Both the position numbers and the translations under genes were made by a program. Shown here one piece after another: positions 1 to 64,000 of a stretch of 64,000 bases of DNA. Positions within the stretch are counted from its first letter, which is position 1. Every line of letters begins with the position of its first letter. A model generated the notes under the pieces. The model was not told the DNA's origin. It did no database searches and saw nothing but the letters and a program-made list of their open reading frames with translations. This DNA comes from a virus, in IMG/VR virus record IMGVR_UViG_3300045988_017048, positions 33,649 through 97,648 of that record; one strand, 5' to 3'.

Positions 1-125
1 AGGGGACTGTTAATTATGCACGGAACCTCTGTGACTCCTAAGTAATATGACAGAATGTCTGCTTCTGTCACTTTACTTAGAATATCATCAAGGCTCACAG
101 AAGATTTACCTTTGCTGAATGCCAT
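1..125 (-). CDS. partial CDS (first 41 codons; continues past the left window edge), function unknown
   Basis: ATG at 125-123, then an open frame to position 1 (MAFSKGKSSVSLDDILSKVTEADILSYYLGVTEVPCIINSP...). Co-directional with the downstream gene string. Missing from the ORF track because no stop lies in the window. Confidence 0.45.
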   Translation of the reverse strand, partial: MAFSKGKSSVSLDDILSKVTEADILSYYLGVTEVPCIINSP

Positions 126-140
126 TTGTTTTTTTTCTAA

Positions 141-1094
141 TTATTTCTTACCAAAATCCCAAGGTGTACTACCAGCATCATTGCCAGGAGGGAAAGGCAT
201 ATCACCTGCTGCACCAGAGTTACTGAGGTCTGTAGACTCTACATCATACTCCTTCAAATCATCTACAATAAACTCAGTAGTAGGATATACACCAGCAGCC
301 TTCTTTTCCTGCAAGTTTTCATCCAACTTACTGTAATCAGTGGTATTGTTCCTTAAGAACATCTGATTATAAACAGCCTGATACTGCTTGTTATCATCAG
401 TGGTTCTTACACCAAACAATACCTTAACCTTGTTATTAGGCTGCAATGCAATAACATCTCTCAGCTCCTTGAAATTACCCTTGAAGTACTCAGCAATACT
501 CTCAAGTCTTGCTTCACAATCCTCAGGGTTGTCTACCATAACCCAAGTATTATTGACATACTTCATTACATTAGGAATGCCAAGATATGCCTTGATGAAT
601 TTGGTAAGTTCCTCCTCACCCTGATAAGCAGGTCTATAATCCTTGTCAATGTTGGCAGGACCATTCTTATATATAGGAATCTCATGTGCTCTAGCCTGCT
701 CTATAGTAACCCAAGCAGTTCTACCATACTTGTCAATTACCTGTACCTTAGTTTGGCCTTTATTATATCTGTATTCATTCCTGATGAAGAAAGCTACCTT
801 AGTAGTAAACTCAATACCACCACAGTTCTCAGCATCAGTCTTAACAATGAAGTCAAGTCTGACAGTCTGTACCTTGTGCTTGTCCTCACCTACCTCAACC
901 TCACTCAAATATTCAGGGTCATTTTCAAGCTGGGTATTATAAAGTTTCTCTAACTCTGCCTTGTTAGGATTTATAGCCAAAACAAATACAGGAGCTACAC
1001 CTATATATCTCTTTACTGCATTGCCTTCCTTGCTCTCTGTTCCTTTACTAAATGCCATGAAAGCATATCCAACTTTTTTATTATTCTCACTCAT
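141..1094 (-). CDS. hypothetical protein; weak positional guess of ssDNA-binding protein
   Basis: 317-aa ORF in a tightly packed minus-strand string beside an ATPase and helicases. No diagnostic motif recognised. Confidence 0.6.
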   Translation of the reverse strand: MSENNKKVGYAFMAFSKGTESKEGNAVKRYIGVAPVFVLAINPNKAELEKLYNTQLENDPEYLSEVEVGEDKHKVQTVRLDFIVKTDAENCGGIEFTTKVAFFIRNEYRYNKGQTKVQVIDKYGRTAWVTIEQARAHEIPIYKNGPANIDKDYRPAYQGEEELTKFIKAYLGIPNVMKYVNNTWVMVDNPEDCEARLESIAEYFKGNFKELRDVIALQPNNKVKVLFGVRTTDDNKQYQAVYNQMFLRNNTTDYSKLDENLQEKKAAGVYPTTEFIVDDLKEYDVESTDLSNSGAAGDMPFPPGNDAGSTPWDFGKK

Positions 1095-1123
1095 ATTCTT
1101 ATTTTTTTTTAGTTTCTAATTAA

Positions 1124-1606
1124 TTACTCTCCAAGAGACAGTCTGCTATCAGCCTCTGCATCATTAAAGGAGTTAGTAGGGTCAAAAGGAGCCTTTTCAC
1201 CAGCCTTTACTTCTGTCTCAGGTGCCTTCTCAGTGTCATCTACCATCTCAAAGTCAATATTTTCAACCTCAGGCTCTTCTACATGGATTTCATATACATT
1301 AGCCTCCTCATTGAATACTACTGTACCAGCCTTAGGCTCATACTTAGTAACCTTTACAGGCTTACCATCCTTATCAACCTTACCAGTATCTTCTACCTTC
1401 TTGACAACCAAGTCTTCACTTGTGAAGCCACCTGTCAAAGCCTTGACACCCATCTCATGTCCCTCAATCTCCTCAGTCAGAGCATTATACTCTGCATTGA
1501 GTTCATCAATCTTGGCAGCAATCTTGTTCTTCTTTACTACCAAGGGATTAACATTCTGTGCAATTCTTTTTACACCTGCAAACTGTCTTACTGTTAATGT
1601 CTTCAT
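1124..1606 (-). CDS. hypothetical acidic protein
   Basis: 160-aa ORF with a Glu/Asp-rich C-terminal half, packed in the minus-strand operon. Confidence 0.7.
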   Translation of the reverse strand: MKTLTVRQFAGVKRIAQNVNPLVVKKNKIAAKIDELNAEYNALTEEIEGHEMGVKALTGGFTSEDLVVKKVEDTGKVDKDGKPVKVTKYEPKAGTVVFNEEANVYEIHVEEPEVENIDFEMVDDTEKAPETEVKAGEKAPFDPTNSFNDAEADSRLSLGE

Positions 1607-1617
1607 AATTGTTTCTT

Positions 1618-1881
1618 TTAATATATTAAAATAACTTTGTTATTATTACTTAATCTAAATACATTGTACTTGGTAATATAATAATCAATTGCAGTTAAAT
1701 AGAAATTAAGAGTTATTTGTATTGGTAATTGGGATAGTGTTTTAATAAACAAATCAATCTTACTTTTCTCTTTACCTTTTTCCAATAAGAACTCTTCTAA
1801 CATCTGTAACTGACTATTCATATTAAATGGTGTAATACCATATATTTGATTACCAAGTTCTATTGTCTTCTCTCTATCCAT
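1618..1881 (-). CDS. hypothetical protein
   Basis: 87-aa ORF. Its start overlaps the upstream gene's stop by 8 nt (1874-1881). Confidence 0.55.
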   Translation of the reverse strand: MDREKTIELGNQIYGITPFNMNSQLQMLEEFLLEKGKEKSKIDLFIKTLSQLPIQITLNFYLTAIDYYITKYNVFRLSNNNKVILIY

Positions 1882-2644
1882 AAATCTCTCTCAATTTATC
1901 TACTACTATAGATAAATCATTAGGAATCTCATCAGGAAGGTCATCCAATGCACCAAGGCTGTCTTTAGCAGGATATTCTCCATCAAACTCCTTTACAAAG
2001 TGCTTGATAGGTCTCTTGTTTTCTGCATCATATCCTACCTTGCCAAAGAGGATAATATCAAATTTCCCTTCTGGTGTGATGTAATCATCCACCATCTTTC
2101 CAGTAGTCTTAAACTTATAGGAAATAGAGTCTCCATTCTTATCCTTATACTCCTCATAGTGGGCACAGCAGATAATGTTCTTATTCTCAGGAAGACCCTT
2201 AAAGGCATCAAAGATAAGACCCATTCCATAGCCAATCTGCTTAGGAGTATCCCATCCACCCTTCATGGCATTAGCCATATAGAAATCCTGTGCAAGATAA
2301 TTGAAATCATCAATCACAATATTCTTGAAAGGAGACTTCTTCAGCATATCTATGAGTTCTGCTATCACTGCAAACCTATCAAGACCTGTAAGACTATCTA
2401 CCTGTACCCTGTTACCTGTACCAAGGGCATTTGTATTTGTAAGTTTCTGTGTAGGCTTACCTACATTCTCTATCCCAATGCTACCCTCAATTAGTTTGAA
2501 GTTAGGGTTAGGAACACCCCTACCAATACACTGGATAACATAAGTTTCCTTTGGGTCAAGCCCCTTAATACCTAACTTCTCCCTACCACAGTAGGAAGTA
2601 GTCTTTCCAAAACCACTTTTTGCAAGAACTAAAATCTTTGCCAT
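1874..2644 (-). CDS. P-loop NTPase (AAA_24/Sak4-like phage ATPase)
   Basis: Walker A in LVLAKSGFGKTTS and Walker B in NIVIDDFNYL. Size and position are typical of phage recombination/replication ATPases. Confidence 0.65.
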   Translation of the reverse strand: MAKILVLAKSGFGKTTSYCGREKLGIKGLDPKETYVIQCIGRGVPNPNFKLIEGSIGIENVGKPTQKLTNTNALGTGNRVQVDSLTGLDRFAVIAELIDMLKKSPFKNIVIDDFNYLAQDFYMANAMKGGWDTPKQIGYGMGLIFDAFKGLPENKNIICCAHYEEYKDKNGDSISYKFKTTGKMVDDYITPEGKFDIILFGKVGYDAENKRPIKHFVKEFDGEYPAKDSLGALDDLPDEIPNDLSIVVDKLREIYG

Positions 2645-2667
2645 TGTTTTTGTTTTATATGTTACTT

Positions 2668-3873
2668 TTACTTGAAAAGGGCTGCAAATTTACTAAATAG
2701 TTTAGTTATCCACAACCCTTTATCTATTTTACTTATTCCATAGCTAAAAAATGACTTAGCTATCTTTGCTCTCATGTCTTGGAGAGATTTATATACGTTC
2801 TGTATCTTAGGGTCATCAGCTTTTGGTAGTTCACTGAAATAGTTGGCAGCTCCATCAAAGTATAAAGCTATTATACCTCCTGGACTTCCACCTCTATTGA
2901 TAAGCACCTCCAAGAATCTACAATTATCCCTTAACTTTGAGATGTCATAACCAAAGTATTCTTTGAGTTCATACTTGAAAGGGCTAAATATACCCAAAGC
3001 TACATTACAATCTCTCATAGTATACTTTGAATCAGCAGCTCCTGCAACTGTAGGTCTTACTCTATTAAGTTTTATGTTCTCAATACCTTCATTCTCAAAG
3101 GCTTGCTGTTGTACAATTACAGGACTAAAGTTATATCTGTTTCTAAGTATAACACAATACTCACTTAATTTGTCAATACTTTGTTTCAAGGACATTCCTC
3201 TCTCAGTATTAGTCAATGATATATGGTCATAGAATATAATTCTATACTCATCTGGGTCATTAGATTCATACCAATCAAAGGCATCCACAGTGGTAACTTC
3301 TCCTAATTCTCCTTTTATAGTTTGCTTCTTAGTGTGTACAATACCATTACTTTCTGCATACTTCCTACATTCATTGTATACTCCTGTAGGGTTTGTAGAT
3401 GCACTAAATATAATATTACTTTCAAAGAATTTAAGAATATCCAAATACTCATCCTTTTTAAGTAAGTCTATTATAGTTTCATCTAACACTTTATTATTCC
3501 TGACAGACCTTAGGTCAGTTGGGCTAATTCTTATCTTGTAGCCACTCAATGTGTAGAGCAGATAAGACATGAATCTTGTCATAATATCCTCAGGAGTTTC
3601 CTCCAAAGGATAATAAAATATCTTAACCCTCAGCTTGTCAGGATTATTATAGGCATAAAGTAGAGTATTATATATGAATAAATAAGATGCTATTTGAGTC
3701 TTAGCTGACTTTGTTGAGCCAGTTACAACATAATACTTACCCTGTTCTACTCCCAAGAAATCCTCACTAAATCTAATAAAGGGGGATGGAATAGAGTTTA
3801 TACCGCCATTGATGACCTTTTTTCTCCTTTCTTCAAGACCACTTAATACTCTGTTTATAAGACTCTTATCCAT
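2668..3873 (-). CDS. RecA-fold replicative helicase, DnaB/gp4-like
   Basis: Walker A-like VVTGSTKSAKTQ, Walker B-like RIIFYDHISL and a VIVQQQ segment resembling DnaB motif H3. 401 aa. Confidence 0.5.
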   Translation of the reverse strand: MDKSLINRVLSGLEERRKKVINGGINSIPSPFIRFSEDFLGVEQGKYYVVTGSTKSAKTQIASYLFIYNTLLYAYNNPDKLRVKIFYYPLEETPEDIMTRFMSYLLYTLSGYKIRISPTDLRSVRNNKVLDETIIDLLKKDEYLDILKFFESNIIFSASTNPTGVYNECRKYAESNGIVHTKKQTIKGELGEVTTVDAFDWYESNDPDEYRIIFYDHISLTNTERGMSLKQSIDKLSEYCVILRNRYNFSPVIVQQQAFENEGIENIKLNRVRPTVAGAADSKYTMRDCNVALGIFSPFKYELKEYFGYDISKLRDNCRFLEVLINRGGSPGGIIALYFDGAANYFSELPKADDPKIQNVYKSLQDMRAKIAKSFFSYGISKIDKGLWITKLFSKFAALFK

Positions 3874-3874
3874 A

Positions 3875-4474
3875 CTACCTTAACTCTGTATTCCAATCCC
3901 TACTTAGAGTATCTTCTTGCCCGAAGTTCTCAATATAACTAATCAATTCTGAGTCTCCTTCAACCTCACCAGCAGCACCAACTTTCTCTTTGAATATGAA
4001 ATACTTCAATAACCTCATATATGTATAGTTCCCATTGAAACCCTCCACATACTTACTGGTTGCCTGTATGATTTGCTCATCAGTATAAGTACTTCCATAC
4101 TTCTTAAAGAATAACTTTAATCTTCGCACAATCAAAGCTACCCCATCTGCCCAATAATAGTTAGTGCCATCTTTCTTACCTTTAGGAAATATCTCCTTTA
4201 GCCTTGTAGCCAACTGAATTAACCTGTCATTAGGTTCTTGTTTCTTATCAGAGTCTACAATTACAGAATCTATTACCTCAGTGCCCTTATTAGTAAGTCT
4301 CCATCCAATCTGCTGGAACAGGTCATCCCTGTTAGCAGTTATATAGCCTTTCCTGATTAGCTCCTTTTGAGCCACATCAAGGTCAGCATTATTATGGATG
4401 GCAAGCATTAAAAGAGCCTCAGCAAGACTAATGTTGTTCTTCTGACACCCTTCTTTACTTAAACATATTGTCAT
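3875..4474 (-). CDS. hypothetical protein
   Basis: 199-aa ORF. Overlaps the upstream helicase gene by 4 nt (4471-4474). Confidence 0.7.
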   Translation of the reverse strand: MTICLSKEGCQKNNISLAEALLMLAIHNNADLDVAQKELIRKGYITANRDDLFQQIGWRLTNKGTEVIDSVIVDSDKKQEPNDRLIQLATRLKEIFPKGKKDGTNYYWADGVALIVRRLKLFFKKYGSTYTDEQIIQATSKYVEGFNGNYTYMRLLKYFIFKEKVGAAGEVEGDSELISYIENFGQEDTLSRDWNTELR

Positions 4475-5607
4475 AGCTTAATGTCATTAATACTATCAAC
4501 ACTAATGATAGAATCCTCAGAGTACTCCTCTATCATCTTCTGCACAAGTTCTTCTTCCCTTGTATCCTTGAAATAAGGTATGATAATAATAGGGGATTTA
4601 TGTCTAAGTATTCTACCAACTCTTTGCTTTACTACAATCTCCGAACTATTCAAGTTGCAGAATATACCTATCCTACAATTAGTCAAGTTCACACCTTCAT
4701 TGAGTATGTTACAGGCAGTAATATGTTTAATCTTGTTGAGATTAAACATCTCAAGGTTCTTTACTGAAGCCTTATTCTTCGAGGTGATATTATATTTACC
4801 TAACCTCTCTGACTGTTCAATACTACTACAGAAAGTCAAAGTCTTGTAATTTCTGAACTTGTCAAGAAGAGATGATACAAGGGCTTCCTTCTGTTCAGCA
4901 CACCACTTCAGCCTTTTACCTGCTGTTGAAAGCCATAAGTTCTTCATCCTCTCATTTCTTGAGTTAAAGTACTTATTCTTGTACCACTCTATGAGTGAAG
5001 AGACACTATCATAATAACCTTTCTGAGTAGTAGTAACCTCCTTGCCAAATCTTTTGGTTCTGTATTTACATATAGAATTATCCAAGGTTAAAGGCAACAG
5101 ATACACTGTAGGCTCAGGTAATACTTCATCTTTTACAGCCTCCTTGAGACCACATTTAATGACCTCAGCCTTATGATTGTAGATGAAATAATCCCTCATG
5201 TCTCTCTTAATAGTGGCAGACAATCCAATGAAAGATTCACTAATATGGATAGTCTCCAATACATCAATTCTTGCTTCTGACAAATGCTGCATCTCATCTG
5301 CTACTACTACATCAAAGCATGAGTTCTCATAGTTCTTTAATGACTCATAACACTCAATGGTAATATAGTCAGACTTAATACCTCCCCATTTCTCAATCTC
5401 ATCCTTCCAAGTCTGCTTATGTACAGTCTTGGCTACAAGGATAAGTATAGTAGGGCACTCATTATCCCTAAATATCCTATCACATATATGATTAATGAGG
5501 TCTATTGCCAATTTGGATTTACCAAAGCCTGTGATTAGCTCCAATATCATATACTTAGTCATATCTACCTTAGATAAGGCTAAATCATGTATCTCTTCTC
5601 TTGTCAT
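4471..5607 (-). CDS. superfamily-2 (DExH) helicase
   Basis: Motif I TGFGKS, motif II VADEMQH, motif III LSAT and motif VI VGRILRH. Confidence 0.75.
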   Translation of the reverse strand: MTREEIHDLALSKVDMTKYMILELITGFGKSKLAIDLINHICDRIFRDNECPTILILVAKTVHKQTWKDEIEKWGGIKSDYITIECYESLKNYENSCFDVVVADEMQHLSEARIDVLETIHISESFIGLSATIKRDMRDYFIYNHKAEVIKCGLKEAVKDEVLPEPTVYLLPLTLDNSICKYRTKRFGKEVTTTQKGYYDSVSSLIEWYKNKYFNSRNERMKNLWLSTAGKRLKWCAEQKEALVSSLLDKFRNYKTLTFCSSIEQSERLGKYNITSKNKASVKNLEMFNLNKIKHITACNILNEGVNLTNCRIGIFCNLNSSEIVVKQRVGRILRHKSPIIIIPYFKDTREEELVQKMIEEYSEDSIISVDSINDIKL

Positions 5608-6110
5608 TCTCTGTTATTTACAATACTTTTTAATGTACTTATATATTCTTTATCATTTGCATAGTTTATCTTTTCAAGAAAAGCATAGTAGTTATTCGGA
5701 GGTTGATATTTCTTTTGTATCCACTCCTTATAAGCTACAACACTTTCAGCCCAATGCTTGAACTTACAATACCTCTTTTCTTTACTATTATAAAGACCAA
5801 AGAGGTTATTATACTTCAAGCATATCTTAGACTTGAAATGTCCTGTTTCAAGAACAGCTTGGGCATAGACAATATCCTTATGCTCTAAACCATAATAAGA
5901 CAAAGCCTCCTCCAGACCCTCCTTAGGGGTCTGAGAGAAGAACTTTGGCTGCTCATTAATAATGGTATCAGCTACCTCTATGACAGGGACAGTTTCAACC
6001 TTTGGCTGTTGAGAAACTATACTCTTGACCTGCAAGAGTAATACAATTACTACACTCCACGGCACCACTGTAGCTGCTACAATGAGTGCTTTCAACCATT
6101 TATTTCTCAT
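5604..6110 (-). CDS. membrane-anchored peptidoglycan hydrolase (glucosaminidase/FlgJ-like domain)
   Basis: N-terminal hydrophobic anchor WLKALIVAATVVPWSVVIVLLLQV. AQAVLETGHFKS...YNNLFGL matches the glucosaminidase-family signature (A.lEsGwG...NNlFGi). Confidence 0.6.
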   Translation of the reverse strand: MRNKWLKALIVAATVVPWSVVIVLLLQVKSIVSQQPKVETVPVIEVADTIINEQPKFFSQTPKEGLEEALSYYGLEHKDIVYAQAVLETGHFKSKICLKYNNLFGLYNSKEKRYCKFKHWAESVVAYKEWIQKKYQPPNNYYAFLEKINYANDKEYISTLKSIVNNRE

Positions 6111-6427
6111 ATCTTTCTTGAAAAGAATTTATCCTTGAATCTCCAATATGTGTACCAAGTACCATAATAGTAACTATCAGGGTCTGAGTAGTGCTTTAAC
6201 CATATAACCCAAAATACAATGACCTCTGCTATATTAACAAATGGTATAATACTAGTAATCAGCATGATAAGTGCTATCCACAATGGAATACCTATCTTTT
6301 TAGCTTTTTCCCAGTCAAAGTCCCACTTATTATTACCTTCTGACATGATTGTAATTGTATAAGTGTGCTTTAGTACATATATCTGGATTATGAAGGACAC
6401 TAAACCAATTATAGTTAGATTTGCCAT
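6107..6427 (-). CDS. small integral membrane protein
   Basis: 106 aa with two or three hydrophobic helices. Overlaps its neighbours by 4 nt and 1 nt. Confidence 0.65.
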   Translation of the reverse strand: MANLTIIGLVSFIIQIYVLKHTYTITIMSEGNNKWDFDWEKAKKIGIPLWIALIMLITSIIPFVNIAEVIVFWVIWLKHYSDPDSYYYGTWYTYWRFKDKFFSRKI

Positions 6428-6951
6428 TAGATGTTGAGTTTATTGTTAATATCAGAAGACTTAGGAAAGAGTTTCTTTCTTTCAATATCAGCTACTTCAA
6501 TAGCTTCATTAAGAGTTTTATATCTTCCAAATGAGATACCATTTATTCTTACCCTATACTTCCCATCTTCTAATGTAACATTTCTATGTTTAGTATTAGA
6601 ATTTAATAGAGTAGAGATATTCTGAGCATTTTCTGTAGGAGTTACCTCCCTGAGATTGCTCTTTCTATTGTTCAAGGTATTATGGTCTATATGGTCAATA
6701 ACATTGTTAGGATTACTTTTGCTCATAATAACATTGTGAATCCAGTACTGCTTTCTCACCTTATCAATCTGAACTTTCGTCTTAACCCCATCAATGTGTC
6801 CTGTCCTATTTCTATTAATATGCCATGTACTCTTGAATTGTGACACCCTCATTAAGTCCTCTCTGTCTATATAACAAATTAAGTCCCTTTCTTTATAGTT
6901 TATGACTATACCTAAGGTGTCATCATCAATCTCTACTACTCTATTTTTCAT
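6427..6951 (-). CDS. HNH homing-type endonuclease with AP2-like DNA-binding domain
   Basis: VIDHIDHNTLNNRKSNLREVTPTENAQN (HNH_3-type) followed by YRVRINGISFGRYKTLNEAIEVA (AP2-like). One-nt overlaps with both flanking genes. Confidence 0.8.
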   Translation of the reverse strand: MKNRVVEIDDDTLGIVINYKERDLICYIDREDLMRVSQFKSTWHINRNRTGHIDGVKTKVQIDKVRKQYWIHNVIMSKSNPNNVIDHIDHNTLNNRKSNLREVTPTENAQNISTLLNSNTKHRNVTLEDGKYRVRINGISFGRYKTLNEAIEVADIERKKLFPKSSDINNKLNI

Positions 6952-7757
6952 TATTTACCTCCCATTTTACTTACATCTAAAAACACTCCACTATTACCCC
7001 CTGAAACTACAGTTGGAATTTCTCCATTCCACTTCTCAATCCACTGCTGCTTGAGAATCAATGGAGTCAAAGCCTGTGTTCTAAGCTTATTAGCCTCTGC
7101 TTCAGCCTGTGCTGCAACTACCTTCTTCTCTGCCTCTGCCTTAACTACAGCAAGCTCATTCTGAGCCTTCTGAGCCTTTTGTATAGCAGCATTTTTGGCA
7201 TTAACTGCATCTACAATAGACTGAGGATATTTCAATCCTGAAGTTAGCTGTTCCAACTGAAAATTTTCCTTGAGCAATGCCTTGGACAAATGTGCTTCAA
7301 TAGCTTTCTCTACCATATCTCTGTTTGATACAATCTCATCAGTAGTATACTTATTGAGCTGAATCCTAAAGGCATCCTTTACATAGTTAAAGAGAGTTCC
7401 ATTGATAACATCAGCAAGCTCCTTCCTATACTTCTTGAATACCTGAGGTGACTTGCCATCAGCAATCTTCAATGAAATAGTAGGGTCAATACTGAACTCT
7501 GAACCATCCTTTGCATTAATTGTGAAAGCAGGATAATCTACTGTCTGGACATAAGTAGGATACTCATAAACCTGCTCAGTGAATGGATTATACCACACTG
7601 CACCAGTAACCAAAGATACATCATCTACACCCTTTTCAGAGCCATAGAGGTTTACCTTAATACCCTCACAACCTGCATCCACTCTCTCATAACCACATGA
7701 GGACATACCCAACATGGTAAACAATGCCATAAGGCACATAATTACTTTACTTTTCAT
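6951..7757 (-). CDS. SPFH/Band-7 domain lipoprotein
   Basis: Lipobox signal MKSKVIMCLMALFTMLGMSSC. The body follows the SPFH pattern and ends in an Ala/Glu-rich coiled coil (AVVKAEAEKKVVAAQAEAEANK). Confidence 0.55.
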   Translation of the reverse strand: MKSKVIMCLMALFTMLGMSSCGYERVDAGCEGIKVNLYGSEKGVDDVSLVTGAVWYNPFTEQVYEYPTYVQTVDYPAFTINAKDGSEFSIDPTISLKIADGKSPQVFKKYRKELADVINGTLFNYVKDAFRIQLNKYTTDEIVSNRDMVEKAIEAHLSKALLKENFQLEQLTSGLKYPQSIVDAVNAKNAAIQKAQKAQNELAVVKAEAEKKVVAAQAEAEANKLRTQALTPLILKQQWIEKWNGEIPTVVSGGNSGVFLDVSKMGGK

Positions 7758-7938
7758 TTTCTTTTGTTTTAATGAATTTAATTATTACTTCTACACCCAT
7801 CCATATAGCTACTATTAACAATACAATTCCTGCAATGTTAGCAGCTGTGTTACTCATGGTGAGTAATTGAGTAACAGCATTTAGTGCTATGAATAAACAT
7901 AGTACTAAACATACTACCTTGATAATGAATTTTCTCAT
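7747..7938 (-). CDS. small two-helix membrane protein
   Basis: 63 aa, almost entirely hydrophobic. Overlaps the SPFH gene start by 11 nt. Confidence 0.6.
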   Translation of the reverse strand: MRKFIIKVVCLVLCLFIALNAVTQLLTMSNTAANIAGIVLLIVAIWMGVEVIIKFIKTKENEK

Positions 7939-7942
7939 ATTA

Positions 7943-8149
7943 TTAATCCCAATACCAAATACTTCTTGATACCATCTTTCTCATAGATATATGACCATCC
8001 AAGAGCTTCCAAAGCTTTTTATGTCTAAAAAACTTAAACTTTGCTTTTTCACCATTTTTGCCTCCCACTATCTTATATATAGCTCTTTTCCTTATAGGAT
8101 ATTTGCTAAGATACTTATGGGGTATTTTGTACTTCTTTCCTTTACTCAT
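7943..8149 (-). CDS. small basic hypothetical protein
   Basis: 68 aa, Lys/Arg-rich. Confidence 0.5.
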   Translation of the reverse strand: MSKGKKYKIPHKYLSKYPIRKRAIYKIVGGKNGEKAKFKFFRHKKLWKLLDGHISMRKMVSRSIWYWD

Positions 8150-8340
8150 ATTACAAATAGTTGTATGTAATTTCTTACTACCATAGGCTCATTGATAAAA
8201 TGATTCCATTGGTGTTTATTATACCATAATAGAATCTTATATCTATTGCCTACTACTATTATATCTATTGATGGCTCATAATGATTAAATAGGACCATCG
8301 CGTATATTATGAGTAAAACTATAATCCATATCCTTGTCAT
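8146..8340 (-). CDS. small hypothetical membrane protein
   Basis: 64 aa with an N-terminal hydrophobic helix. 4-nt overlap with the downstream gene. Confidence 0.5.
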   Translation of the reverse strand: MTRIWIIVLLIIYAMVLFNHYEPSIDIIVVGNRYKILLWYNKHQWNHFINEPMVVRNYIQLFVI

Positions 8341-8354
8341 AAATTACTTTTTTT

Positions 8355-8915
8355 TTATTCATCCTCTTTTGGTTCAGGACAACATACTACATACCTAAAT
8401 CTTGAACAAATTCCTTTCCATTTTTTATAGTCCATACATGAGTTCTTTTTCAGCGATTTTTCATCAATGAAGTTACTTACACAAAGCATATCATACTTCT
8501 CAGTAGGATGATGAATTATCCCAAAGTACCTATCCAGTTCCTGTATAACTGCTTCAATAGTTTCACCTGATGATATAAAGTCATCCACAACTATAAACCT
8601 TGTAGCACCAACCTCATCAATTCCTCTCAATGAAGAACAATGAGCACCATCTTCCTTCTTCCTGACAATCAAGATATAGGTTCTAATAGTTGGATTAATG
8701 TTATGTAGCTCATTAAGCATAGCACCTGCAATCATGGCTCCTGATGTGCCTCTTGCTACAAAAGTAATGCTTGTACCTTTCTCAATGTCTTCTTTATATG
8801 TATTGAAGATTGCTTCTGCACATTGTTGTATATAACTATGCCTCCAATAAACACCAAATGGATATTCTACGCTAATAAAATGGTCAAGATGTATAAATTT
8901 AGGAATATATCCCAT
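8355..8915 (-). CDS. type I phosphoribosyltransferase-fold protein
   Basis: PRPP-binding signature RFIVVDDFISSGETI, plus ARGTSGAMIAGAM upstream. Confidence 0.7.
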   Translation of the reverse strand: MGYIPKFIHLDHFISVEYPFGVYWRHSYIQQCAEAIFNTYKEDIEKGTSITFVARGTSGAMIAGAMLNELHNINPTIRTYILIVRKKEDGAHCSSLRGIDEVGATRFIVVDDFISSGETIEAVIQELDRYFGIIHHPTEKYDMLCVSNFIDEKSLKKNSCMDYKKWKGICSRFRYVVCCPEPKEDE

Positions 8916-8952
8916 AGTCTCTTAGTTTTATCCTACTTATTCAGTAGGTTGT

Positions 8953-8991
8953 AAAAAAAAGAAGGACAAGGATATTATAGTACCCTTGTCC
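8953..8991 (-). terminator. rho-independent terminator after the 9014-9448 gene
   Basis: Stem GGACAAGG/CCTTGTCC. On the minus strand it is followed by an 8-U run (plus-strand A8 at 8953-8960). Confidence 0.65.
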
Positions 8992-9013
8992 TTTGCTATA
9001 AGAATATTCCCAG

Positions 9014-9448
9014 TTAGTCCTCAAACACTTGATAAGTGTACGAAGTACCCCCAAGATGTTCTACTGTTCTCTGCAAATGAGCTTCAAGTCTTTCCTTTTC
9101 ACTCATTGCAGCCCACTTGCCAGGCTTAGACCATGAAGGACAAGAATCCTTGTCAATCATGTACTCATAAGCCTCTTTGCTCATGTTCAGGGACTGTGTA
9201 GCTGGCTTGCACTTCCTTGTATAGAAAGTGATAATCTCTGGGTTGGTACCATCCTTGTTAATCACTCTCATAGAGCACTTCTCCATCTTATCCCAATCCT
9301 CTACCTTTACCTTAATGGTTTTCTTGTAAATTTTACCAGATTTGGTCTTCTTCTCAATCACTTTGTGAGTTGTTTTAAGGCACTCCTCCTTGCTGAACAT
9401 TGTGCTTCCTTGAAGCTCAATACTCAGACTTAACTTGATTTCACTCAT
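9014..9448 (-). CDS. hypothetical protein
   Basis: 144-aa ORF followed by a terminator. Confidence 0.7.
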   Translation of the reverse strand: MSEIKLSLSIELQGSTMFSKEECLKTTHKVIEKKTKSGKIYKKTIKVKVEDWDKMEKCSMRVINKDGTNPEIITFYTRKCKPATQSLNMSKEAYEYMIDKDSCPSWSKPGKWAAMSEKERLEAHLQRTVEHLGGTSYTYQVFED

Positions 9449-9453
9449 GTTTA

Positions 9454-9819
9454 TTAATCTTCTTCAGATTCTTTCTTCATAGTTGCAGCAAGCAAAAGGG
9501 CAGCTATTGTATCTTCTGCTGTGGCTTCTCCCTTATCTACCTTTTCTTTCAGTTCCTCTACCATTTTGACACGGAGAGTATACTTCAAGGCTTCAGTAAC
9601 ACTCACCAACTCTTTTGCATTGAGGAATATTGCACTTGTTATAATCACCTCAATAGGTGCCTGTACTGTCTTGCCTTTGTAGCTTTCTACCAAGTTTTCA
9701 ACAAGTTCAACATTGGTTAAACTACCACTCTCTTTGCCACCTTCAATGGCTTTCATAGCATTCTCAAAATGCTTCTGTTCCAGATTTCTTTCCAGAACCT
9801 TTTCTTCATTCTTTTCCAT
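9454..9819 (-). CDS. hypothetical protein
   Basis: 121-aa ORF, Glu/Lys-rich and predicted helical. Confidence 0.65.
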   Translation of the reverse strand: MEKNEEKVLERNLEQKHFENAMKAIEGGKESGSLTNVELVENLVESYKGKTVQAPIEVIITSAIFLNAKELVSVTEALKYTLRVKMVEELKEKVDKGEATAEDTIAALLLAATMKKESEED

Positions 9820-9847
9820 TTTTTTTTAGAAATGAAACAATAAATGT

Positions 9848-9918
9848 AGTGTATCTTAAGACTCGAACCTAACCTCTAACCCAACAGTTAGTGTGCTACC
9901 AATTACACCAAGATACAA
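9848..9918 (-). tRNA. tRNA-like gene with non-canonical anticodon loop (perfect 5-bp stem, 6-nt loop UGUUGG; GUU/Asn-like)
   Basis: Minus strand reads TTGTATC-TT-GGTG-TAATTGGTAG-CACA-CTAAC-TGTTGG-GTTAG-AGG-TTAGG-TTCGAGT-CTTAA-GATACAC. Normal acceptor, D-loop GG and T-arm, but a 6-nt (or 4 bp + 8 nt) anticodon loop and a 3-nt variable loop. Confidence 0.55.
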
Positions 9919-10175
9919 AGACAAGTTACACATAGCAAGTATCTACCAATACAAAACCAATATCAATAGCAAGAACCTGTTACTCCATCAAGAACAAGAA
10001 CATCCCTCCATCAGTCAGACTTCATAGGGTTGATTATTTGGAATAACAGACTATCTAATGGCTGAGCATTAGATATATTACTTTGCATTAGCAATCATGT
10101 ATATTCTTATTAATAAGAACAGATACCTGCCATGTGTATTCAATAAGGTTAGGGATTAATATCCCAAGTCCTTAT

Positions 10176-11075
10176 TTACTTGCCCAAAGAGTTGATAGTA
10201 TTATAAATACCCAACAGTGAGTTAGGTACTACAATCTTCAACTTGCTGTACTCTTGAGATTTCTCATCCTTCCATGTCTTGAAGGCTCCCAATACATCTT
10301 TGAGTTCAGCTTGGTACTTCTGTGAAGCAGCCATATACTCTGTGTTCACCTTATTGGTGGACTCATTAATAGCTTGTTCACAACTGTATTTCATAGCATT
10401 CAGTTGAGCCTGTACTTCTCTGTGCTTCTTTTGAAGCTCAAAGAATATATTATCCACCTTTGTTACATCCACAGTAGGAATATAGGTATAGATGAAAGCA
10501 TCCCTACCTTTACCATCTACCTTATGTGGGTGTTGGAGCTTATCTTTCAACTCCTTTCTTGCATCAGACAAGTGTCCTTCAGGATGAATATACTTGCCAA
10601 ATACAGCAGCCTCAGCCTCTAACTGATAGTATCTATTTCTCTCCTTAATAGGAAGAGAATCATAATACTCTGCCTCAGTTAATACATGACCTCGGTTAGG
10701 AGCCTCAGGCTTAACTATTCCACTCTCCTTGTACCAGTCTTCAAGACTAATAGTCTGTAGGCCTTTCATCAAATTCTCCTTAGCTTTGATAGCTTCTCTC
10801 AACCAAGCTATAAGGGACTTAACCTGTGCTACCCCCTCAAGCATTGACTGTAGATTATTCAAGGCTTCAGGTGATACTCCTGCCTGAATGGTGATTGCAT
10901 CACCAACACTACCTACTAATGCTACCTCAGCATAGAAGAAGCATATATTATTCAGTTGTGTCTCCACACCTTGGATATACTCCTTAGCTAAGTTAGCAAT
11001 GTGGTTAGCACTTGTAGAAGTTAAGGCTACTCCTTCTTCACCTTCCTTCTTGAAGAAAACTAAATCCTCTTGCAT
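10176..11075 (-). CDS. hypothetical protein
   Basis: 299-aa ORF. Confidence 0.75.
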   Translation of the reverse strand: MQEDLVFFKKEGEEGVALTSTSANHIANLAKEYIQGVETQLNNICFFYAEVALVGSVGDAITIQAGVSPEALNNLQSMLEGVAQVKSLIAWLREAIKAKENLMKGLQTISLEDWYKESGIVKPEAPNRGHVLTEAEYYDSLPIKERNRYYQLEAEAAVFGKYIHPEGHLSDARKELKDKLQHPHKVDGKGRDAFIYTYIPTVDVTKVDNIFFELQKKHREVQAQLNAMKYSCEQAINESTNKVNTEYMAASQKYQAELKDVLGAFKTWKDEKSQEYSKLKIVVPNSLLGIYNTINSLGK

Positions 11076-11090
11076 ATCTTACTGTTTTAA

Positions 11091-11486
11091 TTATTCGTGT
11101 AAATGTTTTAAGTAATTCTTATCTAAGTCAGGATGTTTGTGTATTAAGAATCTGCAACTTATACACACTATCAGGTGAGCTACACCTTCTGCTGCTATAA
11201 TTCCTATTACAATATCCTGCCACTTAGGAAGTGAATCCCAGCTTGTCAAGAAGAGTACAAGAATGAGCATGGTTATCCAAAAAGTACTGCAATAGATGCA
11301 GAATCCCAATGGATATGCTATAAAATGTAAGAACCTATTGCCACTTTTAACCATAGGTATAAACACTTTACTGTACAAAGGATAGAATATCATATCCTCA
11401 ACCTTCAGGCAATTCCTATAGAATATGCCTAATAGTCCACCTATTACTCCCAATAGCATGAACTCAAACATTAATACATAAAACAT
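11091..11486 (-). CDS. integral membrane protein
   Basis: 131 aa with about four hydrophobic helices. Confidence 0.65.
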   Translation of the reverse strand: MFYVLMFEFMLLGVIGGLLGIFYRNCLKVEDMIFYPLYSKVFIPMVKSGNRFLHFIAYPLGFCIYCSTFWITMLILVLFLTSWDSLPKWQDIVIGIIAAEGVAHLIVCISCRFLIHKHPDLDKNYLKHLHE

Positions 11487-11519
11487 ACTTTTTTTTTAGT
11501 TAATACTAAGATTGTTTTG

Positions 11520-11900
11520 TGGAGCATAGGGGAGTCGAACCCCTGTCTTACCAATCTTTAATAAAAGAATTACACATGCTTACTACTTTTTAATGTGGTT
11601 AGTTACCCACTGGGCTGACTGGATTTACAGCATTTCCACCACCTTATTTTATTGTCCATAAACAAGGAAAAAGTTGAGTTACCTTCTGTGAGACCACAGC
11701 CTATTAATGCTCTTAAAGTCGGACCCTCAGCCTTAGTCTTCATTCAGGCTTTGCACCTTTCTGTTTCCAAGTAAGTGCTACTCAGCCTATTTAGGCAGCA
11801 ACTCTATAAGAAGTATTGCCAGTTATTGTTTTGATGTCTTTCCATCAGTCTTTGCATGTTCTCTTACCAAATAATTAGCAATCAAAACCAAAAATGCCCC
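11520..11900 (-). ncRNA. ssrA: tmRNA (transfer-messenger RNA)
   Basis: 5' GGGGCAU pairs with 3' AUGCUCC, including the G3:U70 wobble. T-arm AGGGG-UUCGACU-CCCCU and discriminator A. No anticodon arm; about 300 nt of internal sequence instead. Tag frame GGC AAU ACU UCU UAU AGA GUU GCU GCC UAA lies at 11820-11791 (GNTSYRVAA). Confidence 0.85.
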
Positions 11901-12118
11901 TAATAAATGGATTCATTTTCTATTGAAAGAATGTCCTAACAAAGTCAAATATTGTTTCTTCTTGAAACATCATTATTAAAGTCACTTAGCTTCCTCTTTA
12001 TATCCCCACATTGAAGCAGTTGCATTTATTAAGTGGTGATAGCTTACCTATCAGCATCACATTTTGCTTTTCTTCAGGTTCCATGCTTAGTAGAAATAGT
12101 GAGCTAAATCCACCATTG

Positions 12119-12190
12119 TATCTCCACTGAGACTCGAACTCAGATATATAGTTTAGAAGACTATTGTTCTATCCCTTGAACTATGGAGAC
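12119..12190 (-). tRNA. tRNA-Arg(TCT)
   Basis: Minus strand: acceptor GTCTCCA/TGGAGAT, AC stem ATAGT/ACTAT, loop CT-TCT-AA, T-arm CTGAG-TTCGAGT-CTCAG. Confidence 0.85.
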
Positions 12191-12308
12191 ATTATAAAAG
12201 AAGACCTATATTCACATACCAGCCTCCTGTAGCAATATTACTATTGCCTGAACTAAAAATCCTTTGCTTAAAAACAATCAAATTGCCTTATATGAGTAAA
12301 TACCTTAG

Positions 12309-12382
12309 TACTCCCTATTGGGCTTGAACCAATGACCTATGGTTTAGGAAACCATTGCTCTATCCAACTGAGCTAAGGGAGC
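12309..12382 (-). tRNA. tRNA-Arg(CCT)
   Basis: Minus strand: acceptor GCTCCCT/AGGGAGT, D-arm GCTC-AGTTGGATA-GAGC, AC stem ATGGT/ACCAT, loop TT-CCT-AA, T-arm ATTGG-TTCAAGC-CCAAT. Confidence 0.85.
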
Positions 12383-12434
12383 AAATACTTCCACCATAGA
12401 CAGTAGAAGTAAACTACACATGCTTATGCCATAA

Positions 12435-12827
12435 CTATTCCTCTACTTTCATACCGAAGGGTGTGCCATCAGTGAAAGTAAATTTTTCAAATACTTGTGC
12501 TAACTTCCACCAACTTCCATTGATAGATATTGGAAGGTCGTTGGCATCTTCTGAACCATCAAATACGTCAATCATTTTTGACCTTTCTGTATTTGTACTA
12601 ATTATCCATCCGAATGGCTGATGTTTCAGCATCTCTTGCCAGCACTCTTCTGCATCCTTGAAAGGTCTGTAGGTAGGCTCTGGCTTGATACGAAACTCTT
12701 GTGTTCCATCAAAGAATGCTATAGCCTCAGCTGAATACCATCTTCCATTCTCCTTATATTGTATTTCTTTTCCTTCGCTAAATGCCTTAATAATAGGCAA
12801 TAGCTTTGCTGCTTCATCTCTTCTCAT
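12435..12827 (-). CDS. hypothetical protein
   Basis: 130-aa ORF. Confidence 0.7.
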   Translation of the reverse strand: MRRDEAAKLLPIIKAFSEGKEIQYKENGRWYSAEAIAFFDGTQEFRIKPEPTYRPFKDAEECWQEMLKHQPFGWIISTNTERSKMIDVFDGSEDANDLPISINGSWWKLAQVFEKFTFTDGTPFGMKVEE

Positions 12828-12832
12828 ACGCT

Positions 12833-12994
12833 TTACTTAAATAATAAAAGCTTTCCTTTTTCAATGCCTATGGATTTAATTTCTCGATAGTGAGATTCCC
12901 TATCCCCATAAGGATTGATAACTACATCCTCTTTTATGCAAACATCCATATCTGGATTGAGTTGTAGAAACGCTGCTAATTCTTTTGCTTTCAT
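12833..12994 (-). CDS. small hypothetical protein (53 aa)
   Basis: Read by hand: MKAKELAAFLQLNPDMDVCIKEDVVINPYGDRESHYREIKSIGIEKGKLLLFK. Fills the gap between neighbouring genes. Below the ORF-track length cutoff. Confidence 0.4.
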   Translation of the reverse strand: MKAKELAAFLQLNPDMDVCIKEDVVINPYGDRESHYREIKSIGIEKGKLLLFK

Positions 12995-12999
12995 GTGAT

Positions 13000-13170
13000 T
13001 TACTCCTCAACTTTTTTAAATATTATATTTTTACCATCAGAACGGTCTGAAGCAGAACAATACTCATGACATGCTTCTCCTTCTATTGCAAAGAAACAGT
13101 CTTGACAAGAAATACATTCTACTTCAACTACTTCTAAGATAATTCTTTCTCCAACTTTAAGCTCTTTCAT
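13000..13170 (-). CDS. small Cys-rich hypothetical protein (56 aa)
   Basis: Read by hand: MKELKVGERIILEVVEVECISCQDCFFAIEGEACHEYCSASDRSDGKNIIFKKVEE. Carries CxxC...C...C. Below the ORF-track cutoff. Confidence 0.4.
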   Translation of the reverse strand: MKELKVGERIILEVVEVECISCQDCFFAIEGEACHEYCSASDRSDGKNIIFKKVEE

Positions 13171-13182
13171 AACTCTATCTAT

Positions 13183-13491
13183 TTAAACAATTTTAAAAAT
13201 AAGCACTCTTAAATCCTTCTCAATCCAGTAATCATAATGTGGAAAACTAGAAGTAATGCAGGAATATTTTTGAAGTGTGGGAAACGGGTTTTCATTGTTA
13301 TACATTACTGTAATATAGTCTCCTGGTTCAAAGAATTTATCACCTCCACTGCCAAAAACCTCATCAGCATTCCAAGTATAATCGCTGCTGAATACCATCC
13401 AAAATTCTTTGTCAACCTCTTCATTGTTAATTGCCTCCAACAACATTACTATTTGGGCTTTATCTATTGGTTGTAATTCTATCATATCCAT
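13183..13491 (-). CDS. hypothetical protein
   Basis: 102-aa ORF. Confidence 0.65.
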   Translation of the reverse strand: MDMIELQPIDKAQIVMLLEAINNEEVDKEFWMVFSSDYTWNADEVFGSGGDKFFEPGDYITVMYNNENPFPTLQKYSCITSSFPHYDYWIEKDLRVLIFKIV

Positions 13492-13839
13492 CCAATTAAT
13501 TTACACATTATTAAATAAATGTTATAAGCATAGCAGTTGGACGGATGATTATTACAGAAATCTCCTAAATCACTCATCCAATCCAATACCCACTTTGCAT
13601 ATAACAACAACCACAAGTCTCTTTTCATCCTTTCCATTCTTTAGTAGTGTCTATTAAAGAGAGAGAGAAGTCTCTCATAGGGAATTTATGGTTTACTTCT
13701 TGATAGTTATTCAAGCATCTTGCAGGTTGCATATCCCCTTACCTACAATTAACATGCACCAAGTTAAATGCTTGGGCTTTTCTAACCATACCAAATCTCG
13801 GGAATTTCTGGAATCTCCATAATCATACAATTTAATGTT

Positions 13840-14601
13840 CTAATCAAATAAGTTTTTCACTCTATCACCAAGAATCTTAGCTGCCTTGATTGCATCTTCT
13901 TGATTTCTGAAGTATACAATACCTGCATACTGTACAGTATTGTGCTGATATACACCAACACCACTGCAAGTATCAACTACAGGACCACTGCCATTGTTAT
14001 AATTGCCAAGGAAATATCCTGTATTGCTTGTAGTTTTCTTCCAAGAGCCATTGAAGAACTTAGCAATGACTGCCAAGTCTACAAGTGTATTATACTTCTC
14101 TGCTTCATCAACAGGGACATTGGCACAGAAGCATGTATTGCATACTTTACTGTTGATGTATTTGAAGTTGAGCTTCAATTCATCCTCAGTATATGCACTC
14201 AGTGCTAATGTACGCAATGTGCTATTACCACTATTATACCACTCTATTGCCTGTTCAAGTGTTACCTTGATGTTTCTTTTCTCTTCCATGTTATTTGTTC
14301 TTTGTTTGTCAATGTCAAAATCACTTCCTACCAAGCTACCATTAACCAATCCAGTAGGCTGGGTAATAACCTGTCCATTTACCTTGGTAATGTAGATGTC
14401 TTTCAGTGTTATTCCTTGTTGAACTCTATCAGTATCATAAGTAAACCCTACTACCATCATCCCAGTAGTGTATCTTGGGTCTTCTACCATATCATAAAGA
14501 GATACAGTATCATAGTTGCACAAGAATTTATATCTCTTATATGAAGCTATTTGATAGAAAGGTTCTTTTCTGTGTGTGAAAATTACAGTTATTGTTCGCA
14601 T
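13840..14601 (-). CDS. hypothetical protein
   Basis: 253-aa ORF. Confidence 0.75.
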   Translation of the reverse strand: MRTITVIFTHRKEPFYQIASYKRYKFLCNYDTVSLYDMVEDPRYTTGMMVVGFTYDTDRVQQGITLKDIYITKVNGQVITQPTGLVNGSLVGSDFDIDKQRTNNMEEKRNIKVTLEQAIEWYNSGNSTLRTLALSAYTEDELKLNFKYINSKVCNTCFCANVPVDEAEKYNTLVDLAVIAKFFNGSWKKTTSNTGYFLGNYNNGSGPVVDTCSGVGVYQHNTVQYAGIVYFRNQEDAIKAAKILGDRVKNLFD

Positions 14602-14870
14602 GATTCTTCTCCTATTATTTTGTTAAACCACATGTACAAAGACAATACTTCAAACTCTTTCTTTGAGATTAGCTTATAGCAACAGAATATCATTACTGCA
14701 ACAGCTATAAAAGTCTGAAAGAAATATCCATTGTCATAGATGCTATCTACTCCTCCTACAAAGAGTATAGTTACAAAGCCTGTTGTCCATAACAATATGC
14801 CTTTGATTATAAACTTAAATTTGTTCATTTTGTTTAATTGCTTGTTAAGTTGAAAATAATTCAAGCACAT
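14589..14870 (-). CDS. small membrane protein (alternative start at 14828)
   Basis: Two hydrophobic helices. The internal ATG at 14828 (MNKFKF...) would avoid overlap with the upstream gene. Confidence 0.55.
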   Translation of the reverse strand: MCLNYFQLNKQLNKMNKFKFIIKGILLWTTGFVTILFVGGVDSIYDNGYFFQTFIAVAVMIFCCYKLISKKEFEVLSLYMWFNKIIGEESCEQ

Positions 14871-15099
14871 CTTCTGTACTAAATTCTACCTTATTCTTAT
14901 AGTCTATGTTAGACTTACTCATAGATTCACTGCCTTGATTATTCATAATGTTGCTATGAGCTAAGGTATTATTATGTACAGAGATGTGCTTTATATATTC
15001 ATCAATGACCAATCCCACACTCTTGTCAAGAAGAGCATGAGATTGGGCAAAGATGTATAACTCTCTAATTGTCACTGTTATATCTTTTATGGAATCCAT
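14845..15099 (-). CDS. hypothetical protein
   Basis: 84-aa ORF. Confidence 0.5.
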   Translation of the reverse strand: MDSIKDITVTIRELYIFAQSHALLDKSVGLVIDEYIKHISVHNNTLAHSNIMNNQGSESMSKSNIDYKNKVEFSTEDVLELFST

Positions 15100-15322
15100 C
15101 TAAGAAAGTAGAGTCAAGCTCATATCTAAGATTAAGATAATCAGACATATAATCTGAACCATCTTTATCCCAAATCCCATTGTTATCCAGTATATTGTCT
15201 GAATAATTTAGGCACTTATCCATCAGTCTTATTGTATCATTCTGTTTGGATATTGTTTCACCCATTGCTACTATTATCAGTAATAGAGCAAAAGATAAAA
15301 GTGTAATTATTATCTTATACAT
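15065..15322 (-). CDS. small secreted or membrane-anchored hypothetical protein
   Basis: 85 aa with the N-terminal hydrophobic segment IIITLLSFALLLIIVAM. Confidence 0.55.
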   Translation of the reverse strand: MYKIIITLLSFALLLIIVAMGETISKQNDTIRLMDKCLNYSDNILDNNGIWDKDGSDYMSDYLNLRYELDSTFLDGFHKRYNSDN

Positions 15323-15333
15323 TGTTATCTATT

Positions 15334-15609
15334 TTATTGTTCAGTATCTATCAAATCTTCTATTATTATACAAGGTATCTTGTCTAGATTTAATTGATAC
15401 TTACATACTTTGAAGCCTGTAATATCTAGGAGTTTTTCTATTTCCTTAAATGTAGTTAGTGTAATGTAGACTTCTTCATAGAATGATTCACCTAGAAAAT
15501 ATTCTTTGGCTCCAGTATTTCTGACTTTGAAACCTTTTCTTTTTAAGAAGTTATATATTTCTACATTGACTCCTAAGGAGTTGCCTCTCTCTAATAATTG
15601 AAACTTCAT
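15334..15609 (-). CDS. hypothetical protein
   Basis: 91-aa ORF. Confidence 0.6.
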   Translation of the reverse strand: MKFQLLERGNSLGVNVEIYNFLKRKGFKVRNTGAKEYFLGESFYEEVYITLTTFKEIEKLLDITGFKVCKYQLNLDKIPCIIIEDLIDTEQ

Positions 15610-15620
15610 ATATTTAATAA

Positions 15621-15722
15621 CTATTTATTTAATTGTTCGTTGGTACTTTTGGCATATTCTATCAATAAATATATGAATAGAATGCCAAGAATTTGTGCAA
15701 GGATGAATAGGATTATTTCCAT
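15621..15722 (-). CDS. possible 33-aa single-pass membrane peptide
   Basis: Read by hand: MEIILFILAQILGILFIYLLIEYAKSTNEQLNK. Its start overlaps the upstream gene's end by 10 nt (15713-15722). Confidence 0.3.
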   Translation of the reverse strand: MEIILFILAQILGILFIYLLIEYAKSTNEQLNK

Positions 15723-15949
15723 ATTATAGTCACCTCCTTTTCAAGTCTTGTTACTTCCATTGGTGTAATAGCCATCAAGTTACCAAATACTTTGATATAT
15801 GCCTGTTTCTTGATAACTATTTCCTTCTTTGTTGTCATTTCCATGAATACTTTATGATTTCTCTTCAACATATCCATGTGTAATTTCTTTGATTGCTTGT
15901 AATTCTTTGAACTACATACTGCATTAGGATTTACTCTGCATCTTGCCAT
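15713..15949 (-). CDS. small basic hypothetical protein
   Basis: 78-aa ORF. Confidence 0.55.
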   Translation of the reverse strand: MARCRVNPNAVCSSKNYKQSKKLHMDMLKRNHKVFMEMTTKKEIVIKKQAYIKVFGNLMAITPMEVTRLEKEVTIIWK

Positions 15950-15952
15950 AAC

Positions 15953-16144
15953 TTAGTCCATCATTAAGTCCCATAAATATGATTCATACTCACATGCAAT
16001 TTCACTATAAGTTAGTTTGGCTTCCTCTAAATACTCTGAGAGGAAATTACTTACTTGTTGGAAATTGTTAATATCACCACTGAAGGTGACATTAAGCCAC
16101 TGCTCACAAAAGTGAACAGCAGCTTTCTGTCTGTCTGTAGTCAT
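15953..16144 (-). CDS. small acidic hypothetical protein
   Basis: 63-aa ORF. 4-nt overlap with the upstream gene. Confidence 0.55.
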   Translation of the reverse strand: MTTDRQKAAVHFCEQWLNVTFSGDINNFQQVSNFLSEYLEEAKLTYSEIACEYESYLWDLMMD

Positions 16145-16329
16145 AATCCTATTCCTTTGACAAGTTTATATGGTATATATACTGAATCACTAACAGATAC
16201 TCCATGTTTGTGATACTTTATAGTATCCCACTCTGAGATACAAGCACACATACCATTTTTACCTATTATAGTGCAAAAGCCTTTACTATTCTTCAAGACT
16301 TTCTTTATTCCTCTAACACTTTTGCTCAT
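16141..16329 (-). CDS. small hypothetical protein
   Basis: 62-aa ORF, the first gene downstream of the tRNA-like element at 16359-16434. Confidence 0.55.
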   Translation of the reverse strand: MSKSVRGIKKVLKNSKGFCTIIGKNGMCACISEWDTIKYHKHGVSVSDSVYIPYKLVKGIGL

Positions 16330-16358
16330 TTGATTGTTTGTTTATGGATTGATAAAAG

Positions 16359-16434
16359 GGAGATATGATAGACTCGAACTATCATTATAACTGCAATTAT
16401 TGAGTTATGTACTAACCATTGTACTAATATCTCC
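16359..16434 (-). tRNA. tRNA-like gene with a 10-nt anticodon loop (identity undetermined)
   Basis: Minus strand reads G-GAGATAT-TA-GTAC-AATGGTTA-GTAC-A-TAACT-CAATAATTGC-AGTTA-TAAT-GATAG-TTCGAGT-CTATC-ATATCTC-C. Every arm is canonical except the anticodon loop (10 nt). The 5' G lies opposite C73, as in His tRNAs. Confidence 0.5.
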
Positions 16435-16826
16435 TAATTCCTAAGTCATAATATTAGTTGCTGTCTTTTACATATCTTAATTCTGACCTAATATATTTAG
16501 TTTCAAAACCTTCTTACTCTCTGTGCAATTTTATGTTGATTCTGCTCCTTTCTATCCTCACTAAGTGTATTGAGTAATTAATAATGTTACTCTCACCACA
16601 GTCCTGTAGTAGTATGCTATTCTTTACATCTGCACCCAATTTCAGTAGCACTCCCAATATTATTGGTACTAATTGAAGACATTTTAACAACAATTAATAT
16701 GTGTTTGTTCGATTGTTTGCTTGTTAGAGTGTGGTTTGTATTATTCCTGTAACAGTAAAAACAGTCATACATTATTGGATGACTATTCTTTGTTGCTAAT
16801 TGTAATGAGGTAATAATTATGGGGTA

Positions 16827-16860
16827 GTGACATAATGTCACACATCTGACAATATGTCAG
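16827..16860. repeat. two adjacent perfect palindromes
   Basis: GTGACATAATGTCAC at 16827-16841 and CTGACAATATGTCAG at 16846-16860, inside a non-coding region of about 0.8 kb. Confidence 0.8.
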
Positions 16861-16916
16861 TCCATTCTATTAACTCTCAGTAAATCAACAAGTTACATTC
16901 AACACAAGACAAGGAA

Positions 16917-16956
16917 GATAGGATATAAAGTGTATTCCACACTCTATTATCCTATC
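16917..16956. repeat. inverted repeat GATAGGATA ... TATCCTATC (22-nt spacer)
   Basis: Arms at 16917-16925 and 16948-16956. The 10-mer CCTATCCTAC (16951-16960) recurs at 19049-19058. Confidence 0.7.
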
Positions 16957-17200
16957 CTACTTATCCAATACATTAAACCCCTAAATACTCTACTTACCTC
17001 TCTAATCCTCTTGTCAGGAAGAGATATAAATAGGGCACATCTCATCTCACTCTATACATTAACAGAGTTAAATCCTATTACATATAATATAATGTGTAAC
17101 ATATCTCAGAGTTATACTAAGAGCATACTGATGCCTACTCATATAACTTTTACACATAAATACTATTAATGTTTAAAGGATTAAACTCTATTAATGCTTA

Positions 17201-17240
17201 AAGGAAATGAAAAGGCAAACAGGCATTCCTGCCTGTTGCC
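17201..17240 (-). terminator. rho-independent terminator after the 17247-17504 gene
   Basis: Stem GGCAACAGGCA / TGCCTGTT(T)GCC with loop GGAA, followed on the minus strand by UUUUCAUUUCC. Confidence 0.7.
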
Positions 17241-17246
17241 CTCCTG

Positions 17247-17504
17247 TTAGAAGCTTGCCAATGTGGGTGCACCTCCCTGACCTTCCTCATGAAGAAGCCA
17301 GAATGAGCTACCATCTGAGCCTGTGACATTGCTCAGCATAGGATGAGTTGGAATACCCTTGACTGCAACTGCTCCTGTCTTAGCACCATAGGTGAAGAAC
17401 AACTTCCCAGTCTTAGGATTCTTCTTGACATCAATCTTGGTCACATGCATTTCAGCCTTGAACTGCTCAACAGTCAAGGTGTCATTAAAAACGAGATTTC
17501 CCAT
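17247..17504 (-). CDS. hypothetical protein, first gene of the minus-strand module
   Basis: 85-aa ORF with its own terminator, next to the divergent intergenic region. Confidence 0.7.
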   Translation of the reverse strand: MGNLVFNDTLTVEQFKAEMHVTKIDVKKNPKTGKLFFTYGAKTGAVAVKGIPTHPMLSNVTGSDGSSFWLLHEEGQGGAPTLASF

Positions 17505-17680
17505 AGTAGTGTAAAATGTTAAATTGTTAATAATGTTAATTTTGGCTTACGGGGGTAGGACCCCCTTGGGCTAAGTGATGGGGAGGGTGTGGTTGGTGTA
17601 ACTACCACTCCTAAAAATACAATAGAAAAAAAAAATTAAAAAAAAAATTATTTTTATGCAATAAATTTTTTATTTATATA

Positions 17681-17712
17681 TTTGCATATATCAAAACTTT
17701 TACCTACCTTTG
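17681..17712 (+). promoter_or_regulatory. Bacteroidota-type promoter (-33 TTTG / -7 TACCTTTG)
   Basis: TTTG at 17681-17684, a 20-nt spacer, then TACCTTTG at 17705-17712. Preceded by A10TTA10 tracts. Confidence 0.6.
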
Positions 17713-18009
17713 CATCCTAGTAGAGGCTGTGGTGGAAGAGCCTTTCACCCATGAGGTTAAAAAGTAATGGGTCAGAAGTTGGGTTAGTACTCTCACACTT
17801 ACATAGAGAGGAGGTTGTCCCCAATACTACTAAAATTGCTACTATATAAATTAGATTGCATGAGCATATCCACCTGAGAAAATGCACAGGGAATCATGCT
17901 ATAGGGGTATAATCAAGAACTGGTCTAATGAAGTTAGTAGTTAAAAGGAGATTAGAAATAACTCTTATGAAGCCATAACAAAGCTTCAGGGACATTACTA
18001 TATACAAGA

Positions 18010-18411
18010 ATGAAGAAGATTAGTAATTACATTAAGGATTCTATTAAGTGGTTATGGCAGTTTCCACAGAATATGCTTGCTCTATGTATAGAGGGTATAT
18101 TGTGTCAAGCTGCATACAGGGAAGGTAAAGCAGATGGTAATATCATTATAATGAATATTGTTCTATCTTCAGCTATGTCATTAGGAGATTATCTCTTTGT
18201 GAGTCCTATGTCATCACAGGAGTCTATCCAACATGAATGTGGTCATAGTAAGCAATCTGACATATTAGGTCCACTATATTTGATAGTAATAGGAATACCA
18301 TCATTACTACATAACATAATACATTATCTGTGTAGTAAGATAGGAATTAAATGGAACTACTACAGTTTTTATACTGAATCTTGGGCTAACAAGTTAGTAG
18401 GAATTACTTGA
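18010..18411 (+). CDS. hypothetical membrane protein with HExxH motif
   Basis: 133 aa with hydrophobic segments and IQHECGHSKQS (HExxH). Confidence 0.6.
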   Translation: MKKISNYIKDSIKWLWQFPQNMLALCIEGILCQAAYREGKADGNIIIMNIVLSSAMSLGDYLFVSPMSSQESIQHECGHSKQSDILGPLYLIVIGIPSLLHNIIHYLCSKIGIKWNYYSFYTESWANKLVGIT

Positions 18412-18499
18412 AAGAATATAGATAAGACCTAAAACCAAGCCTATTTTACTCCTTCAAGACGAGAAAATGATACTTGAATTGAAAATAATTGGGGAAAAG

Positions 18500-18531
18500 C
18501 TTGTACAATTCAAATATTTTTCTTACCTTTG
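18500..18531 (+). promoter_or_regulatory. Bacteroidota-type promoter (CTTG-N20-TACCTTTG)
   Basis: CTTG at 18500-18503 and TACCTTTG at 18524-18531. Confidence 0.6.
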
Positions 18532-18575
18532 CAGTGTGATTAAGGAAAATTGGTTTTAGGAAATTTCCACATAAG

Positions 18576-18621
18576 GAATGTTGCTTTAACCAGTTGTTTA
18601 AGGTAACATTCTTTTTTTTTT
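18576..18621 (+). terminator. hairpin plus T10 terminator/attenuator immediately upstream of the tRNA array
   Basis: Stem GAATGTTGC/GTAACATTC (9 bp including one G:U) with an 18-nt loop, then a T10 run ending 2 nt before tRNA-Gln. Confidence 0.55.
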
Positions 18622-18623
18622 AT

Positions 18624-18696
18624 TGCCTCATAGTATAGTTGGTTATTACACGGGATTTTGGCTCCTGTAACATAAGTTCGAGTCTTATTGGGGTAA
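18624..18696 (+). tRNA. tRNA-Gln(TTG)
   Basis: Acceptor TGCCTCA/TGGGGTA, AC stem CGGGA/TCCTG, loop TT-TTG-GC, T-arm ATAAG-TTCGAGT-CTTAT. Confidence 0.85.
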
Positions 18697-18713
18697 CAAT
18701 AATAAAGGTAAAT

Positions 18714-18785
18714 ACCCTCTTAGTTCAATGGATAGAATAAGAGACTTCTAATCTTTTGATATAGGTTCGATTCCTATAGGGGGTA
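18714..18785 (+). tRNA. tRNA-Arg(TCT)
   Basis: Acceptor ACCCTCT/AGGGGGT, AC stem AGAGA/TCTTT, loop CT-TCT-AA, T-arm ATAGG-TTCGATT-CCTAT. Confidence 0.85.
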
Positions 18786-18791
18786 CTAAAT

Positions 18792-18865
18792 GTTGGGTTA
18801 GACGAAGTGGTGAAGTCATCACACTTTCAATGTGAAGATTATGGGTTCGAGTCCCATACCCAATA
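18792..18865 (+). tRNA. tRNA-Glu(TTC)
   Basis: Acceptor GTTGGGT/ACCCAAT, AC stem TCACA/TGTGA, loop CT-TTC-AA, T-arm ATGGG-TTCGAGT-CCCAT. Confidence 0.85.
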
Positions 18866-18871
18866 CAATAT

Positions 18872-18943
18872 AGAGCTATCTACTAATGGACAGGTAACTG
18901 CCCTCTCAAGGCAGAAATTTGGGTTCAATTCCCAATAGCTCTA
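18872..18943 (+). tRNA. tRNA-Glu(CTC)
   Basis: Acceptor AGAGCTA/TAGCTCT, AC stem CTGCC/GGCAG, loop CT-CTC-AA, T-arm TTGGG-TTCAATT-CCCAA. Confidence 0.85.
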
Positions 18944-18949
18944 CAATTT

Positions 18950-19022
18950 AGGGTGTGTAGCATAGTGGTTAATGTGCCTGACTGTCAATTAGGAGATTGG
19001 AGTTCAATTCTCCCACATCCTG
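18950..19022 (+). tRNA. tRNA-Asp(GTC)
   Basis: Acceptor AGGGTGT/ACATCCT, AC stem CCTGA/TTAGG, loop CT-GTC-AA, T-loop TTCAATT. Confidence 0.8.
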
Positions 19023-19048
19023 CTAATCCACCTTTAATCTACTGAAGT

Positions 19049-19072
19049 CCTATCCTACAGAGGTAGGATAGG
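19049..19072. repeat. perfect 10-bp hairpin between tRNA-Asp and tRNA-Ser
   Basis: CCTATCCTAC-AGAG-GTAGGATAGG. Shares the 10-mer CCTATCCTAC with 16951-16960. Confidence 0.8.
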
Positions 19073-19077
19073 CAAAT

Positions 19078-19162
19078 GGAGAGGTAACTCAGTGGGACTG
19101 GGACTTGTCTTGAAAACAATGGGAGCAGTAAAATGCTTGGGGGTCAGGACCTCACCTCTCCG
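19078..19162 (+). tRNA. tRNA-Ser(TGA)
   Basis: Class II: acceptor GGAGAGG/CCTCTCC, loop CT-TGA-AA, variable arm GAGCA-GTAAAA-TGCTT. The T-loop is atypical (GTCAGGA). Confidence 0.75.
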
Positions 19163-19201
19163 CAATAATGGTGTTCTTTGACATGTTGGTGAGGAAAGTA
19201 T

Positions 19202-19287
19202 GGAGAGTAAACTATCAAGGTGATAGTCCTATCTGCTAAATAGTGAGTACCCTAATAAGGTATTTGTTTCGAGTACAATGCTCTCCG
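19202..19287 (+). tRNA. tRNA-Ser(GCT)
   Basis: Class II: acceptor GGAGAGT/GCTCTCC, loop CT-GCT-AA, variable arm GTACC-CTAATAA-GGTAT, T-loop TTCGAGT. Confidence 0.8.
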
Positions 19288-19293
19288 CAATAT

Positions 19294-19366
19294 ATGGGTG
19301 TAATTCAGTAGGTAGAATGCTGGCTTTGGGAGCCAGTTGTCCTTGGTTCGAGTCCAAGTACCCATA
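19294..19366 (+). tRNA. tRNA-Pro(TGG)
   Basis: Acceptor ATGGGTG/TACCCAT, AC stem CTGGC/GCCAG, loop TT-TGG-GA, T-arm CTTGG-TTCGAGT-CCAAG. Confidence 0.85.
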
Positions 19367-19371
19367 CTAAT

Positions 19372-19445
19372 GGGCTTTGTAGTGTAATCAGGTTAGCACA
19401 AGACATTTGCAATGTTTTAGAGGAGTTCAAATCTCACAAGGTCCA
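19372..19445 (+). tRNA. tRNA-Ala(TGC)
   Basis: Acceptor GGGCTTT/AAGGTCC with G3:U70, AC stem AGACA/TGTTT, loop TT-TGC-AA, T-loop TTCAAAT (weak T stem). Confidence 0.75.
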
Positions 19446-19529
19446 CTATGCTTTCATGTTTTCATAATGTTGAGCTTTTGCTTGAACCCTCTTTTGGGTA
19501 GTTAGAGGTTAAAGAAATTACCCTATCAA

Positions 19530-19603
19530 TGCTCTTTAGTTCAGTGGTTTAGAATAGTTCCCTTACAAGGAAAAGGTCATTAGTTCGATTCTAATAGGAG
19601 CAA
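19530..19603 (+). tRNA. tRNA-Val(TAC)
   Basis: Acceptor TGCTCTT/AGGAGCA, loop CT-TAC-AA, T-arm ATTAG-TTCGATT-CTAAT. Confidence 0.85.
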
Positions 19604-19610
19604 CATAAAT

Positions 19611-19682
19611 GGGTCTTTAGTTCAAAGGTCAGAACAAGGGGCTGTTAACCCTTAGATGTAAGTTCGAGTCTTACAGGTCCCG
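19611..19682 (+). tRNA. tRNA-Asn(GTT)
   Basis: Acceptor GGGTCTT/AGGTCCC (one mismatch), AC stem AGGGG/CCCTT, loop CT-GTT-AA, T-arm GTAAG-TTCGAGT-CTTAC. Confidence 0.8.
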
Positions 19683-19791
19683 CAAAAACTTTTGCAAGAA
19701 GTTTAGTCAAGTAGCTTGCAATACTTGATGCCATCATTTCTGAAAAGTCTCTGAGTGCAATAAGGAGGAGTAATCAATGATTTGATGCTTT

Positions 19792-19864
19792 AGCAGGTTA
19801 GAGAAGTAGTAATCTTGCCCCACCCATAATGGGGAGACCAGTGGTGCAAATCCACTACCTGCAA
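19792..19864 (+). tRNA. tRNA(CAT), Met or Ile-lysidine type, with unusual C33 and A1xA72
   Basis: Acceptor AGCAGGT/ACCTGCA (terminal A x A), D-arm GAGA-AGTAGTAA-TCTT with no GG in the loop, AC stem CCCCA/TGGGG, loop CC-CAT-AA, T-arm AGTGG-TGCAAAT-CCACT. Confidence 0.65.
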
Positions 19865-19872
19865 CTATAAAT

Positions 19873-19944
19873 TGGTACTTAGTTTAATGGTAAAACCTCA
19901 GACTCCAAATCTGAAAGATGAGTGTTCGAGTCATTCAGTACCTG
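19873..19944 (+). tRNA. tRNA-Trp(CCA)
   Basis: Acceptor (T)GGTACT/AGTACC(T), AC stem TCAGA/TCTGA, loop CT-CCA-AA, T-arm GAGTG-TTCGAGT-CATTC. Confidence 0.8.
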
Positions 19945-19950
19945 CTATAT

Positions 19951-20022
19951 TGGCATATCTTCTAATGGTCAGGAAGCTACTCTGATAAGGTAGTAATCAA
20001 GGTTCAATTCCTTGTATGCCAA
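19951..20022 (+). tRNA. tRNA-Ile(GAT)
   Basis: Acceptor TGGCATA/TATGCCA, AC stem CTACT/GGTAG, loop CT-GAT-AA, T-arm CAAGG-TTCAATT-CCTTG. Confidence 0.85.
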
Positions 20023-20024
20023 CT

Positions 20025-20444
20025 ATGATTAGAAAATATTTAAGTAGTAGAGGCAAGAGAATAGTTCTTATCTGTAAACATTGTGGCAAGGAATTTGAAA
20101 CCTTGCAACTAAAGGCTAATGCAGGTAGAGAAAAGTTCTGTAGTAGGGAATGTTATAACCAATACAGGAAGGAATGCTGTACCAGCATAAAAGAAAGGAA
20201 CATTTTATATCAGAAAAAGTCTAAATATGGTTTGACAGAAGAGGAATATAAGGGTCTATTTGATGCACAAGGTAATAGATGTTCTATATGTGGGACTTCT
20301 TTTGAAGTTACTAAAGCTTTTGTAGACCATGACCATAAAACAGGAAGGGTAAGAGGATTGCTATGTTCTCAATGCAATACATTACTTGGGATGGCTAAGG
20401 ATAATACTGAGGTATTAGAAGCTGCTATTCAATACCAGAAATAG
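20025..20444 (+). CDS. endonuclease VII-family (T4 gp49-like) nuclease embedded in the tRNA array
   Basis: CSICGTSFEVTKAFVDHDHKTGRVRGLLCSQCNTLLG matches the Endonuclease_7 signature (C.iC...vDHdH.tG.vRGlLC..CN..lG). An N-terminal CxxC...C..C zinc module is also present. The track start (20016) lies inside tRNA-Ile, so the start was moved to the ATG at 20025. Confidence 0.8.
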   Translation: MIRKYLSSRGKRIVLICKHCGKEFETLQLKANAGREKFCSRECYNQYRKECCTSIKERNILYQKKSKYGLTEEEYKGLFDAQGNRCSICGTSFEVTKAFVDHDHKTGRVRGLLCSQCNTLLGMAKDNTEVLEAAIQYQK

Positions 20445-20515
20445 CTGATGTACTTCAATGGTAGAAGACTGCTCTCATAAGGCAGTAGTTGAAAGTTCGA
20501 GTCTTTCTATCAGCA
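20444..20515 (+). tRNA. tRNA-Met(CAT), elongator-like
   Basis: Acceptor GCTGATG/TATCAGC, AC stem CTGCT/GGCAG, loop CT-CAT-AA, T-arm GAAAG-TTCGAGT-CTTTC. Begins on the last base of the upstream stop codon. Confidence 0.8.
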
Positions 20516-20517
20516 CT

Positions 20518-20591
20518 GTGTTAGTAGCTCAGTCAGGTAGAGCAAAGGATTGTGGCTCCTTATGGCATGGGTTCAAATCCCATCTAACACC
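20518..20591 (+). tRNA. tRNA-His(GTG)
   Basis: Acceptor GTGTTAG/CTAACAC (the 5' G can be read as G-1 opposite C73), AC stem AAGGA/TCCTT, loop TT-GTG-GC, T-arm ATGGG-TTCAAAT-CCCAT. Confidence 0.85.
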
Positions 20592-20598
20592 CCAATAT

Positions 20599-20675
20599 AC
20601 TAGCATATCCCCTCTGTCTTATACACAGTAGAAAGGGTAATAGGTCACATGTGGGTTCAATCCCCTCTGCTAGTA
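20599..20675 (+). tRNA. tRNA-like element with a perfect acceptor stem and T-arm but a non-cloverleaf core
   Basis: Acceptor ACTAGCA/TGCTAGT (7/7) and T-arm GTGGG-TTCAATC-CCCTC. The interior holds the hairpin CTCTGT-CTTATAC-ACAG(T)AG (loop reads U-UAU-A) flanked by CCC...GGG. No normal D-arm could be folded. Confidence 0.4.
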
Positions 20676-20679
20676 CTAT

Positions 20680-20753
20680 CTTGGAGTACCAGAGTGGCTA
20701 ATGGCACAGACTGCAAATCTGATGATTCGTGGGTTCAAATCCCACCTCCAAGT
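20680..20753 (+). tRNA. tRNA-Cys(GCA)
   Basis: Acceptor CTTGGAG/CTCCAAG, loop CT-GCA-AA, T-arm GTGGG-TTCAAAT-CCCAC. Confidence 0.85.
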
Positions 20754-20755
20754 CT

Positions 20756-21007
20756 ATGTGTTATATAGATAAACTTATAAAGAACAATACAGGAGTTTCT
20801 TCAAAGAACTTCTTCTTAGTGGCAGTTACCTTAATAGGTTTAATCCTACTATTAGTTCCTGCTGTACTTCTTATAATAGAAGTATATTATAATCATACTA
20901 TACAGACAGACCTTAATGGTCTTGCTGCTTATATAGGTGCTGTTGCTGGAGTATTTGCATCAGCAGGTATTACTAAAGCATGGTCTGAAAAGTATGAAAA
21001 GAAATAA
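20756..21007 (+). CDS. small two-helix membrane protein (holin-like topology)
   Basis: Start trimmed to the ATG at 20756 because the track start lies inside tRNA-Cys. 83 aa with two hydrophobic helices (FFLVAVTLIGLILLLVPAVLLII and LAAYIGAVAGVFASAGI). Confidence 0.55.
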   Translation: MCYIDKLIKNNTGVSSKNFFLVAVTLIGLILLLVPAVLLIIEVYYNHTIQTDLNGLAAYIGAVAGVFASAGITKAWSEKYEKK

Positions 21008-21008
21008 T

Positions 21009-21082
21009 GCTCCTATAGCTGAATTGGTTAAAGCAACAGTCTCTTAAACTGTGGATTCAAGGTTCAAGTCCTTGTGGGGGCA
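21009..21082 (+). tRNA. tRNA-Lys(CTT)
   Basis: Acceptor GCTCCTA/TGGGGGC (G:U-rich), AC stem ACAGT/ACTGT, loop CT-CTT-AA, T-arm CAAGG-TTCAAGT-CCTTG. Confidence 0.8.
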
Positions 21083-21103
21083 CAACCCAACCTTGGCAAA
21101 TAT

Positions 21104-21176
21104 TCCCCCAAAGCATTGATGGTGGATGCTCTGGACTTTTAATCCTGAAAGTAAGGTTCGATTCCTTATGGGGGAA
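21104..21176 (+). tRNA. tRNA-Lys(TTT)
   Basis: Acceptor TCCCCCA/TGGGGGA, D-arm GCAT-TGATGGTGG-ATGC, loop CT-TTT-AA, T-arm TAAGG-TTCGATT-CCTTA. Confidence 0.85.
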
Positions 21177-21210
21177 CATAACATATTATTAACTCCAAAT
21201 TTTTATTGTT

Positions 21211-21318
21211 ATGAAGAAAGTTATTTCATTAATTAAGAGAGGTGCTAAGGCATACTTTAGACAATCTGCTAAGACTTATGCTTGGGCACCTACAGGAACT
21301 ATTCCAGTTGGAATATAG
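21211..21318 (+). CDS. possible 35-aa basic peptide
   Basis: Read by hand: MKKVISLIKRGAKAYFRQSAKTYAWAPTGTIPVGI. It is the only open frame in the 178-nt gap between tRNA-Lys and tRNA-Tyr. Confidence 0.25.
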   Translation: MKKVISLIKRGAKAYFRQSAKTYAWAPTGTIPVGI

Positions 21319-21354
21319 TTCCTTTGATGCTGGAGTGAGTAATAAATATTATAT

Positions 21355-21437
21355 GGGGTAGCTTTAATGTGGTGAATTAGTGTGGACTGTAAATCCACTG
21401 CCTCAGGCTATTTAAGGTTCGATTCCTTTCTGCCCCA
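21355..21437 (+). tRNA. tRNA-Tyr(GTA)
   Basis: Class II: acceptor GGGGTAG/CTGCCCC, AC stem GTGGA/TCCAC, loop CT-GTA-AA, variable arm, T-loop TTCGATT. Confidence 0.85.
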
Positions 21438-21505
21438 CTTCAATAGAAATCTTTGTCCTTGACTTATGGAAAGTGATGTGGGTAGAGACACAAATAAGTC
21501 ATTAT

Positions 21506-21580
21506 GGGTGTTGGGCAGGTATGGTTACATTGCGTAGGTCTGAAAAACCTAAGAATAAAGTTCGATTCTTTGAACACCCA
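21506..21580 (+). tRNA. tRNA-Phe(GAA)
   Basis: Acceptor GGGTGTT/AACACCC, AC stem TAGGT/ACCTA, loop CT-GAA-AA, T-loop TTCGATT. Confidence 0.85.
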
Positions 21581-21586
21581 CTATAT

Positions 21587-21671
21587 ACTCCTGTGGTGGA
21601 ACTGGTAGACACACTTGCCTCAAAAGCAAGAGCTTGAAAAAAGAGTAAGAGTTCAAGTCTCTTCAGGAGTA
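21587..21671 (+). tRNA. tRNA-Leu(CAA)
   Basis: Class II: acceptor ACTCCTG/CAGGAGT, AC stem CTTGC/GCAAG, loop CT-CAA-AA, T-arm AAGAG-TTCAAGT-CTCTT. Confidence 0.85.
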
Positions 21672-21679
21672 CTTATAAT

Positions 21680-21768
21680 GCCCTCTTGGTGGAATTTGGT
21701 AGACACATCTGCCTTAGAAGCAGACATGAAGTAATAGTAGTGTAAGAGTTCAAGTCTCTTAGAGGGTA
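21680..21768 (+). tRNA. tRNA-Leu(TAG)
   Basis: Class II: acceptor GCCCTCT/AGAGGGT, AC stem TCTGC/GCAGA, loop CT-TAG-AA, T-arm AAGAG-TTCAAGT-CTCTT. Confidence 0.85.
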
Positions 21769-21770
21769 CT

Positions 21771-22091
21771 ATGAAAGAGATTAATATTAAATATAGTGAG
21801 TACATTATTAATGTGCTTTTAAGTACCAATAATACTTCTATAACAGACTCTTATAGGATAAGGAGAGTAAAAGACATGGTTAATGTCTTAAAGAAGATAA
21901 GAAACACATGTGATAATTCTTATGCTATACACAAGAGAAGTATATTTGGTATGGTTAATGAATGGAGAGTACATAATCTATTATACTTTTTACATATAAA
22001 AAGGAGAAGGACAGGTACAGTAGATTTAAATATAAATCAGAGTATATGGGCAAAAATAGCTTATACATTGCTCTCTGTATTTTATTTTTAA
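21771..22091 (+). CDS. hypothetical protein
   Basis: 106-aa ORF starting 3 nt after tRNA-Leu. Confidence 0.55.
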   Translation: MKEINIKYSEYIINVLLSTNNTSITDSYRIRRVKDMVNVLKKIRNTCDNSYAIHKRSIFGMVNEWRVHNLLYFLHIKRRRTGTVDLNINQSIWAKIAYTLLSVFYF

Positions 22092-22118
22092 AGAATAAAA
22101 AAAATAAATAGTATTTTA

Positions 22119-22150
22119 CTTGCATATTTCAATTAAAATACTTATCTTTG
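22119..22150 (+). promoter_or_regulatory. Bacteroidota-type promoter (CTTG-N20-TATCTTTG)
   Basis: CTTG at 22119-22122 and TATCTTTG at 22143-22150, 20 nt upstream of the 22171 ATG. Confidence 0.6.
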
Positions 22151-22170
22151 CACCATCAAAATAAGAGAAT

Positions 22171-22617
22171 ATGTTTGAAGAAGATAACCTATTTACTCCA
22201 ATGGAATCAAGTAGAAGTACTGAAGTATCTGGCTCTCAGTTCTTTATTAACTTCTTAAACCAGCTTGAAGGTTGGAAGACCAAGTGTAAGAACTTGCATT
22301 GGGCAGCACCTAAGAAGAATATCCATGTATATCTTGATGAATTTCTTGATATATTGTCAGACTATCAAGATGGTCTTGCAGAAGGATATATGGGAATACT
22401 TGGTAAGATGCAACCTAATGTAATCAAAGGAACTCCAAGTGATGCACTGAATGCTTTTGACTTTATAAGTGAAGTTAAGTCTGCTACTACTGCATTTTAT
22501 GATAAGATTCCTCAAGAGACTATTTATAAAGGTATAGCATCTGAATGTGAGACCTTTATTCAGAATATCAATAAGTATGACTTCTTATTCCACTTATGTG
22601 ATATAAGACCTTATTGA
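22171..22617 (+). CDS. Dps/ferritin-like four-helix-bundle protein (tentative)
   Basis: CKNLHWAAPKKNIHVYLDEFLDILSDYQDGLAEGYMGILG parallels the Dps signature (HW.v.G..F..lHe.fde.y......D..AER...lG). Confidence 0.4.
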   Translation: MFEEDNLFTPMESSRSTEVSGSQFFINFLNQLEGWKTKCKNLHWAAPKKNIHVYLDEFLDILSDYQDGLAEGYMGILGKMQPNVIKGTPSDALNAFDFISEVKSATTAFYDKIPQETIYKGIASECETFIQNINKYDFLFHLCDIRPY

Positions 22618-22625
22618 CAAGAGAT

Positions 22626-22711
22626 GCTCTCATGGTGGAATTGGTAGACACGAGGGACTTAAAATCCCTTGGCCAGAAATGGTTGTCTGGGTTCAACTCC
22701 CAGTGGGAGTA
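22626..22711 (+). tRNA. tRNA-Leu(TAA)
   Basis: Class II: acceptor GCTCTCA/TGGGAGT, AC stem AGGGA/TCCCT, loop CT-TAA-AA, T-arm CTGGG-TTCAACT-CCCAG. Followed by an encoded CCA. Confidence 0.85.
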
Positions 22712-22717
22712 CCATTT

Positions 22718-22791
22718 GCCTCCTTAGTGTTAATGGTTTAGCAAGCCTGTCTTGTAAACAGGAAGAGAGGGTTCAAATCCTTCAGGAGGCT
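22718..22791 (+). tRNA. tRNA-Thr(TGT)
   Basis: Acceptor GCCTCCT/AGGAGGC, AC stem CCTGT/ACAGG, loop CT-TGT-AA, T-arm GAGGG-TTCAAAT-CCTTC. Confidence 0.85.
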
Positions 22792-22797
22792 CAAAGT

Positions 22798-22870
22798 GTA
22801 GGTATGGTGTTAGTGGTTAGCATATGACATTGCCAATGTCAAGGGGTCAGTTCAAATCTGATTATCTACT
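22798..22870 (+). tRNA. tRNA-Gly(GCC)
   Basis: Acceptor GTAGGTA/TATCTAC, AC stem TGACA/TGTCA, loop TT-GCC-AA, T-loop TTCAAAT. Confidence 0.85.
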
Positions 22871-22875
22871 CAAAT

Positions 22876-22947
22876 GCAGGTATAGTATAAAGGTTAGTAT
22901 GTAACACTTCCAATGTTAATGTGTGGGTTCGATTCCCACTATCTGCT
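22876..22947 (+). tRNA. tRNA-Gly(TCC)
   Basis: Acceptor GCAGGTA/TATCTGC, AC stem TAACA/TGTTA, loop CT-TCC-AA, T-arm GTGGG-TTCGATT-CCCAC. Confidence 0.85.
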
Positions 22948-22956
22948 CAGATATAT

Positions 22957-23029
22957 CATGGGGTGATAGCAATGGTAGCTAGCAAGGCTCATAACCTTGA
23001 GGTTGGAGGTTCGAGTCCTCCCCCCGTAA
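22957..23029 (+). tRNA. initiator-like tRNA-fMet(CAT)
   Basis: CATGGGG-TGA-TAGC-AATGGTA-GCTA-G-CAAGG-CTCATAA-CCTTG-AGGTT-GGAGG-TTCGAGT-CCTCC-CCCCGTA-A. Carries the C1xA72 mismatch and a GGGG/CCCC acceptor like bacterial initiators, but only two G:C pairs at the base of the anticodon stem. Confidence 0.7.
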
Positions 23030-23043
23030 CTAAATTACTTTAT

Positions 23044-23241
23044 ATGGAAGAGATAGAGAAGGCAAAGATGACAAGAGTCAAGAAGACCAATGGTTCAGAA
23101 GTTCATCAAATTATGACTGCATTGACTGATACTACAATCAGAGGCATTGTAAGGTCAGCCAATGAGGAAGGAATTAAGAGAGAGAATATAGTTTCTCTAC
23201 TTAAAGAAAATGGTCAGTTTGTATTAATCTACTTTAAATAA
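23044..23241 (+). CDS. small hypothetical protein (65 aa)
   Basis: The track ORF 22921-23241 overlaps two tRNAs, so the start was trimmed to the first ATG after tRNA-fMet (MEEIEKAKM...). Confidence 0.5.
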   Translation: MEEIEKAKMTRVKKTNGSEVHQIMTALTDTTIRGIVRSANEEGIKRENIVSLLKENGQFVLIYFK

Positions 23242-23246
23242 ACATC

Positions 23247-23576
23247 ATGGAAATGGAAGAGCAGAAGACAATAGAAAGGCCCTTGATGGGTGAAGAGGAG
23301 TTCAAGGACTACATGGAGAAGAATAGAGTAGATATTGTGGGAGATTTCTATGAAAGAGGTATTCTTCACCTGAGAACTTATGAAGCAGTAAGCAAATTCA
23401 AGTCTGTAAGGAGGGCAATCAAGAGAGGCCATGTATCTCTTGATGGTATTATCTTTCCTAAGAGACCTTTCAACAATAAGGCTAATACTTGTAAGAGAAA
23501 AGGGCATCACAGTAGGACTATTAATGAAAGAAAGAAGATGATTTATGAGCAACTTAAACACAGAAAATCAGCCTAA
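23247..23576 (+). CDS. hypothetical basic protein
   Basis: 109-aa ORF. Confidence 0.6.
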   Translation: MEMEEQKTIERPLMGEEEFKDYMEKNRVDIVGDFYERGILHLRTYEAVSKFKSVRRAIKRGHVSLDGIIFPKRPFNNKANTCKRKGHHSRTINERKKMIYEQLKHRKSA

Positions 23577-23766
23577 TGATTACAATAAAGTGCCAGTATT
23601 ATACTGCAAGCATTGTCTATCATTGAATATTAGGAACATTCCAAGAATAAAGGATTCAGATTACTGTGATGAGTGTGGCTCCACTGATATAGGAGAATGT
23701 TCAATAGAAGAGTGGGAAACTCTATACAAGAATAGATATGGACATAGATTCCTTGAAGAATATTAA
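23545..23766 (+). CDS. small zinc-ribbon protein
   Basis: 73 aa with CKHC...CDEC. Confidence 0.55.
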   Translation: MSNLNTENQPNDYNKVPVLYCKHCLSLNIRNIPRIKDSDYCDECGSTDIGECSIEEWETLYKNRYGHRFLEEY

Positions 23767-23786
23767 TAACTTAATTATAAATTAAA

Positions 23787-24107
23787 ATGGAAGAGCAGAA
23801 GGGAAAAGTTGTAGAAATGCAACAAAAACAAAAGGAAACAGAGAGACCTGAGAAGATGTCTTATGAGCAGTTAGAGAACATAGCTCATCAGCTTAGTGAG
23901 CAAGCTAAGCAGTTATATATGAAGCTACAAGCTGCCAATATGGGCAATATGTTCAAGAGGCTTGACTACTTGTTTAAAGTAGTAGAGAATGGACATATGT
24001 TTAAGCAAGACTTCCTTGAGAAGTGTATTGCTGAGATTGAGGAGCTTATGACAGTTCCTGAAGAGGTTGAGGAAGAGGAAGCACCAGATATTAAAACTGA
24101 AGAGTAG
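23787..24107 (+). CDS. hypothetical acidic coiled-coil protein
   Basis: 106-aa ORF. Confidence 0.6.
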   Translation: MEEQKGKVVEMQQKQKETERPEKMSYEQLENIAHQLSEQAKQLYMKLQAANMGNMFKRLDYLFKVVENGHMFKQDFLEKCIAEIEELMTVPEEVEEEEAPDIKTEE

Positions 24108-24119
24108 CATCAATGTGTT

Positions 24120-24500
24120 ATGAAGAAGCCTAATAATATAGTTAGAGTGCCATGTTCTTTGAGTGGAAGCTTCTTTAGGTACTGGTTTATGTTCTTAGAG
24201 CCTTTTCATAAGCTAACTGATAGAGAGATTGATGTAATTACATCCTTTGTTAAGCAGAGATATGAACTCAGTAAAGTTATCAAGGATAATGAGATACTTG
24301 ATAAAGTTACAATGAGTGAAGATACAAAGAAGAAAGTAAGGGAAGAGTGTAACATCACTCTCCCACACTTTCAAGTAATTATGGGCAAGCTAAGGAAGAA
24401 TAAGGTCATCATTAATGGTAAGATTAATCCAAGGTTTATTCCTAACATTGATGAAGAAACTGGTACTTTCCAACTATTGTTACTTTTTGAATTGAAATGA
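24120..24500 (+). CDS. hypothetical protein
   Basis: 126-aa ORF. 4-nt overlap with the next gene. Confidence 0.65.
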   Translation: MKKPNNIVRVPCSLSGSFFRYWFMFLEPFHKLTDREIDVITSFVKQRYELSKVIKDNEILDKVTMSEDTKKKVREECNITLPHFQVIMGKLRKNKVIINGKINPRFIPNIDEETGTFQLLLLFELK

Positions 24501-24769
24501 ATTATTCTGATGTAATTGGTAAGGTTTCTGAAGAGTTGAATTTACCTAAAGAAGTGGTAGATAAAACATATAAAGCATTTTGGTTATTCATTAACCAATC
24601 CATACAGTCCTTGCCATTAAAGGAGAATCTTAATGAAGAGGATTTTGCTAAGTTAAGAACAAATTTCAACATTCCATCACTGGGTAAATTGACTTGCACT
24701 TATGATAGGATGTTAGGTATGAAAAAGAGACTCAAGTTTATAAAACAGATAAGGGAGAAGAAATGTTAA
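24497..24769 (+). CDS. hypothetical protein with an HU/IHF-like N-terminal pattern (tentative)
   Basis: MNYSDVIGKVSEELNLPKEVVDKTYKAF... resembles the N-terminal helices of HU/IHF, but no clear beta-arm signature is present. Confidence 0.3.
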   Translation: MNYSDVIGKVSEELNLPKEVVDKTYKAFWLFINQSIQSLPLKENLNEEDFAKLRTNFNIPSLGKLTCTYDRMLGMKKRLKFIKQIREKKC

Positions 24770-25188
24770 AATTAAAAAAGATAAAGCCAATGTTCACTGC
24801 ACTTATCACTACAATGGATAAGTATGAGCATGATATGATGGTGGGAGCTGGTCTTATTGATGTGACCAAGAGAGAAGGCAGCTTGAAGGAATATCAGAGA
24901 GTACTTGCAGTGGGTAGCTCTGTAAGAGACATTAAAGTTGGTGACTTGGTATGGGTTAATCCTACAAGATTTGGTGTAAAGAAACACCAAGAAGGTTCTC
25001 TAAAAGATGGAGTAGTAACTGATAACCCTATCATAACTTACAACTTTGATGTTGTTGAGATGGATGGGAAGCAGTGCCTATTACTACAGGATAGGGATAT
25101 TGACTTCATTATTGAAGAGTATGAGGAAGTTCCTGACCCAACTCCTTCACCAATCATTCAACCAGAGAAGAAGAAACTAATTGTATAA
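24763..25188 (+). CDS. hypothetical protein, GroES/gp31-like pattern (tentative)
   Basis: IKPMFTALITT...VLAVGSSVRDIKVGDLVWVNP resembles the co-chaperonin layout. 141 aa, followed by a strong terminator. Confidence 0.3.
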   Translation: MLKLKKIKPMFTALITTMDKYEHDMMVGAGLIDVTKREGSLKEYQRVLAVGSSVRDIKVGDLVWVNPTRFGVKKHQEGSLKDGVVTDNPIITYNFDVVEMDGKQCLLLQDRDIDFIIEEYEEVPDPTPSPIIQPEKKKLIV

Positions 25189-25193
25189 CTCAA

Positions 25194-25237
25194 AAGAGTG
25201 TATCAGGAAAACCAATCTTGATACACTCTTTTTTTTT
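25194..25237 (+). terminator. rho-independent terminator
   Basis: 12-bp stem AAGAGTGTATCA/TGATACACTCTT followed by T7. Confidence 0.8.
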
Positions 25238-25247
25238 ACCAGACTTT

Positions 25248-25787
25248 ATGTTGAAATTATTCAAATATGAGGGTTACAAGATAGTAATATCTGAGGAAGC
25301 CTTTGCTCTTAAACCATTCAGACAGATATGGCAAAGAGACAAGACTGTTAATAAGGATAAGGCTATTATGGAACTTGGCTTCATATACTTCTTTTGTGAC
25401 CCAAGAAGTGACTATCAATACCTTGTAGATGACAAGGAAAGAATGGAAGCTATCAAAGAGGGAGAGGGATTACCTCCTAAATGGGCACCAGACAGGATAG
25501 TAACAGAAGCAATGGAGTTTTATAAGTCCTTTAAGCCAATTTCAGCTTTACTCCTTGAAGACACGAGGTTTATGGTTGATAAGTATAGGAAAAGATTAAA
25601 AGCCCAAGAGTTTGATGAACTTGAAATTAAGGATTTGAAGGAAGCAGGTGCCCTCATTAAGCAAATACCTTCTCTTGTGAAAGACCTCAATGAGGCTGAA
25701 AAGGCACTTAACTCTGAAATGAGAGAGTCAGGTAGAATGAGAGGTCAGGGAGAAAAGACTATATTTGAGGATGACTTATCATTATAA
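25248..25787 (+). CDS. hypothetical protein upstream of the terminase (small-terminase position)
   Basis: The track start (TTG at 25218) lies in the terminator, so the ATG at 25248 was chosen. 179 aa. Function guessed from position only. Confidence 0.6.
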   Translation: MLKLFKYEGYKIVISEEAFALKPFRQIWQRDKTVNKDKAIMELGFIYFFCDPRSDYQYLVDDKERMEAIKEGEGLPPKWAPDRIVTEAMEFYKSFKPISALLLEDTRFMVDKYRKRLKAQEFDELEIKDLKEAGALIKQIPSLVKDLNEAEKALNSEMRESGRMRGQGEKTIFEDDLSL

Positions 25788-25788
25788 T

Positions 25789-26142
25789 ATGAAAGCAGAA
25801 GATATAATAGAAGGACTCAATAGACATATTGAGATAAGGAGAAGTGAAAGAGGAATTGAAAATGTAGGACATATTGTACTACAGAGGGAAATAATACCCC
25901 ATTCCTCATTCAAAGTTTATAAGATTTATAAGTACACTCTTTGGTTCACTAAGAGAGGTAAATCTTATAGAGTAATGGCAGTACAGCACACTGCTAAGGT
26001 TCCTGATGGTCAGGAAGAGAATATGTTAAGGGAGATGAATGTCAGGTTGAGTACACTAATATTCAATTGGATGGACTCTGCTTCTTATGAAGCAGTTATA
26101 AAGGGAGAATATAATGGAGTTTCAGAAGATACCAATGAATGA
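25789..26142 (+). CDS. hypothetical protein
   Basis: The ATG at 25789 sits 1 nt after the upstream stop (the track start 25765 overlaps). 117 aa. Confidence 0.6.
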   Translation: MKAEDIIEGLNRHIEIRRSERGIENVGHIVLQREIIPHSSFKVYKIYKYTLWFTKRGKSYRVMAVQHTAKVPDGQEENMLREMNVRLSTLIFNWMDSASYEAVIKGEYNGVSEDTNE

Positions 26143-28414
26143 ATATCAGACTGAGCTAACTGAGGAATTGGTTAATAGCCTTCCTCAGGAAGTTCAGGAC
26201 CAGTTATTTGATATTATAAATAATGTAGAGTTTGTCAAGAGATTGATAAGTCCTACAAGAGAACATGCCAAGGATAGACCAAGAGATGATAGGGGTAGAA
26301 TCATTGTAGACTTGGCTAATCCTCATATATTGGAGGATATGGACTATTTCAGACCATCTGCTATACATTATGAGAAGTATGGTACATTTACTAACCTTAG
26401 ACCCAATGCCAATCCTAATAGTGAATATGGTAAGTGGGTAAGAGAAGAAAGGAGAAGAATCTGGGATGGTTGTGTGAGGGAAAGTGATGGAGAATGGGTT
26501 ACAGGCTATATGTACTGGTTCCTTAACTATTCTCCTATGATGCTCTCTAAGATTAGAGAATACAAGGATAAGAATGGTAAGAAGAGAAAGTCCAAGAGGG
26601 CTGATAGAGTAGAGGCACTTCCTGAATGTTGGGAAGGAATCTATTGGAGATTCCATTGCTTAGACCAAGCATCAAATGGAGGCTTATATAATAACTTTGA
26701 GGGAGGTCAGCACATGGCTGAGCTTGCTTCCAGAGGTAAGGGTAAGTCATATAGTCTTGCATCAATACTTAACCATATCTTTGTGGTAGGTGAGAATGAG
26801 GAAGCACATGAAAAGGTAAAGGGCATAGTAACTGCCTATCAGAAAGAGTACCTTACTAAGGATGGTGTTCTTAACAAGTTTGTAGATATGGCTAACTTCT
26901 GTGCAACTAATACTCAGTTTCCAAGAAAGAGATTAAAGAACTCTTTGCAGGAAATGACATGGATAATGGGATATAAGGATGTAGACCTTGATATTGAAAG
27001 AGGTACTCAAAATACAGTACTTGGAGTATCATCTAAGGATGATGAGTCTAAGTTGAGAGGTAAGAGAGCTGCTAAGATTCTTATTGAGGAGTTTGGTACA
27101 TTCCCAAGACTTGTGGACCTTTATAATGTGTTGTTACCTTCAGTACAAGAAGGTGATATTGTCTTTGGTCAAATCTACATGTTAGGTACTGCTGGTGATA
27201 ATGAATCAGACTTTGCTGGTGCTCAGGAAATCATGTATAATCCTAAAGGTTATAATATGTATGCCTTACCTAATGTATTTGATAAATACAACCAAGGTAA
27301 ACCTTACTTTGTATTCTTCTTTCCTGGCTATGTAAATAGAAAGGGATGCTATAATGAGAATGGTGTATCTGATGTAATTAAGGCTCTAATTGAAATCCTT
27401 ATGAATAGGTATAGGGTAAAGTACAATTCTACTGACCCTAATACTATTATTAAAACCATTGCTGAGGTTCCTATTACTCCTGCTGAGGCTATTGTTAAGA
27501 CAGGTGTAAATATGTTCCCTGTAGCTGACTTGACTGAGAGAATAGGTCAATTGGATGCTAATCCTACAGAGTATGATGATGTATATGTAGGTGATTTGGT
27601 ATTTAATAAAGATGGTCAAGTAGAGTATAAACCTACCTCTGCTACACCTATTAGGGATTTCCCACATAAGGATAACAAAATAGAGGGTGCTATTGAAATA
27701 TATCAAATGCCTGAGATTGATAGGAATACAAGCAAGCCATACAATGACAGGTATATATTAGGTGCTGACCCTTATGATGATGATGAATCAAATACTATGT
27801 CTTTAGGTTCTATATTTGTATTAGACCTATGGACAGATAGGATAGTAGCTGAATACACTGGAAGACCTCCTTTTGCTGATGATTACTATGAGATTTGTAG
27901 AAAACTTTGTCTATTCTACAATGGTAGATTGAATTATGAGTATAATAAGAAAGGTCTATTCTCTCACTTCTCGACAAGAAATAGTCTTTATCTTCTCACA
28001 GATGTTCTTGATTTCTTAAAGGAAAAGCAGATGATGAAGGATGGCTATGGTAACAAGTCAAAAGGTACTAATGCCTCTCCTGCCATTAATGCTTATGCAA
28101 GAAGTAGATTGAGAAGCTGGCTATTGGCTCCAGTTCCTATTATGCAGACTATTGATGGAGAAGAGAAAGAAGTAATGGTCCCAAGATTATTTACTGTAAG
28201 GAATAGAGCACTGCTAAAAGAACTTATTAATTATAACTCTGAGGGTAACTTCGATAGAATATCTGCTATGGGTATGCTGATGCTTCTAAGGGAAGATAGG
28301 ATGATAAGATACCAAGGAGATGTTAGTAAGGAAAAGCAAGAAAGGGCTAATAATAGCTATGATGGTAATGACCCATTCTTCAAGAGAAATTATGACTTTA
28401 GGTTCAGGCAGTAA
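26114..28414 (+). CDS. terL: terminase large subunit
   Basis: Walker A LASRGKGKSYS, Walker B KILIEEFG, coupling motif LGTAGD and a C-terminal nuclease acidic cluster ILGADPYDDDES. 766 aa. Confidence 0.85.
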   Translation: MEFQKIPMNEYQTELTEELVNSLPQEVQDQLFDIINNVEFVKRLISPTREHAKDRPRDDRGRIIVDLANPHILEDMDYFRPSAIHYEKYGTFTNLRPNANPNSEYGKWVREERRRIWDGCVRESDGEWVTGYMYWFLNYSPMMLSKIREYKDKNGKKRKSKRADRVEALPECWEGIYWRFHCLDQASNGGLYNNFEGGQHMAELASRGKGKSYSLASILNHIFVVGENEEAHEKVKGIVTAYQKEYLTKDGVLNKFVDMANFCATNTQFPRKRLKNSLQEMTWIMGYKDVDLDIERGTQNTVLGVSSKDDESKLRGKRAAKILIEEFGTFPRLVDLYNVLLPSVQEGDIVFGQIYMLGTAGDNESDFAGAQEIMYNPKGYNMYALPNVFDKYNQGKPYFVFFFPGYVNRKGCYNENGVSDVIKALIEILMNRYRVKYNSTDPNTIIKTIAEVPITPAEAIVKTGVNMFPVADLTERIGQLDANPTEYDDVYVGDLVFNKDGQVEYKPTSATPIRDFPHKDNKIEGAIEIYQMPEIDRNTSKPYNDRYILGADPYDDDESNTMSLGSIFVLDLWTDRIVAEYTGRPPFADDYYEICRKLCLFYNGRLNYEYNKKGLFSHFSTRNSLYLLTDVLDFLKEKQMMKDGYGNKSKGTNASPAINAYARSRLRSWLLAPVPIMQTIDGEEKEVMVPRLFTVRNRALLKELINYNSEGNFDRISAMGMLMLLREDRMIRYQGDVSKEKQERANNSYDGNDPFFKRNYDFRFRQ

Positions 28415-28458
28415 ATTTAGTAAAAATGAAGACTAATGGTTAATAAATTACTTATATA

Positions 28459-28490
28459 CTTGCATGGGTCAAGGATTTTATTTACCTTTG
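28459..28490 (+). promoter_or_regulatory. Bacteroidota-type promoter (CTTG-N20-TACCTTTG)
   Basis: CTTG at 28459-28462 and TACCTTTG at 28483-28490, upstream of the portal gene. Confidence 0.6.
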
Positions 28491-28512
28491 CACAGTAATT
28501 AAATTGAAGAAT

Positions 28513-30927
28513 ATGGGATATGAAATGATAAATTTACCCCCACAGCAACTTCCATTTACTAAGAAGAATAAAGCTTGGAGAAAAAAGCACCTTGACTGGG
28601 CTGATTCTAAAACATTCTTCAATTATAGTTTGGTAAGGAAGTCTGTGATACATAAGAAAATAAACTATGACCTCCTTAATGGGAAACTTCACATGAGTGA
28701 CCTTGAGATGATACTGAATCCTGAAAAGCTACAGGCAGGTTTTATACCTGACAGGATTCAACATTATCCTATTATGAATAGTAAGTTGAATGTGCTTAGA
28801 GGTGAGGAAAGCAAGAGAGTCTTTGACTTCAAGGTAGTAGTCACTAACCCTAATGCTATTACAGAGATAGAGAATAATAAGAAGCAAGAATTGCTCCAAA
28901 AGCTACAAGAATGGGTGTCTAATACTTCTCAATCAGAAGAAGAAGCTAATCAAGAGCTTGAAAAGATAAATGACTATTACAGCTATGAGTGGCAGGACAT
29001 GAGGGAAATAAGGGCAAATGCCCTATTAAACCATTATGTAAAGGAATTAAATATCCCTCTAATGTTCAACCAAGGCTTCATGGATGCAATGGCAGTTGGT
29101 GAAGAGATTTATCAATGTGATATTGTAGGAGGTGAGCCTACTATTGAAAGACTGAACCCACTCAAAGTAAGAATCTTCAAGTCGGGATATAGCAATAAGA
29201 TTGAGGATGCAGACATGATAATCCTTGAAGATTATTGGAGTCCAGGCAAGGTTATTGATACTTACTATGATGTATTGACAAAGAAAGACATGGAGTACAT
29301 AGAGAAGATGCCTGACCATATAGGTCAAGCTGCTACAGACTCTATGGATAACATAGATGAAAGATATGGCTTTGTCAATAACCACATGATAGGAGATGAA
29401 ATAAGTACAGAGGGACTCTTTTGGGACCCATTAGGAGAATATGATGGTGTTAATAACTCACTTCTTCCTTATGATGTTGCAGGAAACTTGAGAGTACTTA
29501 GAGTATATTGGAAGTCAAGGAGAAAGATTAAGAAGGTAAGAAGTTATGACCCTCAAACAGGTGAAGAAGTATTTAACTTCTACCCAGAGACCTATGTAAT
29601 AGATAGGGATGCTGGAGAGGAGGAGCAGATATTCTACATCAATGAAGCATGGGAAGGAACTAAGATTGGTACTGATATTTATGTTAATATGAGACCAAGA
29701 GTAGTTCAGTACAACAGGCTAAGTAATCCTTCAAGATGTCACTTTGGAATTGTTGGCTCTATTTACAACCTTAATGACAATAGACCATTCAGTTTAGTAG
29801 ACATGATGAAGCCATACAATTACTTGTATGATGCAATACATGATAGATTAAATAAGCTGATAGCAAGGAACTGGGGTTCATTAGTCAGACTTGACTTTGC
29901 CAAAAAGCCTAAAGGATGGGATGTAGAGAAGTGGTTGTACTATGCAAAGACTATGGGTCTTGCAGTAGAGGATAGCTTCAATGAAGGTAATGTAGGTGCA
30001 GCTACAGGTAAACTTGCAGGTGCATTAAACAATGCCTCTACTGGTGTAATTACAGCCTCTGATGGTAATCAGATACAGCAATACATCAATCTTCTTGAGT
30101 TTATCAAGATGGAAATGGCAGAAGTTGCTGGTATTACCAAGCAAAGAGAAGGTCAGGTAAGTAATAGAGAAACAGTAGGTGGAGTAGAGAGAGCTACCCT
30201 CCAATCTTCTCACATTACAGAGTGGCTATTTGTAGTGCATGAAGATGTCAAGAAGAGAGCATTAGAATGCTTGCTTGAAACAGCTAAGATAGCATTAAGA
30301 GGCAGAAGCAAGAAGTTCCAGTACATCTTATCAGATAATTCAATGAGAGTTATGGAGATAGATGGTGATGAATTTGCAGAAGCTGATTATGGTCTTGTAG
30401 TGGATAATAGTAATGGTATGCAGGAATTAAACTCAAAACTTGATACTTTAGCTCAGGCAGCATTGCAGAACCAGACTCTATCATTCTCAACTATTATGAA
30501 GTTATTCAGTTCATCTTCACTTGCTGAAAAGCAAAGACTTGTTGAAAAGGATGAAAGAAGTATTCAGGAAAGACAGGCCCAAGCTCAGCAACAACAGTTG
30601 CAGGTAAAGCAGCAAGAGATAGAACAGAAGACTCAGATGGAACAGGCTAAGATGCAACAAGAAGATACCCTTAACCAAAGAGATAATGAGACAAAGATTC
30701 TTATTGCACAGATGCAAGCCTATAGCAAGAATAATGAAGATGACGGTATAATAGAACCTGAATATTCACAAGAAGCTAAGGATAAGCTTATGGAATCAAT
30801 AAGACAATTTGATGAGAGAATTAAGCTTGATAGGGAAAGATTAGAGTTTGATAAAGATAAGGCAAGGTCTGATGCAAAACTTAAAGAAAAGCAGATAAAC
30901 AAAACAACTCAAAAAAAAATCAAATAA
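28513..30927 (+). CDS. portal protein (by position and size)
   Basis: About 805 aa, immediately downstream of terL. Gln/Glu-rich coiled C-terminus. ATG at 28513 preferred over the TTG at 28504. Confidence 0.6.
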   Translation: MGYEMINLPPQQLPFTKKNKAWRKKHLDWADSKTFFNYSLVRKSVIHKKINYDLLNGKLHMSDLEMILNPEKLQAGFIPDRIQHYPIMNSKLNVLRGEESKRVFDFKVVVTNPNAITEIENNKKQELLQKLQEWVSNTSQSEEEANQELEKINDYYSYEWQDMREIRANALLNHYVKELNIPLMFNQGFMDAMAVGEEIYQCDIVGGEPTIERLNPLKVRIFKSGYSNKIEDADMIILEDYWSPGKVIDTYYDVLTKKDMEYIEKMPDHIGQAATDSMDNIDERYGFVNNHMIGDEISTEGLFWDPLGEYDGVNNSLLPYDVAGNLRVLRVYWKSRRKIKKVRSYDPQTGEEVFNFYPETYVIDRDAGEEEQIFYINEAWEGTKIGTDIYVNMRPRVVQYNRLSNPSRCHFGIVGSIYNLNDNRPFSLVDMMKPYNYLYDAIHDRLNKLIARNWGSLVRLDFAKKPKGWDVEKWLYYAKTMGLAVEDSFNEGNVGAATGKLAGALNNASTGVITASDGNQIQQYINLLEFIKMEMAEVAGITKQREGQVSNRETVGGVERATLQSSHITEWLFVVHEDVKKRALECLLETAKIALRGRSKKFQYILSDNSMRVMEIDGDEFAEADYGLVVDNSNGMQELNSKLDTLAQAALQNQTLSFSTIMKLFSSSSLAEKQRLVEKDERSIQERQAQAQQQQLQVKQQEIEQKTQMEQAKMQQEDTLNQRDNETKILIAQMQAYSKNNEDDGIIEPEYSQEAKDKLMESIRQFDERIKLDRERLEFDKDKARSDAKLKEKQINKTTQKKIK

Positions 30928-31878
30928 ATGAGAAGATTTAGAGATATTGTAGAAGATATTAAGGCACCAAGTCCCCAAAGCCTATGGCTTGATAAAGGAA
31001 AGCTGAAGTTCTTTGGAACTAAGGGATGGGCTTCAATGGTAGGTGAAGGGGATGAGGATAGACAAGAGCTTGAGGAAAAGGTAGACAATCTTGATAAAGA
31101 AGTAGGTAATATACAGAAAGATGTAGCAGTGCTTAATAGTAAAGCTGTAATAGAGCTTGAAATAGGTAATAGTGAAAGTGTTAAGGCTAATAACTTGGCT
31201 AAACTACAAGCTATACAATCAGTAGACCATTTATTCTTTGCTGATATTGATTATGGTTATGGTGCAGCTAAATGGCTACCTACTACAGGGGGAGAAGCCT
31301 TTATTGTAACAAGCAGTGGTAAAGCAGTTATTTATACTATAGCAATTGATGGTTCAGTAACTAAGACTGGTATTGATATAGACCTTGCAAATCCTAATAC
31401 TGATATATTTGAAGTAGTTACAGAGTTACCTACTGAGAATATTTCTACCTCAAGGATTTATTGCGTACTTTCTTCAACAAAAGGAGAAGAAAATAAATAT
31501 ACTGAATATGCATATATAAAACAAACTGATGGACAATATGCTTGGGAAAAGATGGGTGAGTTTAAAGCTGAACCTGATTTAAGTGATTATGCTAAAATAA
31601 ATAGTCCTCATTTTACTGGACTAGTATCAGTGGATGGAGACCTAAAAATACCAAAGGGTATATTTGAAGTTGGCTATCTTAGTGTGAACTATGTAGCAAA
31701 AGAATCAGGAGTATATTTAAGAACAAGAAACATTATTGAGCAGTCTCCAACTAAAGCATTTGTTACAGATGGTAGTATTACTGATATAGGTACATCTGAA
31801 TCATTTAAATTCACTCTTGAAGATGGTTCTACAGTAACAAAGTCAATAAGAGTAGTAAGTACAACTTCTGCAACTTAA
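30928..31878 (+). CDS. virion-associated hypothetical protein (fibre-like)
   Basis: 316 aa with an N-terminal coiled coil (ELEEKVDNLDKEVGNIQKDVAVLN). Lies between the portal and capsid genes. Confidence 0.6.
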   Translation: MRRFRDIVEDIKAPSPQSLWLDKGKLKFFGTKGWASMVGEGDEDRQELEEKVDNLDKEVGNIQKDVAVLNSKAVIELEIGNSESVKANNLAKLQAIQSVDHLFFADIDYGYGAAKWLPTTGGEAFIVTSSGKAVIYTIAIDGSVTKTGIDIDLANPNTDIFEVVTELPTENISTSRIYCVLSSTKGEENKYTEYAYIKQTDGQYAWEKMGEFKAEPDLSDYAKINSPHFTGLVSVDGDLKIPKGIFEVGYLSVNYVAKESGVYLRTRNIIEQSPTKAFVTDGSITDIGTSESFKFTLEDGSTVTKSIRVVSTTSAT

Positions 31879-31890
31879 AAAGAAATAATT

Positions 31891-34107
31891 ATGGATTTTA
31901 GTAAAGTAACTGCTATAGAAATACCTGAAGGTAAAGTAACTAAGATAGAAGATAGTCAAGGTACAGTACTTTGGAGTGGGTTGGCTGACCCTAATGTGTA
32001 TGCTTATGGCATTAGATGGAATCACAATGTTCCAGATAGTCAAGCTACTACTGCTTGTGAAAGAATTGGTAATCTTGAGTTACATAAAACTCTTCCTATT
32101 CAATCTAAGTTTGCATGTTGTGTGCATCAAGGTACTACTATTCAATATTGGTGTAATAAAAGAGACACTAGGTTCAGAAGATTATCAAGAAAAGTACAAC
32201 AATATTATTGTAATTATGATACCTATCATATACAAATACCTATGCTAGGCGATATTAATGTTGTACCTGCAAGTGCATTAGCAAGTCAGTTTAATACTTA
32301 TAATATAGGAACTATTGATGATTGTAGAACACCTTCAGGAAGAATAGATGCTGTAATAAGCATATCAGATACTAATCTAACACAACAACAGTCAGAAGAA
32401 GTAACATTATTTAATACTACATATAAATATCTTTACATGTGGATTAAAATAATATATACTGATACTGAGGGTGTAGAGCAAACTAACGTAGCAAGAGTTG
32501 AATATGTAGATACAGCTAAAAAAATAGCCTATTTAGCATTTGAAGACAGTACTAAAGTAAATGCAACAATACAGGCATTACAGAATGAAGATGTCTATAC
32601 TAATGGAGTATTTATAGAGTTAGGCAGCTCTTTAAATGGCTATGATGGTGAAGTAAGTGTATATACTCCTAAATTCTATATATGGTCTGTAGATAATGAT
32701 GGTACTAATAATGAAGTATGGCAATCTGAAAAGAAATGTGTTGACTATGCTAGAGAAGTTAAAGCACATCTTATTGGTATAAGTAGATGTCCTGTGTTAA
32801 GCATAGCTATGAATGATGATAAATGGGGTTGGTTAAATACTTTATCTAATAATACATCAGTCAGTGTTATTAACTATCAACCTAATCTTAGAGGTGGTGG
32901 AAATGGTAAGAATAGTGAAAGCGATTTCGACCATTATCTTGGTGATAATAACTTTATAACAATGTTAGGTAAAGCTGCTACAGATATGTCACTTGATAAC
33001 ATGAGAACATATACTCAAAAGATAGAAGGCAGTCAAGTATTATATTATCAGATATGGAATGCCATAGTATGGTGCTACTTCATAGAGTATGCTGACTTTG
33101 ATGTAAAGAAGGCTTTTAATAGTAATTTAACTGATGAAGGATACCATCAAGGTGGTTTAGGTAATGGATTAATTACTATAAATAATTGGAGAGAATATAA
33201 TTATAGATTACCAAATGTTCCTGTAGATTATACTTTAAGTATAGGTAATAATACTGGTATTATAACAAATCCATCACATTCTTTCTCCGTAAAATCAGAA
33301 GATAATTCTACTTGGGGTAGTTGGACTATGTATAGAATTACAGCTACTATTGATAGTACTAATAGTAACATAGTAAATATTACATCTATTCCAAGAATTT
33401 ATAATGATTGGATGATATATTCAACACCAACTAAAGTAGGTGGTACACATAAGTATAAAATAGAGGGTCTTACAGGAGGTCAAACTGTTGTATTTAAAAG
33501 ACAACAAGGTAACTTAACTATCACAACAGATGGAGAATATGACGTTAATTGGGGTAGTAATTATGATAACAGAAATATTATATTTGGCTTAGTACAAAAA
33601 AGTTGTAATATAAAAATTACTATTTTAAGTTCTCCTGCAATTACATACACATTTACTCAACTACAATTAAATGTACCTTGTTATAGAGGATTTAATACAT
33701 TTTGGTATGGAGATATTTATATATTACTTGAAAATTTAATATCCTCTATATATGATGACGAAAGATGTTTTTATTTTACAGATAATCCTAATAATTTTAG
33801 CAGCAACAAATACGATAAAGAACATTCCATATGTTATAAATATGCAGAAGATGGTTGGGCTAAGAATATAAAAGTAGGTAAAACCGCAGATTTAATAATA
33901 GATAAAACTTCCAAGAATCCTAATTATTTAAACTCTTATAGATTTGATAGTGACAGGGCACAACCACATGATAATCTATCTGCGACTATAGTTGGTGGTT
34001 CTGCTAGTGAAAATTCAAAATGTGGTTTGGCTTATATGTTAAGTGCATATAGCTCTTTAGAGAGAGATTCAGACATTGGTTTTGTTAAATGTTATATAAT
34101 AGATTAA
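31891..34107 (+). CDS. large fibre/receptor-binding-like hypothetical protein
   Basis: 738 aa, Asn/Thr/Tyr-rich. Function is only inferred from position. Confidence 0.55.
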   Translation: MDFSKVTAIEIPEGKVTKIEDSQGTVLWSGLADPNVYAYGIRWNHNVPDSQATTACERIGNLELHKTLPIQSKFACCVHQGTTIQYWCNKRDTRFRRLSRKVQQYYCNYDTYHIQIPMLGDINVVPASALASQFNTYNIGTIDDCRTPSGRIDAVISISDTNLTQQQSEEVTLFNTTYKYLYMWIKIIYTDTEGVEQTNVARVEYVDTAKKIAYLAFEDSTKVNATIQALQNEDVYTNGVFIELGSSLNGYDGEVSVYTPKFYIWSVDNDGTNNEVWQSEKKCVDYAREVKAHLIGISRCPVLSIAMNDDKWGWLNTLSNNTSVSVINYQPNLRGGGNGKNSESDFDHYLGDNNFITMLGKAATDMSLDNMRTYTQKIEGSQVLYYQIWNAIVWCYFIEYADFDVKKAFNSNLTDEGYHQGGLGNGLITINNWREYNYRLPNVPVDYTLSIGNNTGIITNPSHSFSVKSEDNSTWGSWTMYRITATIDSTNSNIVNITSIPRIYNDWMIYSTPTKVGGTHKYKIEGLTGGQTVVFKRQQGNLTITTDGEYDVNWGSNYDNRNIIFGLVQKSCNIKITILSSPAITYTFTQLQLNVPCYRGFNTFWYGDIYILLENLISSIYDDERCFYFTDNPNNFSSNKYDKEHSICYKYAEDGWAKNIKVGKTADLIIDKTSKNPNYLNSYRFDSDRAQPHDNLSATIVGGSASENSKCGLAYMLSAYSSLERDSDIGFVKCYIID

Positions 34108-34241
34108 GTAGGTTCTATTAAAGAATAAAAAGATATTAAGTTATCCACTAGTACAAATAGTAGCTAAAACAATTATATTAAAAATAGCATAAAAAGATTA
34201 AAAAGCCTGTGCTCATAGAATTAGAGAAACAGTTAGAAAAT

Positions 34242-34871
34242 ATGGGAAAAATAAAGAAAATCTTAGAAAATGAATTAGTAGGAGGAACTCAAAGTACTGA
34301 TGTATATCCTGTTACTTCTACTAAAGCTATATATGATGAGAATAATGTTAGATTGGATACTATACTTAAACCTGCAACAAAAGAAGCTGCGGGTTTAATG
34401 AGTCCTGAGGATAAAAATAATATTGGGTCATTACAGACAGAAGTGACTAAGAAGTTTGATAAGGCTAATGTTGCTCAAGAAACAGGCAGTGCAACTGATA
34501 AAGTGATGTCACAGAAAGCAGTTAGTGATATTTTAAATGAATTTAGAACTGTTATTTCAAATGCAGCTATACATGTTGATGGAGGAATGGGAGTTCTTGA
34601 TTTGAGTGTAGAGGTAGATAGTACTACAGTACTAGATAATCCAGTTGTTATGGGATTTTTTACTAATAGAGGAAAATTTTTGGCTATGAAAAATTCAGTT
34701 TGGTATTCTCATTGGAATGCTAATGTTTCTAAAAATATAGCTCCTTCCAGTAGGTATGGTATAGAAACTGATGATGGAGTTTTTCCTTTTAATAATCAAA
34801 TATATAAAATTAAGAACCAAATTTATATCGCTAATTGTTCTAATGGTACTTGCACTATGAAAAAACTCTAA
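34242..34871 (+). CDS. fibre-like hypothetical protein
   Basis: ATG at 34242 preferred over the GTG at 34209. 209 aa. Confidence 0.55.
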   Translation: MGKIKKILENELVGGTQSTDVYPVTSTKAIYDENNVRLDTILKPATKEAAGLMSPEDKNNIGSLQTEVTKKFDKANVAQETGSATDKVMSQKAVSDILNEFRTVISNAAIHVDGGMGVLDLSVEVDSTTVLDNPVVMGFFTNRGKFLAMKNSVWYSHWNANVSKNIAPSSRYGIETDDGVFPFNNQIYKIKNQIYIANCSNGTCTMKKL

Positions 34872-34949
34872 ATCACTGACTTCATAAAACAAGGTGTAAA
34901 TAAATCAGAATTTGGGAATCATAGATGAGACAAGATATAGGAATATAAT

Positions 34950-34990
34950 AAGCACGGTGGTGTATATGACCATCACCGTGCTTTTATTAA
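34950..34990 (+). terminator. rho-independent terminator
   Basis: 13-bp stem AAGCACGGTGGTG/CATCACCGTGCTT followed by TTATT. Confidence 0.7.
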
Positions 34991-35025
34991 TCTTTCTTTA
35001 TTTAGATTTTAGATAAATATTTGTA

Positions 35026-35634
35026 ATGAAATTAAATTTATTTAAAGTTCTTTTTATAGTAAGTTTGTTGGGTATAGGTATATATATATGGGATGGACGA
35101 CAGAATTTAAAAAAAGAAATATGTACATTAAGAAATAACCAAAAAGCATTTATAGCAGAGAACTCATCCTTAAAGGATGAGAACAGAGCATTCAAGTTTA
35201 CTGTAGAACAGCTTAACTACTACAATGACTCTATCTTACAAAAGATGAATGATGTCAAAAAGGAGTTAAAGATAAAGGATAAGAATTTAAAGCAACTACA
35301 GTATCTTCTATCAGTATCTACTAAGAAAGATACAGTACTTTTTACTGATACAATATTTAGAGATAAAAGTTTAGCATTAGATACAATTATAGGAGATAAA
35401 TGGTATAATATAAGGTTGGGATTAAAATATCCTAACCTTATATATACTGAACCTACATTTACTAGTGAGAAATATATTATAGTAAATAAGAAAAAAGAAA
35501 CAGTAAATCCACCTAAGAAATTCTTTTTGTTTAGGTGGTTTCAAAGAAAGCATTGGGTAATGGAAGTACATATAAAGGAGAAGAATCCCTACATAAAAGA
35601 AGTTAATAATAAATTTGTAGAGATTATAGAATAA
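35026..35634 (+). CDS. N-terminally anchored coiled-coil protein (spanin-like topology)
   Basis: Transmembrane helix LFKVLFIVSLLGIGIYIW, then coiled coil LRNNQKAFIAENSSLKDENRAF. Confidence 0.45.
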   Translation: MKLNLFKVLFIVSLLGIGIYIWDGRQNLKKEICTLRNNQKAFIAENSSLKDENRAFKFTVEQLNYYNDSILQKMNDVKKELKIKDKNLKQLQYLLSVSTKKDTVLFTDTIFRDKSLALDTIIGDKWYNIRLGLKYPNLIYTEPTFTSEKYIIVNKKKETVNPPKKFFLFRWFQRKHWVMEVHIKEKNPYIKEVNNKFVEIIE

Positions 35635-35635
35635 T

Positions 35636-36013
35636 ATGGTTGATTTTGGAATATTAATTACTGGAGGTATAGGGCTTGTTACCACAATAGTCAGTGGTTG
35701 GACATCATGGTTTTTTGCAAGAAAGAAGTACAATAGTGAAGTTGACAGTAACCTCATAAATAACATGAAAGAATCATTGGATTTTTATGAGAAGCTCTCC
35801 ACTGATAATAGAGAGAGATTGGAAGAGGTACTAAAAAGAAATACAGAGTTAGAGCAGGAGGTGGGAGAACTTAGGAAACAGTTGTTTAACCTTATGAGTT
35901 CCATATGTACTGACCTTACCTGCCAGTTAAGGAAAAAAAACTTAAATCTTTTTAATGAGCATGGAATTAGTAGTGGACAGAAAATGGAAGAAGCAGAACT
36001 ACACCATAAGTAA
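35636..36013 (+). CDS. TM plus coiled-coil protein (holin/spanin-like topology)
   Basis: Transmembrane helix ILITGGIGLVTTIVSGWTSWFF, then coiled coil RERLEEVLKRNTELEQEVGELRKQL. Confidence 0.45.
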   Translation: MVDFGILITGGIGLVTTIVSGWTSWFFARKKYNSEVDSNLINNMKESLDFYEKLSTDNRERLEEVLKRNTELEQEVGELRKQLFNLMSSICTDLTCQLRKKNLNLFNEHGISSGQKMEEAELHHK

Positions 36014-36425
36014 TCTTACTATTGATGGAAAGTGGTTCTGTAATGTGCTTGAGGACAAAGATAGAAATCTTGACAGCTCTATGAGTATAGCTAAGATTAG
36101 GGAGTTGAAGAAGCCCTCAATTACAGCTATACCAAGAGGTACTTATGAGATTATCTTAGATGTTATTTCTCCTAAGTACTGCACTAATAGTTTCTATAAG
36201 CAAGTGTGTAATGGTAAAGTACCAAGACTACTTAATGTAAAGGGATTTGAAGGTGTACTTATTCATGCTGGTAATACTGAAAAAGATTCAGCAGGATGCC
36301 TATTAGTAGGTGTCAATAAAGTTAAGGGTCAGGTAATAAATAGCAGAGAGACATTTAAAGAGCTATACAAGCTCCTTAAAGACAAGCATGATGAAGGTGA
36401 AAAAATAACAATTAAAATTTTATAA
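35955..36425 (+). CDS. putative cell-wall peptidase/endolysin (H-x-GN ... S-x-GC motif, DUF5675-like)
   Basis: VLIHAGNTEKDSAGCLLVG resembles the His...Gly-Cys active-site layout of YkuD-like/DUF5675 proteins. Family assignment is from memory and was not searched. Confidence 0.4.
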   Translation: MSMELVVDRKWKKQNYTISNLTIDGKWFCNVLEDKDRNLDSSMSIAKIRELKKPSITAIPRGTYEIILDVISPKYCTNSFYKQVCNGKVPRLLNVKGFEGVLIHAGNTEKDSAGCLLVGVNKVKGQVINSRETFKELYKLLKDKHDEGEKITIKIL

Positions 36426-36427
36426 TC

Positions 36428-36526
36428 ATGGCAAGAAGAACAGGTAGAGCAAAGCCTATGACAGCTAAAGCTGGTGTCACTAAGACTAAGAGAAGATATG
36501 CTTGTGGTGGCAAAATGAAAAAGTGA
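36428..36526 (+). CDS. possible 32-aa highly basic peptide
   Basis: Read by hand: MARRTGRAKPMTAKAGVTKTKRRYACGGKMKK. Confidence 0.25.
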   Translation: MARRTGRAKPMTAKAGVTKTKRRYACGGKMKK

Positions 36527-36753
36527 TGAACAAGTTATTATACAAGATAGAGTTGTGTTTAGTAAAAGTAATACCTATGATTTACGCATTACTTAGTTTA
36601 TTGAATACAACTCTATCTTACTTTGGTATTGATGTAGTAATACTAAGTTATATTGGTAGTGTATCTTTTATAACATTATTACTCTTGTATGTCACATCTT
36701 ATGTATTAAGTTTTGTGAGTATCACAGGATGTTTATACATTATACTACTATAA
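36526..36753 (+). CDS. small membrane protein
   Basis: ATG at 36526 (the track uses the TTG at 36502). Two hydrophobic helices. Confidence 0.5.
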   Translation: MNKLLYKIELCLVKVIPMIYALLSLLNTTLSYFGIDVVILSYIGSVSFITLLLLYVTSYVLSFVSITGCLYIILL

Positions 36754-36911
36754 CTTGGATACTAAATATAATAGATTTGTATATAGGAATACCTGTTAGT
36801 GATATTTGGTATTTAGGCATCCAATTAATAATAGCAGGCATTTCATTATTCATAATACTTTATTTATATGTTAAAAGTTATAAGAAGCCTACTGTTAAAG
36901 ATAGTAGATGA
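36729..36911 (+). CDS. small membrane protein overlapping the previous ORF in another frame
   Basis: 60 aa with two hydrophobic helices. 25-nt overlap with 36526-36753. Confidence 0.45.
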   Translation: MFIHYTTITWILNIIDLYIGIPVSDIWYLGIQLIIAGISLFIILYLYVKSYKKPTVKDSR

Positions 36912-37200
36912 TATTGATGCAGGTAATTCAAATATATCTGAGGGAGAAGCTATAGAAATAGTGGATAGTTTGAAGAGGTTTACTGATAAGGAGAAGAGAT
37001 TAAGCAAGTATGCAGCCTGTGAATATTTGAATGTCAGTAGAGCAACTTTTGACAACTATGTTAGAGAAGGAAAATTACCAAGAGGTAAGCATGAGATAGG
37101 TTTCAAAGAATTAAGTTGGTCTAAGAAAGAGTTAGATGAGTTTGTCAAGAAGTGTAGAGATGACACTCTCTTGCGCAGCAAGAAACACTCTCTTGCTTAG
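36868..37200 (+). CDS. MerR/excisionase-type helix-turn-helix protein
   Basis: LSKYAACEYLNVSRATFDNYVREGKLPRGKHEIGFKELSWSKKELDEF fits the HTH_17-type pattern. Confidence 0.55.
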   Translation: MLKVIRSLLLKIVDDIDAGNSNISEGEAIEIVDSLKRFTDKEKRLSKYAACEYLNVSRATFDNYVREGKLPRGKHEIGFKELSWSKKELDEFVKKCRDDTLLRSKKHSLA

Positions 37201-37245
37201 TAACTAATCTAATAGAACTGTATAATGTAATTAGGAGGAGAGGAT

Positions 37246-37590
37246 ATGATAACACAAAAGAGAATGATAATACCTATATTTAACTACAAACTTACTGTAG
37301 TCATATTTGATAAATGGGAGGAGTTAGAGAGGTTTCTTCCAAAGGAAGAATATGAGGAGGAGGCCAAGGCTATAACCATAAATCAATATGGAGCATCTCT
37401 TGTGGCTATCAATTCTAAGAGAGGAAGCAGTATTATCCATGAAGCTGAGCATATAAAGAACTCTATATGGAGATATATAGGCTATACTCCTCAAGAGGAT
37501 AATGATGAGGTGGATGCTTACCTTATAACCTACATATATGACAAGATAACAGATGTTTTCTATAAACATGATAGATTAATAAAGAGTTAG
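37246..37590 (+). CDS. small HExxH protein (putative zinc metallopeptidase-like)
   Basis: SSIIHEAEHIKN. Preceded by the strong Shine-Dalgarno-like TAGGAGGAGAGG. Confidence 0.45.
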   Translation: MITQKRMIIPIFNYKLTVVIFDKWEELERFLPKEEYEEEAKAITINQYGASLVAINSKRGSSIIHEAEHIKNSIWRYIGYTPQEDNDEVDAYLITYIYDKITDVFYKHDRLIKS

Positions 37591-37616
37591 CAACATAATG
37601 CTAACTCTTTTGTTTT
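37584..37616 (+). terminator. rho-independent terminator
   Basis: Stem GAGTTAGCA/TGCTAACTC followed by TTTTGTTTT. Confidence 0.75.
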
Positions 37617-37620
37617 ATAA

Positions 37621-37655
37621 CCCCCTTAGAGTCAAGGCTTTAAGGGGGTATTTTT
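37621..37655 (+). terminator. second tandem terminator hairpin
   Basis: Stem CCCCCTTA/TAAGGGGG followed by TATTTTT. Confidence 0.6.
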
Positions 37656-37761
37656 ATGCCTATTAGCATTGATAGGCATCTTGAGAAATATTACTTATCT
37701 TTGTTTCCAGTAAGCTTACAGAAGAGAGATAAAACAATAACTAATTTCAAAAATTGCTACT

Positions 37762-38079
37762 ATGGAAATAATTGAGAAGCAAGTAGAAAAGGTAAAGGAA
37801 GTTCCTACTGATGGCTACTATGGTGATGGTAGAAGAGATGTCAATGGTAAGGCTAATGCAGGTCTTACTCTTGGTATTATAGGTACTGCACTTGGTGCTT
37901 GGGCACTATTTGGTAATAGAAGAAGTAGTGGTCTATTGGGTCTTGCTGGTTCAGGTATGGGAGGCTCAAACATTAATGGTATAGAACAGAAAATAGTTGA
38001 ATCTGCTATTGTATTCTGGTTTAAGGATGTAGATTGCAAAGCTGAAAACAAGGTAGTAGAATATCTTGGAGAATACTAA
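37762..38079 (+). CDS. Gly-rich small membrane protein
   Basis: GLTLGIIGTALGAWALFG and GLLGLAGSGMGGS. A weaker TATCTTTG box lies upstream at 37696-37703. Confidence 0.55.
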   Translation: MEIIEKQVEKVKEVPTDGYYGDGRRDVNGKANAGLTLGIIGTALGAWALFGNRRSSGLLGLAGSGMGGSNINGIEQKIVESAIVFWFKDVDCKAENKVVEYLGEY

Positions 38080-38085
38080 TAAGAT

Positions 38086-38117
38086 AAGGGTAAGAGATAA
38101 TCTTACCCTTTCTTTTT
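38086..38117 (+). terminator. rho-independent terminator
   Basis: Stem AAGGGTAAGA/TCTTACCCTT followed by TCTTTTT. Confidence 0.8.
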
Positions 38118-38168
38118 GCCTATACTACAAGTATTTTATTTAAATAAACAAAGTATTTTATTTATTAT

Positions 38169-38200
38169 ATTGTAGGTATGCAAAACTTTATTTACCTTTG
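38169..38200 (+). promoter_or_regulatory. Bacteroidota-type promoter (ATTG-N20-TACCTTTG)
   Basis: ATTG at 38169-38172 and TACCTTTG at 38193-38200, upstream of the scaffold-like and capsid genes. Confidence 0.55.
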
Positions 38201-38230
38201 CACTGTTTAAGAACAAAAAGGTAGAAGAGT

Positions 38231-39397
38231 ATGGAAGAAGAACTTAGCTTAGATAACATCTTAGGAGCAGAGGAAATTGAGAATCTGTTTGTAGAAGATG
38301 AGAATACACAGGACCCACCTGCAAATGGGGAACCTCCTAAGAAAGAGGAGGAGTCAAGTGATGACAAAAAAGAAGAAACTACTGAGGTTGTTGATGTAGA
38401 TAACTTGTTTACTGAAGCACCAGAGAGCGTAGGTAGTGGAAAAGAAAATACAGAGGAAAAGGAAGATACCACTCCTAAAGGGGATGGCACTTCTCCCAAA
38501 AACTTCTACTCTTCCATTGCCAAAGCCTTGAAAGAGGAAGGTATCTTCCCAAACCTTGATGATGAAGGTTTATCTAAGGTTAAAGACCCTGAAGACTTTA
38601 GAGATTTGATTGACCAACAGATAAAGGCAGGTCTTGATGAGAGGCAGAAAAGAATTGATGAAGCCTTGAATGCTGGAGTTGAATCTACAGAGATTAGAAA
38701 GTATGAGAATACTATAAACTTCCTTGGTTCTATTAAGGAAGAAGATGTCTCTGATGAAGGTGATAAGGGAGAGAAACTTAGAAAAGACCTAATTTATCAA
38801 GACTTTATCAATAGAGGTTATAGTAAGGAAAGAGCTGCAAGAGAAGTACAGAAGTCTTTCAATGCTGGTACTGATATTGATGATGCAAAAGAGGCTTTGG
38901 AAAGTAATATTGGCTTCTTCAAAGATAAGTATGATGAGCTTGTCAATGAGGCTAAGTCAGAAGCAGAACAGGAAGAGAAGGAAAGAAAAGAACAGGCTGA
39001 AAAGCTTAAATCATCAATCCTTAATGACAAGGAAGTGTTTGGGGATTTATCAGTAGATAAATCTACAAGACAGAAGATTTATGATAATATAGCTAAGCCT
39101 GTGTATAAAGACCCAGAGACAGGAGAGTACTTTACTGCTATCCAAAAGTATGAGATGGAGAACAGGACAGACTTCCTAAAGAACATTGGGCTACTTTTCA
39201 CACTAACTGATGGCTTTAAGAACCTTGATGGTTTGGTGAAAGGTAAAGTAAAGAAAGAAGTAAAGAAAGGTCTTAGAGAGCTGGAACATACTCTCAACAA
39301 CACAGCAAGAACCTCAGATGGTAATCTAAAGTTTGTCAGTGGAGTTGATGAGGACCCTGAATCCTTTATTGGTAAAGGGTGGAACCTTGATGTCTAA
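38231..39397 (+). CDS. acidic coiled-coil protein, scaffold-like (by position)
   Basis: 388 aa with a very acidic N-terminus and long helical Glu/Lys regions. Immediately upstream of the capsid gene. Confidence 0.5.
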   Translation: MEEELSLDNILGAEEIENLFVEDENTQDPPANGEPPKKEEESSDDKKEETTEVVDVDNLFTEAPESVGSGKENTEEKEDTTPKGDGTSPKNFYSSIAKALKEEGIFPNLDDEGLSKVKDPEDFRDLIDQQIKAGLDERQKRIDEALNAGVESTEIRKYENTINFLGSIKEEDVSDEGDKGEKLRKDLIYQDFINRGYSKERAAREVQKSFNAGTDIDDAKEALESNIGFFKDKYDELVNEAKSEAEQEEKERKEQAEKLKSSILNDKEVFGDLSVDKSTRQKIYDNIAKPVYKDPETGEYFTAIQKYEMENRTDFLKNIGLLFTLTDGFKNLDGLVKGKVKKEVKKGLRELEHTLNNTARTSDGNLKFVSGVDEDPESFIGKGWNLDV

Positions 39398-39439
39398 GCC
39401 CATAATATAGAGTAAAATAACTGATAAATTTAAGTAAAA

Positions 39440-40951
39440 ATGGCTGGAAAATTAGGTAAGTTTCAAATGGTAGGCTTCCAACACTGGAAGGGTCTTACTA
39501 AGGAAAATCACCTTGGTTCTATCTTTCAGTTAGCTCCACAGAAGGCTACGAACCTAATGGTGCAACTGTTGGCTTATTACAGAGGAAAGACACTTGACAC
39601 ATTCCTAAATCAATTCCCAACAAGAGAGTTTGAGGATGATAATGAATACTACTGGGATGTTATTGGTTCTTCAAGAAGAAACATTCCTCTTGTAGAGGCA
39701 AGAGATGAAAATGGTACTGTTGTTACAGATGCCAGTGGTATGGTTGGAGTAGGCACTGCTCCTTTCTATTTAGTATTCCCTGAGGATTGGTTTGCTGATG
39801 GTGAGTACATTGTAGGTAATCTGAATGAAATCTATCAGTTCAGAATACTTGGAGACCCAAGAATGGAGGGTACTAATGCAGTGTATAAGGTAGAGCTTGC
39901 AGGTGGCAACACAGCAGGTGTTCCTGCTGAAAGATTGCTTGCAGGTGAGAGATTCTCAGTTGAAGCTGCATTTGTTGAGAAGGAACTTTCAAGAAAGGTT
40001 GGTGATGTAAGATTTACAAGCCCTGTTTCTATGAGAAATGAGTGGTCTGTAGTAAGAATCCAACACAAGGTTCCAGGTTCTATGTTGAACAAGAAGCTGG
40101 CTGTAGGTATTCCTATTGTTAAGGAAACTGAGGGTAGATATACTAAGTCAGTTGCTACAATGTGGATGCACAATGTAGATTGGGAAGTAGAACAGCAATT
40201 CTCTGAGTACAAGAACAATGCACTTGCATTTGGTAGAAGCAACAGAAATGCCAATGGTGAGTACATGAACTTTGGTAAGTCTGGCAATGTTATTAAGACA
40301 GGTGCTGGTCTATTTGAGCAGATGGAAGTTGCTAATACTATGTATTACAACACATTTAGCTTGAAGCTTCTTGAAGATGCTCTATATGAGCTTTCTGCTT
40401 CTAAGTTAGACTTTGGAGACAGATACTTCTTGATTAAGACTGGTGAGAGAGGTGCTATCCAATTCCATAAGGAAGTACTAAAGACAGTATCAGGTTGGAC
40501 ACAGTTTGTTCTTGACAACAGCTCTATTGGTGTTATTCAAAAGACTCAATCTAAGTTGCACCAAAACTCATTGAGTGCTGGTTTCCAATTTGTTGAGTAT
40601 AAGGCTCCTAATGGTGTTAGAGTTAAGATTGATGTAGACCCATTCTATGATGACCCAGTAAGAAACAAGATACTCCACCCAAATGGAGGTGTTGCCTTCT
40701 CTTACAGATATGATATTATGTACATTGGTACTATGGACCAACCTAATATCTTTAAGTGTAAGATTAAGGGTGACAATGAGTACAGAGGTTATCAGTGGGG
40801 ATTGAGAAACCCATTCACAGGTCAAAAGGGTAATCCTTATATGTCATTTGATGAGGACTCTGCTGTAATTCACAGAATGGCTACTCTTGGCATCTGTGTT
40901 CTTGACCCAACAAGAACTATGTCACTAATCCCTGCAATCCTACAGGGTTAA
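39440..40951 (+). CDS. major capsid protein (by position, size and expression signals)
   Basis: 503 aa. Sits between a consensus promoter and a strong terminator, as expected for the most abundant virion protein. No motif-level proof. Confidence 0.6.
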   Translation: MAGKLGKFQMVGFQHWKGLTKENHLGSIFQLAPQKATNLMVQLLAYYRGKTLDTFLNQFPTREFEDDNEYYWDVIGSSRRNIPLVEARDENGTVVTDASGMVGVGTAPFYLVFPEDWFADGEYIVGNLNEIYQFRILGDPRMEGTNAVYKVELAGGNTAGVPAERLLAGERFSVEAAFVEKELSRKVGDVRFTSPVSMRNEWSVVRIQHKVPGSMLNKKLAVGIPIVKETEGRYTKSVATMWMHNVDWEVEQQFSEYKNNALAFGRSNRNANGEYMNFGKSGNVIKTGAGLFEQMEVANTMYYNTFSLKLLEDALYELSASKLDFGDRYFLIKTGERGAIQFHKEVLKTVSGWTQFVLDNSSIGVIQKTQSKLHQNSLSAGFQFVEYKAPNGVRVKIDVDPFYDDPVRNKILHPNGGVAFSYRYDIMYIGTMDQPNIFKCKIKGDNEYRGYQWGLRNPFTGQKGNPYMSFDEDSAVIHRMATLGICVLDPTRTMSLIPAILQG

Positions 40952-40960
40952 TGATAAAAA

Positions 40961-40999
40961 AGGAAAGTAGGATAAACTCCTGCTTTCCTTATTTTATTT
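40961..40999 (+). terminator. rho-independent terminator after the capsid gene
   Basis: 11-bp stem AGGAAAGTAGG/CCTGCTTTCCT followed by TATTTTATTT. Confidence 0.75.
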
Positions 41000-41019
41000 A
41001 ATATAATTAAGGAGAAGAT

Positions 41020-42042
41020 ATGGCAGAAAAGAAAATGGAAGAGAAGGTGGATTATACTGTGCCTGACTTTGATATAGACAATACAGAGACTCCACTTCAG
41101 GAAGTACCAAGAGAAGAGGCTACTGTAAAAAGCCCTAAGAAAACACAAAAGAAAGTAGAGGTATCTGATGATGCCTTAGTTAGTTGTCTGAAAGATGAGA
41201 AAATCATTGTAAGACATGTGCCTAAGCTGACAGGTATGTGGGGCAATAACCCTAAACATGTATTGTCGGGAGGTATGGCAGAGGGTGCAGTTAGAACATT
41301 TGTAGTACCAAGATTATCTTCAGGTATGTTTGTTAATGTCCTTACAGACAAGGAAAAGGCATTTCTTGAGGAAATAATGGGGCTTGAGTATAATGCACTA
41401 AGTATCTACAAGAAGGTAGATAACTTCTGGGATGATTCTAATGAGAATGGTATTAATAAAGTAAGATTAACAAAACAGGATAATTACTTTAATCTATCTG
41501 ACCCAGAGGATTACATCAGATATAAGATACTGTTAGCTAACAAGGATTATATTGCCCCTTCATTGCAGGCATTGCAAGATACTCCCAAGGCTACTTACCA
41601 ATTTGTTATCATTTCTGAGGGTGAGGAGACTAAGGTTGCTAAGAACAATATGAGCACTACAATGATGTGCTATAAAGAGTTTGGTAAGATTGAGAATGAT
41701 GTTGATACATTAAGAGTTATTGTTGAGACCATTGATGGTAGACCTACATCACAGACTGCTAAACTTGAGTTCTTGCAGACTAAGGCTAATGACTTGATAC
41801 AGGCTGATAGCAAAATATTCTTGAAGGTTATTACTGACCCAATGCTTTCTACAAAGGTTCTTATCAAGAGAGCTATAGAGGCAGGTCTGATTTCTAATAG
41901 GGGTAATTACCTATACTTAAGAAAGGATAATACTCCACTTTGTGAGGCTAATGAAGAGCCTACATTGAATGTAGCAGCTAAATACTTAAACTCTCCTAAG
42001 CATCAAGAAGTTAAGTTTGCTTTGGAAGCTAAGCTGAAGTAG
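41020..42042 (+). CDS. virion-module hypothetical protein
   Basis: 340-aa ORF. Confidence 0.7.
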   Translation: MAEKKMEEKVDYTVPDFDIDNTETPLQEVPREEATVKSPKKTQKKVEVSDDALVSCLKDEKIIVRHVPKLTGMWGNNPKHVLSGGMAEGAVRTFVVPRLSSGMFVNVLTDKEKAFLEEIMGLEYNALSIYKKVDNFWDDSNENGINKVRLTKQDNYFNLSDPEDYIRYKILLANKDYIAPSLQALQDTPKATYQFVIISEGEETKVAKNNMSTTMMCYKEFGKIENDVDTLRVIVETIDGRPTSQTAKLEFLQTKANDLIQADSKIFLKVITDPMLSTKVLIKRAIEAGLISNRGNYLYLRKDNTPLCEANEEPTLNVAAKYLNSPKHQEVKFALEAKLK

Positions 42043-42049
42043 AAAAAGT

Positions 42050-42784
42050 ATGACAACACAGGAATTTTCTAATGAATTTGATGTTCTGTATAACAATATA
42101 ATGAGCAATCAGGCTCCAGGTCTTGATGAGTATGAGAAGTCTGTCTTTCTAACTAAGGCTCAATTGGAGATATTGAAGAATTACTTCAATCCTAAGGGTA
42201 ATAAGTATGGACAGGGATTTGATGAGAATGCTAAGAGACAGATAGATTTCTCTACCTTAATAACTGTAGCTAAACCATCACCATATACTCCTACAGATGA
42301 CTATGTTAAGTTTGATGATAGAAGTCAGCTTTATAGAATGCCATCAGATATTCTACTTGTGTTGAATGAGACAGGCATTAATACTGTAGGTGAGGTTAAG
42401 AGGCTGATTAGTATAGTTCCTATAAATTATGAAGAGTATGCAAGACTCATGTCTAAACCTTGGAAACAACCTTTAAAGAATCAAGGTTGGAGATTATTTC
42501 AATCTACTGGAGGAGTAGATTATATTTCTGAGGTAGTTATTAAATATAATAGCACTTTGACTGATTACAAGATTAGGTATGTAAGAAGACCAAAGCCTAT
42601 TATACTTGCAAATCTGGCTGATGAATATTCTAATATATCTATTGGAGGATTAAATAATATCACAGAATGTGAATTAGACCCTATTCTTCATCCAGAGATT
42701 CTTCAGAGAGCAGTAGAACTTGCAAAGTCTGCTTATACAGGAGACTTGAAGAGTAGTGTAGAACTTGGTCAAAGAACTGAATAA
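42050..42784 (+). CDS. virion-module protein, paralog A of a tandem pair
   Basis: MTTQEFSNEFDVLYNNI...DEYEKSVFLTKAQ...ECELDPILHPEILQRAVELA parallels the next gene. Confidence 0.7.
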   Translation: MTTQEFSNEFDVLYNNIMSNQAPGLDEYEKSVFLTKAQLEILKNYFNPKGNKYGQGFDENAKRQIDFSTLITVAKPSPYTPTDDYVKFDDRSQLYRMPSDILLVLNETGINTVGEVKRLISIVPINYEEYARLMSKPWKQPLKNQGWRLFQSTGGVDYISEVVIKYNSTLTDYKIRYVRRPKPIILANLADEYSNISIGGLNNITECELDPILHPEILQRAVELAKSAYTGDLKSSVELGQRTE

Positions 42785-43491
42785 TGACAACTGAAGAATT
42801 TTCTAATGAGTTTGATACCTTACTGAATAGCTATTCTACCATAGAGGCATTTGGAAAGACACCCAACACTATTGAGCTTGATGAATATGAGAAATCTGTA
42901 TTTCTCACTAATGCTCAAGAAGAGATAGTAATGGGTATGTATAATGGTAAGAATCCATTTGGAGACTCATTTGAGAGGACTGAGGAAATCAGAAGATACT
43001 TGAGTGACCTAATAAAGACTTACACAACTACTGACAAGAAAGTAGGATATACAGGACTGTCCAAATCCTCAGTATTCTTTGAATTACCTGATGACTTATG
43101 GTTCATAACCTATGAATCAGTTAATTTGAAAGATGATGGATTAGGATGTATGAGTGGTGAAGACATCTCTGTAATACCAATTACTCAAGATGAGTACCAT
43201 AGGATAAGAAAAAATCCTTTCAGAGGTACTAATGAAAGAAGAGCTTTAAGGCTTGATTTGAGTGGTAAGGTAGTAGAGATAGTATCAAAGTATAATGTGG
43301 AGAGGTATCTTGTCAGATACCTTTCAAGACCTGCTCCAATTATATTAACTGATTTGACAGATAACCTGTCAATTAATGGCATAAGTGTGAAAACAGAATG
43401 TGAATTGAACCCTGTAGTACATAGAGCTATACTTGAGAGAGCAGTAAAACTTGCCATCATGAGTAGGGTTCCAAATACAGGAAAAGAATAA
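42784..43491 (+). CDS. virion-module protein, paralog B of a tandem pair
   Basis: MTTEEFSNEFDTLLNSY...DEYEKSVFLTNAQ...ECELNPVVHRAILERAVKLA. Its start overlaps the stop of paralog A by 1 nt. Confidence 0.7.
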   Translation: MTTEEFSNEFDTLLNSYSTIEAFGKTPNTIELDEYEKSVFLTNAQEEIVMGMYNGKNPFGDSFERTEEIRRYLSDLIKTYTTTDKKVGYTGLSKSSVFFELPDDLWFITYESVNLKDDGLGCMSGEDISVIPITQDEYHRIRKNPFRGTNERRALRLDLSGKVVEIVSKYNVERYLVRYLSRPAPIILTDLTDNLSINGISVKTECELNPVVHRAILERAVKLAIMSRVPNTGKE

Positions 43492-43522
43492 AACTATTGT
43501 ATAATTTAATATTAAATTAAAA

Positions 43523-44548
43523 ATGGCAACATTTAGTACAAATCAAGTAAGACAGCTTTATGTAGCAAAGGAACTAAAGAGTCCTCGTGTACTTGCAGCA
43601 GATGCTGCTGGCTCTATTGCAGTAAAGAATGACACTGCGAAGAATCATCTATATTTTGAGTACAAGGGTGCTGACAACTTGATGAGAAGTGACCTAATTG
43701 ACACCAAGAATATTCTTTATGCTAAGGCTACTGATGCTGATAATATGGCACATGAGTTGAGGGCAGTTACAGTAACTCTTGATGGTGAAGTAAATGCAGG
43801 TGCTCCTGTAGCTGGACAGGATTATATCCTAAGAATTGTATTCAAGCAATATGTAGGTATGTCTGATGAAGACCAGTACTTCAAGTATGGCATGGTACAT
43901 GCTTATGCAGGTATGACAGCTTCAGACTTTTATAAGAAGCTAGCTCTATCACTGGCTAAGAACTTTAGTAGAGAGATAGTTCCTCTTGTTAAATTTATCT
44001 TGACAGATTCAGGTAATGAGGCAGTTCCTGTTGATGCTACTACAAAGGAAAGCTCTTTAACTGGAACTTATAAGGCACTTGTTATTGATGAGGTTGAACA
44101 GCCTTGGAGACTTGGTATCATGGAGCAAACTCCTGTATATTTTGAAGTACAGCCTGTCCCAGTTACTGTAAATGGTGATGAAAGAATTTGGGGTAAGGTA
44201 GAAGAGACTGACCCTGCTGGCACCATTGCTAATGGCAAGAAGATTGCAGACCTTGAGTACTTCTGCATGGGTGAGAGAGGTGACATGTATAGAGGTATTG
44301 GTTATCCTAACAATATTCCTACTACTTATCTTGTAGACCCAGCTGTTAAGTATAATGTGATTGATATACACTATGCTTATGTAGGTAGCAATGAGTCAGT
44401 TCAGAAGTCTGAAAAGACAATCACTCTTGTAGTGCCAAAGATAGGTGCTAAGAATAATGTAAGTAATAAACTTACTAATGATATAATCACTGCTATCAAT
44501 ACTGCTACAGGTTTGACTATAGCTGCTCTTGATGCTTCAGCAGTTTAA
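43523..44548 (+). CDS. abundant virion protein candidate (auxiliary capsid/decoration-like, by context)
   Basis: 341 aa, followed by its own terminator. Confidence 0.55.
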   Translation: MATFSTNQVRQLYVAKELKSPRVLAADAAGSIAVKNDTAKNHLYFEYKGADNLMRSDLIDTKNILYAKATDADNMAHELRAVTVTLDGEVNAGAPVAGQDYILRIVFKQYVGMSDEDQYFKYGMVHAYAGMTASDFYKKLALSLAKNFSREIVPLVKFILTDSGNEAVPVDATTKESSLTGTYKALVIDEVEQPWRLGIMEQTPVYFEVQPVPVTVNGDERIWGKVEETDPAGTIANGKKIADLEYFCMGERGDMYRGIGYPNNIPTTYLVDPAVKYNVIDIHYAYVGSNESVQKSEKTITLVVPKIGAKNNVSNKLTNDIITAINTATGLTIAALDASAV

Positions 44549-44563
44549 AAAAAAAAGAATTAA

Positions 44564-44596
44564 AAGGGAGGCTATTAAGTCTCCCTTTATTTGTTT
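44564..44596 (+). terminator. rho-independent terminator
   Basis: Stem AAGGGAG/CTCCCTT with a 10-nt loop, followed by TATTTGTTT. Confidence 0.6.
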
Positions 44597-44602
44597 AAGG
44601 GA

Positions 44603-45379
44603 ATGACTATGGTAACATTTAATGAATTAAGAATAACTCCTGATGGTAATACTCTAATTATAGATGTAGCAATCAAGGATTTGAGATACTATACAAATGT
44701 AGGTCTAAAAACTATACTTATAGATACTCAAGATACTTTTACAGCAGAAGGACCTTCAAATAAAGCAGTTGAATTTCCTGTTAAGAATGATGTAGACCCT
44801 AAGTTATTTGAAAAAAGAACTCCTTTTACTTACATATTTAGAGGCACTTTAAAGGAAGGATTCCTATATACTTTTGGCGCACTACCAGCTCCTACAAATG
44901 ATATACAATATATTATTAATGGTATTCCTTATACTGCAAATGAACTAACTGTAGGTGTACACAAGTATGAAAAAGGAAAACTAGTAGCTGTTACTACTCC
45001 TATAAAGTCTTATAGGATAGAGATAAACAAGAATGATTCTACACTGATTTTTAAGGATAATTTGTTATTTGTTTATGTAAAAACAAAGGGCACTCCTGCT
45101 TCAGATACTCCTTGTGGGATGGATAATATTACTACATTGGGAGTTGTATCTAACCTTTATCCTCTGTACCAACATGCCTTTAGTTACATTAAAGAATTGA
45201 GTGATACTTGTTCTATCCCTAAGAACTTCATCAACTATATACTTCAATATAAGGTATTTGAACTTGCTATAAAGACAGGTCATTATACTAAGGCAATAAA
45301 GTATTGGAAAAAATTCTTTATGGGAATTAAAGACTCAGTGATAACCCCTAATTGTGGATGCTATGGACAAGGTACTTAA
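44603..45379 (+). CDS. virion-module hypothetical protein
   Basis: ATG at 44603 preferred over the TTG at 44591. About 258 aa. Confidence 0.65.
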   Translation: MTMVTFNELRITPDGNTLIIDVAIKDLRYYTNVGLKTILIDTQDTFTAEGPSNKAVEFPVKNDVDPKLFEKRTPFTYIFRGTLKEGFLYTFGALPAPTNDIQYIINGIPYTANELTVGVHKYEKGKLVAVTTPIKSYRIEINKNDSTLIFKDNLLFVYVKTKGTPASDTPCGMDNITTLGVVSNLYPLYQHAFSYIKELSDTCSIPKNFINYILQYKVFELAIKTGHYTKAIKYWKKFFMGIKDSVITPNCGCYGQGT

Positions 45380-45629
45380 TGAATCACTTACAAGATATTT
45401 CAATGTCTTATCAAAGTTAGGATATATGAGTTATTCAGAAGTAGATAAGCTATTGGTGCTAATATTCATATATGATTTGCTTGAGAGTGATTGTAAGTCC
45501 TTTATAACAGAAGAAGAGTATAGAATTTTAGATAGTGCCCTATACTGTCTATATGGTTCTACTTGCTTAATACCTTACCCAGAGTATATAGCAAACACTT
45601 CAATCTCTTGTACAGGCAAGTCAGTATAA
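45354..45629 (+). CDS. small hypothetical protein
   Basis: 91 aa. Alternative ATG at 45363. Confidence 0.5.
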   Translation: MDAMDKVLNESLTRYFNVLSKLGYMSYSEVDKLLVLIFIYDLLESDCKSFITEEEYRILDSALYCLYGSTCLIPYPEYIANTSISCTGKSV

Positions 45630-45668
45630 TTATTACATTAATACTTCTGACATAAAAATAGTAAAGTC

Positions 45669-45700
45669 CTTGCAGATATAAGAAATTATGCTTATATTTG
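45669..45700 (+). promoter_or_regulatory. Bacteroidota-type promoter (CTTG-N20-TATATTTG)
   Basis: CTTG at 45669-45672 and TATATTTG at 45693-45700. Confidence 0.55.
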
Positions 45701-45734
45701 CAGGGATTTTTAGTTATAGCTAATAAATAAAATT

Positions 45735-46424
45735 ATGAGTACATATAAAGAATTAACCTACATGGTACTTGATGAATTGAAACTGTACTCAGATGATGCC
45801 CTATATACAGAGGAGCATGTTATGTTTCTACTTGGCAAGTATAGGACATTCTTACTGAAACAGAGATATTCAGATGTAAAGAAGCAGATACCTGAGAGTA
45901 ACTATCAGACTATATGCTTGGATTTAATTGAGGTACCTGCTATATCAGGTGAACCTTGTGAAGGTGGTTCTTATCTAAGAAGTAAGGAGAAGATACCTTT
46001 CCTAATGAAGATAGGCAATCCCAAGGTATATCCAGTTGATTATTATCAAGGGGAGATTACTTATGTAAGTAGGGAAAGGATGAGATATGTGGGATATAAT
46101 AAGTATCTGAAGAATATTATCTATGCTTCTATTGGTCCAGATAATTACCTATACTTTAAGTCTTTCAATCCACAGTACTTGTATCTTGAAAAGGCAAGAA
46201 TGACAGGTATATTTGAAGACCCACAGGCTGCATCAGAATTGCAGTGTCCTAATGAGAATGGTGATACAGTATGTGATGTATTAGATAGAGAGTTTCCTAT
46301 AGAGTCTGCATTAGTACCTCCCCTGATTGAACTTGTAGTCAAGGAATTATTAGGTGCTGAGTACAGACCTAAAGATGAATCCAATGATGCAAAGGATGAG
46401 TTATCAGAAGTAGCATCTAAATAG
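45735..46424 (+). CDS. virion-module hypothetical protein
   Basis: 229-aa ORF. Confidence 0.7.
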   Translation: MSTYKELTYMVLDELKLYSDDALYTEEHVMFLLGKYRTFLLKQRYSDVKKQIPESNYQTICLDLIEVPAISGEPCEGGSYLRSKEKIPFLMKIGNPKVYPVDYYQGEITYVSRERMRYVGYNKYLKNIIYASIGPDNYLYFKSFNPQYLYLEKARMTGIFEDPQAASELQCPNENGDTVCDVLDREFPIESALVPPLIELVVKELLGAEYRPKDESNDAKDELSEVASK

Positions 46425-46430
46425 TGAGTT

Positions 46431-46988
46431 ATGGAATCTTGTCAAGAAGAGAGAAATAAAGAGTTGGCTGATTTCCTAAACTCCATTAAAAAGGTAAATG
46501 AACCAAGGGTTCACAAGGTTAGAGGTTCCTATGGTGTATATGATGCCTATAAGTGGATAAGAAAGAATAGATGGCTCAATATAGGAAGATGCCTTACAGA
46601 ACATGAGTTTTATAGTATTATAAGGAAAGTCAATGACTACTTAGCTGATAGTTTCCTTCGTGGTAATGATATTAAGTTGCCACATAGAATGGGTAGAATA
46701 GAGCTAAGGAAATATGATGTAAGAATTAATCTTGATGGAGAAAAGGTCAAGACTAACCTACCTATAGACTGGGATAAAACTCTTAAATTATGGTATGAAG
46801 ATGAGGAAGCCTATAAGGAAAAAACACTTGTTAAAGTGGAGGAAAAAGAAATTTTTAAAGTCTACTATAATAAGCAATTAGCAGACTACAATAATCAGGT
46901 CTTCTATGAATTTAATGTCAATAGAGAACTGAAGAAGAGATTAAAACAAAGAATAAAAGAAGGAAAATTAGATGCTTTCAAGATATAA
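46431..46988 (+). CDS. virion-module hypothetical protein
   Basis: 185-aa ORF. Confidence 0.7.
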   Translation: MESCQEERNKELADFLNSIKKVNEPRVHKVRGSYGVYDAYKWIRKNRWLNIGRCLTEHEFYSIIRKVNDYLADSFLRGNDIKLPHRMGRIELRKYDVRINLDGEKVKTNLPIDWDKTLKLWYEDEEAYKEKTLVKVEEKEIFKVYYNKQLADYNNQVFYEFNVNRELKKRLKQRIKEGKLDAFKI

Positions 46989-46990
46989 TT

Positions 46991-47698
46991 ATGGTAAAAG
47001 AATATAACTACATAAACATAAGAGAAGCTCTAAGTAGGGTACTAAGGCACCCTCTTCTTCAAGATATGACTTTGGAACAAGCTGTGCAATATACTATTGA
47101 TTTTATTGGTATATTTGGTATGCCAAAGTTATATCAAGATAAGGAAGAGGCCCTTCATATAGAAGACTTTAGAGCCAAGCTTCCTTGTGATTTAATATCT
47201 ATCAACCAGATTAAGGAGTGTAAAACTGGTGTATGCCTTAGGAGCATGACAGATAATTTCATGCCAAGAGAGCATTATGATAGGAGTGCTGGCTACAAGA
47301 TACCACAAGAGTTATCTTTCAAAACACAAGGACAAGTACTATATGTATCCTTCAAGACAGGAGATGTATCAGTATCTTATAAGGCAATTCCAGTAGATAA
47401 GGATGGATTTCCACTACTTATTGATAACCCTGTATTTCTGAAAGCACTTGAGGCATATATAAAGAAGGAGGCATTTACCATTCTGTTTGATATGGGCAAG
47501 ATTGCACCTGTTGTACTACAGAATACTCAGCAACAGTATGCTTGGCTGGCTGGTCAATTACAGAGTGAATTTACTATCCCTTCACAATCTGAAATGGAAA
47601 GTATATCAAGAATGTGGAATACACTTGTACAAAGAACAAGTGAGTTTAATAATGGGTTCTCATCTCTTGGTAATAAAGAATACATTAAACTACAATAA
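46991..47698 (+). CDS. virion-module hypothetical protein
   Basis: 235-aa ORF. Confidence 0.7.
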   Translation: MVKEYNYINIREALSRVLRHPLLQDMTLEQAVQYTIDFIGIFGMPKLYQDKEEALHIEDFRAKLPCDLISINQIKECKTGVCLRSMTDNFMPREHYDRSAGYKIPQELSFKTQGQVLYVSFKTGDVSVSYKAIPVDKDGFPLLIDNPVFLKALEAYIKKEAFTILFDMGKIAPVVLQNTQQQYAWLAGQLQSEFTIPSQSEMESISRMWNTLVQRTSEFNNGFSSLGNKEYIKLQ

Positions 47699-47700
47699 CT

Positions 47701-50700
47701 ATGCAGAAACAAGTTATTTTCAAAACAAAGGGAATGCAGAGGGACTTATCAGCTTCTGCATTTAACTCTGGATATTCTTATGAAAATAAGAATGTTAGAG
47801 TAATGCCAACTGATGAGAGTACTCTGCTTAGTTTGATAAATGAGAAAGGTAATAAGAAGTCAAGTATAGCAGGGGTAGGGGACTACATCAAAGGTATTCC
47901 TATTGGACAGGCTTTAGTTAATGATGAACTTGTTATATTTACTGCTGGTAATGATAAAGACTCTCTATATACTAATATAAAAGGAGAAGAACTAGAAATT
48001 GATAATATTGCAGCAAATGAATTAACTATTGATATAGATTATCCATTTGAGGATAGAATTTATAAATTATGGTTTAATAATAAAGTTTTAACTGGGGAGA
48101 GATTATTCAGAGGAGACTTAGGATTTAATTATAAGCATCCTATAGAAACTATCTCATTCTATGAGAATACTGATATTAGAAAGGTATATTGGACTGATGG
48201 TTTGAACCAACCAAGAGTAATTAACATAGCTGCTGCATCTGATGTAGTAAGCAAGTGGAATACTGATTCATTCAACTTTGTAAGAACACTTAATCTTAAT
48301 GAGAAAGTGACTATTGAAAGAAATATTGTAGCCAATGGTAGTTTTGCTCCTGGAGTAATACAATATGCCTTCACATACTTTGATAAGTATGGCCAAGAAA
48401 GTAACATATTCTATACTTCTCCACTTTACTACATTTCATATAATAACAGAGGTGCAAGTCCTGAAGATAGAGTAAGTAACAGTTTCAATATAGAGGTGAC
48501 TAATGTAGATAAGAGATTTGACTACATCAGAATATATTCAATACATAGAACAAGCATAAATGCAACTCCAGATGTTAAGAGAGTTGTAGATTTAGCTCCT
48601 CCTACAGGAAGGTCAAATTATAAGCTCAGTAGTTATGAGATTAATCTCCCAGCTAATAAGATGACTATGTATAGAATAGGTAGTGGTGCTGAAAAGACAC
48701 TTGACCAATATGAGCCTTCTCAGTCAGGGTCAAACTATAAGTCTTGGACATTTGATACTAATAAATATTATAGTATAAACTTTGGAGGTGACTATCTGAC
48801 TTGGGATACAGGCACATCATTCACTATTACTATTATCAATGGTAAAGCAAGTATGCAATTGGCTAATAATGGTAATATGACTGGTACTTTCAGTATGGCC
48901 AAAGTTACTTACACTGACAATGGCTTATCAGGAGATTCAGTAGACCCTACTGAGTTATTGTATATAGGAGGTGAAGAAGTAGTATTTGGCACAATGGCTC
49001 AAAAGGATAATACTCTGTTCCTTGGAGACATTAAGACAAAGAGAAAAACTCTCGACTCTACTATCAGAAGCTACTTCAAAGGCAAGAGCATCACCTTCTC
49101 TATCTATAATAAAAGTATAAGTTCTCCAGAAGCCAAGGGCTACTATCCCTACACTAATCAATTAAAGTCTAATTCATATCAATTCAAAACATTCAAATAT
49201 CTTGAATATTATAGATTTGGTATTCAGATGCAACACTATACAGGAAAGTGGTCAGAGCCTATATGGATAAATGATGTTAGAAATACCATTCATATAGATA
49301 CTACTTTCTATGATAGTAGTAATATTGGGTTGCCTGTAGCAGAGTTTACTTTTAATGATTCCAATATAATAAGCAGATTACTAAATCAAGGGTACATTAG
49401 AATAAGACCTGTAGTAGTATATCCAACTATTAATGACAGGGAAGCAATATGTCAAGGTATATTGTGCCCTACTGTATATAATGTATCTGACAGGTATGGC
49501 AATTCACCATTTGCACAATCATCTTGGTTTACGAGACCTAATGCACCATTTGATGAATATAAAGCCTTCCATTATCATCAAAGTGATAAGGGTGCTTGGA
49601 GTGGAGACTGGGTAAAATTAGGACAATTCTTAGGAAATCCATCTGCATATTCAAGGGCAGGTATTATGTCCAATGATAGAACTATAGTTACTTCAGAGGG
49701 AACACAATACAATATTGATGTAGTTAATAAGGGGGCTTGGGCTGAGTTTAGGCATAATAAGCCTATCCCAGGCAATAGTAATAGAAATGCAGAAATCCAA
49801 TGTATTTGGGACCCTCCTTCTGACCCCTATGTTGAGGATACTGCAACTGATTCAGATGTTGCAAGTTGGGTATCTAACAATGCAGAGAATTATTACATTG
49901 ACCAATCAATACTTACCTTCCATTCTCCTGACATAGAGTTTGATAATGAAGTAAGAAGTATTGATACATCAGGATTGAAGTTAAGGATAGTAGGTATGGT
50001 CCCTCTAACTGCATTTGTCTCAGATGTTGATATTCAGACTTCCACTCCTGTTAATAACTTCTATGATAGTTCAGAGTTGCCTGCTGGATTCTATAAGGAG
50101 CCTATAGGTGTGGAAAATGATTTTAGCTATGAAGGGTCTGGAACACATTTTGGTGATTCTCACTTTGGATGGAGAGGATTAATCTCTGGGGCATTCTGGT
50201 TTGATGAATTAACTGCATACAAGAAAGGTACAGGTAATACTGACCATCTTACTACAGGATTTGTTGTATATCCTTGGCACAGAAATGGCTCACTTAATAA
50301 CACTAAGTTTGCTACTGATGGGTATAGGTCAGCTATGCTTGACAAGAAGAAGATGTCTAATATGAGGTATTCATACAAATCAATCTACTTAGATTCAGTT
50401 TACATATGGAATGCTTACATAAAGGGCAATAATATCAGAACTGGCATATCTGGAGTTGCAATATTTGACTCTAATGAAGTCTCACTCATTAGGCTGCCTG
50501 CACAAGAAAACTCAGGTCTCACAGATATTAACTACTATGGTAACATAGATAAGCTTCTTACTATTTCAAGAGTTGGTAGCAAAAAAGATGGTTATCCTAT
50601 TATGACTACTGGAGTTCAAAGTGCAGAGACTAATGCACATACTCTGTTTAGTGGTAGCTATACACAGGTAGATAGTAAATTTACTGACCAAATTACAGGC

Positions 50701-52467
50701 ACTGACCCTGTTAGAATTAAGTATAAGTCTACCCCTCATGCTGTGCTAGCCTTGAACTATACTACATCAGGTGCTCAAAGAATATTACCTAATATTAAGG
50801 ATGGTGACTTAAATAAAACTTGGCCTGTAAATGCACAGGACTCAAGTGCTCCAAGTGGCAAGCACATGTATTGGGATAAGTCAGGAAGTGCCAAGAGTGT
50901 ATCACAAGATACTATTATTACTGGTGCTCTAAGAGGCCCTATATCTACTGTATCAAGTATTCAGCATGGATGGCTATGGCTAGGAGAATTGTATAATGAC
51001 AATGTACAGAATAGGTTTGGTGGTCAAACAGAAGAAGCCTTTGAGAATAACATATGGCTACCTTGTGGAGACCCAATTTCTCTTGTAGATACTAATAATA
51101 GAGTCAAGAGCAGTGTTACTATCAGGTGGGAGGAAGGTGATACCTATTTCCAAAGATATGACCATATCAAGACTTATCCATTTACTCTTGAAGACCAGAA
51201 TGCAGTAACTGATATTGTTTCATTCATGTGTGAAACAAGGGTAAATATTGATGGTAGGTATGACAGGAATAGGGGTCAGACAAACAACTTCTCAATAACT
51301 CCTGAGAACTTTAACTTAATGAATGATGTATATTCTCAGCCTAATAACTTCTTTAATTACAGGACAATTAATCCAAACAAATTGAACTTGGATAACTTTC
51401 ACAATTCAATTACTTGGACTAAGACTAAAACTGCTGGAGAGTTAGTGGACACTTGGACTAACATTACTCTTGCATCTACTCTTGACCTTGATGGGGATAA
51501 GGGAAATGTAAGGGCACTGAGAAGGTTTAATAACAATATACTTGCTTTCCAAGATAGAGGTATCAGCCAAATCCTGTATAATGAGAATATGCAGATTTCT
51601 TCTACTGATGGGGTTCCTATTGAGATTGCAAACAGTGGAAAGGTTAATGGTAAGAGATATATCTCTGATAGAATAGGATGCACTAATAAATGGTCTATAT
51701 GTGAAACATCTAATGGCATTTACTTTATAGATGACATTACAAAAGGCATATTCTTATTCAATGGTCAGTTGGATAATCTATCAGATAGATTAGGCTTCCA
51801 CTCTTGGATTAACAGAGCCTCTGATGGTATAGATATATGGAACCCAGTAGACTTTGATGGATTTGTTACCTACTATGATAAGGTTAATGGTGATGTATTC
51901 TTTATTAGTAAAGATGAGTGTTTAGCATTCTCTGAGCCATTAGGTCAGTTCAGCTCATTCTATAGTTATGAGAAAATGCCTTACTTCACTAACCTTGAAG
52001 ACAGAGGAATTGCTATCAATGTTGAAGGTACAGGCACATTATATAAACCTTGGTTGCATAATGAAGGGGATTACAATATGTTCTTTGGAGTGTATCAACC
52101 ATTCTATACTACTGTAATAGCCAATCCAGATATGCCTGTAGACAAGATATTTAATAACCTTGAGTTTAGGTCAGATAGTTGGGATAAGAATGGTAATTTA
52201 CTTAACACAACATTTGATACTCTAACTGCATGGAATGAATATCAACAAGGTACTTCTACTCTAAACAACATCTTAGGAAGACCTTCTGACCTAAAGAAGA
52301 AGTTTAGAATCTGGAGAGCTAATATACCAAGAGCCAGTGCTATTGGTTCTGATAAGAAAGGTAGGGATAGGATGAGGAATCCTTGGTTATATATTAAGCT
52401 GTCTATGGAAAAAGAGAATGTAAACAAGACTGTATTACATGATATGATTGTGCATTACTTTGAGTAA
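47701..52467 (+). CDS. very large tail structural protein (muzzle-like, by size and position)
   Basis: 1588-aa uninterrupted ORF in the position held by the large tail protein of crAss-like phages. Assignment rests on synteny only. Confidence 0.55.
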   Translation: MQKQVIFKTKGMQRDLSASAFNSGYSYENKNVRVMPTDESTLLSLINEKGNKKSSIAGVGDYIKGIPIGQALVNDELVIFTAGNDKDSLYTNIKGEELEIDNIAANELTIDIDYPFEDRIYKLWFNNKVLTGERLFRGDLGFNYKHPIETISFYENTDIRKVYWTDGLNQPRVINIAAASDVVSKWNTDSFNFVRTLNLNEKVTIERNIVANGSFAPGVIQYAFTYFDKYGQESNIFYTSPLYYISYNNRGASPEDRVSNSFNIEVTNVDKRFDYIRIYSIHRTSINATPDVKRVVDLAPPTGRSNYKLSSYEINLPANKMTMYRIGSGAEKTLDQYEPSQSGSNYKSWTFDTNKYYSINFGGDYLTWDTGTSFTITIINGKASMQLANNGNMTGTFSMAKVTYTDNGLSGDSVDPTELLYIGGEEVVFGTMAQKDNTLFLGDIKTKRKTLDSTIRSYFKGKSITFSIYNKSISSPEAKGYYPYTNQLKSNSYQFKTFKYLEYYRFGIQMQHYTGKWSEPIWINDVRNTIHIDTTFYDSSNIGLPVAEFTFNDSNIISRLLNQGYIRIRPVVVYPTINDREAICQGILCPTVYNVSDRYGNSPFAQSSWFTRPNAPFDEYKAFHYHQSDKGAWSGDWVKLGQFLGNPSAYSRAGIMSNDRTIVTSEGTQYNIDVVNKGAWAEFRHNKPIPGNSNRNAEIQCIWDPPSDPYVEDTATDSDVASWVSNNAENYYIDQSILTFHSPDIEFDNEVRSIDTSGLKLRIVGMVPLTAFVSDVDIQTSTPVNNFYDSSELPAGFYKEPIGVENDFSYEGSGTHFGDSHFGWRGLISGAFWFDELTAYKKGTGNTDHLTTGFVVYPWHRNGSLNNTKFATDGYRSAMLDKKKMSNMRYSYKSIYLDSVYIWNAYIKGNNIRTGISGVAIFDSNEVSLIRLPAQENSGLTDINYYGNIDKLLTISRVGSKKDGYPIMTTGVQSAETNAHTLFSGSYTQVDSKFTDQITGTDPVRIKYKSTPHAVLALNYTTSGAQRILPNIKDGDLNKTWPVNAQDSSAPSGKHMYWDKSGSAKSVSQDTIITGALRGPISTVSSIQHGWLWLGELYNDNVQNRFGGQTEEAFENNIWLPCGDPISLVDTNNRVKSSVTIRWEEGDTYFQRYDHIKTYPFTLEDQNAVTDIVSFMCETRVNIDGRYDRNRGQTNNFSITPENFNLMNDVYSQPNNFFNYRTINPNKLNLDNFHNSITWTKTKTAGELVDTWTNITLASTLDLDGDKGNVRALRRFNNNILAFQDRGISQILYNENMQISSTDGVPIEIANSGKVNGKRYISDRIGCTNKWSICETSNGIYFIDDITKGIFLFNGQLDNLSDRLGFHSWINRASDGIDIWNPVDFDGFVTYYDKVNGDVFFISKDECLAFSEPLGQFSSFYSYEKMPYFTNLEDRGIAINVEGTGTLYKPWLHNEGDYNMFFGVYQPFYTTVIANPDMPVDKIFNNLEFRSDSWDKNGNLLNTTFDTLTAWNEYQQGTSTLNNILGRPSDLKKKFRIWRANIPRASAIGSDKKGRDRMRNPWLYIKLSMEKENVNKTVLHDMIVHYFE

Positions 52468-52473
52468 TAATAG

Positions 52474-52513
52474 AGGGAGGGTAAGTTAATTACTTATCTT
52501 CCCTTTACTTTTT
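52474..52513 (+). terminator. possible terminator (imperfect hairpin)
   Basis: GGGAGGGTAAG...CTTATCTTCCC with two mismatches, followed by TTTACTTTTT. Confidence 0.35.
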
Positions 52514-52523
52514 GGATAATATC

Positions 52524-52555
52524 CTTGTATAATTCAAATACTTTGTTTATCTTTG
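52524..52555 (+). promoter_or_regulatory. Bacteroidota-type promoter (CTTG-N20-TATCTTTG)
   Basis: CTTG at 52524-52527 and TATCTTTG at 52548-52555. Confidence 0.6.
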
Positions 52556-52573
52556 CAAACAAATTAGTATGAT

Positions 52574-55126
52574 ATGGCTAAAAGAAAAGTTATAAGAAAG
52601 TCTAGCAGACCATTTACATATAACCCTCATTACTATTCTTGGGGTGGTGATTTCAAGGCTGCTATGGATGGCACAGGTGCATTTGACTTAAAGAGTACTT
52701 TTAGTGGAGGCAATGTTGCTAAAATGCTAAAGGGAGGCTTGGCAAGTAGTATAGGCAGTGCAGTAGGTAATATTGCAGGTGGTGCTATTGGAGGAGGGCT
52801 TGAATCAGGTGCAGGTAGTGCAATTAGTAACATCGGTGGTACTATAGGTGGTGCAGTAAGTGCAGTTAATCCTGTACTTGGAGGCATCATATCTGCTGGT
52901 ACTGGTGTTATTGGAGGTCTTACAAACAGGATGTTTGGCTCCAAGTTAAATAAAGAAAAAATTACTGAAGTTGAAGGAAGCAACAAAGCTATGAATACTG
53001 TTATGGTAGATAGTAGTAGTGCTGATTCTATAGAAGGTCAATGGGCTAATCAAGATTTTGGGGCAGATTTCTCTAAATCAGATATTGGTAAAGATGGTTG
53101 GTTCAGCAATAAGGCTAAGAGAAAATATAAAGCATTGAAGAAGCAACAAGACATTGCAAGGAATAGGGCTTTGACTTCTTATGAGAATGCAGCAGATGCA
53201 GCAGATACTCAGTCAGACCTTAATGCTATGGCAAATTTTGCTGCCTTTGGTGGTCCTCTTGGTATATGGGGAGGATATGGAAGTGGAGCAATAGGCTATG
53301 AATTGGCTAAGGAGAACTTAGGTATTAAGGCTCTTAATGCTGCAAATAAAGGTAGATTAACTTCATTACCTAACTCATTTGAATCTCCAGAGTTAAACAC
53401 ATTTGCTGAAGGAGGTAAAATACATATTAAACCCTCTAAGAAAGGAACTTTCACAGCAGCAGCTAAAAAGCATGGAAAGTCTGTGCAATCATTTGCTTCA
53501 CAAGTACTAGCTAATAAAGAGGATTACTCTCCTGCTATGGTGAAGAAGGCTAATTTTGCAAGAAATGCTGCTAAATGGAAGCATGCTTTAGGTGGTGAGT
53601 TAAATACTAATGGTGCTGACTTTAGTAATGGTCAAATTATTGTAGGTAATGGTGGAACCCATGAGGAGAATCCAATGGAGGGTGTACCTATGGGAATGGA
53701 TGCTGAGGGAAACCCAAATCTTGTAGAGCAAGGTGAGGTTATATTCAATGACTATGTATTCAGTAATAGGTTATTTGCTGATGGTGGTCTATTGGAGAGT
53801 TTTAATCTCCCTAAGTCTTATGATGGACATTCTTTTGCTGCAATAGCAGAGAAGTTAGGTGATGAATCAAAGGAAAGACCTAATGACCCAATAAGCAAGA
53901 GAGGACTTCTAAGTTCTATGTCCAGACTACAACAAGCCCAAGAGACTGTAAGACAACAGACCCAAAAAGGTCAAGAAGGAGTACAATATGCTCATGGTGG
54001 TAGAATGGGTACATTATTTGATGGTCTTGGTCAGTACCCTAATCATTTATTGATTATAGATGATGGAAGTGTTCCTGAAGGTACAATGTTTGACCCTATT
54101 AGTAATAAGTATGTATTTACTGGTTATCAAGACTCAGATGCTAACCCATTGAACTTTGGTTCAGGAATAACACCATCAGGTGAATGGGTGGAAGAACCTA
54201 AATATATGGCAAGGGCTGCTGCTAAGAGCGCAGGATATAATGTAGGAAGCTCTTTGGATGATTATAATAAAAACCCAATTAAGGCTCCTGAGAAGAAAAA
54301 GAGTGCTGTATCAAGATTGCTAAGCAATTTAGATGCTACAGACCTAAGATATGCTCCTGTAGTAGGTGCTGCAATAGGATTAGGTCAGAACTTATTTAGT
54401 AGACCTGACTATACGAGTGCAGATGCAATATTTGAAGCAGCTAATCAGGCAGGAAATTATACTCCAATAGGTTATACTCCAATAGGCAACTACTTACAAT
54501 ATAGACCTTTTGATAGAAACTTCTATCTAAATAAACTCAATGCACAAGCAGGTGCTACAAGAAGGGCTATTATAAATACTACAAGTCCTTCAAGGAATGC
54601 AGCCTTACTTGCAGCAGATTATAATGCTCAAGGTATAGTAGGAGACCTTGCAAGACAGGCTGAAGAGTATAACTTGGCACAAAGACAAGCTGTTGAAACC
54701 TTTAATAGAGGTACTAATCAAGCCAATGCTGAGATGGGACTCAAGGCTGCAATGGCAAATCAAGAGGCTGCATTAGAGTCAAGAAGTTCAAGACTAAGTG
54801 GAGTTGCACAGGCTATGGCAGTAAGAGATGCTGTTGATGCAAGAAGAGGTGCAAGTATGAGTGCTAACCTTACTAATTTGTTTGACAGTCTTGGTAATAT
54901 AGGTATTGATGCTTACAATAGAGAGGATAGAGATAAACTAATAAGAGCAGGTGTGTTTGGTACTTTAAGTGAGAAGCCTCAAGAATGGAGTGATGAAACT
55001 TGGAAAGAATATAAAGATTATATAAATAAAAGTTTAGAGAATAAAACTCCTAAAGTTAAAGGTAAGCAACCCAGTAAAGGTGGGTACTTAACTATTAAGA
55101 AAGGAAAACAACATGGCAAATTTTAG
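52574..55126 (+). CDS. large virion protein with a Gly-rich hydrophobic N-terminal region (ejection/cargo-like)
   Basis: 850 aa. About 90 residues of GGxIGGxxS-type repeats (GNIAGGAIGGGLESGAGSAISNIGGTIGGAVSAVNPVLGGIISAGTGVIGG). Confidence 0.6.
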   Translation: MAKRKVIRKSSRPFTYNPHYYSWGGDFKAAMDGTGAFDLKSTFSGGNVAKMLKGGLASSIGSAVGNIAGGAIGGGLESGAGSAISNIGGTIGGAVSAVNPVLGGIISAGTGVIGGLTNRMFGSKLNKEKITEVEGSNKAMNTVMVDSSSADSIEGQWANQDFGADFSKSDIGKDGWFSNKAKRKYKALKKQQDIARNRALTSYENAADAADTQSDLNAMANFAAFGGPLGIWGGYGSGAIGYELAKENLGIKALNAANKGRLTSLPNSFESPELNTFAEGGKIHIKPSKKGTFTAAAKKHGKSVQSFASQVLANKEDYSPAMVKKANFARNAAKWKHALGGELNTNGADFSNGQIIVGNGGTHEENPMEGVPMGMDAEGNPNLVEQGEVIFNDYVFSNRLFADGGLLESFNLPKSYDGHSFAAIAEKLGDESKERPNDPISKRGLLSSMSRLQQAQETVRQQTQKGQEGVQYAHGGRMGTLFDGLGQYPNHLLIIDDGSVPEGTMFDPISNKYVFTGYQDSDANPLNFGSGITPSGEWVEEPKYMARAAAKSAGYNVGSSLDDYNKNPIKAPEKKKSAVSRLLSNLDATDLRYAPVVGAAIGLGQNLFSRPDYTSADAIFEAANQAGNYTPIGYTPIGNYLQYRPFDRNFYLNKLNAQAGATRRAIINTTSPSRNAALLAADYNAQGIVGDLARQAEEYNLAQRQAVETFNRGTNQANAEMGLKAAMANQEAALESRSSRLSGVAQAMAVRDAVDARRGASMSANLTNLFDSLGNIGIDAYNREDRDKLIRAGVFGTLSEKPQEWSDETWKEYKDYINKSLENKTPKVKGKQPSKGGYLTIKKGKQHGKF

Positions 55127-56915
55127 TTTAGTCGTAAATAGCAAATTTAATCCTTTCTCTTTTGAAAGATACATACAGCCTTATCAGATATATGGACAAG
55201 CATATAGAGAGGTAGAAGATACTTTAGGTGAATTAGATACTAAGGCAAGTGTATGGGGGGAAATGGCTAATGAACAGACTGACCCTTATGCTTACAAGAT
55301 GTACAAGACCTATGCAAATGACCTTGAAGAGCAAGCAGGTCAGTTAGCAAGAGAGGGACTTAATGCTGCAAGTAGAAGGGACATGCTCAATATGAGAGCA
55401 AGGTACAGTAAGGAGATAACTCCTATTGAACAAGCTTATACAGCAAGACAGAAACAAGCAGAGCAACAGCAACAAGCATTATTACAAGACCCAACATTAT
55501 TATTAAGTAGAAGAGCTTCAACTACAAGCCTTGATGACTACATAAGGAATCCTCAATTAGCTTATGAAGCATATTCAGGTAAACTAATTACTGCACAGGC
55601 TGCAAGTGCTGCATCTGCATTAGCTAAGGAAATGCAAGAGAAACCAAGGAAATGGAGAAGCATCTTAGGCAACTCATACTATGAGACTATGATGCAGAAA
55701 GGCTTTAGTTCTCAAGCAGTATTACAGGCTATACAGGATAACCCCAATGCTGCTCCTCAACTTACAAGAATTGTTGAAGATGCCATTAATTCAAGTGGTG
55801 TTAGAAACTGGGGAGACCAAGCTACTATTGCAAGGGCTATTGACTATGCTAGGCAAGGTTTATGGAGTGCAGCTGGTGAGACTCAATACCAGACTCTTGA
55901 TAATTGGAGGGCTAAGATGGCTGAGCAGGAGGCTATGCAGATTAGGGCAGAGAAAAGAGCTGCTGCAAGAAAGGCAGAAGAGCAAAAACAAGTCCAACTG
56001 AATAATCTTGCTATCAATCCTCTGAATGTCTACAGTAATAGAGAGTTGAGTAAGGATGAAAAGAAGTATAAGGATAATATGAAGAACTTCTCTAAGTACT
56101 TCTATAAAGATAATCATGGTCAAATGAGGATGACTTGGGCTGGCTGGCAAGAATATAACAGGAATGCTACCCCAAAAGTAAGAGTAGCATATTCTGACAG
56201 TGGTACTGCAAGACTTATGAATGCAGAAACACAGATGCAGAAAAGTAGTAAGAAATTTACTCCTACTGTATTCAGACAGTTTATGGATAACTTAGGAGCA
56301 AATAAAGTTACTAGAGGCAAATGGCTACCTGGAAGTCTTGGTAATGTATGGAGCAAATATGTTAATTCTTCAGCAGGAAGAACTTCAAGGTATGATGCTA
56401 CAAGGGTTACTGAGTATGACTATCCTATTGCAGGTGCTCAGCAGGGTGATATGAAGGATGCTATTATGACTGCTGGCAGAGGATTAAGTCTGAAAGAAGT
56501 AGATTATGATAGCAAGTCCAAGAAATTCAAGGATACAGGTGAGGAAATCACTATGGAAGACTTGAAGAGTGATAAGTACAAAGTAACTGCTACAAGGTTC
56601 AGTCCCTATGGTAGTACTGTAATGATACAAGATGATAAGGGTAATGTAAGAAGATTCAGAATGCCTGCTGGTATCAACACAACTAATGAACAGAACAGGG
56701 ATAAGGCAATGGCTGCTGCAAATCAATGGCAACATGTAGTTAGTACAGGTCAATATACTGATGCAAGGGGTAATGTACATCAAGCTACTCCAGATGAAAT
56801 TACTTATGCTCAGCAACAATATGCTAATTCTATACAGCAAGCCTACTTATTCCACTCTCAATTAGGAGTACAGAATAAGACAAAAGAACAAGAGTTTAAT
56901 CCTTATGGATATTAA
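55113..56915 (+). CDS. large helical virion protein (cargo-like)
   Basis: 600 aa, Gln/Ala-rich helical. 14-nt overlap with the upstream gene. Confidence 0.6.
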   Translation: MANFSLVVNSKFNPFSFERYIQPYQIYGQAYREVEDTLGELDTKASVWGEMANEQTDPYAYKMYKTYANDLEEQAGQLAREGLNAASRRDMLNMRARYSKEITPIEQAYTARQKQAEQQQQALLQDPTLLLSRRASTTSLDDYIRNPQLAYEAYSGKLITAQAASAASALAKEMQEKPRKWRSILGNSYYETMMQKGFSSQAVLQAIQDNPNAAPQLTRIVEDAINSSGVRNWGDQATIARAIDYARQGLWSAAGETQYQTLDNWRAKMAEQEAMQIRAEKRAAARKAEEQKQVQLNNLAINPLNVYSNRELSKDEKKYKDNMKNFSKYFYKDNHGQMRMTWAGWQEYNRNATPKVRVAYSDSGTARLMNAETQMQKSSKKFTPTVFRQFMDNLGANKVTRGKWLPGSLGNVWSKYVNSSAGRTSRYDATRVTEYDYPIAGAQQGDMKDAIMTAGRGLSLKEVDYDSKSKKFKDTGEEITMEDLKSDKYKVTATRFSPYGSTVMIQDDKGNVRRFRMPAGINTTNEQNRDKAMAAANQWQHVVSTGQYTDARGNVHQATPDEITYAQQQYANSIQQAYLFHSQLGVQNKTKEQEFNPYGY

Positions 56916-56918
56916 GAT

Positions 56919-59900
56919 ATGGCAAAAGAAACTAAAGTAAAAGATATAGATATTACTAAGAGTGGTCCAATGACTTTCAGAGATTTGCAGAAAGCAAATC
57001 AAAAGCCATATACTAACCTTAGTCCTGAGTTTCAGTCATTCAGTATGAATGTAGGAGCAAGCACTGCTCCTACTTCACTGTATGATGCAAGGGCACATGG
57101 TGAGCAGATGGTACAATCATCCTTAGAGGGAACTGCTACACCTTGGGGTGAGAGTACGTTTGATGAGCCTACTACAACTGAGGCACAGTTTCAAGAGTTA
57201 GGGGATATAAGAGCTGAGAATCAACCTTGGTATGCACAGATAGGAGCAGGTCTTGCTAAGGGTGCTATACTTGCAGGTACTACTTTTCTTGATGGTACTT
57301 TAGGATTGTTGTTCGGAGGAAAGACTGCTATAGAAGAAGATAGATGGTCTGGTATTTGGGATAATGATTTCTCTAAGGCTATGCAGTCTGTTAATGAGTG
57401 GTCTGAGCAGGCATTGCCTAACTATTACACAAAGGCAGAACAAGAACAGCCTTGGTATGAAAATATCTTCACTGCTAACTTCTTAGGTGATAAGTTTATC
57501 AAGAACTTAGGTTTCACAGTAGGTGCTTTTTATAGTGGTGGTGTTACTGCTGCTGGATTGAAAGCAACTAAATTACCTCAACTTATTGGTGCTATTGCTA
57601 AGTCTTCAAAGGCTCCAGCAATAGTTAATTCTGCTGTAGGTGCTACTATCTCAGCAGTAAATGAGGGTAGAATTGAAGCACTCAACAATAGTAAGGATTG
57701 GTTTGAACTCCATAAAGCACAGCTTGATGATACTTATAGAGATAGGATACAAGCTATACAGAATAGGTATGAAGATACTAAAGGTACCCTTGTGAGCACA
57801 AGAGAAGGTCAAATGGTAGACCCTGCATACATAGAATATCAGAATGCTATAAAGAAAGAACAGGAGTCTTATAATGCAGCTTTAGGCAAACTGAGTGAGG
57901 ACAGATTAAAGATGGGTAATGCAGATTTGCTTATGAATATACCTATTCTTACTGCATCTAATATAATTCAGTTTGGTAAGTTGTATGCCAATGGATTTAA
58001 AACTGCAAGAAGAACTACTAATATAGTAGGCAAAGCAGGGGAATATACTGCTGGTACTACAAGATTAGGTGCTACTGCTGCAATAACAAAAGGTGCATTA
58101 TCTGAAGGTAATGAGGAAATATTACAAGTTGCTGCAAGTAGGATAGCAGGTAATTATTACTCTACTGATGTAAATAACTTCTATAAGTCAAAGACTGACC
58201 CAGAGGCTGCACAAGAGACTTTAAGTTGGACCAAATCATTTGCTGAGGGAATTAATGAGACAGTAAATGATGGTTCTGCTTGGGAAGAGTTCTTTATTGG
58301 TTCTTTGACAGGTGCATTAGGTATACCAAGATTTAGAGGAGTTAGAAGTGAGTCAGGCTCACTGCAATCTCCTATTACTATTGAGGGTGGTGCCATAAAT
58401 GAGTGGAGAGACTATAATGAGAAGATAGCAAGGGAAAATAAGATTGCTAACTACATGAATAGTAGGGTAAACTCTCCTGAATTTAAGAACTACTATCAAG
58501 GTCTTATCAGGCATAATAAGTATCAGAATGATATGAACAGAGCTGCTGAGAAAGGTGATGAGTTCAACTTTAAGAATGCAGAACATGCTCAATTAGTATC
58601 TGATATTGCCATGTTTGATAATGCAGGTAGAATGGAAGACCTTACTACACTGATTGATGCAGCCTTTGATACATCAGATGAAAACCTTGCCTCTATTGTG
58701 GAGAATACTACAACTACTCTTGAAGATGGTTCTAAGGTAGGTCCATTTGTTGATAAGAATGGTAATCCTATGTATGCTACTCCAGAGGGCAAGCAGGAAA
58801 TGATAGAGAAGCTACAGCAAAACCATGATGAAATGACCAACACTATCAATAATTATCTGAAGATAAAAGATGAGCTTGATATTAAAACAGGTCAGCAATT
58901 ATCAGATGACCAGCTTGAAGAATTGACATGGATGAAATCTCAGATAGGTAACTGGGCTGAAAGGGCAACAGCTATGTCTGGAGAGGTTAAATCAGCTATT
59001 GGTAATGTAATAGGTAACTTAGACTATCTACTTAAATTTAATCAACAAGTTAGAGATTTTGAAGGTCAACATCATGCTGATTTAACTGATAGATATAAAC
59101 AAGCAGATAAGAATGTAAGAGCCATTGAAGGTGCTATCAACACTCTTAATATGGTTAGAGGTCAGGATGATAAGGTATTGGCTCATACATTAGCAACTAA
59201 TCCTAAGTTTGTAGATGGTCTTATCAAGGAAATTAATGAGGTAGATGAAACTGTACTTAGTGCAGATGATAAAGAGGATATTACAACTAAATTGAATGAT
59301 ATTGTCAAGTTAGGTAATGCCTCAAAGACATATAATGCAAAGCTGAAAGAGTATCTTGAGGACCCTCAAAAGCAAGCAGAAGACCATGCAAAAGCTGATG
59401 AGCAAGCTGCACAACAAGAGACTAAGAAGAAGTCTGATGACCTAAAGACATCTTTGAATGCTGCACAGAACTTACAAGAGTTCAGGAGTACAATAGATGC
59501 CCAAGATGATACAGAGAATAGAGATAGAGTCCTAAAAGAACTTGAGGATGAAGGTAGTGAAATGGCTAAGAGCTACAGAGAAACTTCACAATATAATAAT
59601 GAAGTGAGAAGAGTTCTTAATGAGTCAGATGCAGAACCACAAGTTAAGCAAGATGCTATGAAACTCCTTCAAGACCAATTCAGTAACTCTGAGAATCTTG
59701 AACAGTTAGCTAATCCTAACTCAATTTACATTAATAATGAGAATGCCTTTGATGAAGATTCTGAGGGTGATGTTGAGTTGTCTGCAACAAGATTCCAAGA
59801 AGCTCAATATGAGCTACAGAAGGCTATGTCTCAGGTAAACAATGACAATAGATTTAAGGATAGATTCTCACCTGAATATAAGAAGCCTGTAGAGAAAAGA

Positions 59901-62900
59901 GAGGGAGCTGTAAGAGGTGATGATAGAACTACTACAGGAGATAGTGGAACTGCAACTACTCCTACTGTAACAAGTAGTGAGGACTTACCTACAACAGAAT
60001 TACCTGTAGGTAATATAACTGCTGAAATGGTCAGTGAGGAGAATAAGAAAGCCAATGAGAGGGTAGAGACTCCACAGAGACCAAGTAGAGATACCTCCAA
60101 TCAATTCTATAGACCTGCTATACCTGAACTACATATAGAGGCAAGCAAGGAAGGAGACTTCAGACCATTTGATGTTGTAGCAAGTGAGAGAGAAAAAGGT
60201 GTAGACTTCTCTGGTATTTATGGCTATCTAAGAGATAGTGGAGCATTTAGATACCTAAATGAAGGTAACTTAAAAGCAGGTGATGAACTTGGCTTTATGA
60301 TTGACCCTTCATTCAATGACCACACCATATTTATTATAGATAAAAGGAATGGTCAAGTAGTAGGTAGTTTAGATGAATCTGACTATAGTGTTTCAAGGTA
60401 TGAGGGCCTGAAGGGTCTTGAAGAGAAGATAAGGAAGGAGTATGCAGGAAGAGGTTCTGTACCAGTAGCACAAAAGGATGACTTAATACATATTACTAAT
60501 ACATCTCAAGGATATTCTGATTTAGGAGAAATACAAGAGTGGTCAAAAAAGACAGCAGATGTTAGAACAGAACCTGATGGTTTTGGTGTTAAGAATGGAT
60601 TGACTTATTTTAAAAAGTCTCATAAAGGAGGAAGAGGCGGAGATAATATTACTATATGGTTTAGGAATGAGCCAAGTCAAAAGATAAAGGATAGTATAGA
60701 ACAATTACTTAGTTCTTCTAAAGACCTTAATGAGTTTGGAGATAAAGTTACTGAACTCATTAGAGACACTCAATCTAAAGGTAAATTTATTGCCACACCT
60801 ACTACAAGGGTATCTAAGGTAATGATAGGTAGGATTCCTTATGGTAATACTGAAAGGAGTTTGTCTGAAATACCTAATGTATCTTCAACTGATAGAAAGC
60901 CTATCTTTGGTATTATAAAGAATGGTGTACTTACTACCAATAGTAAGATTGATGACAGTCTTATTATTAAGCCAGTGGATATGAGCCAAAAGGAGGGTAG
61001 ATTATATCTGCTTATACCTAATGGAGCTGGTAAGTATTCTCCTGCTGCTGTAAGAGTTAAGCACTTTAATAATGAAGAGTTTAATCTGAATGACAACAGT
61101 ATAAGTTCTACTCCTGTTGGAGAAGATATAAAGAATGCCATTACTAAGTTATCAACTGCTACATCACAGGATGATGTATCTGCTGCTATGCAAGACTTAG
61201 CACAAGATTTGTATATGCAGGACATCATGGTTACTTGGTTTAGTAGCAAGGCAGGTGATGGTATTGTTATCAGTAAGAAGGTGAGAAAGCCAGATGGTAC
61301 TTATGAGAAAGTAACCATTGATGGAAAGGAGCAAATCAAGGAGGATAAGTATGATGTATATTTCTCTACAAGTAGTAAGAGTGCAGAGATTGGAGGTATA
61401 AACTTTGATGTAACTGCTCTTGAAGCTTTAGGAGATACAAGTGCATTAGGTGCTCCCAAGAATCCTGAGGATATATACAATGAGATACTCGGACACCTTG
61501 TTAAGTTCAATCTTCCTCTGCAAGTCAGTACAAGGAGAATAAATGAAGGTGCATACAACAATAGATTGATAAACTCTAATATCCTTACTTCAAATATTAC
61601 TGAGGCTTCAGTAAGAAGTACTTGGTTTACAACTGACTACTTTGATAATGAAGGTAATCTACATCAAGCTATAAGTCCAGCTTCTGTAGCCCCTCAGCCT
61701 AAGAGGAAGATAGAGACTCCTGTAGGTGGCACTGAAGGTGCTATAAAGGGTATTTATATGCAGCCAGCAGGATTTACATATCCAGTATATGTAGATTTAT
61801 CTACTCACACTATAAGGGATAATCAAGGTAAAGCTATCATTATTAATGAAGGTTCAACAAAATTATTATTTGATTTAGCTTGGGCACAAGAGAACTTTGG
61901 AGATGCTACTAATTCCTCAATGATGGTAGATAACAAAGTTCTTACTCCTGATGGTAAGGTACTTGATAGAAATAAACAGACATATCTTAGTGGTCAAGAG
62001 GCACAAGATGTTAAGGATACTATTGCAGGTAGAAAGAAAGAAAGAGAGGATAGAGTTGCCAAGTCTAAGGAGGTTGTCAGTGAAATATATGAGAACCAGA
62101 AGAGGGTAGATAAGACAAGAACTGATGGTGAGTTTTATTATGTACTTGAAGATGATGGTGAATATCATCAGTATAGTAGAGTACATAGCAGATTAGGCTC
62201 CAATTGGGTAGAATCTGACAAGCAAGCAAAGGCTCTTGAATTAGTAAGACTTAATCTTAGCAAGTTTGTAGATAATCCCACTCAGTTTGAGAATTACCTG
62301 AAATACTTGGAGAACAAGTTTAAGGTAGACTTGACTGCCTACAGAGGTAAGACTGATGCCAAGAGTAGAGATACTATTGTGAATATAGTAAGAGATAAGA
62401 TGTCTGGTACTAACTCACAAAGAGCACTTGATGCTGGTTCAGCAGTAGATAGTATCATTAGACAGTACTTTACTATAAGAGATATATCTAAGATAGTAAG
62501 ACCATCCAATATATCAGAAAATGCTTTCATAGATTTGATTACTTCCCTTAATAGGATTAAGTCAAATATGGAGCAAATGGGAGAGAGATTCCTTGCTGAT
62601 AATATTGTATTGTTCCAAAAATACTCTGATGGTACAAGAGTTGCAGGTGAGGTTGATATTCTTTCTATTGACAAGGATGGTAACTTTAGAATCTATGATG
62701 TAAAGACAAGTAGATACAGTTTCTATGACTTTACAGACAGATATGGTCACAAGGTTAACTACTTTAACAATCCCTCTGCTACTCAAAGAATGAGTGCAAA
62801 GGATTACTATACTTTACAACTTTCTGCTTACAAGAACTTATTTGAATCTCAGTATGGTGTACCAGTTACTAAGTTAGCTGTAATGCCATTTGTATTGAGT

Positions 62901-64000
62901 TATAATAAAGAGAATGTATCAGCAGTACAAAGTGAAAGGGGTATTCCTATTACATATAATCCTGCTGTTAATGTGCCCTTAGTAAGTAATGTTAAGATAG
63001 ATAAACCTGTAGAAACTCCTGCTACTCCAGCACAAGCTCAGACAGTATTACCTATCTTTGAGACTTCATTAGAGACACAGAATCCTATTGAGGACTTAAC
63101 TCCTGAACACAGTATGAATAATGCTGATGAGGGAGTAGGTTACTTTGAGTTGGATGGCAAGTTACATAAAGGGTATTTAACTCCTGTTGCAGGTATTACA
63201 GAAGTAGATGTCTATATAACCAAGGTTCCTAATATTACAGAGGGATTTGGTAGACAGGGAGAAGCAGCTCATGTAGCTTCAAACAATTTCTATGCAGTAT
63301 TTCCTAATGGAAAGACATTCTTATTCTTGAAGAATAATCCTGTACAAGGAGGTATGAGTGAGTCTCAAGTTGAGGATTCCATTAGAAAAGCCTTATTAGG
63401 TAATCCTCAAAGAATGAAAGACTTAGCATCAGAAAAGACTATATTGTTTGACCCTAATGCAGTACCTACTGTAAGTGCTGCTCCTGTTACTACTGTAGAA
63501 ACTCCTGCAACTATTAATCAAGGTAATACCCAGACAGGTGCTGCCTATACTGCTCAAAAAGAACAGGCAATAAATGACCATGATGAAGAGTTTGAAGATG
63601 AGTTTACTCTAAGAAAGGCAAAGGATACTACAGAAACTCCTGTATGGAATCAAGAAAAGGAACTTAAATGGCTAAATAAAGTCTTACCTCAACTAAGTGA
63701 ATCAGATAGAGTAAAAGTAGTAAAAGGTCTTATTAAAGTAGGTAAAAAGGGTACTTTAGCTTGGGGTCAATTTGACAAAGGTGTAATCACACTGTCTGAC
63801 ATAGCTGCTGAAGGTACTGCATACCATGAAGCATTTCATGCTGTATTTAATCTCCTTCTTGACAATAATGAGAGACAGGCACTATATGATGAAGCAAGGA
63901 AATTATATGGTGAAAAAGATAACCTCTCATTAGAGGAAGACATGGCAGAGGGATTCAGAGAGTATGTAATGACAAGGCAGAATAGAGGCTTAGGCAAGAG
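56919..64000 (+). CDS. giant multidomain virion protein, 5' partial (at least 2360 codons, continues beyond the window)
   Basis: ATG at 56919, 4 nt after the upstream stop. I read the frame codon by codon to 64000 and found no stop. Only short antisense shadow ORFs are listed here in the track. Contains a PD-(D/E)xK/RecB-like motif set (about 62170-62840) and HEAFH (63825-63839). Confidence 0.85.
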   Translation, partial: MAKETKVKDIDITKSGPMTFRDLQKANQKPYTNLSPEFQSFSMNVGASTAPTSLYDARAHGEQMVQSSLEGTATPWGESTFDEPTTTEAQFQELGDIRAENQPWYAQIGAGLAKGAILAGTTFLDGTLGLLFGGKTAIEEDRWSGIWDNDFSKAMQSVNEWSEQALPNYYTKAEQEQPWYENIFTANFLGDKFIKNLGFTVGAFYSGGVTAAGLKATKLPQLIGAIAKSSKAPAIVNSAVGATISAVNEGRIEALNNSKDWFELHKAQLDDTYRDRIQAIQNRYEDTKGTLVSTREGQMVDPAYIEYQNAIKKEQESYNAALGKLSEDRLKMGNADLLMNIPILTASNIIQFGKLYANGFKTARRTTNIVGKAGEYTAGTTRLGATAAITKGALSEGNEEILQVAASRIAGNYYSTDVNNFYKSKTDPEAAQETLSWTKSFAEGINETVNDGSAWEEFFIGSLTGALGIPRFRGVRSESGSLQSPITIEGGAINEWRDYNEKIARENKIANYMNSRVNSPEFKNYYQGLIRHNKYQNDMNRAAEKGDEFNFKNAEHAQLVSDIAMFDNAGRMEDLTTLIDAAFDTSDENLASIVENTTTTLEDGSKVGPFVDKNGNPMYATPEGKQEMIEKLQQNHDEMTNTINNYLKIKDELDIKTGQQLSDDQLEELTWMKSQIGNWAERATAMSGEVKSAIGNVIGNLDYLLKFNQQVRDFEGQHHADLTDRYKQADKNVRAIEGAINTLNMVRGQDDKVLAHTLATNPKFVDGLIKEINEVDETVLSADDKEDITTKLNDIVKLGNASKTYNAKLKEYLEDPQKQAEDHAKADEQAAQQETKKKSDDLKTSLNAAQNLQEFRSTIDAQDDTENRDRVLKELEDEGSEMAKSYRETSQYNNEVRRVLNESDAEPQVKQDAMKLLQDQFSNSENLEQLANPNSIYINNENAFDEDSEGDVELSATRFQEAQYELQKAMSQVNNDNRFKDRFSPEYKKPVEKREGAVRGDDRTTTGDSGTATTPTVTSSEDLPTTELPVGNITAEMVSEENKKANERVETPQRPSRDTSNQFYRPAIPELHIEASKEGDFRPFDVVASEREKGVDFSGIYGYLRDSGAFRYLNEGNLKAGDELGFMIDPSFNDHTIFIIDKRNGQVVGSLDESDYSVSRYEGLKGLEEKIRKEYAGRGSVPVAQKDDLIHITNTSQGYSDLGEIQEWSKKTADVRTEPDGFGVKNGLTYFKKSHKGGRGGDNITIWFRNEPSQKIKDSIEQLLSSSKDLNEFGDKVTELIRDTQSKGKFIATPTTRVSKVMIGRIPYGNTERSLSEIPNVSSTDRKPIFGIIKNGVLTTNSKIDDSLIIKPVDMSQKEGRLYLLIPNGAGKYSPAAVRVKHFNNEEFNLNDNSISSTPVGEDIKNAITKLSTATSQDDVSAAMQDLAQDLYMQDIMVTWFSSKAGDGIVISKKVRKPDGTYEKVTIDGKEQIKEDKYDVYFSTSSKSAEIGGINFDVTALEALGDTSALGAPKNPEDIYNEILGHLVKFNLPLQVSTRRINEGAYNNRLINSNILTSNITEASVRSTWFTTDYFDNEGNLHQAISPASVAPQPKRKIETPVGGTEGAIKGIYMQPAGFTYPVYVDLSTHTIRDNQGKAIIINEGSTKLLFDLAWAQENFGDATNSSMMVDNKVLTPDGKVLDRNKQTYLSGQEAQDVKDTIAGRKKEREDRVAKSKEVVSEIYENQKRVDKTRTDGEFYYVLEDDGEYHQYSRVHSRLGSNWVESDKQAKALELVRLNLSKFVDNPTQFENYLKYLENKFKVDLTAYRGKTDAKSRDTIVNIVRDKMSGTNSQRALDAGSAVDSIIRQYFTIRDISKIVRPSNISENAFIDLITSLNRIKSNMEQMGERFLADNIVLFQKYSDGTRVAGEVDILSIDKDGNFRIYDVKTSRYSFYDFTDRYGHKVNYFNNPSATQRMSAKDYYTLQLSAYKNLFESQYGVPVTKLAVMPFVLSYNKENVSAVQSERGIPITYNPAVNVPLVSNVKIDKPVETPATPAQAQTVLPIFETSLETQNPIEDLTPEHSMNNADEGVGYFELDGKLHKGYLTPVAGITEVDVYITKVPNITEGFGRQGEAAHVASNNFYAVFPNGKTFLFLKNNPVQGGMSESQVEDSIRKALLGNPQRMKDLASEKTILFDPNAVPTVSAAPVTTVETPATINQGNTQTGAAYTAQKEQAINDHDEEFEDEFTLRKAKDTTETPVWNQEKELKWLNKVLPQLSESDRVKVVKGLIKVGKKGTLAWGQFDKGVITLSDIAAEGTAYHEAFHAVFNLLLDNNERQALYDEARKLYGEKDNLSLEEDMAEGFREYVMTRQNRGLGK

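What the first reader, a model, noticed from the sequence alone, without database searches (positions are those of the whole stretch)
56919..64000. Giant ORF (at least 2360 aa, unterminated in the window) combining a RecB-type nuclease motif set and a zincin HExxH
The ORF track shows nothing on the plus strand after 56915. Reading from the ATG at 56919, however, gives an uninterrupted frame to the end of the window, so its absence from the track reflects the missing in-window stop. The N-terminus has hydrophobic Gly/Ala segments (AQIGAGLAKGAILAGTTFLDGTLGLLFGG) followed by long coiled coils. At about 62170-62840 the sequence reads ...GSAVDSIIRQYF ... VAGEVDILSIDKDGNFRIYDVKTSR ... YYTLQLSAYKNLF. 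That gives the D, D-x-K and QxxxY motif order of PD-(D/E)xK nucleases of the RecB/Cas4/lambda-exonuclease type. At 63825-63839 is AYHEAFHAVFN (HExxH). In crAss-like phages the last giant virion proteins include the packaged RNA polymerase. I did not see its Asp-rich catalytic motif in the visible part, so it may lie beyond the window. A virion-delivered nuclease-plus-metallopeptidase polyprotein could attack host DNA or defence proteins on entry, or process itself.
Basis: partly seen in the sequence, partly recalled or inferred. Interest (0 to 1): 0.7.

Follow-up and report, generated by a model that had tools for sequence, protein, structure and literature searches.

The report
Giant injected crAss-phage cargo protein
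The giant open reading frame is real and is this crAss-like gut phage's copy of a known virion-packaged, host-injected protein (ΦcrAss001 gp47) that carries a DNA-cutting domain and a zinc-protease-like domain; it is not the phage RNA polymerase, and the surprise is that it and its partner proteins keep almost no cysteines except at their extreme ends.

Summary
Confirmed: window 56919-64000 (+) is one stop-free frame of 2,360 codons. It is the orthologue of ΦcrAss001 gp47, a mass-spectrometry-verified virion cargo protein annotated 'putative RNAP subunit'. In 26 of 33 closest relatives the gene ends 96 aa past the window, so it is nearly complete (about 2,456 aa).

The PD-(D/E)xK nuclease is supported: phrog_298 E=4e-10, and D1844, D1913, D1927, K1929, Q1967 and Y1971 are conserved in at least 69/70 distinct orthologues. 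Yutin 2021 already noted such a domain. The HExxH module matches no curated zincin family significantly, but HExxH plus the 'EExMAE' helix recur in 145/145 modules extracted from the 150 listed hits (2,754 at E<=1e-3). hhalign links it (94.6%, E=6.5e-8; controls <=0.7%) to the crAss 'zincin' of phi14:2 gp65 and p-crAssphage gp45.

Relatives insert an ART-PolyVal ADP-ribosyltransferase behind it, so this is a phage 'polyvalent protein'. The RNAP idea fails: there is no DxDxD motif, and DFDxD lies in a separate opposite-strand gene.

Unreported as far as I found: the three cargo ORFs in the window have 0 Cys in 3,810 aa. Across Crassvirales, gp47-like proteins keep one C-terminal Cys, the RNAP keeps N- and C-terminal Cys, and gp49-like proteins keep an N-terminal Cys. 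This suggests an end-to-end linked cargo chain.

The parts
56919..64000 (+). Giant ORF, 2,360 codons visible, unterminated in the window. Orthologue of ΦcrAss001 gp47, phi14:2 gp67 and p-crAssphage gp45 (by position). Probably about 2,456 aa in full.
   Evidence: 47% aa identity over 94% to gp47; 75-76% to cr85_1 and Bajarodcaudo virus 1; same gene order; 26 of 33 closest relatives end 96 aa after the window end.
57147..57656 (+). Conserved N-terminal module (aa 77-246), shared with Cellulophaga phage phi14:2 gp67.
   Evidence: BLASTP E=1e-7 to the gp67 N-terminus. Present in at least 97% of 77 orthologues.
57234..57323 (+). Gly/Ala-rich, moderately hydrophobic segment (aa 106-135). Possible membrane-active or packing helix.
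   Evidence: Kyte-Doolittle 19-aa maximum 1.32. The function is inferred only.
58416..59918 (+). Highly charged region (aa ~500-1000; 31-49% K/E/D/R/Q), presumably alpha-helical.
   Evidence: Composition scan. gp47 was predicted alpha-helical by AlphaFold in PMC10172136. Not tested here.
60411..60788 (+). Rare insertion (aa ~1165-1290), present in only about 15% of orthologues. No domain hit.
   Evidence: Coverage map. The nearest loci (about 92% nt identity) lack exactly ORF nt 3528-3861.
62052..62885 (+). PD-(D/E)xK nuclease domain (aa 1712-1989). Motif residues: D1844 (62448-62450), D1913 (62655-62657), D1927-V-K1929 (62697-62705), Q1967-x3-Y1971 (62817-62831).
   Evidence: phrog_298 'exonuclease' E=4.1e-10. 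Pfam PDDEXK_1 E=4.7e-4, 20.6 bits against a cut-off of 22. Motif residues conserved in at least 69/70 distinct orthologues down to 37% identity.
63036..63518 (+). Pro-rich linkers and a small conserved segment (aa ~2040-2200; 'GYFELDGKLHKGY...HVASNNFYAVFPNGKT') between the nuclease and the HExxH module.
   Evidence: Present in about 86% of orthologues. No family hit.
63621..64000 (+). Zincin-like (MPTase-like) HExxH module, cut by the window end. H2303-E2304-x-x-H2307 (63825-63839). The downstream helix L-E2339-E2340-D-M-A2343-E2344 (63927-63953) carries the candidate third zinc ligand.
   Evidence: Invariant G,T,Y,H,E,H...E,A columns in 31 diverse members. 2,754 representative proteins at E<=1e-3, and 145/145 extracted modules keep both motifs. 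hhalign to the crAss zincin alignment gives 94.6%, E=6.5e-8, against controls of <=0.7%.
52574..55126 (+). Upstream neighbour, 850 aa, at the position of ΦcrAss001 gp45 (cargo protein 1). Contains 0 Cys.
   Evidence: Synteny. Cys count.
55113..56915 (+). Upstream neighbour, 600 aa, at the position of ΦcrAss001 gp46 (cargo protein 2). Contains 0 Cys.
   Evidence: Synteny. Cys count.
47701..52467 (+). 1,588-aa virion structural protein at the position of the ΦcrAss001 gp44 'muzzle' / stabilisation protein. Context only.
   Evidence: phrog_28748 E=7.5e-89. Synteny.

Best explanation
The ORF encodes this phage's gp47-type cargo protein: a giant 'polyvalent' protein made late, packed inside the capsid and expelled through the tail into the Bacteroides cell ahead of, or with, the DNA. 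Its anatomy is as follows. A conserved N-terminal module with a Gly/Ala hydrophobic helix is shared as far as phi14:2 gp67. About 1,500 residues of charged, mostly helical body follow. Then come a PD-(D/E)xK nuclease with an intact catalytic set and a zincin-like HExxH/Glu-helix (MPTase-like) module. Beyond the window, relatives have a slot that is either empty or filled by an ART-PolyVal ADP-ribosyltransferase, followed by a short conserved tail that holds the protein's only cysteine.

Shown here: orthology, domain content, motif conservation and cassette variability. Taken from the literature: virion packaging of the orthologue and its late transcription. Inferred: after ejection the nuclease acts on DNA at the entry site (host or competitor DNA, or phage genome ends), and the metallopeptidase cuts the giant protein or a partner into working pieces, or cuts a host target, as proposed for MPTase domains of polyvalent proteins. 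The protein travels physically coupled to the virion RNA polymerase rather than being a polymerase subunit in the catalytic sense.
For: Orthology and synteny with ΦcrAss001 gp47, cr85_1 and Bajarodcaudo virus. gp47 was detected by MS in virions and assigned to the capsid cargo zone (PMC10172136), and it is transcribed late (PMC8375218). The N-terminal module is homologous to phi14:2 gp67, itself an MS-verified virion protein in the record.

Nuclease: phrog_298 4e-10, PDDEXK_1 4.7e-4, and catalytic residues conserved in at least 69/70; the same domain is found in DAC17_56 (E=1.7e-16). Zincin-like module: invariant HExxH plus EExxAE in 145/145 modules extracted from the 150 listed hits of a 2,754-hit family; hhalign 94.6% to the alignment containing phi14:2 gp65 and p-crAss gp45, which are annotated zincins; the predicted secondary-structure order of helix, beta-sheet, HExxH helix, insert and Glu helix equals the MPTase core described in PMC5512222.

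Polyvalent character: ART-PolyVal is present in cr85_1 (7e-21), in about 27 of 67 orthologues and in 8 of the 14 largest representatives. A Creatininase domain occurs in a close relative.
Against: No enzymatic activity is shown for any domain. Pfam PDDEXK_1 is just below its gathering score. No curated zincin family or solved structure matches the HExxH module significantly (best E 0.0099-0.36). Both AlphaFold models were low confidence and Foldseek found nothing. Virion packaging is known only for the 47%-identical orthologue. The C-terminal about 96 aa, and therefore any ART cassette, are outside the window; 6 of the 33 closest relatives do carry a cassette. The target of the nuclease or the peptidase is unknown.
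Confidence: 0.75

Rival explanations
1. It is a true accessory subunit of the virion RNA polymerase, as GenBank annotates it. On this reading the helical body scaffolds or regulates the polymerase, and the nuclease-like and HExxH modules serve structural, nucleic-acid-binding or autoinhibitory roles rather than attacking host molecules. This is comparable to the HExxH-bearing C-terminal domain of the N4 vRNAP, which binds and dampens the polymerase.
For: Annotation of all orthologues as 'putative RNA-polymerase subunit'. Co-conservation and adjacency with the RNAP genes across Crassvirales. The complementary terminal cysteines suggest physical coupling to the RNAP. The N4 vRNAP CTD has an HExxH C1 domain and autoinhibits the RNAP (PMC13434306).
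Against: No RNAP motif or detectable similarity to any polymerase subunit. The full catalytic residue sets of both enzymes are kept over deep divergence, which argues for activity. Swappable ART and Creatininase cassettes are typical of effectors, not of polymerase subunits. gp47 is transcribed late, separately from gp49/gp50.
Confidence: 0.3
2. It is mainly an ejectosome or conduit component. The N-terminal hydrophobic module and long helical body form or extend the trans-envelope channel, like T7 gp15/gp16 or N4 gp51/gp52, and the metallopeptidase digests peptidoglycan cross-links or envelope proteins during entry.
For: The Gly/Ala hydrophobic segment sits in the most widely conserved part of the protein. 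It lies directly after the two genes proposed to form the channel (PMC10172136). The Drobysheva preprint suggests that the crAss zincin may digest peptidoglycan.
Against: Hydrophobicity is below typical transmembrane values (max 1.32). A DNA nuclease and an NAD-dependent ART need cytoplasmic substrates. No lysozyme or transglycosylase or peptidoglycan-binding domain was found.
Confidence: 0.2
3. The nuclease works on the phage's own DNA rather than on host DNA, for example by processing genome ends on entry, or by recombination or repair at the entry site. The protein would then be a genome-delivery factor, not an anti-host weapon.
For: The best profile hit is a phage 'exonuclease' family of the DNA-metabolism category (phrog_298). 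crAss phages encode several PDDEXK nucleases with apparently different roles (PMC7886860).
Against: Nothing in the sequence discriminates between targets. Co-occurrence with ART-PolyVal effectors favours a conflict role (PMC5512222).
Confidence: 0.25
4. The long frame is an artefact, either a chimeric assembly or a decayed pseudogene.
For: None beyond the missing stop codon inside the window.
Against: 77 independent full-length orthologues of 2,057-2,822 aa are collinear with it. The chance of such a frame is about 1e-80.
Confidence: 0.01

Closest known systems
ΦcrAss001 gp47 (YP_009910787; 'putative RNA-polymerase subunit'; RNAP-associated cargo protein, 262.5 kDa)
   Same: Same genomic position after the muzzle, cargo-1 and cargo-2 genes. 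47% identity over 94% of the length. Same nuclease domain, same YHEAFH module and same C-terminal tail ending in a single Cys.
   Different: The window protein has a rare 125-aa insertion (aa 1165-1290) and belongs to another genus-level clade (nearest are Kahnovirus cr85_1 and Bajarodcaudo virus 1). Its C-terminus is not in the window.
Cellulophaga phage phi14:2 gp67 (virion structural protein, 1,797 aa) and p-crAssphage KP06_gp45 ('RNAP associated protein fused to zincin protease')
   Same: Same position directly upstream of the RNAP gene in the direction of transcription. gp67 shares the N-terminal module (E=1e-7). gp45 carries a zincin about 200 aa from its C-terminus. Both end with a terminal Cys.
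   Different: gp67 has neither the nuclease nor an HExxH; in phi14:2 the zincin sits in gp65, after the RNAP. The gp45 zincin is of the 'hHExxH' type, related to the window's only at profile-profile level.
Polyvalent proteins of phages and conjugative elements (Iyer, Burroughs, Anand, de Souza, Aravind 2017, PMC5512222)
   Same: Giant multidomain protein encoded among late virion genes. A zincin-like MPTase acts as the hub domain, combined with a nuclease and (in orthologues) the ART-PolyVal domain defined from that study. Cassette-like variability.
   Different: crAss phages are not mentioned in that paper. The window's HExxH module does not reach any Pfam MPTase model. No MuF domain. Coupled to a two-barrel rather than a T7-like virion RNAP.
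Phage N4 virion RNA polymerase gp50 (Schitoviridae)
   Same: A giant protein that is encapsidated and ejected. It carries an HExxH zincin-like domain next to large helical regions, and N4-like relatives fuse ART or lysozyme domains to it (PMC5512222; PMC13434306).
   Different: In N4 the polymerase and the HExxH domain are in one polypeptide. Here the polymerase is a separate gene of an unrelated fold, and no sequence similarity was detected.
RecB-family / lambda-exonuclease-type PD-(D/E)xK nucleases (Pfam PDDEXK_1, phrog_298)
   Same: Motif order D ... D ... (D/E)xK ... QxxxY and profile matches.
   Different: Embedded in a 2,400-aa virion protein. Just below Pfam's gathering score. No Fe-S cysteines, so unlike Cas4/AddB. 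No helicase partner.

Membership tests
PD-(D/E)xK nuclease superfamily, RecB/lambda-exo-like branch | Catalytic motifs in order: acidic residue in the N-terminal helix, D at a strand end, (D/E)xK on the next strand, QxxxY helix. | tested here: met
   D1844, D1913, D1927-V-K1929 and Q1967-x3-Y1971 are each conserved in at least 69/70 distinct orthologue sequences down to 37% identity.
PD-(D/E)xK nuclease superfamily, RecB/lambda-exo-like branch | Significant match to a curated family profile. | tested here: inconclusive
   phrog_298 'exonuclease' E=4.1e-10 over aa 1712-1989 is significant. Pfam PDDEXK_1 gives 20.6 bits against a gathering score of 22 (E=4.7e-4). NCBIfam gives nothing. The profile against PDB sequences gives nothing.
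PD-(D/E)xK nuclease superfamily, RecB/lambda-exo-like branch | Alpha-beta-beta-beta-alpha-beta restriction-endonuclease-like fold. | tested here: inconclusive
   The AlphaFold2 model has mean pLDDT 54.8, with the beta core below 50. It was not used for fold search.
Cas4 / AddB-type PD-(D/E)xK nucleases | Four-cysteine Fe-S cluster flanking the nuclease core. | tested here: not met
   There is no cysteine anywhere in the 2,360 visible residues.
Zincin (gluzincin / MPTase-like) metallopeptidases | HExxH on a helix, with both His and the Glu invariant. | tested here: met
   H2303, E2304 and H2307 are invariant in 31 diverse members, and HExxH is present in 145/145 extracted representative modules.
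Zincin (gluzincin / MPTase-like) metallopeptidases | Third zinc ligand (Glu) on a second helix downstream of the HExxH helix. | tested here: met
   The motif-level evidence is E2340 invariant, A2343 invariant and E/D2344 conserved in 'LEExMAExF', 37-41 residues after H2303. The helix is predicted in the model. Which Glu binds the metal is not determined.
Zincin (gluzincin / MPTase-like) metallopeptidases | Significant similarity to a curated zincin family or a solved zincin structure. | tested here: not met
   Only sub-threshold hits. PDB: FtsH 0.19, YME1 0.3, Zmp1/PPEP-1 0.36. Pfam per member: Peptidase_M41 best 0.047 in 3/31, Tox-MPTase4 0.0099 in 1/31. Foldseek on the low-confidence model found nothing.
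Zincin (gluzincin / MPTase-like) metallopeptidases | Homology to the 'Zincin-like' domain already described in crAss-like phages (phi14:2 gp65, p-crAssphage gp45). | tested here: met
   hhalign of A4 against the type-B alignment gives 94.6% probability and E=6.5e-8, with HExxH and the Glu helix in register. Without the bridging sequences it gives 57% and E=1e-4. Controls give <=0.7%. The Bajarodcaudo type-B module hits gp65 directly at E=5e-7. The zincin status of gp65 and gp45 rests on the literature and annotation.
Polyvalent proteins (Iyer et al. 2017) | Very large multidomain protein with two or more unrelated effector or enzymatic domains. | tested here: met
   At least 2,360 aa with a nuclease and a zincin-like module. 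Orthologues add ART-PolyVal or Creatininase.
Polyvalent proteins (Iyer et al. 2017) | Encoded among late or virion genes and delivered into the recipient with the DNA. | not testable with these tools
   The neighbourhood criterion is met. Delivery rests on MS detection of the orthologue gp47 in virions (PMC10172136).
Polyvalent proteins (Iyer et al. 2017) | A polyvalent-protein signature domain (e.g. ART-PolyVal, MPTase-PolyVal) in this very protein. | tested here: inconclusive
   No Pfam PolyVal model hits the visible 2,360 aa. The slot where orthologues carry ART-PolyVal lies beyond the window; 26 of the 33 closest relatives have it empty.
Crassvirales gp47 orthologous group | Position after the muzzle, cargo-1 and cargo-2 genes, with end-to-end similarity. 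| tested here: met
   77 orthologues are collinear over at least 85% of the visible length.
Crassvirales gp47 orthologous group | Conserved C-terminal tail W..E.(F/W)..(I/V)S..ER..A.KC(I/V)A(F/L) with the single Cys. | not testable with these tools
   The tail lies beyond the window end. It is present in 77/77 orthologues.
Two-barrel virion RNA polymerase (phi14:2 gp66 type) | DFDxD / DxDxD catalytic loop. | tested here: not met
   No DxDxD anywhere in the ORF. The motif is in ΦcrAss001 gp50 (aa 1483), cr85_1 gp50-like and phi14:2 gp66.

The most novel reading that the evidence does not exclude
The three giant crassvirus cargo proteins form a covalently stitched chain inside the virion. gp47-type proteins keep a single cysteine 1-5 residues from the C-terminus. 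The RNA polymerase keeps one 3-8 residues from its N-terminus and one at or near its C-terminus. gp49/gp65-type proteins keep one 3-5 residues from the N-terminus. Otherwise these proteins, and the two smaller cargo proteins in the window, are almost or entirely cysteine-free. The proposal is that end-to-end disulfides (gp47-S-S-RNAP-S-S-gp49) form in the oxidised virion. They would replace the peptide bonds seen in phages where these proteins are fused, let the cargo thread through the tail as one continuous N-to-C string, and be reduced in the cytoplasm to release the parts. The pattern itself is shown; the disulfide chain is inferred.
Probability: 0.35. Interest if true: 0.8.

Novelty: new member of a known kind. 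Interest (0 to 1): 0.5.

Why it matters
crAss-like phages are the most abundant viruses of the human gut, and what their injected giant proteins do is still open. A 2026 paper states that the three RNAP-associated proteins 'warrant further investigation' (PMC13434306).

This analysis gives gp47-type proteins a concrete, testable job description. They are an injected polyvalent protein with an intact PD-(D/E)xK nuclease, a zincin-like peptidase homologous to the one known elsewhere in the crAss transcription block, and a cassette slot often filled by an ADP-ribosyltransferase. They are not a polymerase subunit.

It also corrects which gene carries the polymerase active site (gp50, not gp47 or gp49). 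It exposes a conserved terminal-cysteine code that could explain how about 700 kDa of cargo leaves the capsid in order. That idea can be tested directly by non-reducing gels and cross-link mass spectrometry on ΦcrAss001 virions.

Tried and rejected
(1) AlphaFold2 of the nuclease domain (A1) and of the HExxH module (A2/P0001) both came out near pLDDT 55, because only shallow alignments of admissible sequences were available. Foldseek against PDB with the HExxH model gave no match below E=0.2. The nuclease model was not searched.

(2) Sequence and profile searches against PDB chains found nothing for the whole protein or the nuclease profile, and only sub-threshold zincin hits for the HExxH profile.

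(3) NCBIfam gave nothing for the window protein.

(4) The search for homologous proteins returned only 100-570-aa fragments of close relatives for both domains. It was useful for the C-terminus (P0001) but not for depth.

(5) A direct HMM search of the window-type HExxH profile against phi14:2 gp65, p-crAss gp45 and crAss002 gp32 found nothing. I first concluded that the two HExxH modules were unrelated, and revised this after the profile-profile comparison with controls.

(6) I considered that the Creatininase domain of MT838585 replaces the nuclease. This cannot be decided, because that record is a fragment starting inside the domain and no other collected orthologue has it.

(7) RNAP beyond the window in the same ORF: rejected.

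(8) A Cas4-like Fe-S nuclease: rejected, no Cys.

(9) A bona fide transmembrane N-terminus: not supported by hydropathy.

(10) NC_024711 and PMC5736458 / PMC12127119 were not available. I used BK010471 and the bioRxiv version instead.
Full report
**1. Observation**

Window 56919-64000 (+) translates into 2,360 codons with no stop. The ATG follows the stop of the upstream ORF (55113-56915) by 4 nt. With the window's composition (35.6% GC), a stop-free run of this length has a probability of about 1e-80. The ORF tool omits it only because it runs off the end. HEAFH is aa 2303-2307, which is nt 63825-63839.

**2. Identity**

The DNA and protein match crAss-like phages of Steigviridae/Asinivirinae:
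- Bajarodcaudo virus 1: 76% aa identity.
- Kahnovirus cr85_1: 75%.
- cr128_1: 60%.
- ΦcrAss001 and its relatives: 47% over 94% of the length.

In all of them the orthologue follows the tail tubular, muzzle/stabilisation and two mid-sized genes. It is annotated 'putative RNA-polymerase subunit', which is gp47 in ΦcrAss001. Full-length orthologues are 2,341, 2,518 and 2,671 aa in these three records. In 77 IMG/VR contigs they range from 2,057 to 2,822 aa. Among the 33 loci that are 88-94% identical over the last 1.2 kb, 26 end 96 aa after the point where the window stops, 5 end after 226 aa and 1 after 298 aa. The window protein is therefore probably about 2,456 aa.

gp47 was detected by mass spectrometry in ΦcrAss001 virions and assigned to the capsid cargo zone together with gp46, gp49 and gp50 (PMC10172136). 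It is transcribed late, unlike gp49 and gp50 (PMC8375218).

**3. Not the polymerase**

The ORF has no DxDxD motif. The catalytic DFDxD loop of the two-barrel virion RNAP (phi14:2 gp66, 'TGSDFDIDKMY') is found in ΦcrAss001 gp50 ('SGSDFDVDKLY', aa 1483) and in the cr85_1 equivalent. These are separate genes on the opposite strand downstream of gp47.

By position and by an N-terminal match (aa 77-246, BLASTP E=1e-7), the window protein corresponds to phi14:2 gp67, a virion structural protein.

**4. Nuclease**

- PHROGs gives phrog_298 'exonuclease', E=4.1e-10 over aa 1712-1989.
- Pfam PDDEXK_1 reaches 20.6 bits against a gathering score of 22 (E=4.7e-4) on the isolated domain.
- The same hits recur in the three reference orthologues.
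- In 70 distinct orthologue sequences going down to 37% identity, D1844, D1913, D1927, K1929, Q1967 and Y1971 are each kept in at least 69.
- The domain is present in 99% of the 77 orthologues and in DAC17_56 (profile E=1.7e-16).

There is no cysteine, so it is not a Cas4/AddB-type Fe-S nuclease. Fold-level confirmation failed because the model had pLDDT 54.8.

Yutin et al. [quoted passage not shown] This part is therefore known in outline.

**5. HExxH module**

The motif sits in a conserved module, '...WGQF..G.ITLSD.AAEGT.YHEAFH.VF...LEE.MAE.FRE...FFK.LF'. An exhaustive profile search found 2,754 cluster representatives at E<=1e-3. Most of the 150 listed hits are giant proteins of 1,700-3,760 aa, usually with the module towards the C-terminus. 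All 145 modules extracted from those hits keep both HExxH and the downstream E-x-[LM]-A-[ED] helix. In a 31-member diverse alignment G, T, Y, H, E, H, E2340 and A2343 are invariant.

Curated libraries do not recognise it:
- Against PDB, the best hits are FtsH 0.19, YME1 0.3 and Zmp1/PPEP-1 0.36. They are aligned on the motif but not significant.
- In Pfam, run per member, the best are Peptidase_M41 at 0.047 and Tox-MPTase4 at 0.0099.
- The AlphaFold model was poor (pLDDT 56.3) and Foldseek found nothing.
- The predicted order of elements is helix, four strands, HExxH helix, insert helix, Glu helix. This is the MPTase core described by Iyer et al. 2017.

A positive link came from profile-profile comparison. 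A second, 'hHExxH'-type module occurs in Bajarodcaudo virus (weak phrog_87 metalloprotease hit), in several giant relatives, in p-crAssphage gp45 (annotated 'fused to zincin protease'), in crAss002 gp32 and in phi14:2 gp65, which is the published crAss zincin.
- The Bajarodcaudo module hits gp65 directly at E=5e-7.
- hhalign of the window-type alignment against this type-B alignment gives 94.6% probability and E=6.5e-8, with HExxH and the Glu helix in register.
- With the bridging sequences removed it gives 57% and E=1e-4.
- Reversed, column-shuffled and unrelated controls give <=0.7%.

I conclude that the module is a divergent member of the crAss zincin-like (MPTase-like) domain. Its zincin status rests on motifs plus transitive homology, not on a direct match to a solved zincin.

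**6. Polyvalent architecture**

cr85_1 carries Pfam ART-PolyVal (E=7e-21) between the HExxH module and the tail. So do about 27 of the 67 orthologues with the canonical module and 8 of the 14 largest representatives. A close relative (MT838585) has a Creatininase-family domain (E=2.9e-11) just upstream of the shared linker. The window itself has a 125-aa insertion found in only 15% of orthologues.

This combination is the 'polyvalent protein' theme of Iyer et al. 2017, a paper that does not mention crAss phages: a giant virion-associated protein, an MPTase-like hub, a nuclease, and swappable effector cassettes. The closest functional analogue is the N4 virion RNAP, whose C-terminal region also bears an HExxH domain.

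**7. Mechanism**

Shown: orthology, domains, conserved catalytic residues and the cassette slot. From the literature: packaging and late expression of the orthologue.

Inferred:
- The protein is ejected N-to-C through the tail, ahead of or with the DNA.
- The nuclease acts on DNA at entry.
- The peptidase processes the giant protein, a partner or a host target.
- In relatives, the ART modifies host proteins.

The rivals cannot be excluded with sequence alone: RNAP accessory or scaffold, ejectosome component, and a nuclease acting on the phage's own DNA. The conserved catalytic sets and effector cassettes favour active enzymes.

**8. Terminal cysteines (found in passing)**

The visible 2,360 aa contain no Cys, and neither do the two upstream cargo-position ORFs (850 and 600 aa). 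The other 30 ORFs of at least 150 aa that were tallied in the window (12,264 aa) average 0.86% Cys. All 77 orthologues have a Cys within the last 8 residues, and in 67 it is the only Cys.

| Genome | gp47-type | RNAP | gp49/gp65-type |
|---|---|---|---|
| ΦcrAss001, cr85_1, phi14:2, DAC17 | one Cys, 1-4 from the C-terminus | Cys at residue 3-5 and at or near the C-terminus | Cys at residue 3-5, usually its only one |
| 66 further loci | not scored (the script stopped first) | 62/62 have a C-terminal Cys; 52/62 have an N-terminal Cys (the rest look like split genes) | 76/77 have an N-terminal Cys |
| p-crAssphage and crAss002 (RNAP fused to the downstream subunit) | keeps its C-terminal Cys | begins 'MSC' (an internal Met in crAss002 gp33); no C-terminal Cys | fused to the RNAP |

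ΦcrAss001 virions are known to use intermolecular disulfides in the tail and portal vertex. I found no mention of cargo cysteines in the papers available. The simplest reading is an end-to-end linkage gp47-RNAP-gp49 that mimics the fused polyprotein. This reading is an inference.

**9. Verdict**

It is of moderate interest because the function of these proteins is an open question. The terminal-cysteine pattern is the most novel lead.

Noticed in passing
window 52574-64000 (three ORFs); L001, L002, L004, L085-L153: The three consecutive cargo-position ORFs have 0 Cys in 3,810 aa, against 0.86% in the other tallied ORFs. Across Crassvirales the giant cargo proteins keep cysteines almost only at complementary termini: gp47-type at the C-terminus, the RNAP at the N- and C-terminus, gp49-type at the N-terminus. 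Where the RNAP and the downstream subunit are fused, the junction cysteines are absent.
   Followed up: yes
L005:3-270 (MT838585, human faeces, Mexico): A close relative (87% nt identity over the shared end) has a Creatininase-family domain (PF02633, E=2.9e-11) immediately upstream of the linker 'GIPIAYNPAVNVP'. In the window this position follows the nuclease. Whether it is inserted after the nuclease or replaces it cannot be told from the fragment, and none of the 77 other orthologues has it.
   Followed up: partly
window 60411-60788: A 125-aa segment (aa ~1165-1290; '...GRGGDNITIWFRNEPSQKIKDSIEQLL...') is present in only about 15% of orthologues and absent from the closest (92% nt identity) relatives. 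No domain hit.
   Followed up: partly
L001:26166-33404 (ΦcrAss001 gp50) versus gp49: The DFDVD catalytic loop is in gp50 (aa 1483). Two papers nevertheless refer to gp49 as the predicted catalytic subunit or as the homologue of the phi14:2 crystal structure. gp49 has neither DxDxD nor HExxH.
   Followed up: partly
L153:15996-16100 (crAss002 gp33): The annotated start is probably 32 codons too early. An internal 'KY-MSC-TPSNP' matches the 'MSC' N-terminus of p-crAssphage gp44 and of the Steigviridae RNAPs.
   Followed up: partly
window 18624-23030 (+) and 9849-16433 (-): ARAGORN predicts 25 tRNA genes in a dense plus-strand array, 4 further predicted tRNA genes on the minus strand (two with irregular anticodon loops), and a tmRNA-like gene at 11519-11900 (-) with tag peptide GNTSYRVAA. 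The array explains part of the stretch at 14.6-25.2 kb that has no ORFs of 150 aa or more. The tmRNA call was not verified.
   Followed up: no
A5 consensus (P0036, P0055 and other giant representatives of 3,000-3,760 aa): The largest family members carry further conserved C-terminal modules after the ART. One has a P-loop-like 'GHPAIGKTT' motif and one has 'ENPLHDIDF'. Pfam did not recognise either at E<=0.001.
   Followed up: no
Protein database hits P0001-P0033: In the 5.8-billion-protein collection the relatives of this ORF appeared only as 100-570-aa fragments, even on contigs of 80-100 kb. This suggests that gene callers or a length filter split or drop these giant genes there.
   Followed up: no
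L003:27191-35374 (Bajarodcaudo virus 1) and about 10 IMG/VR loci: The RNAP gene is split into two ORFs around an endonuclease gene. The new ends ('...DLRKLIGYRV' / 'MAPLYIKGFL...') carry no cysteines, which fits intron-type interruptions rather than true protein splits.
   Followed up: partly
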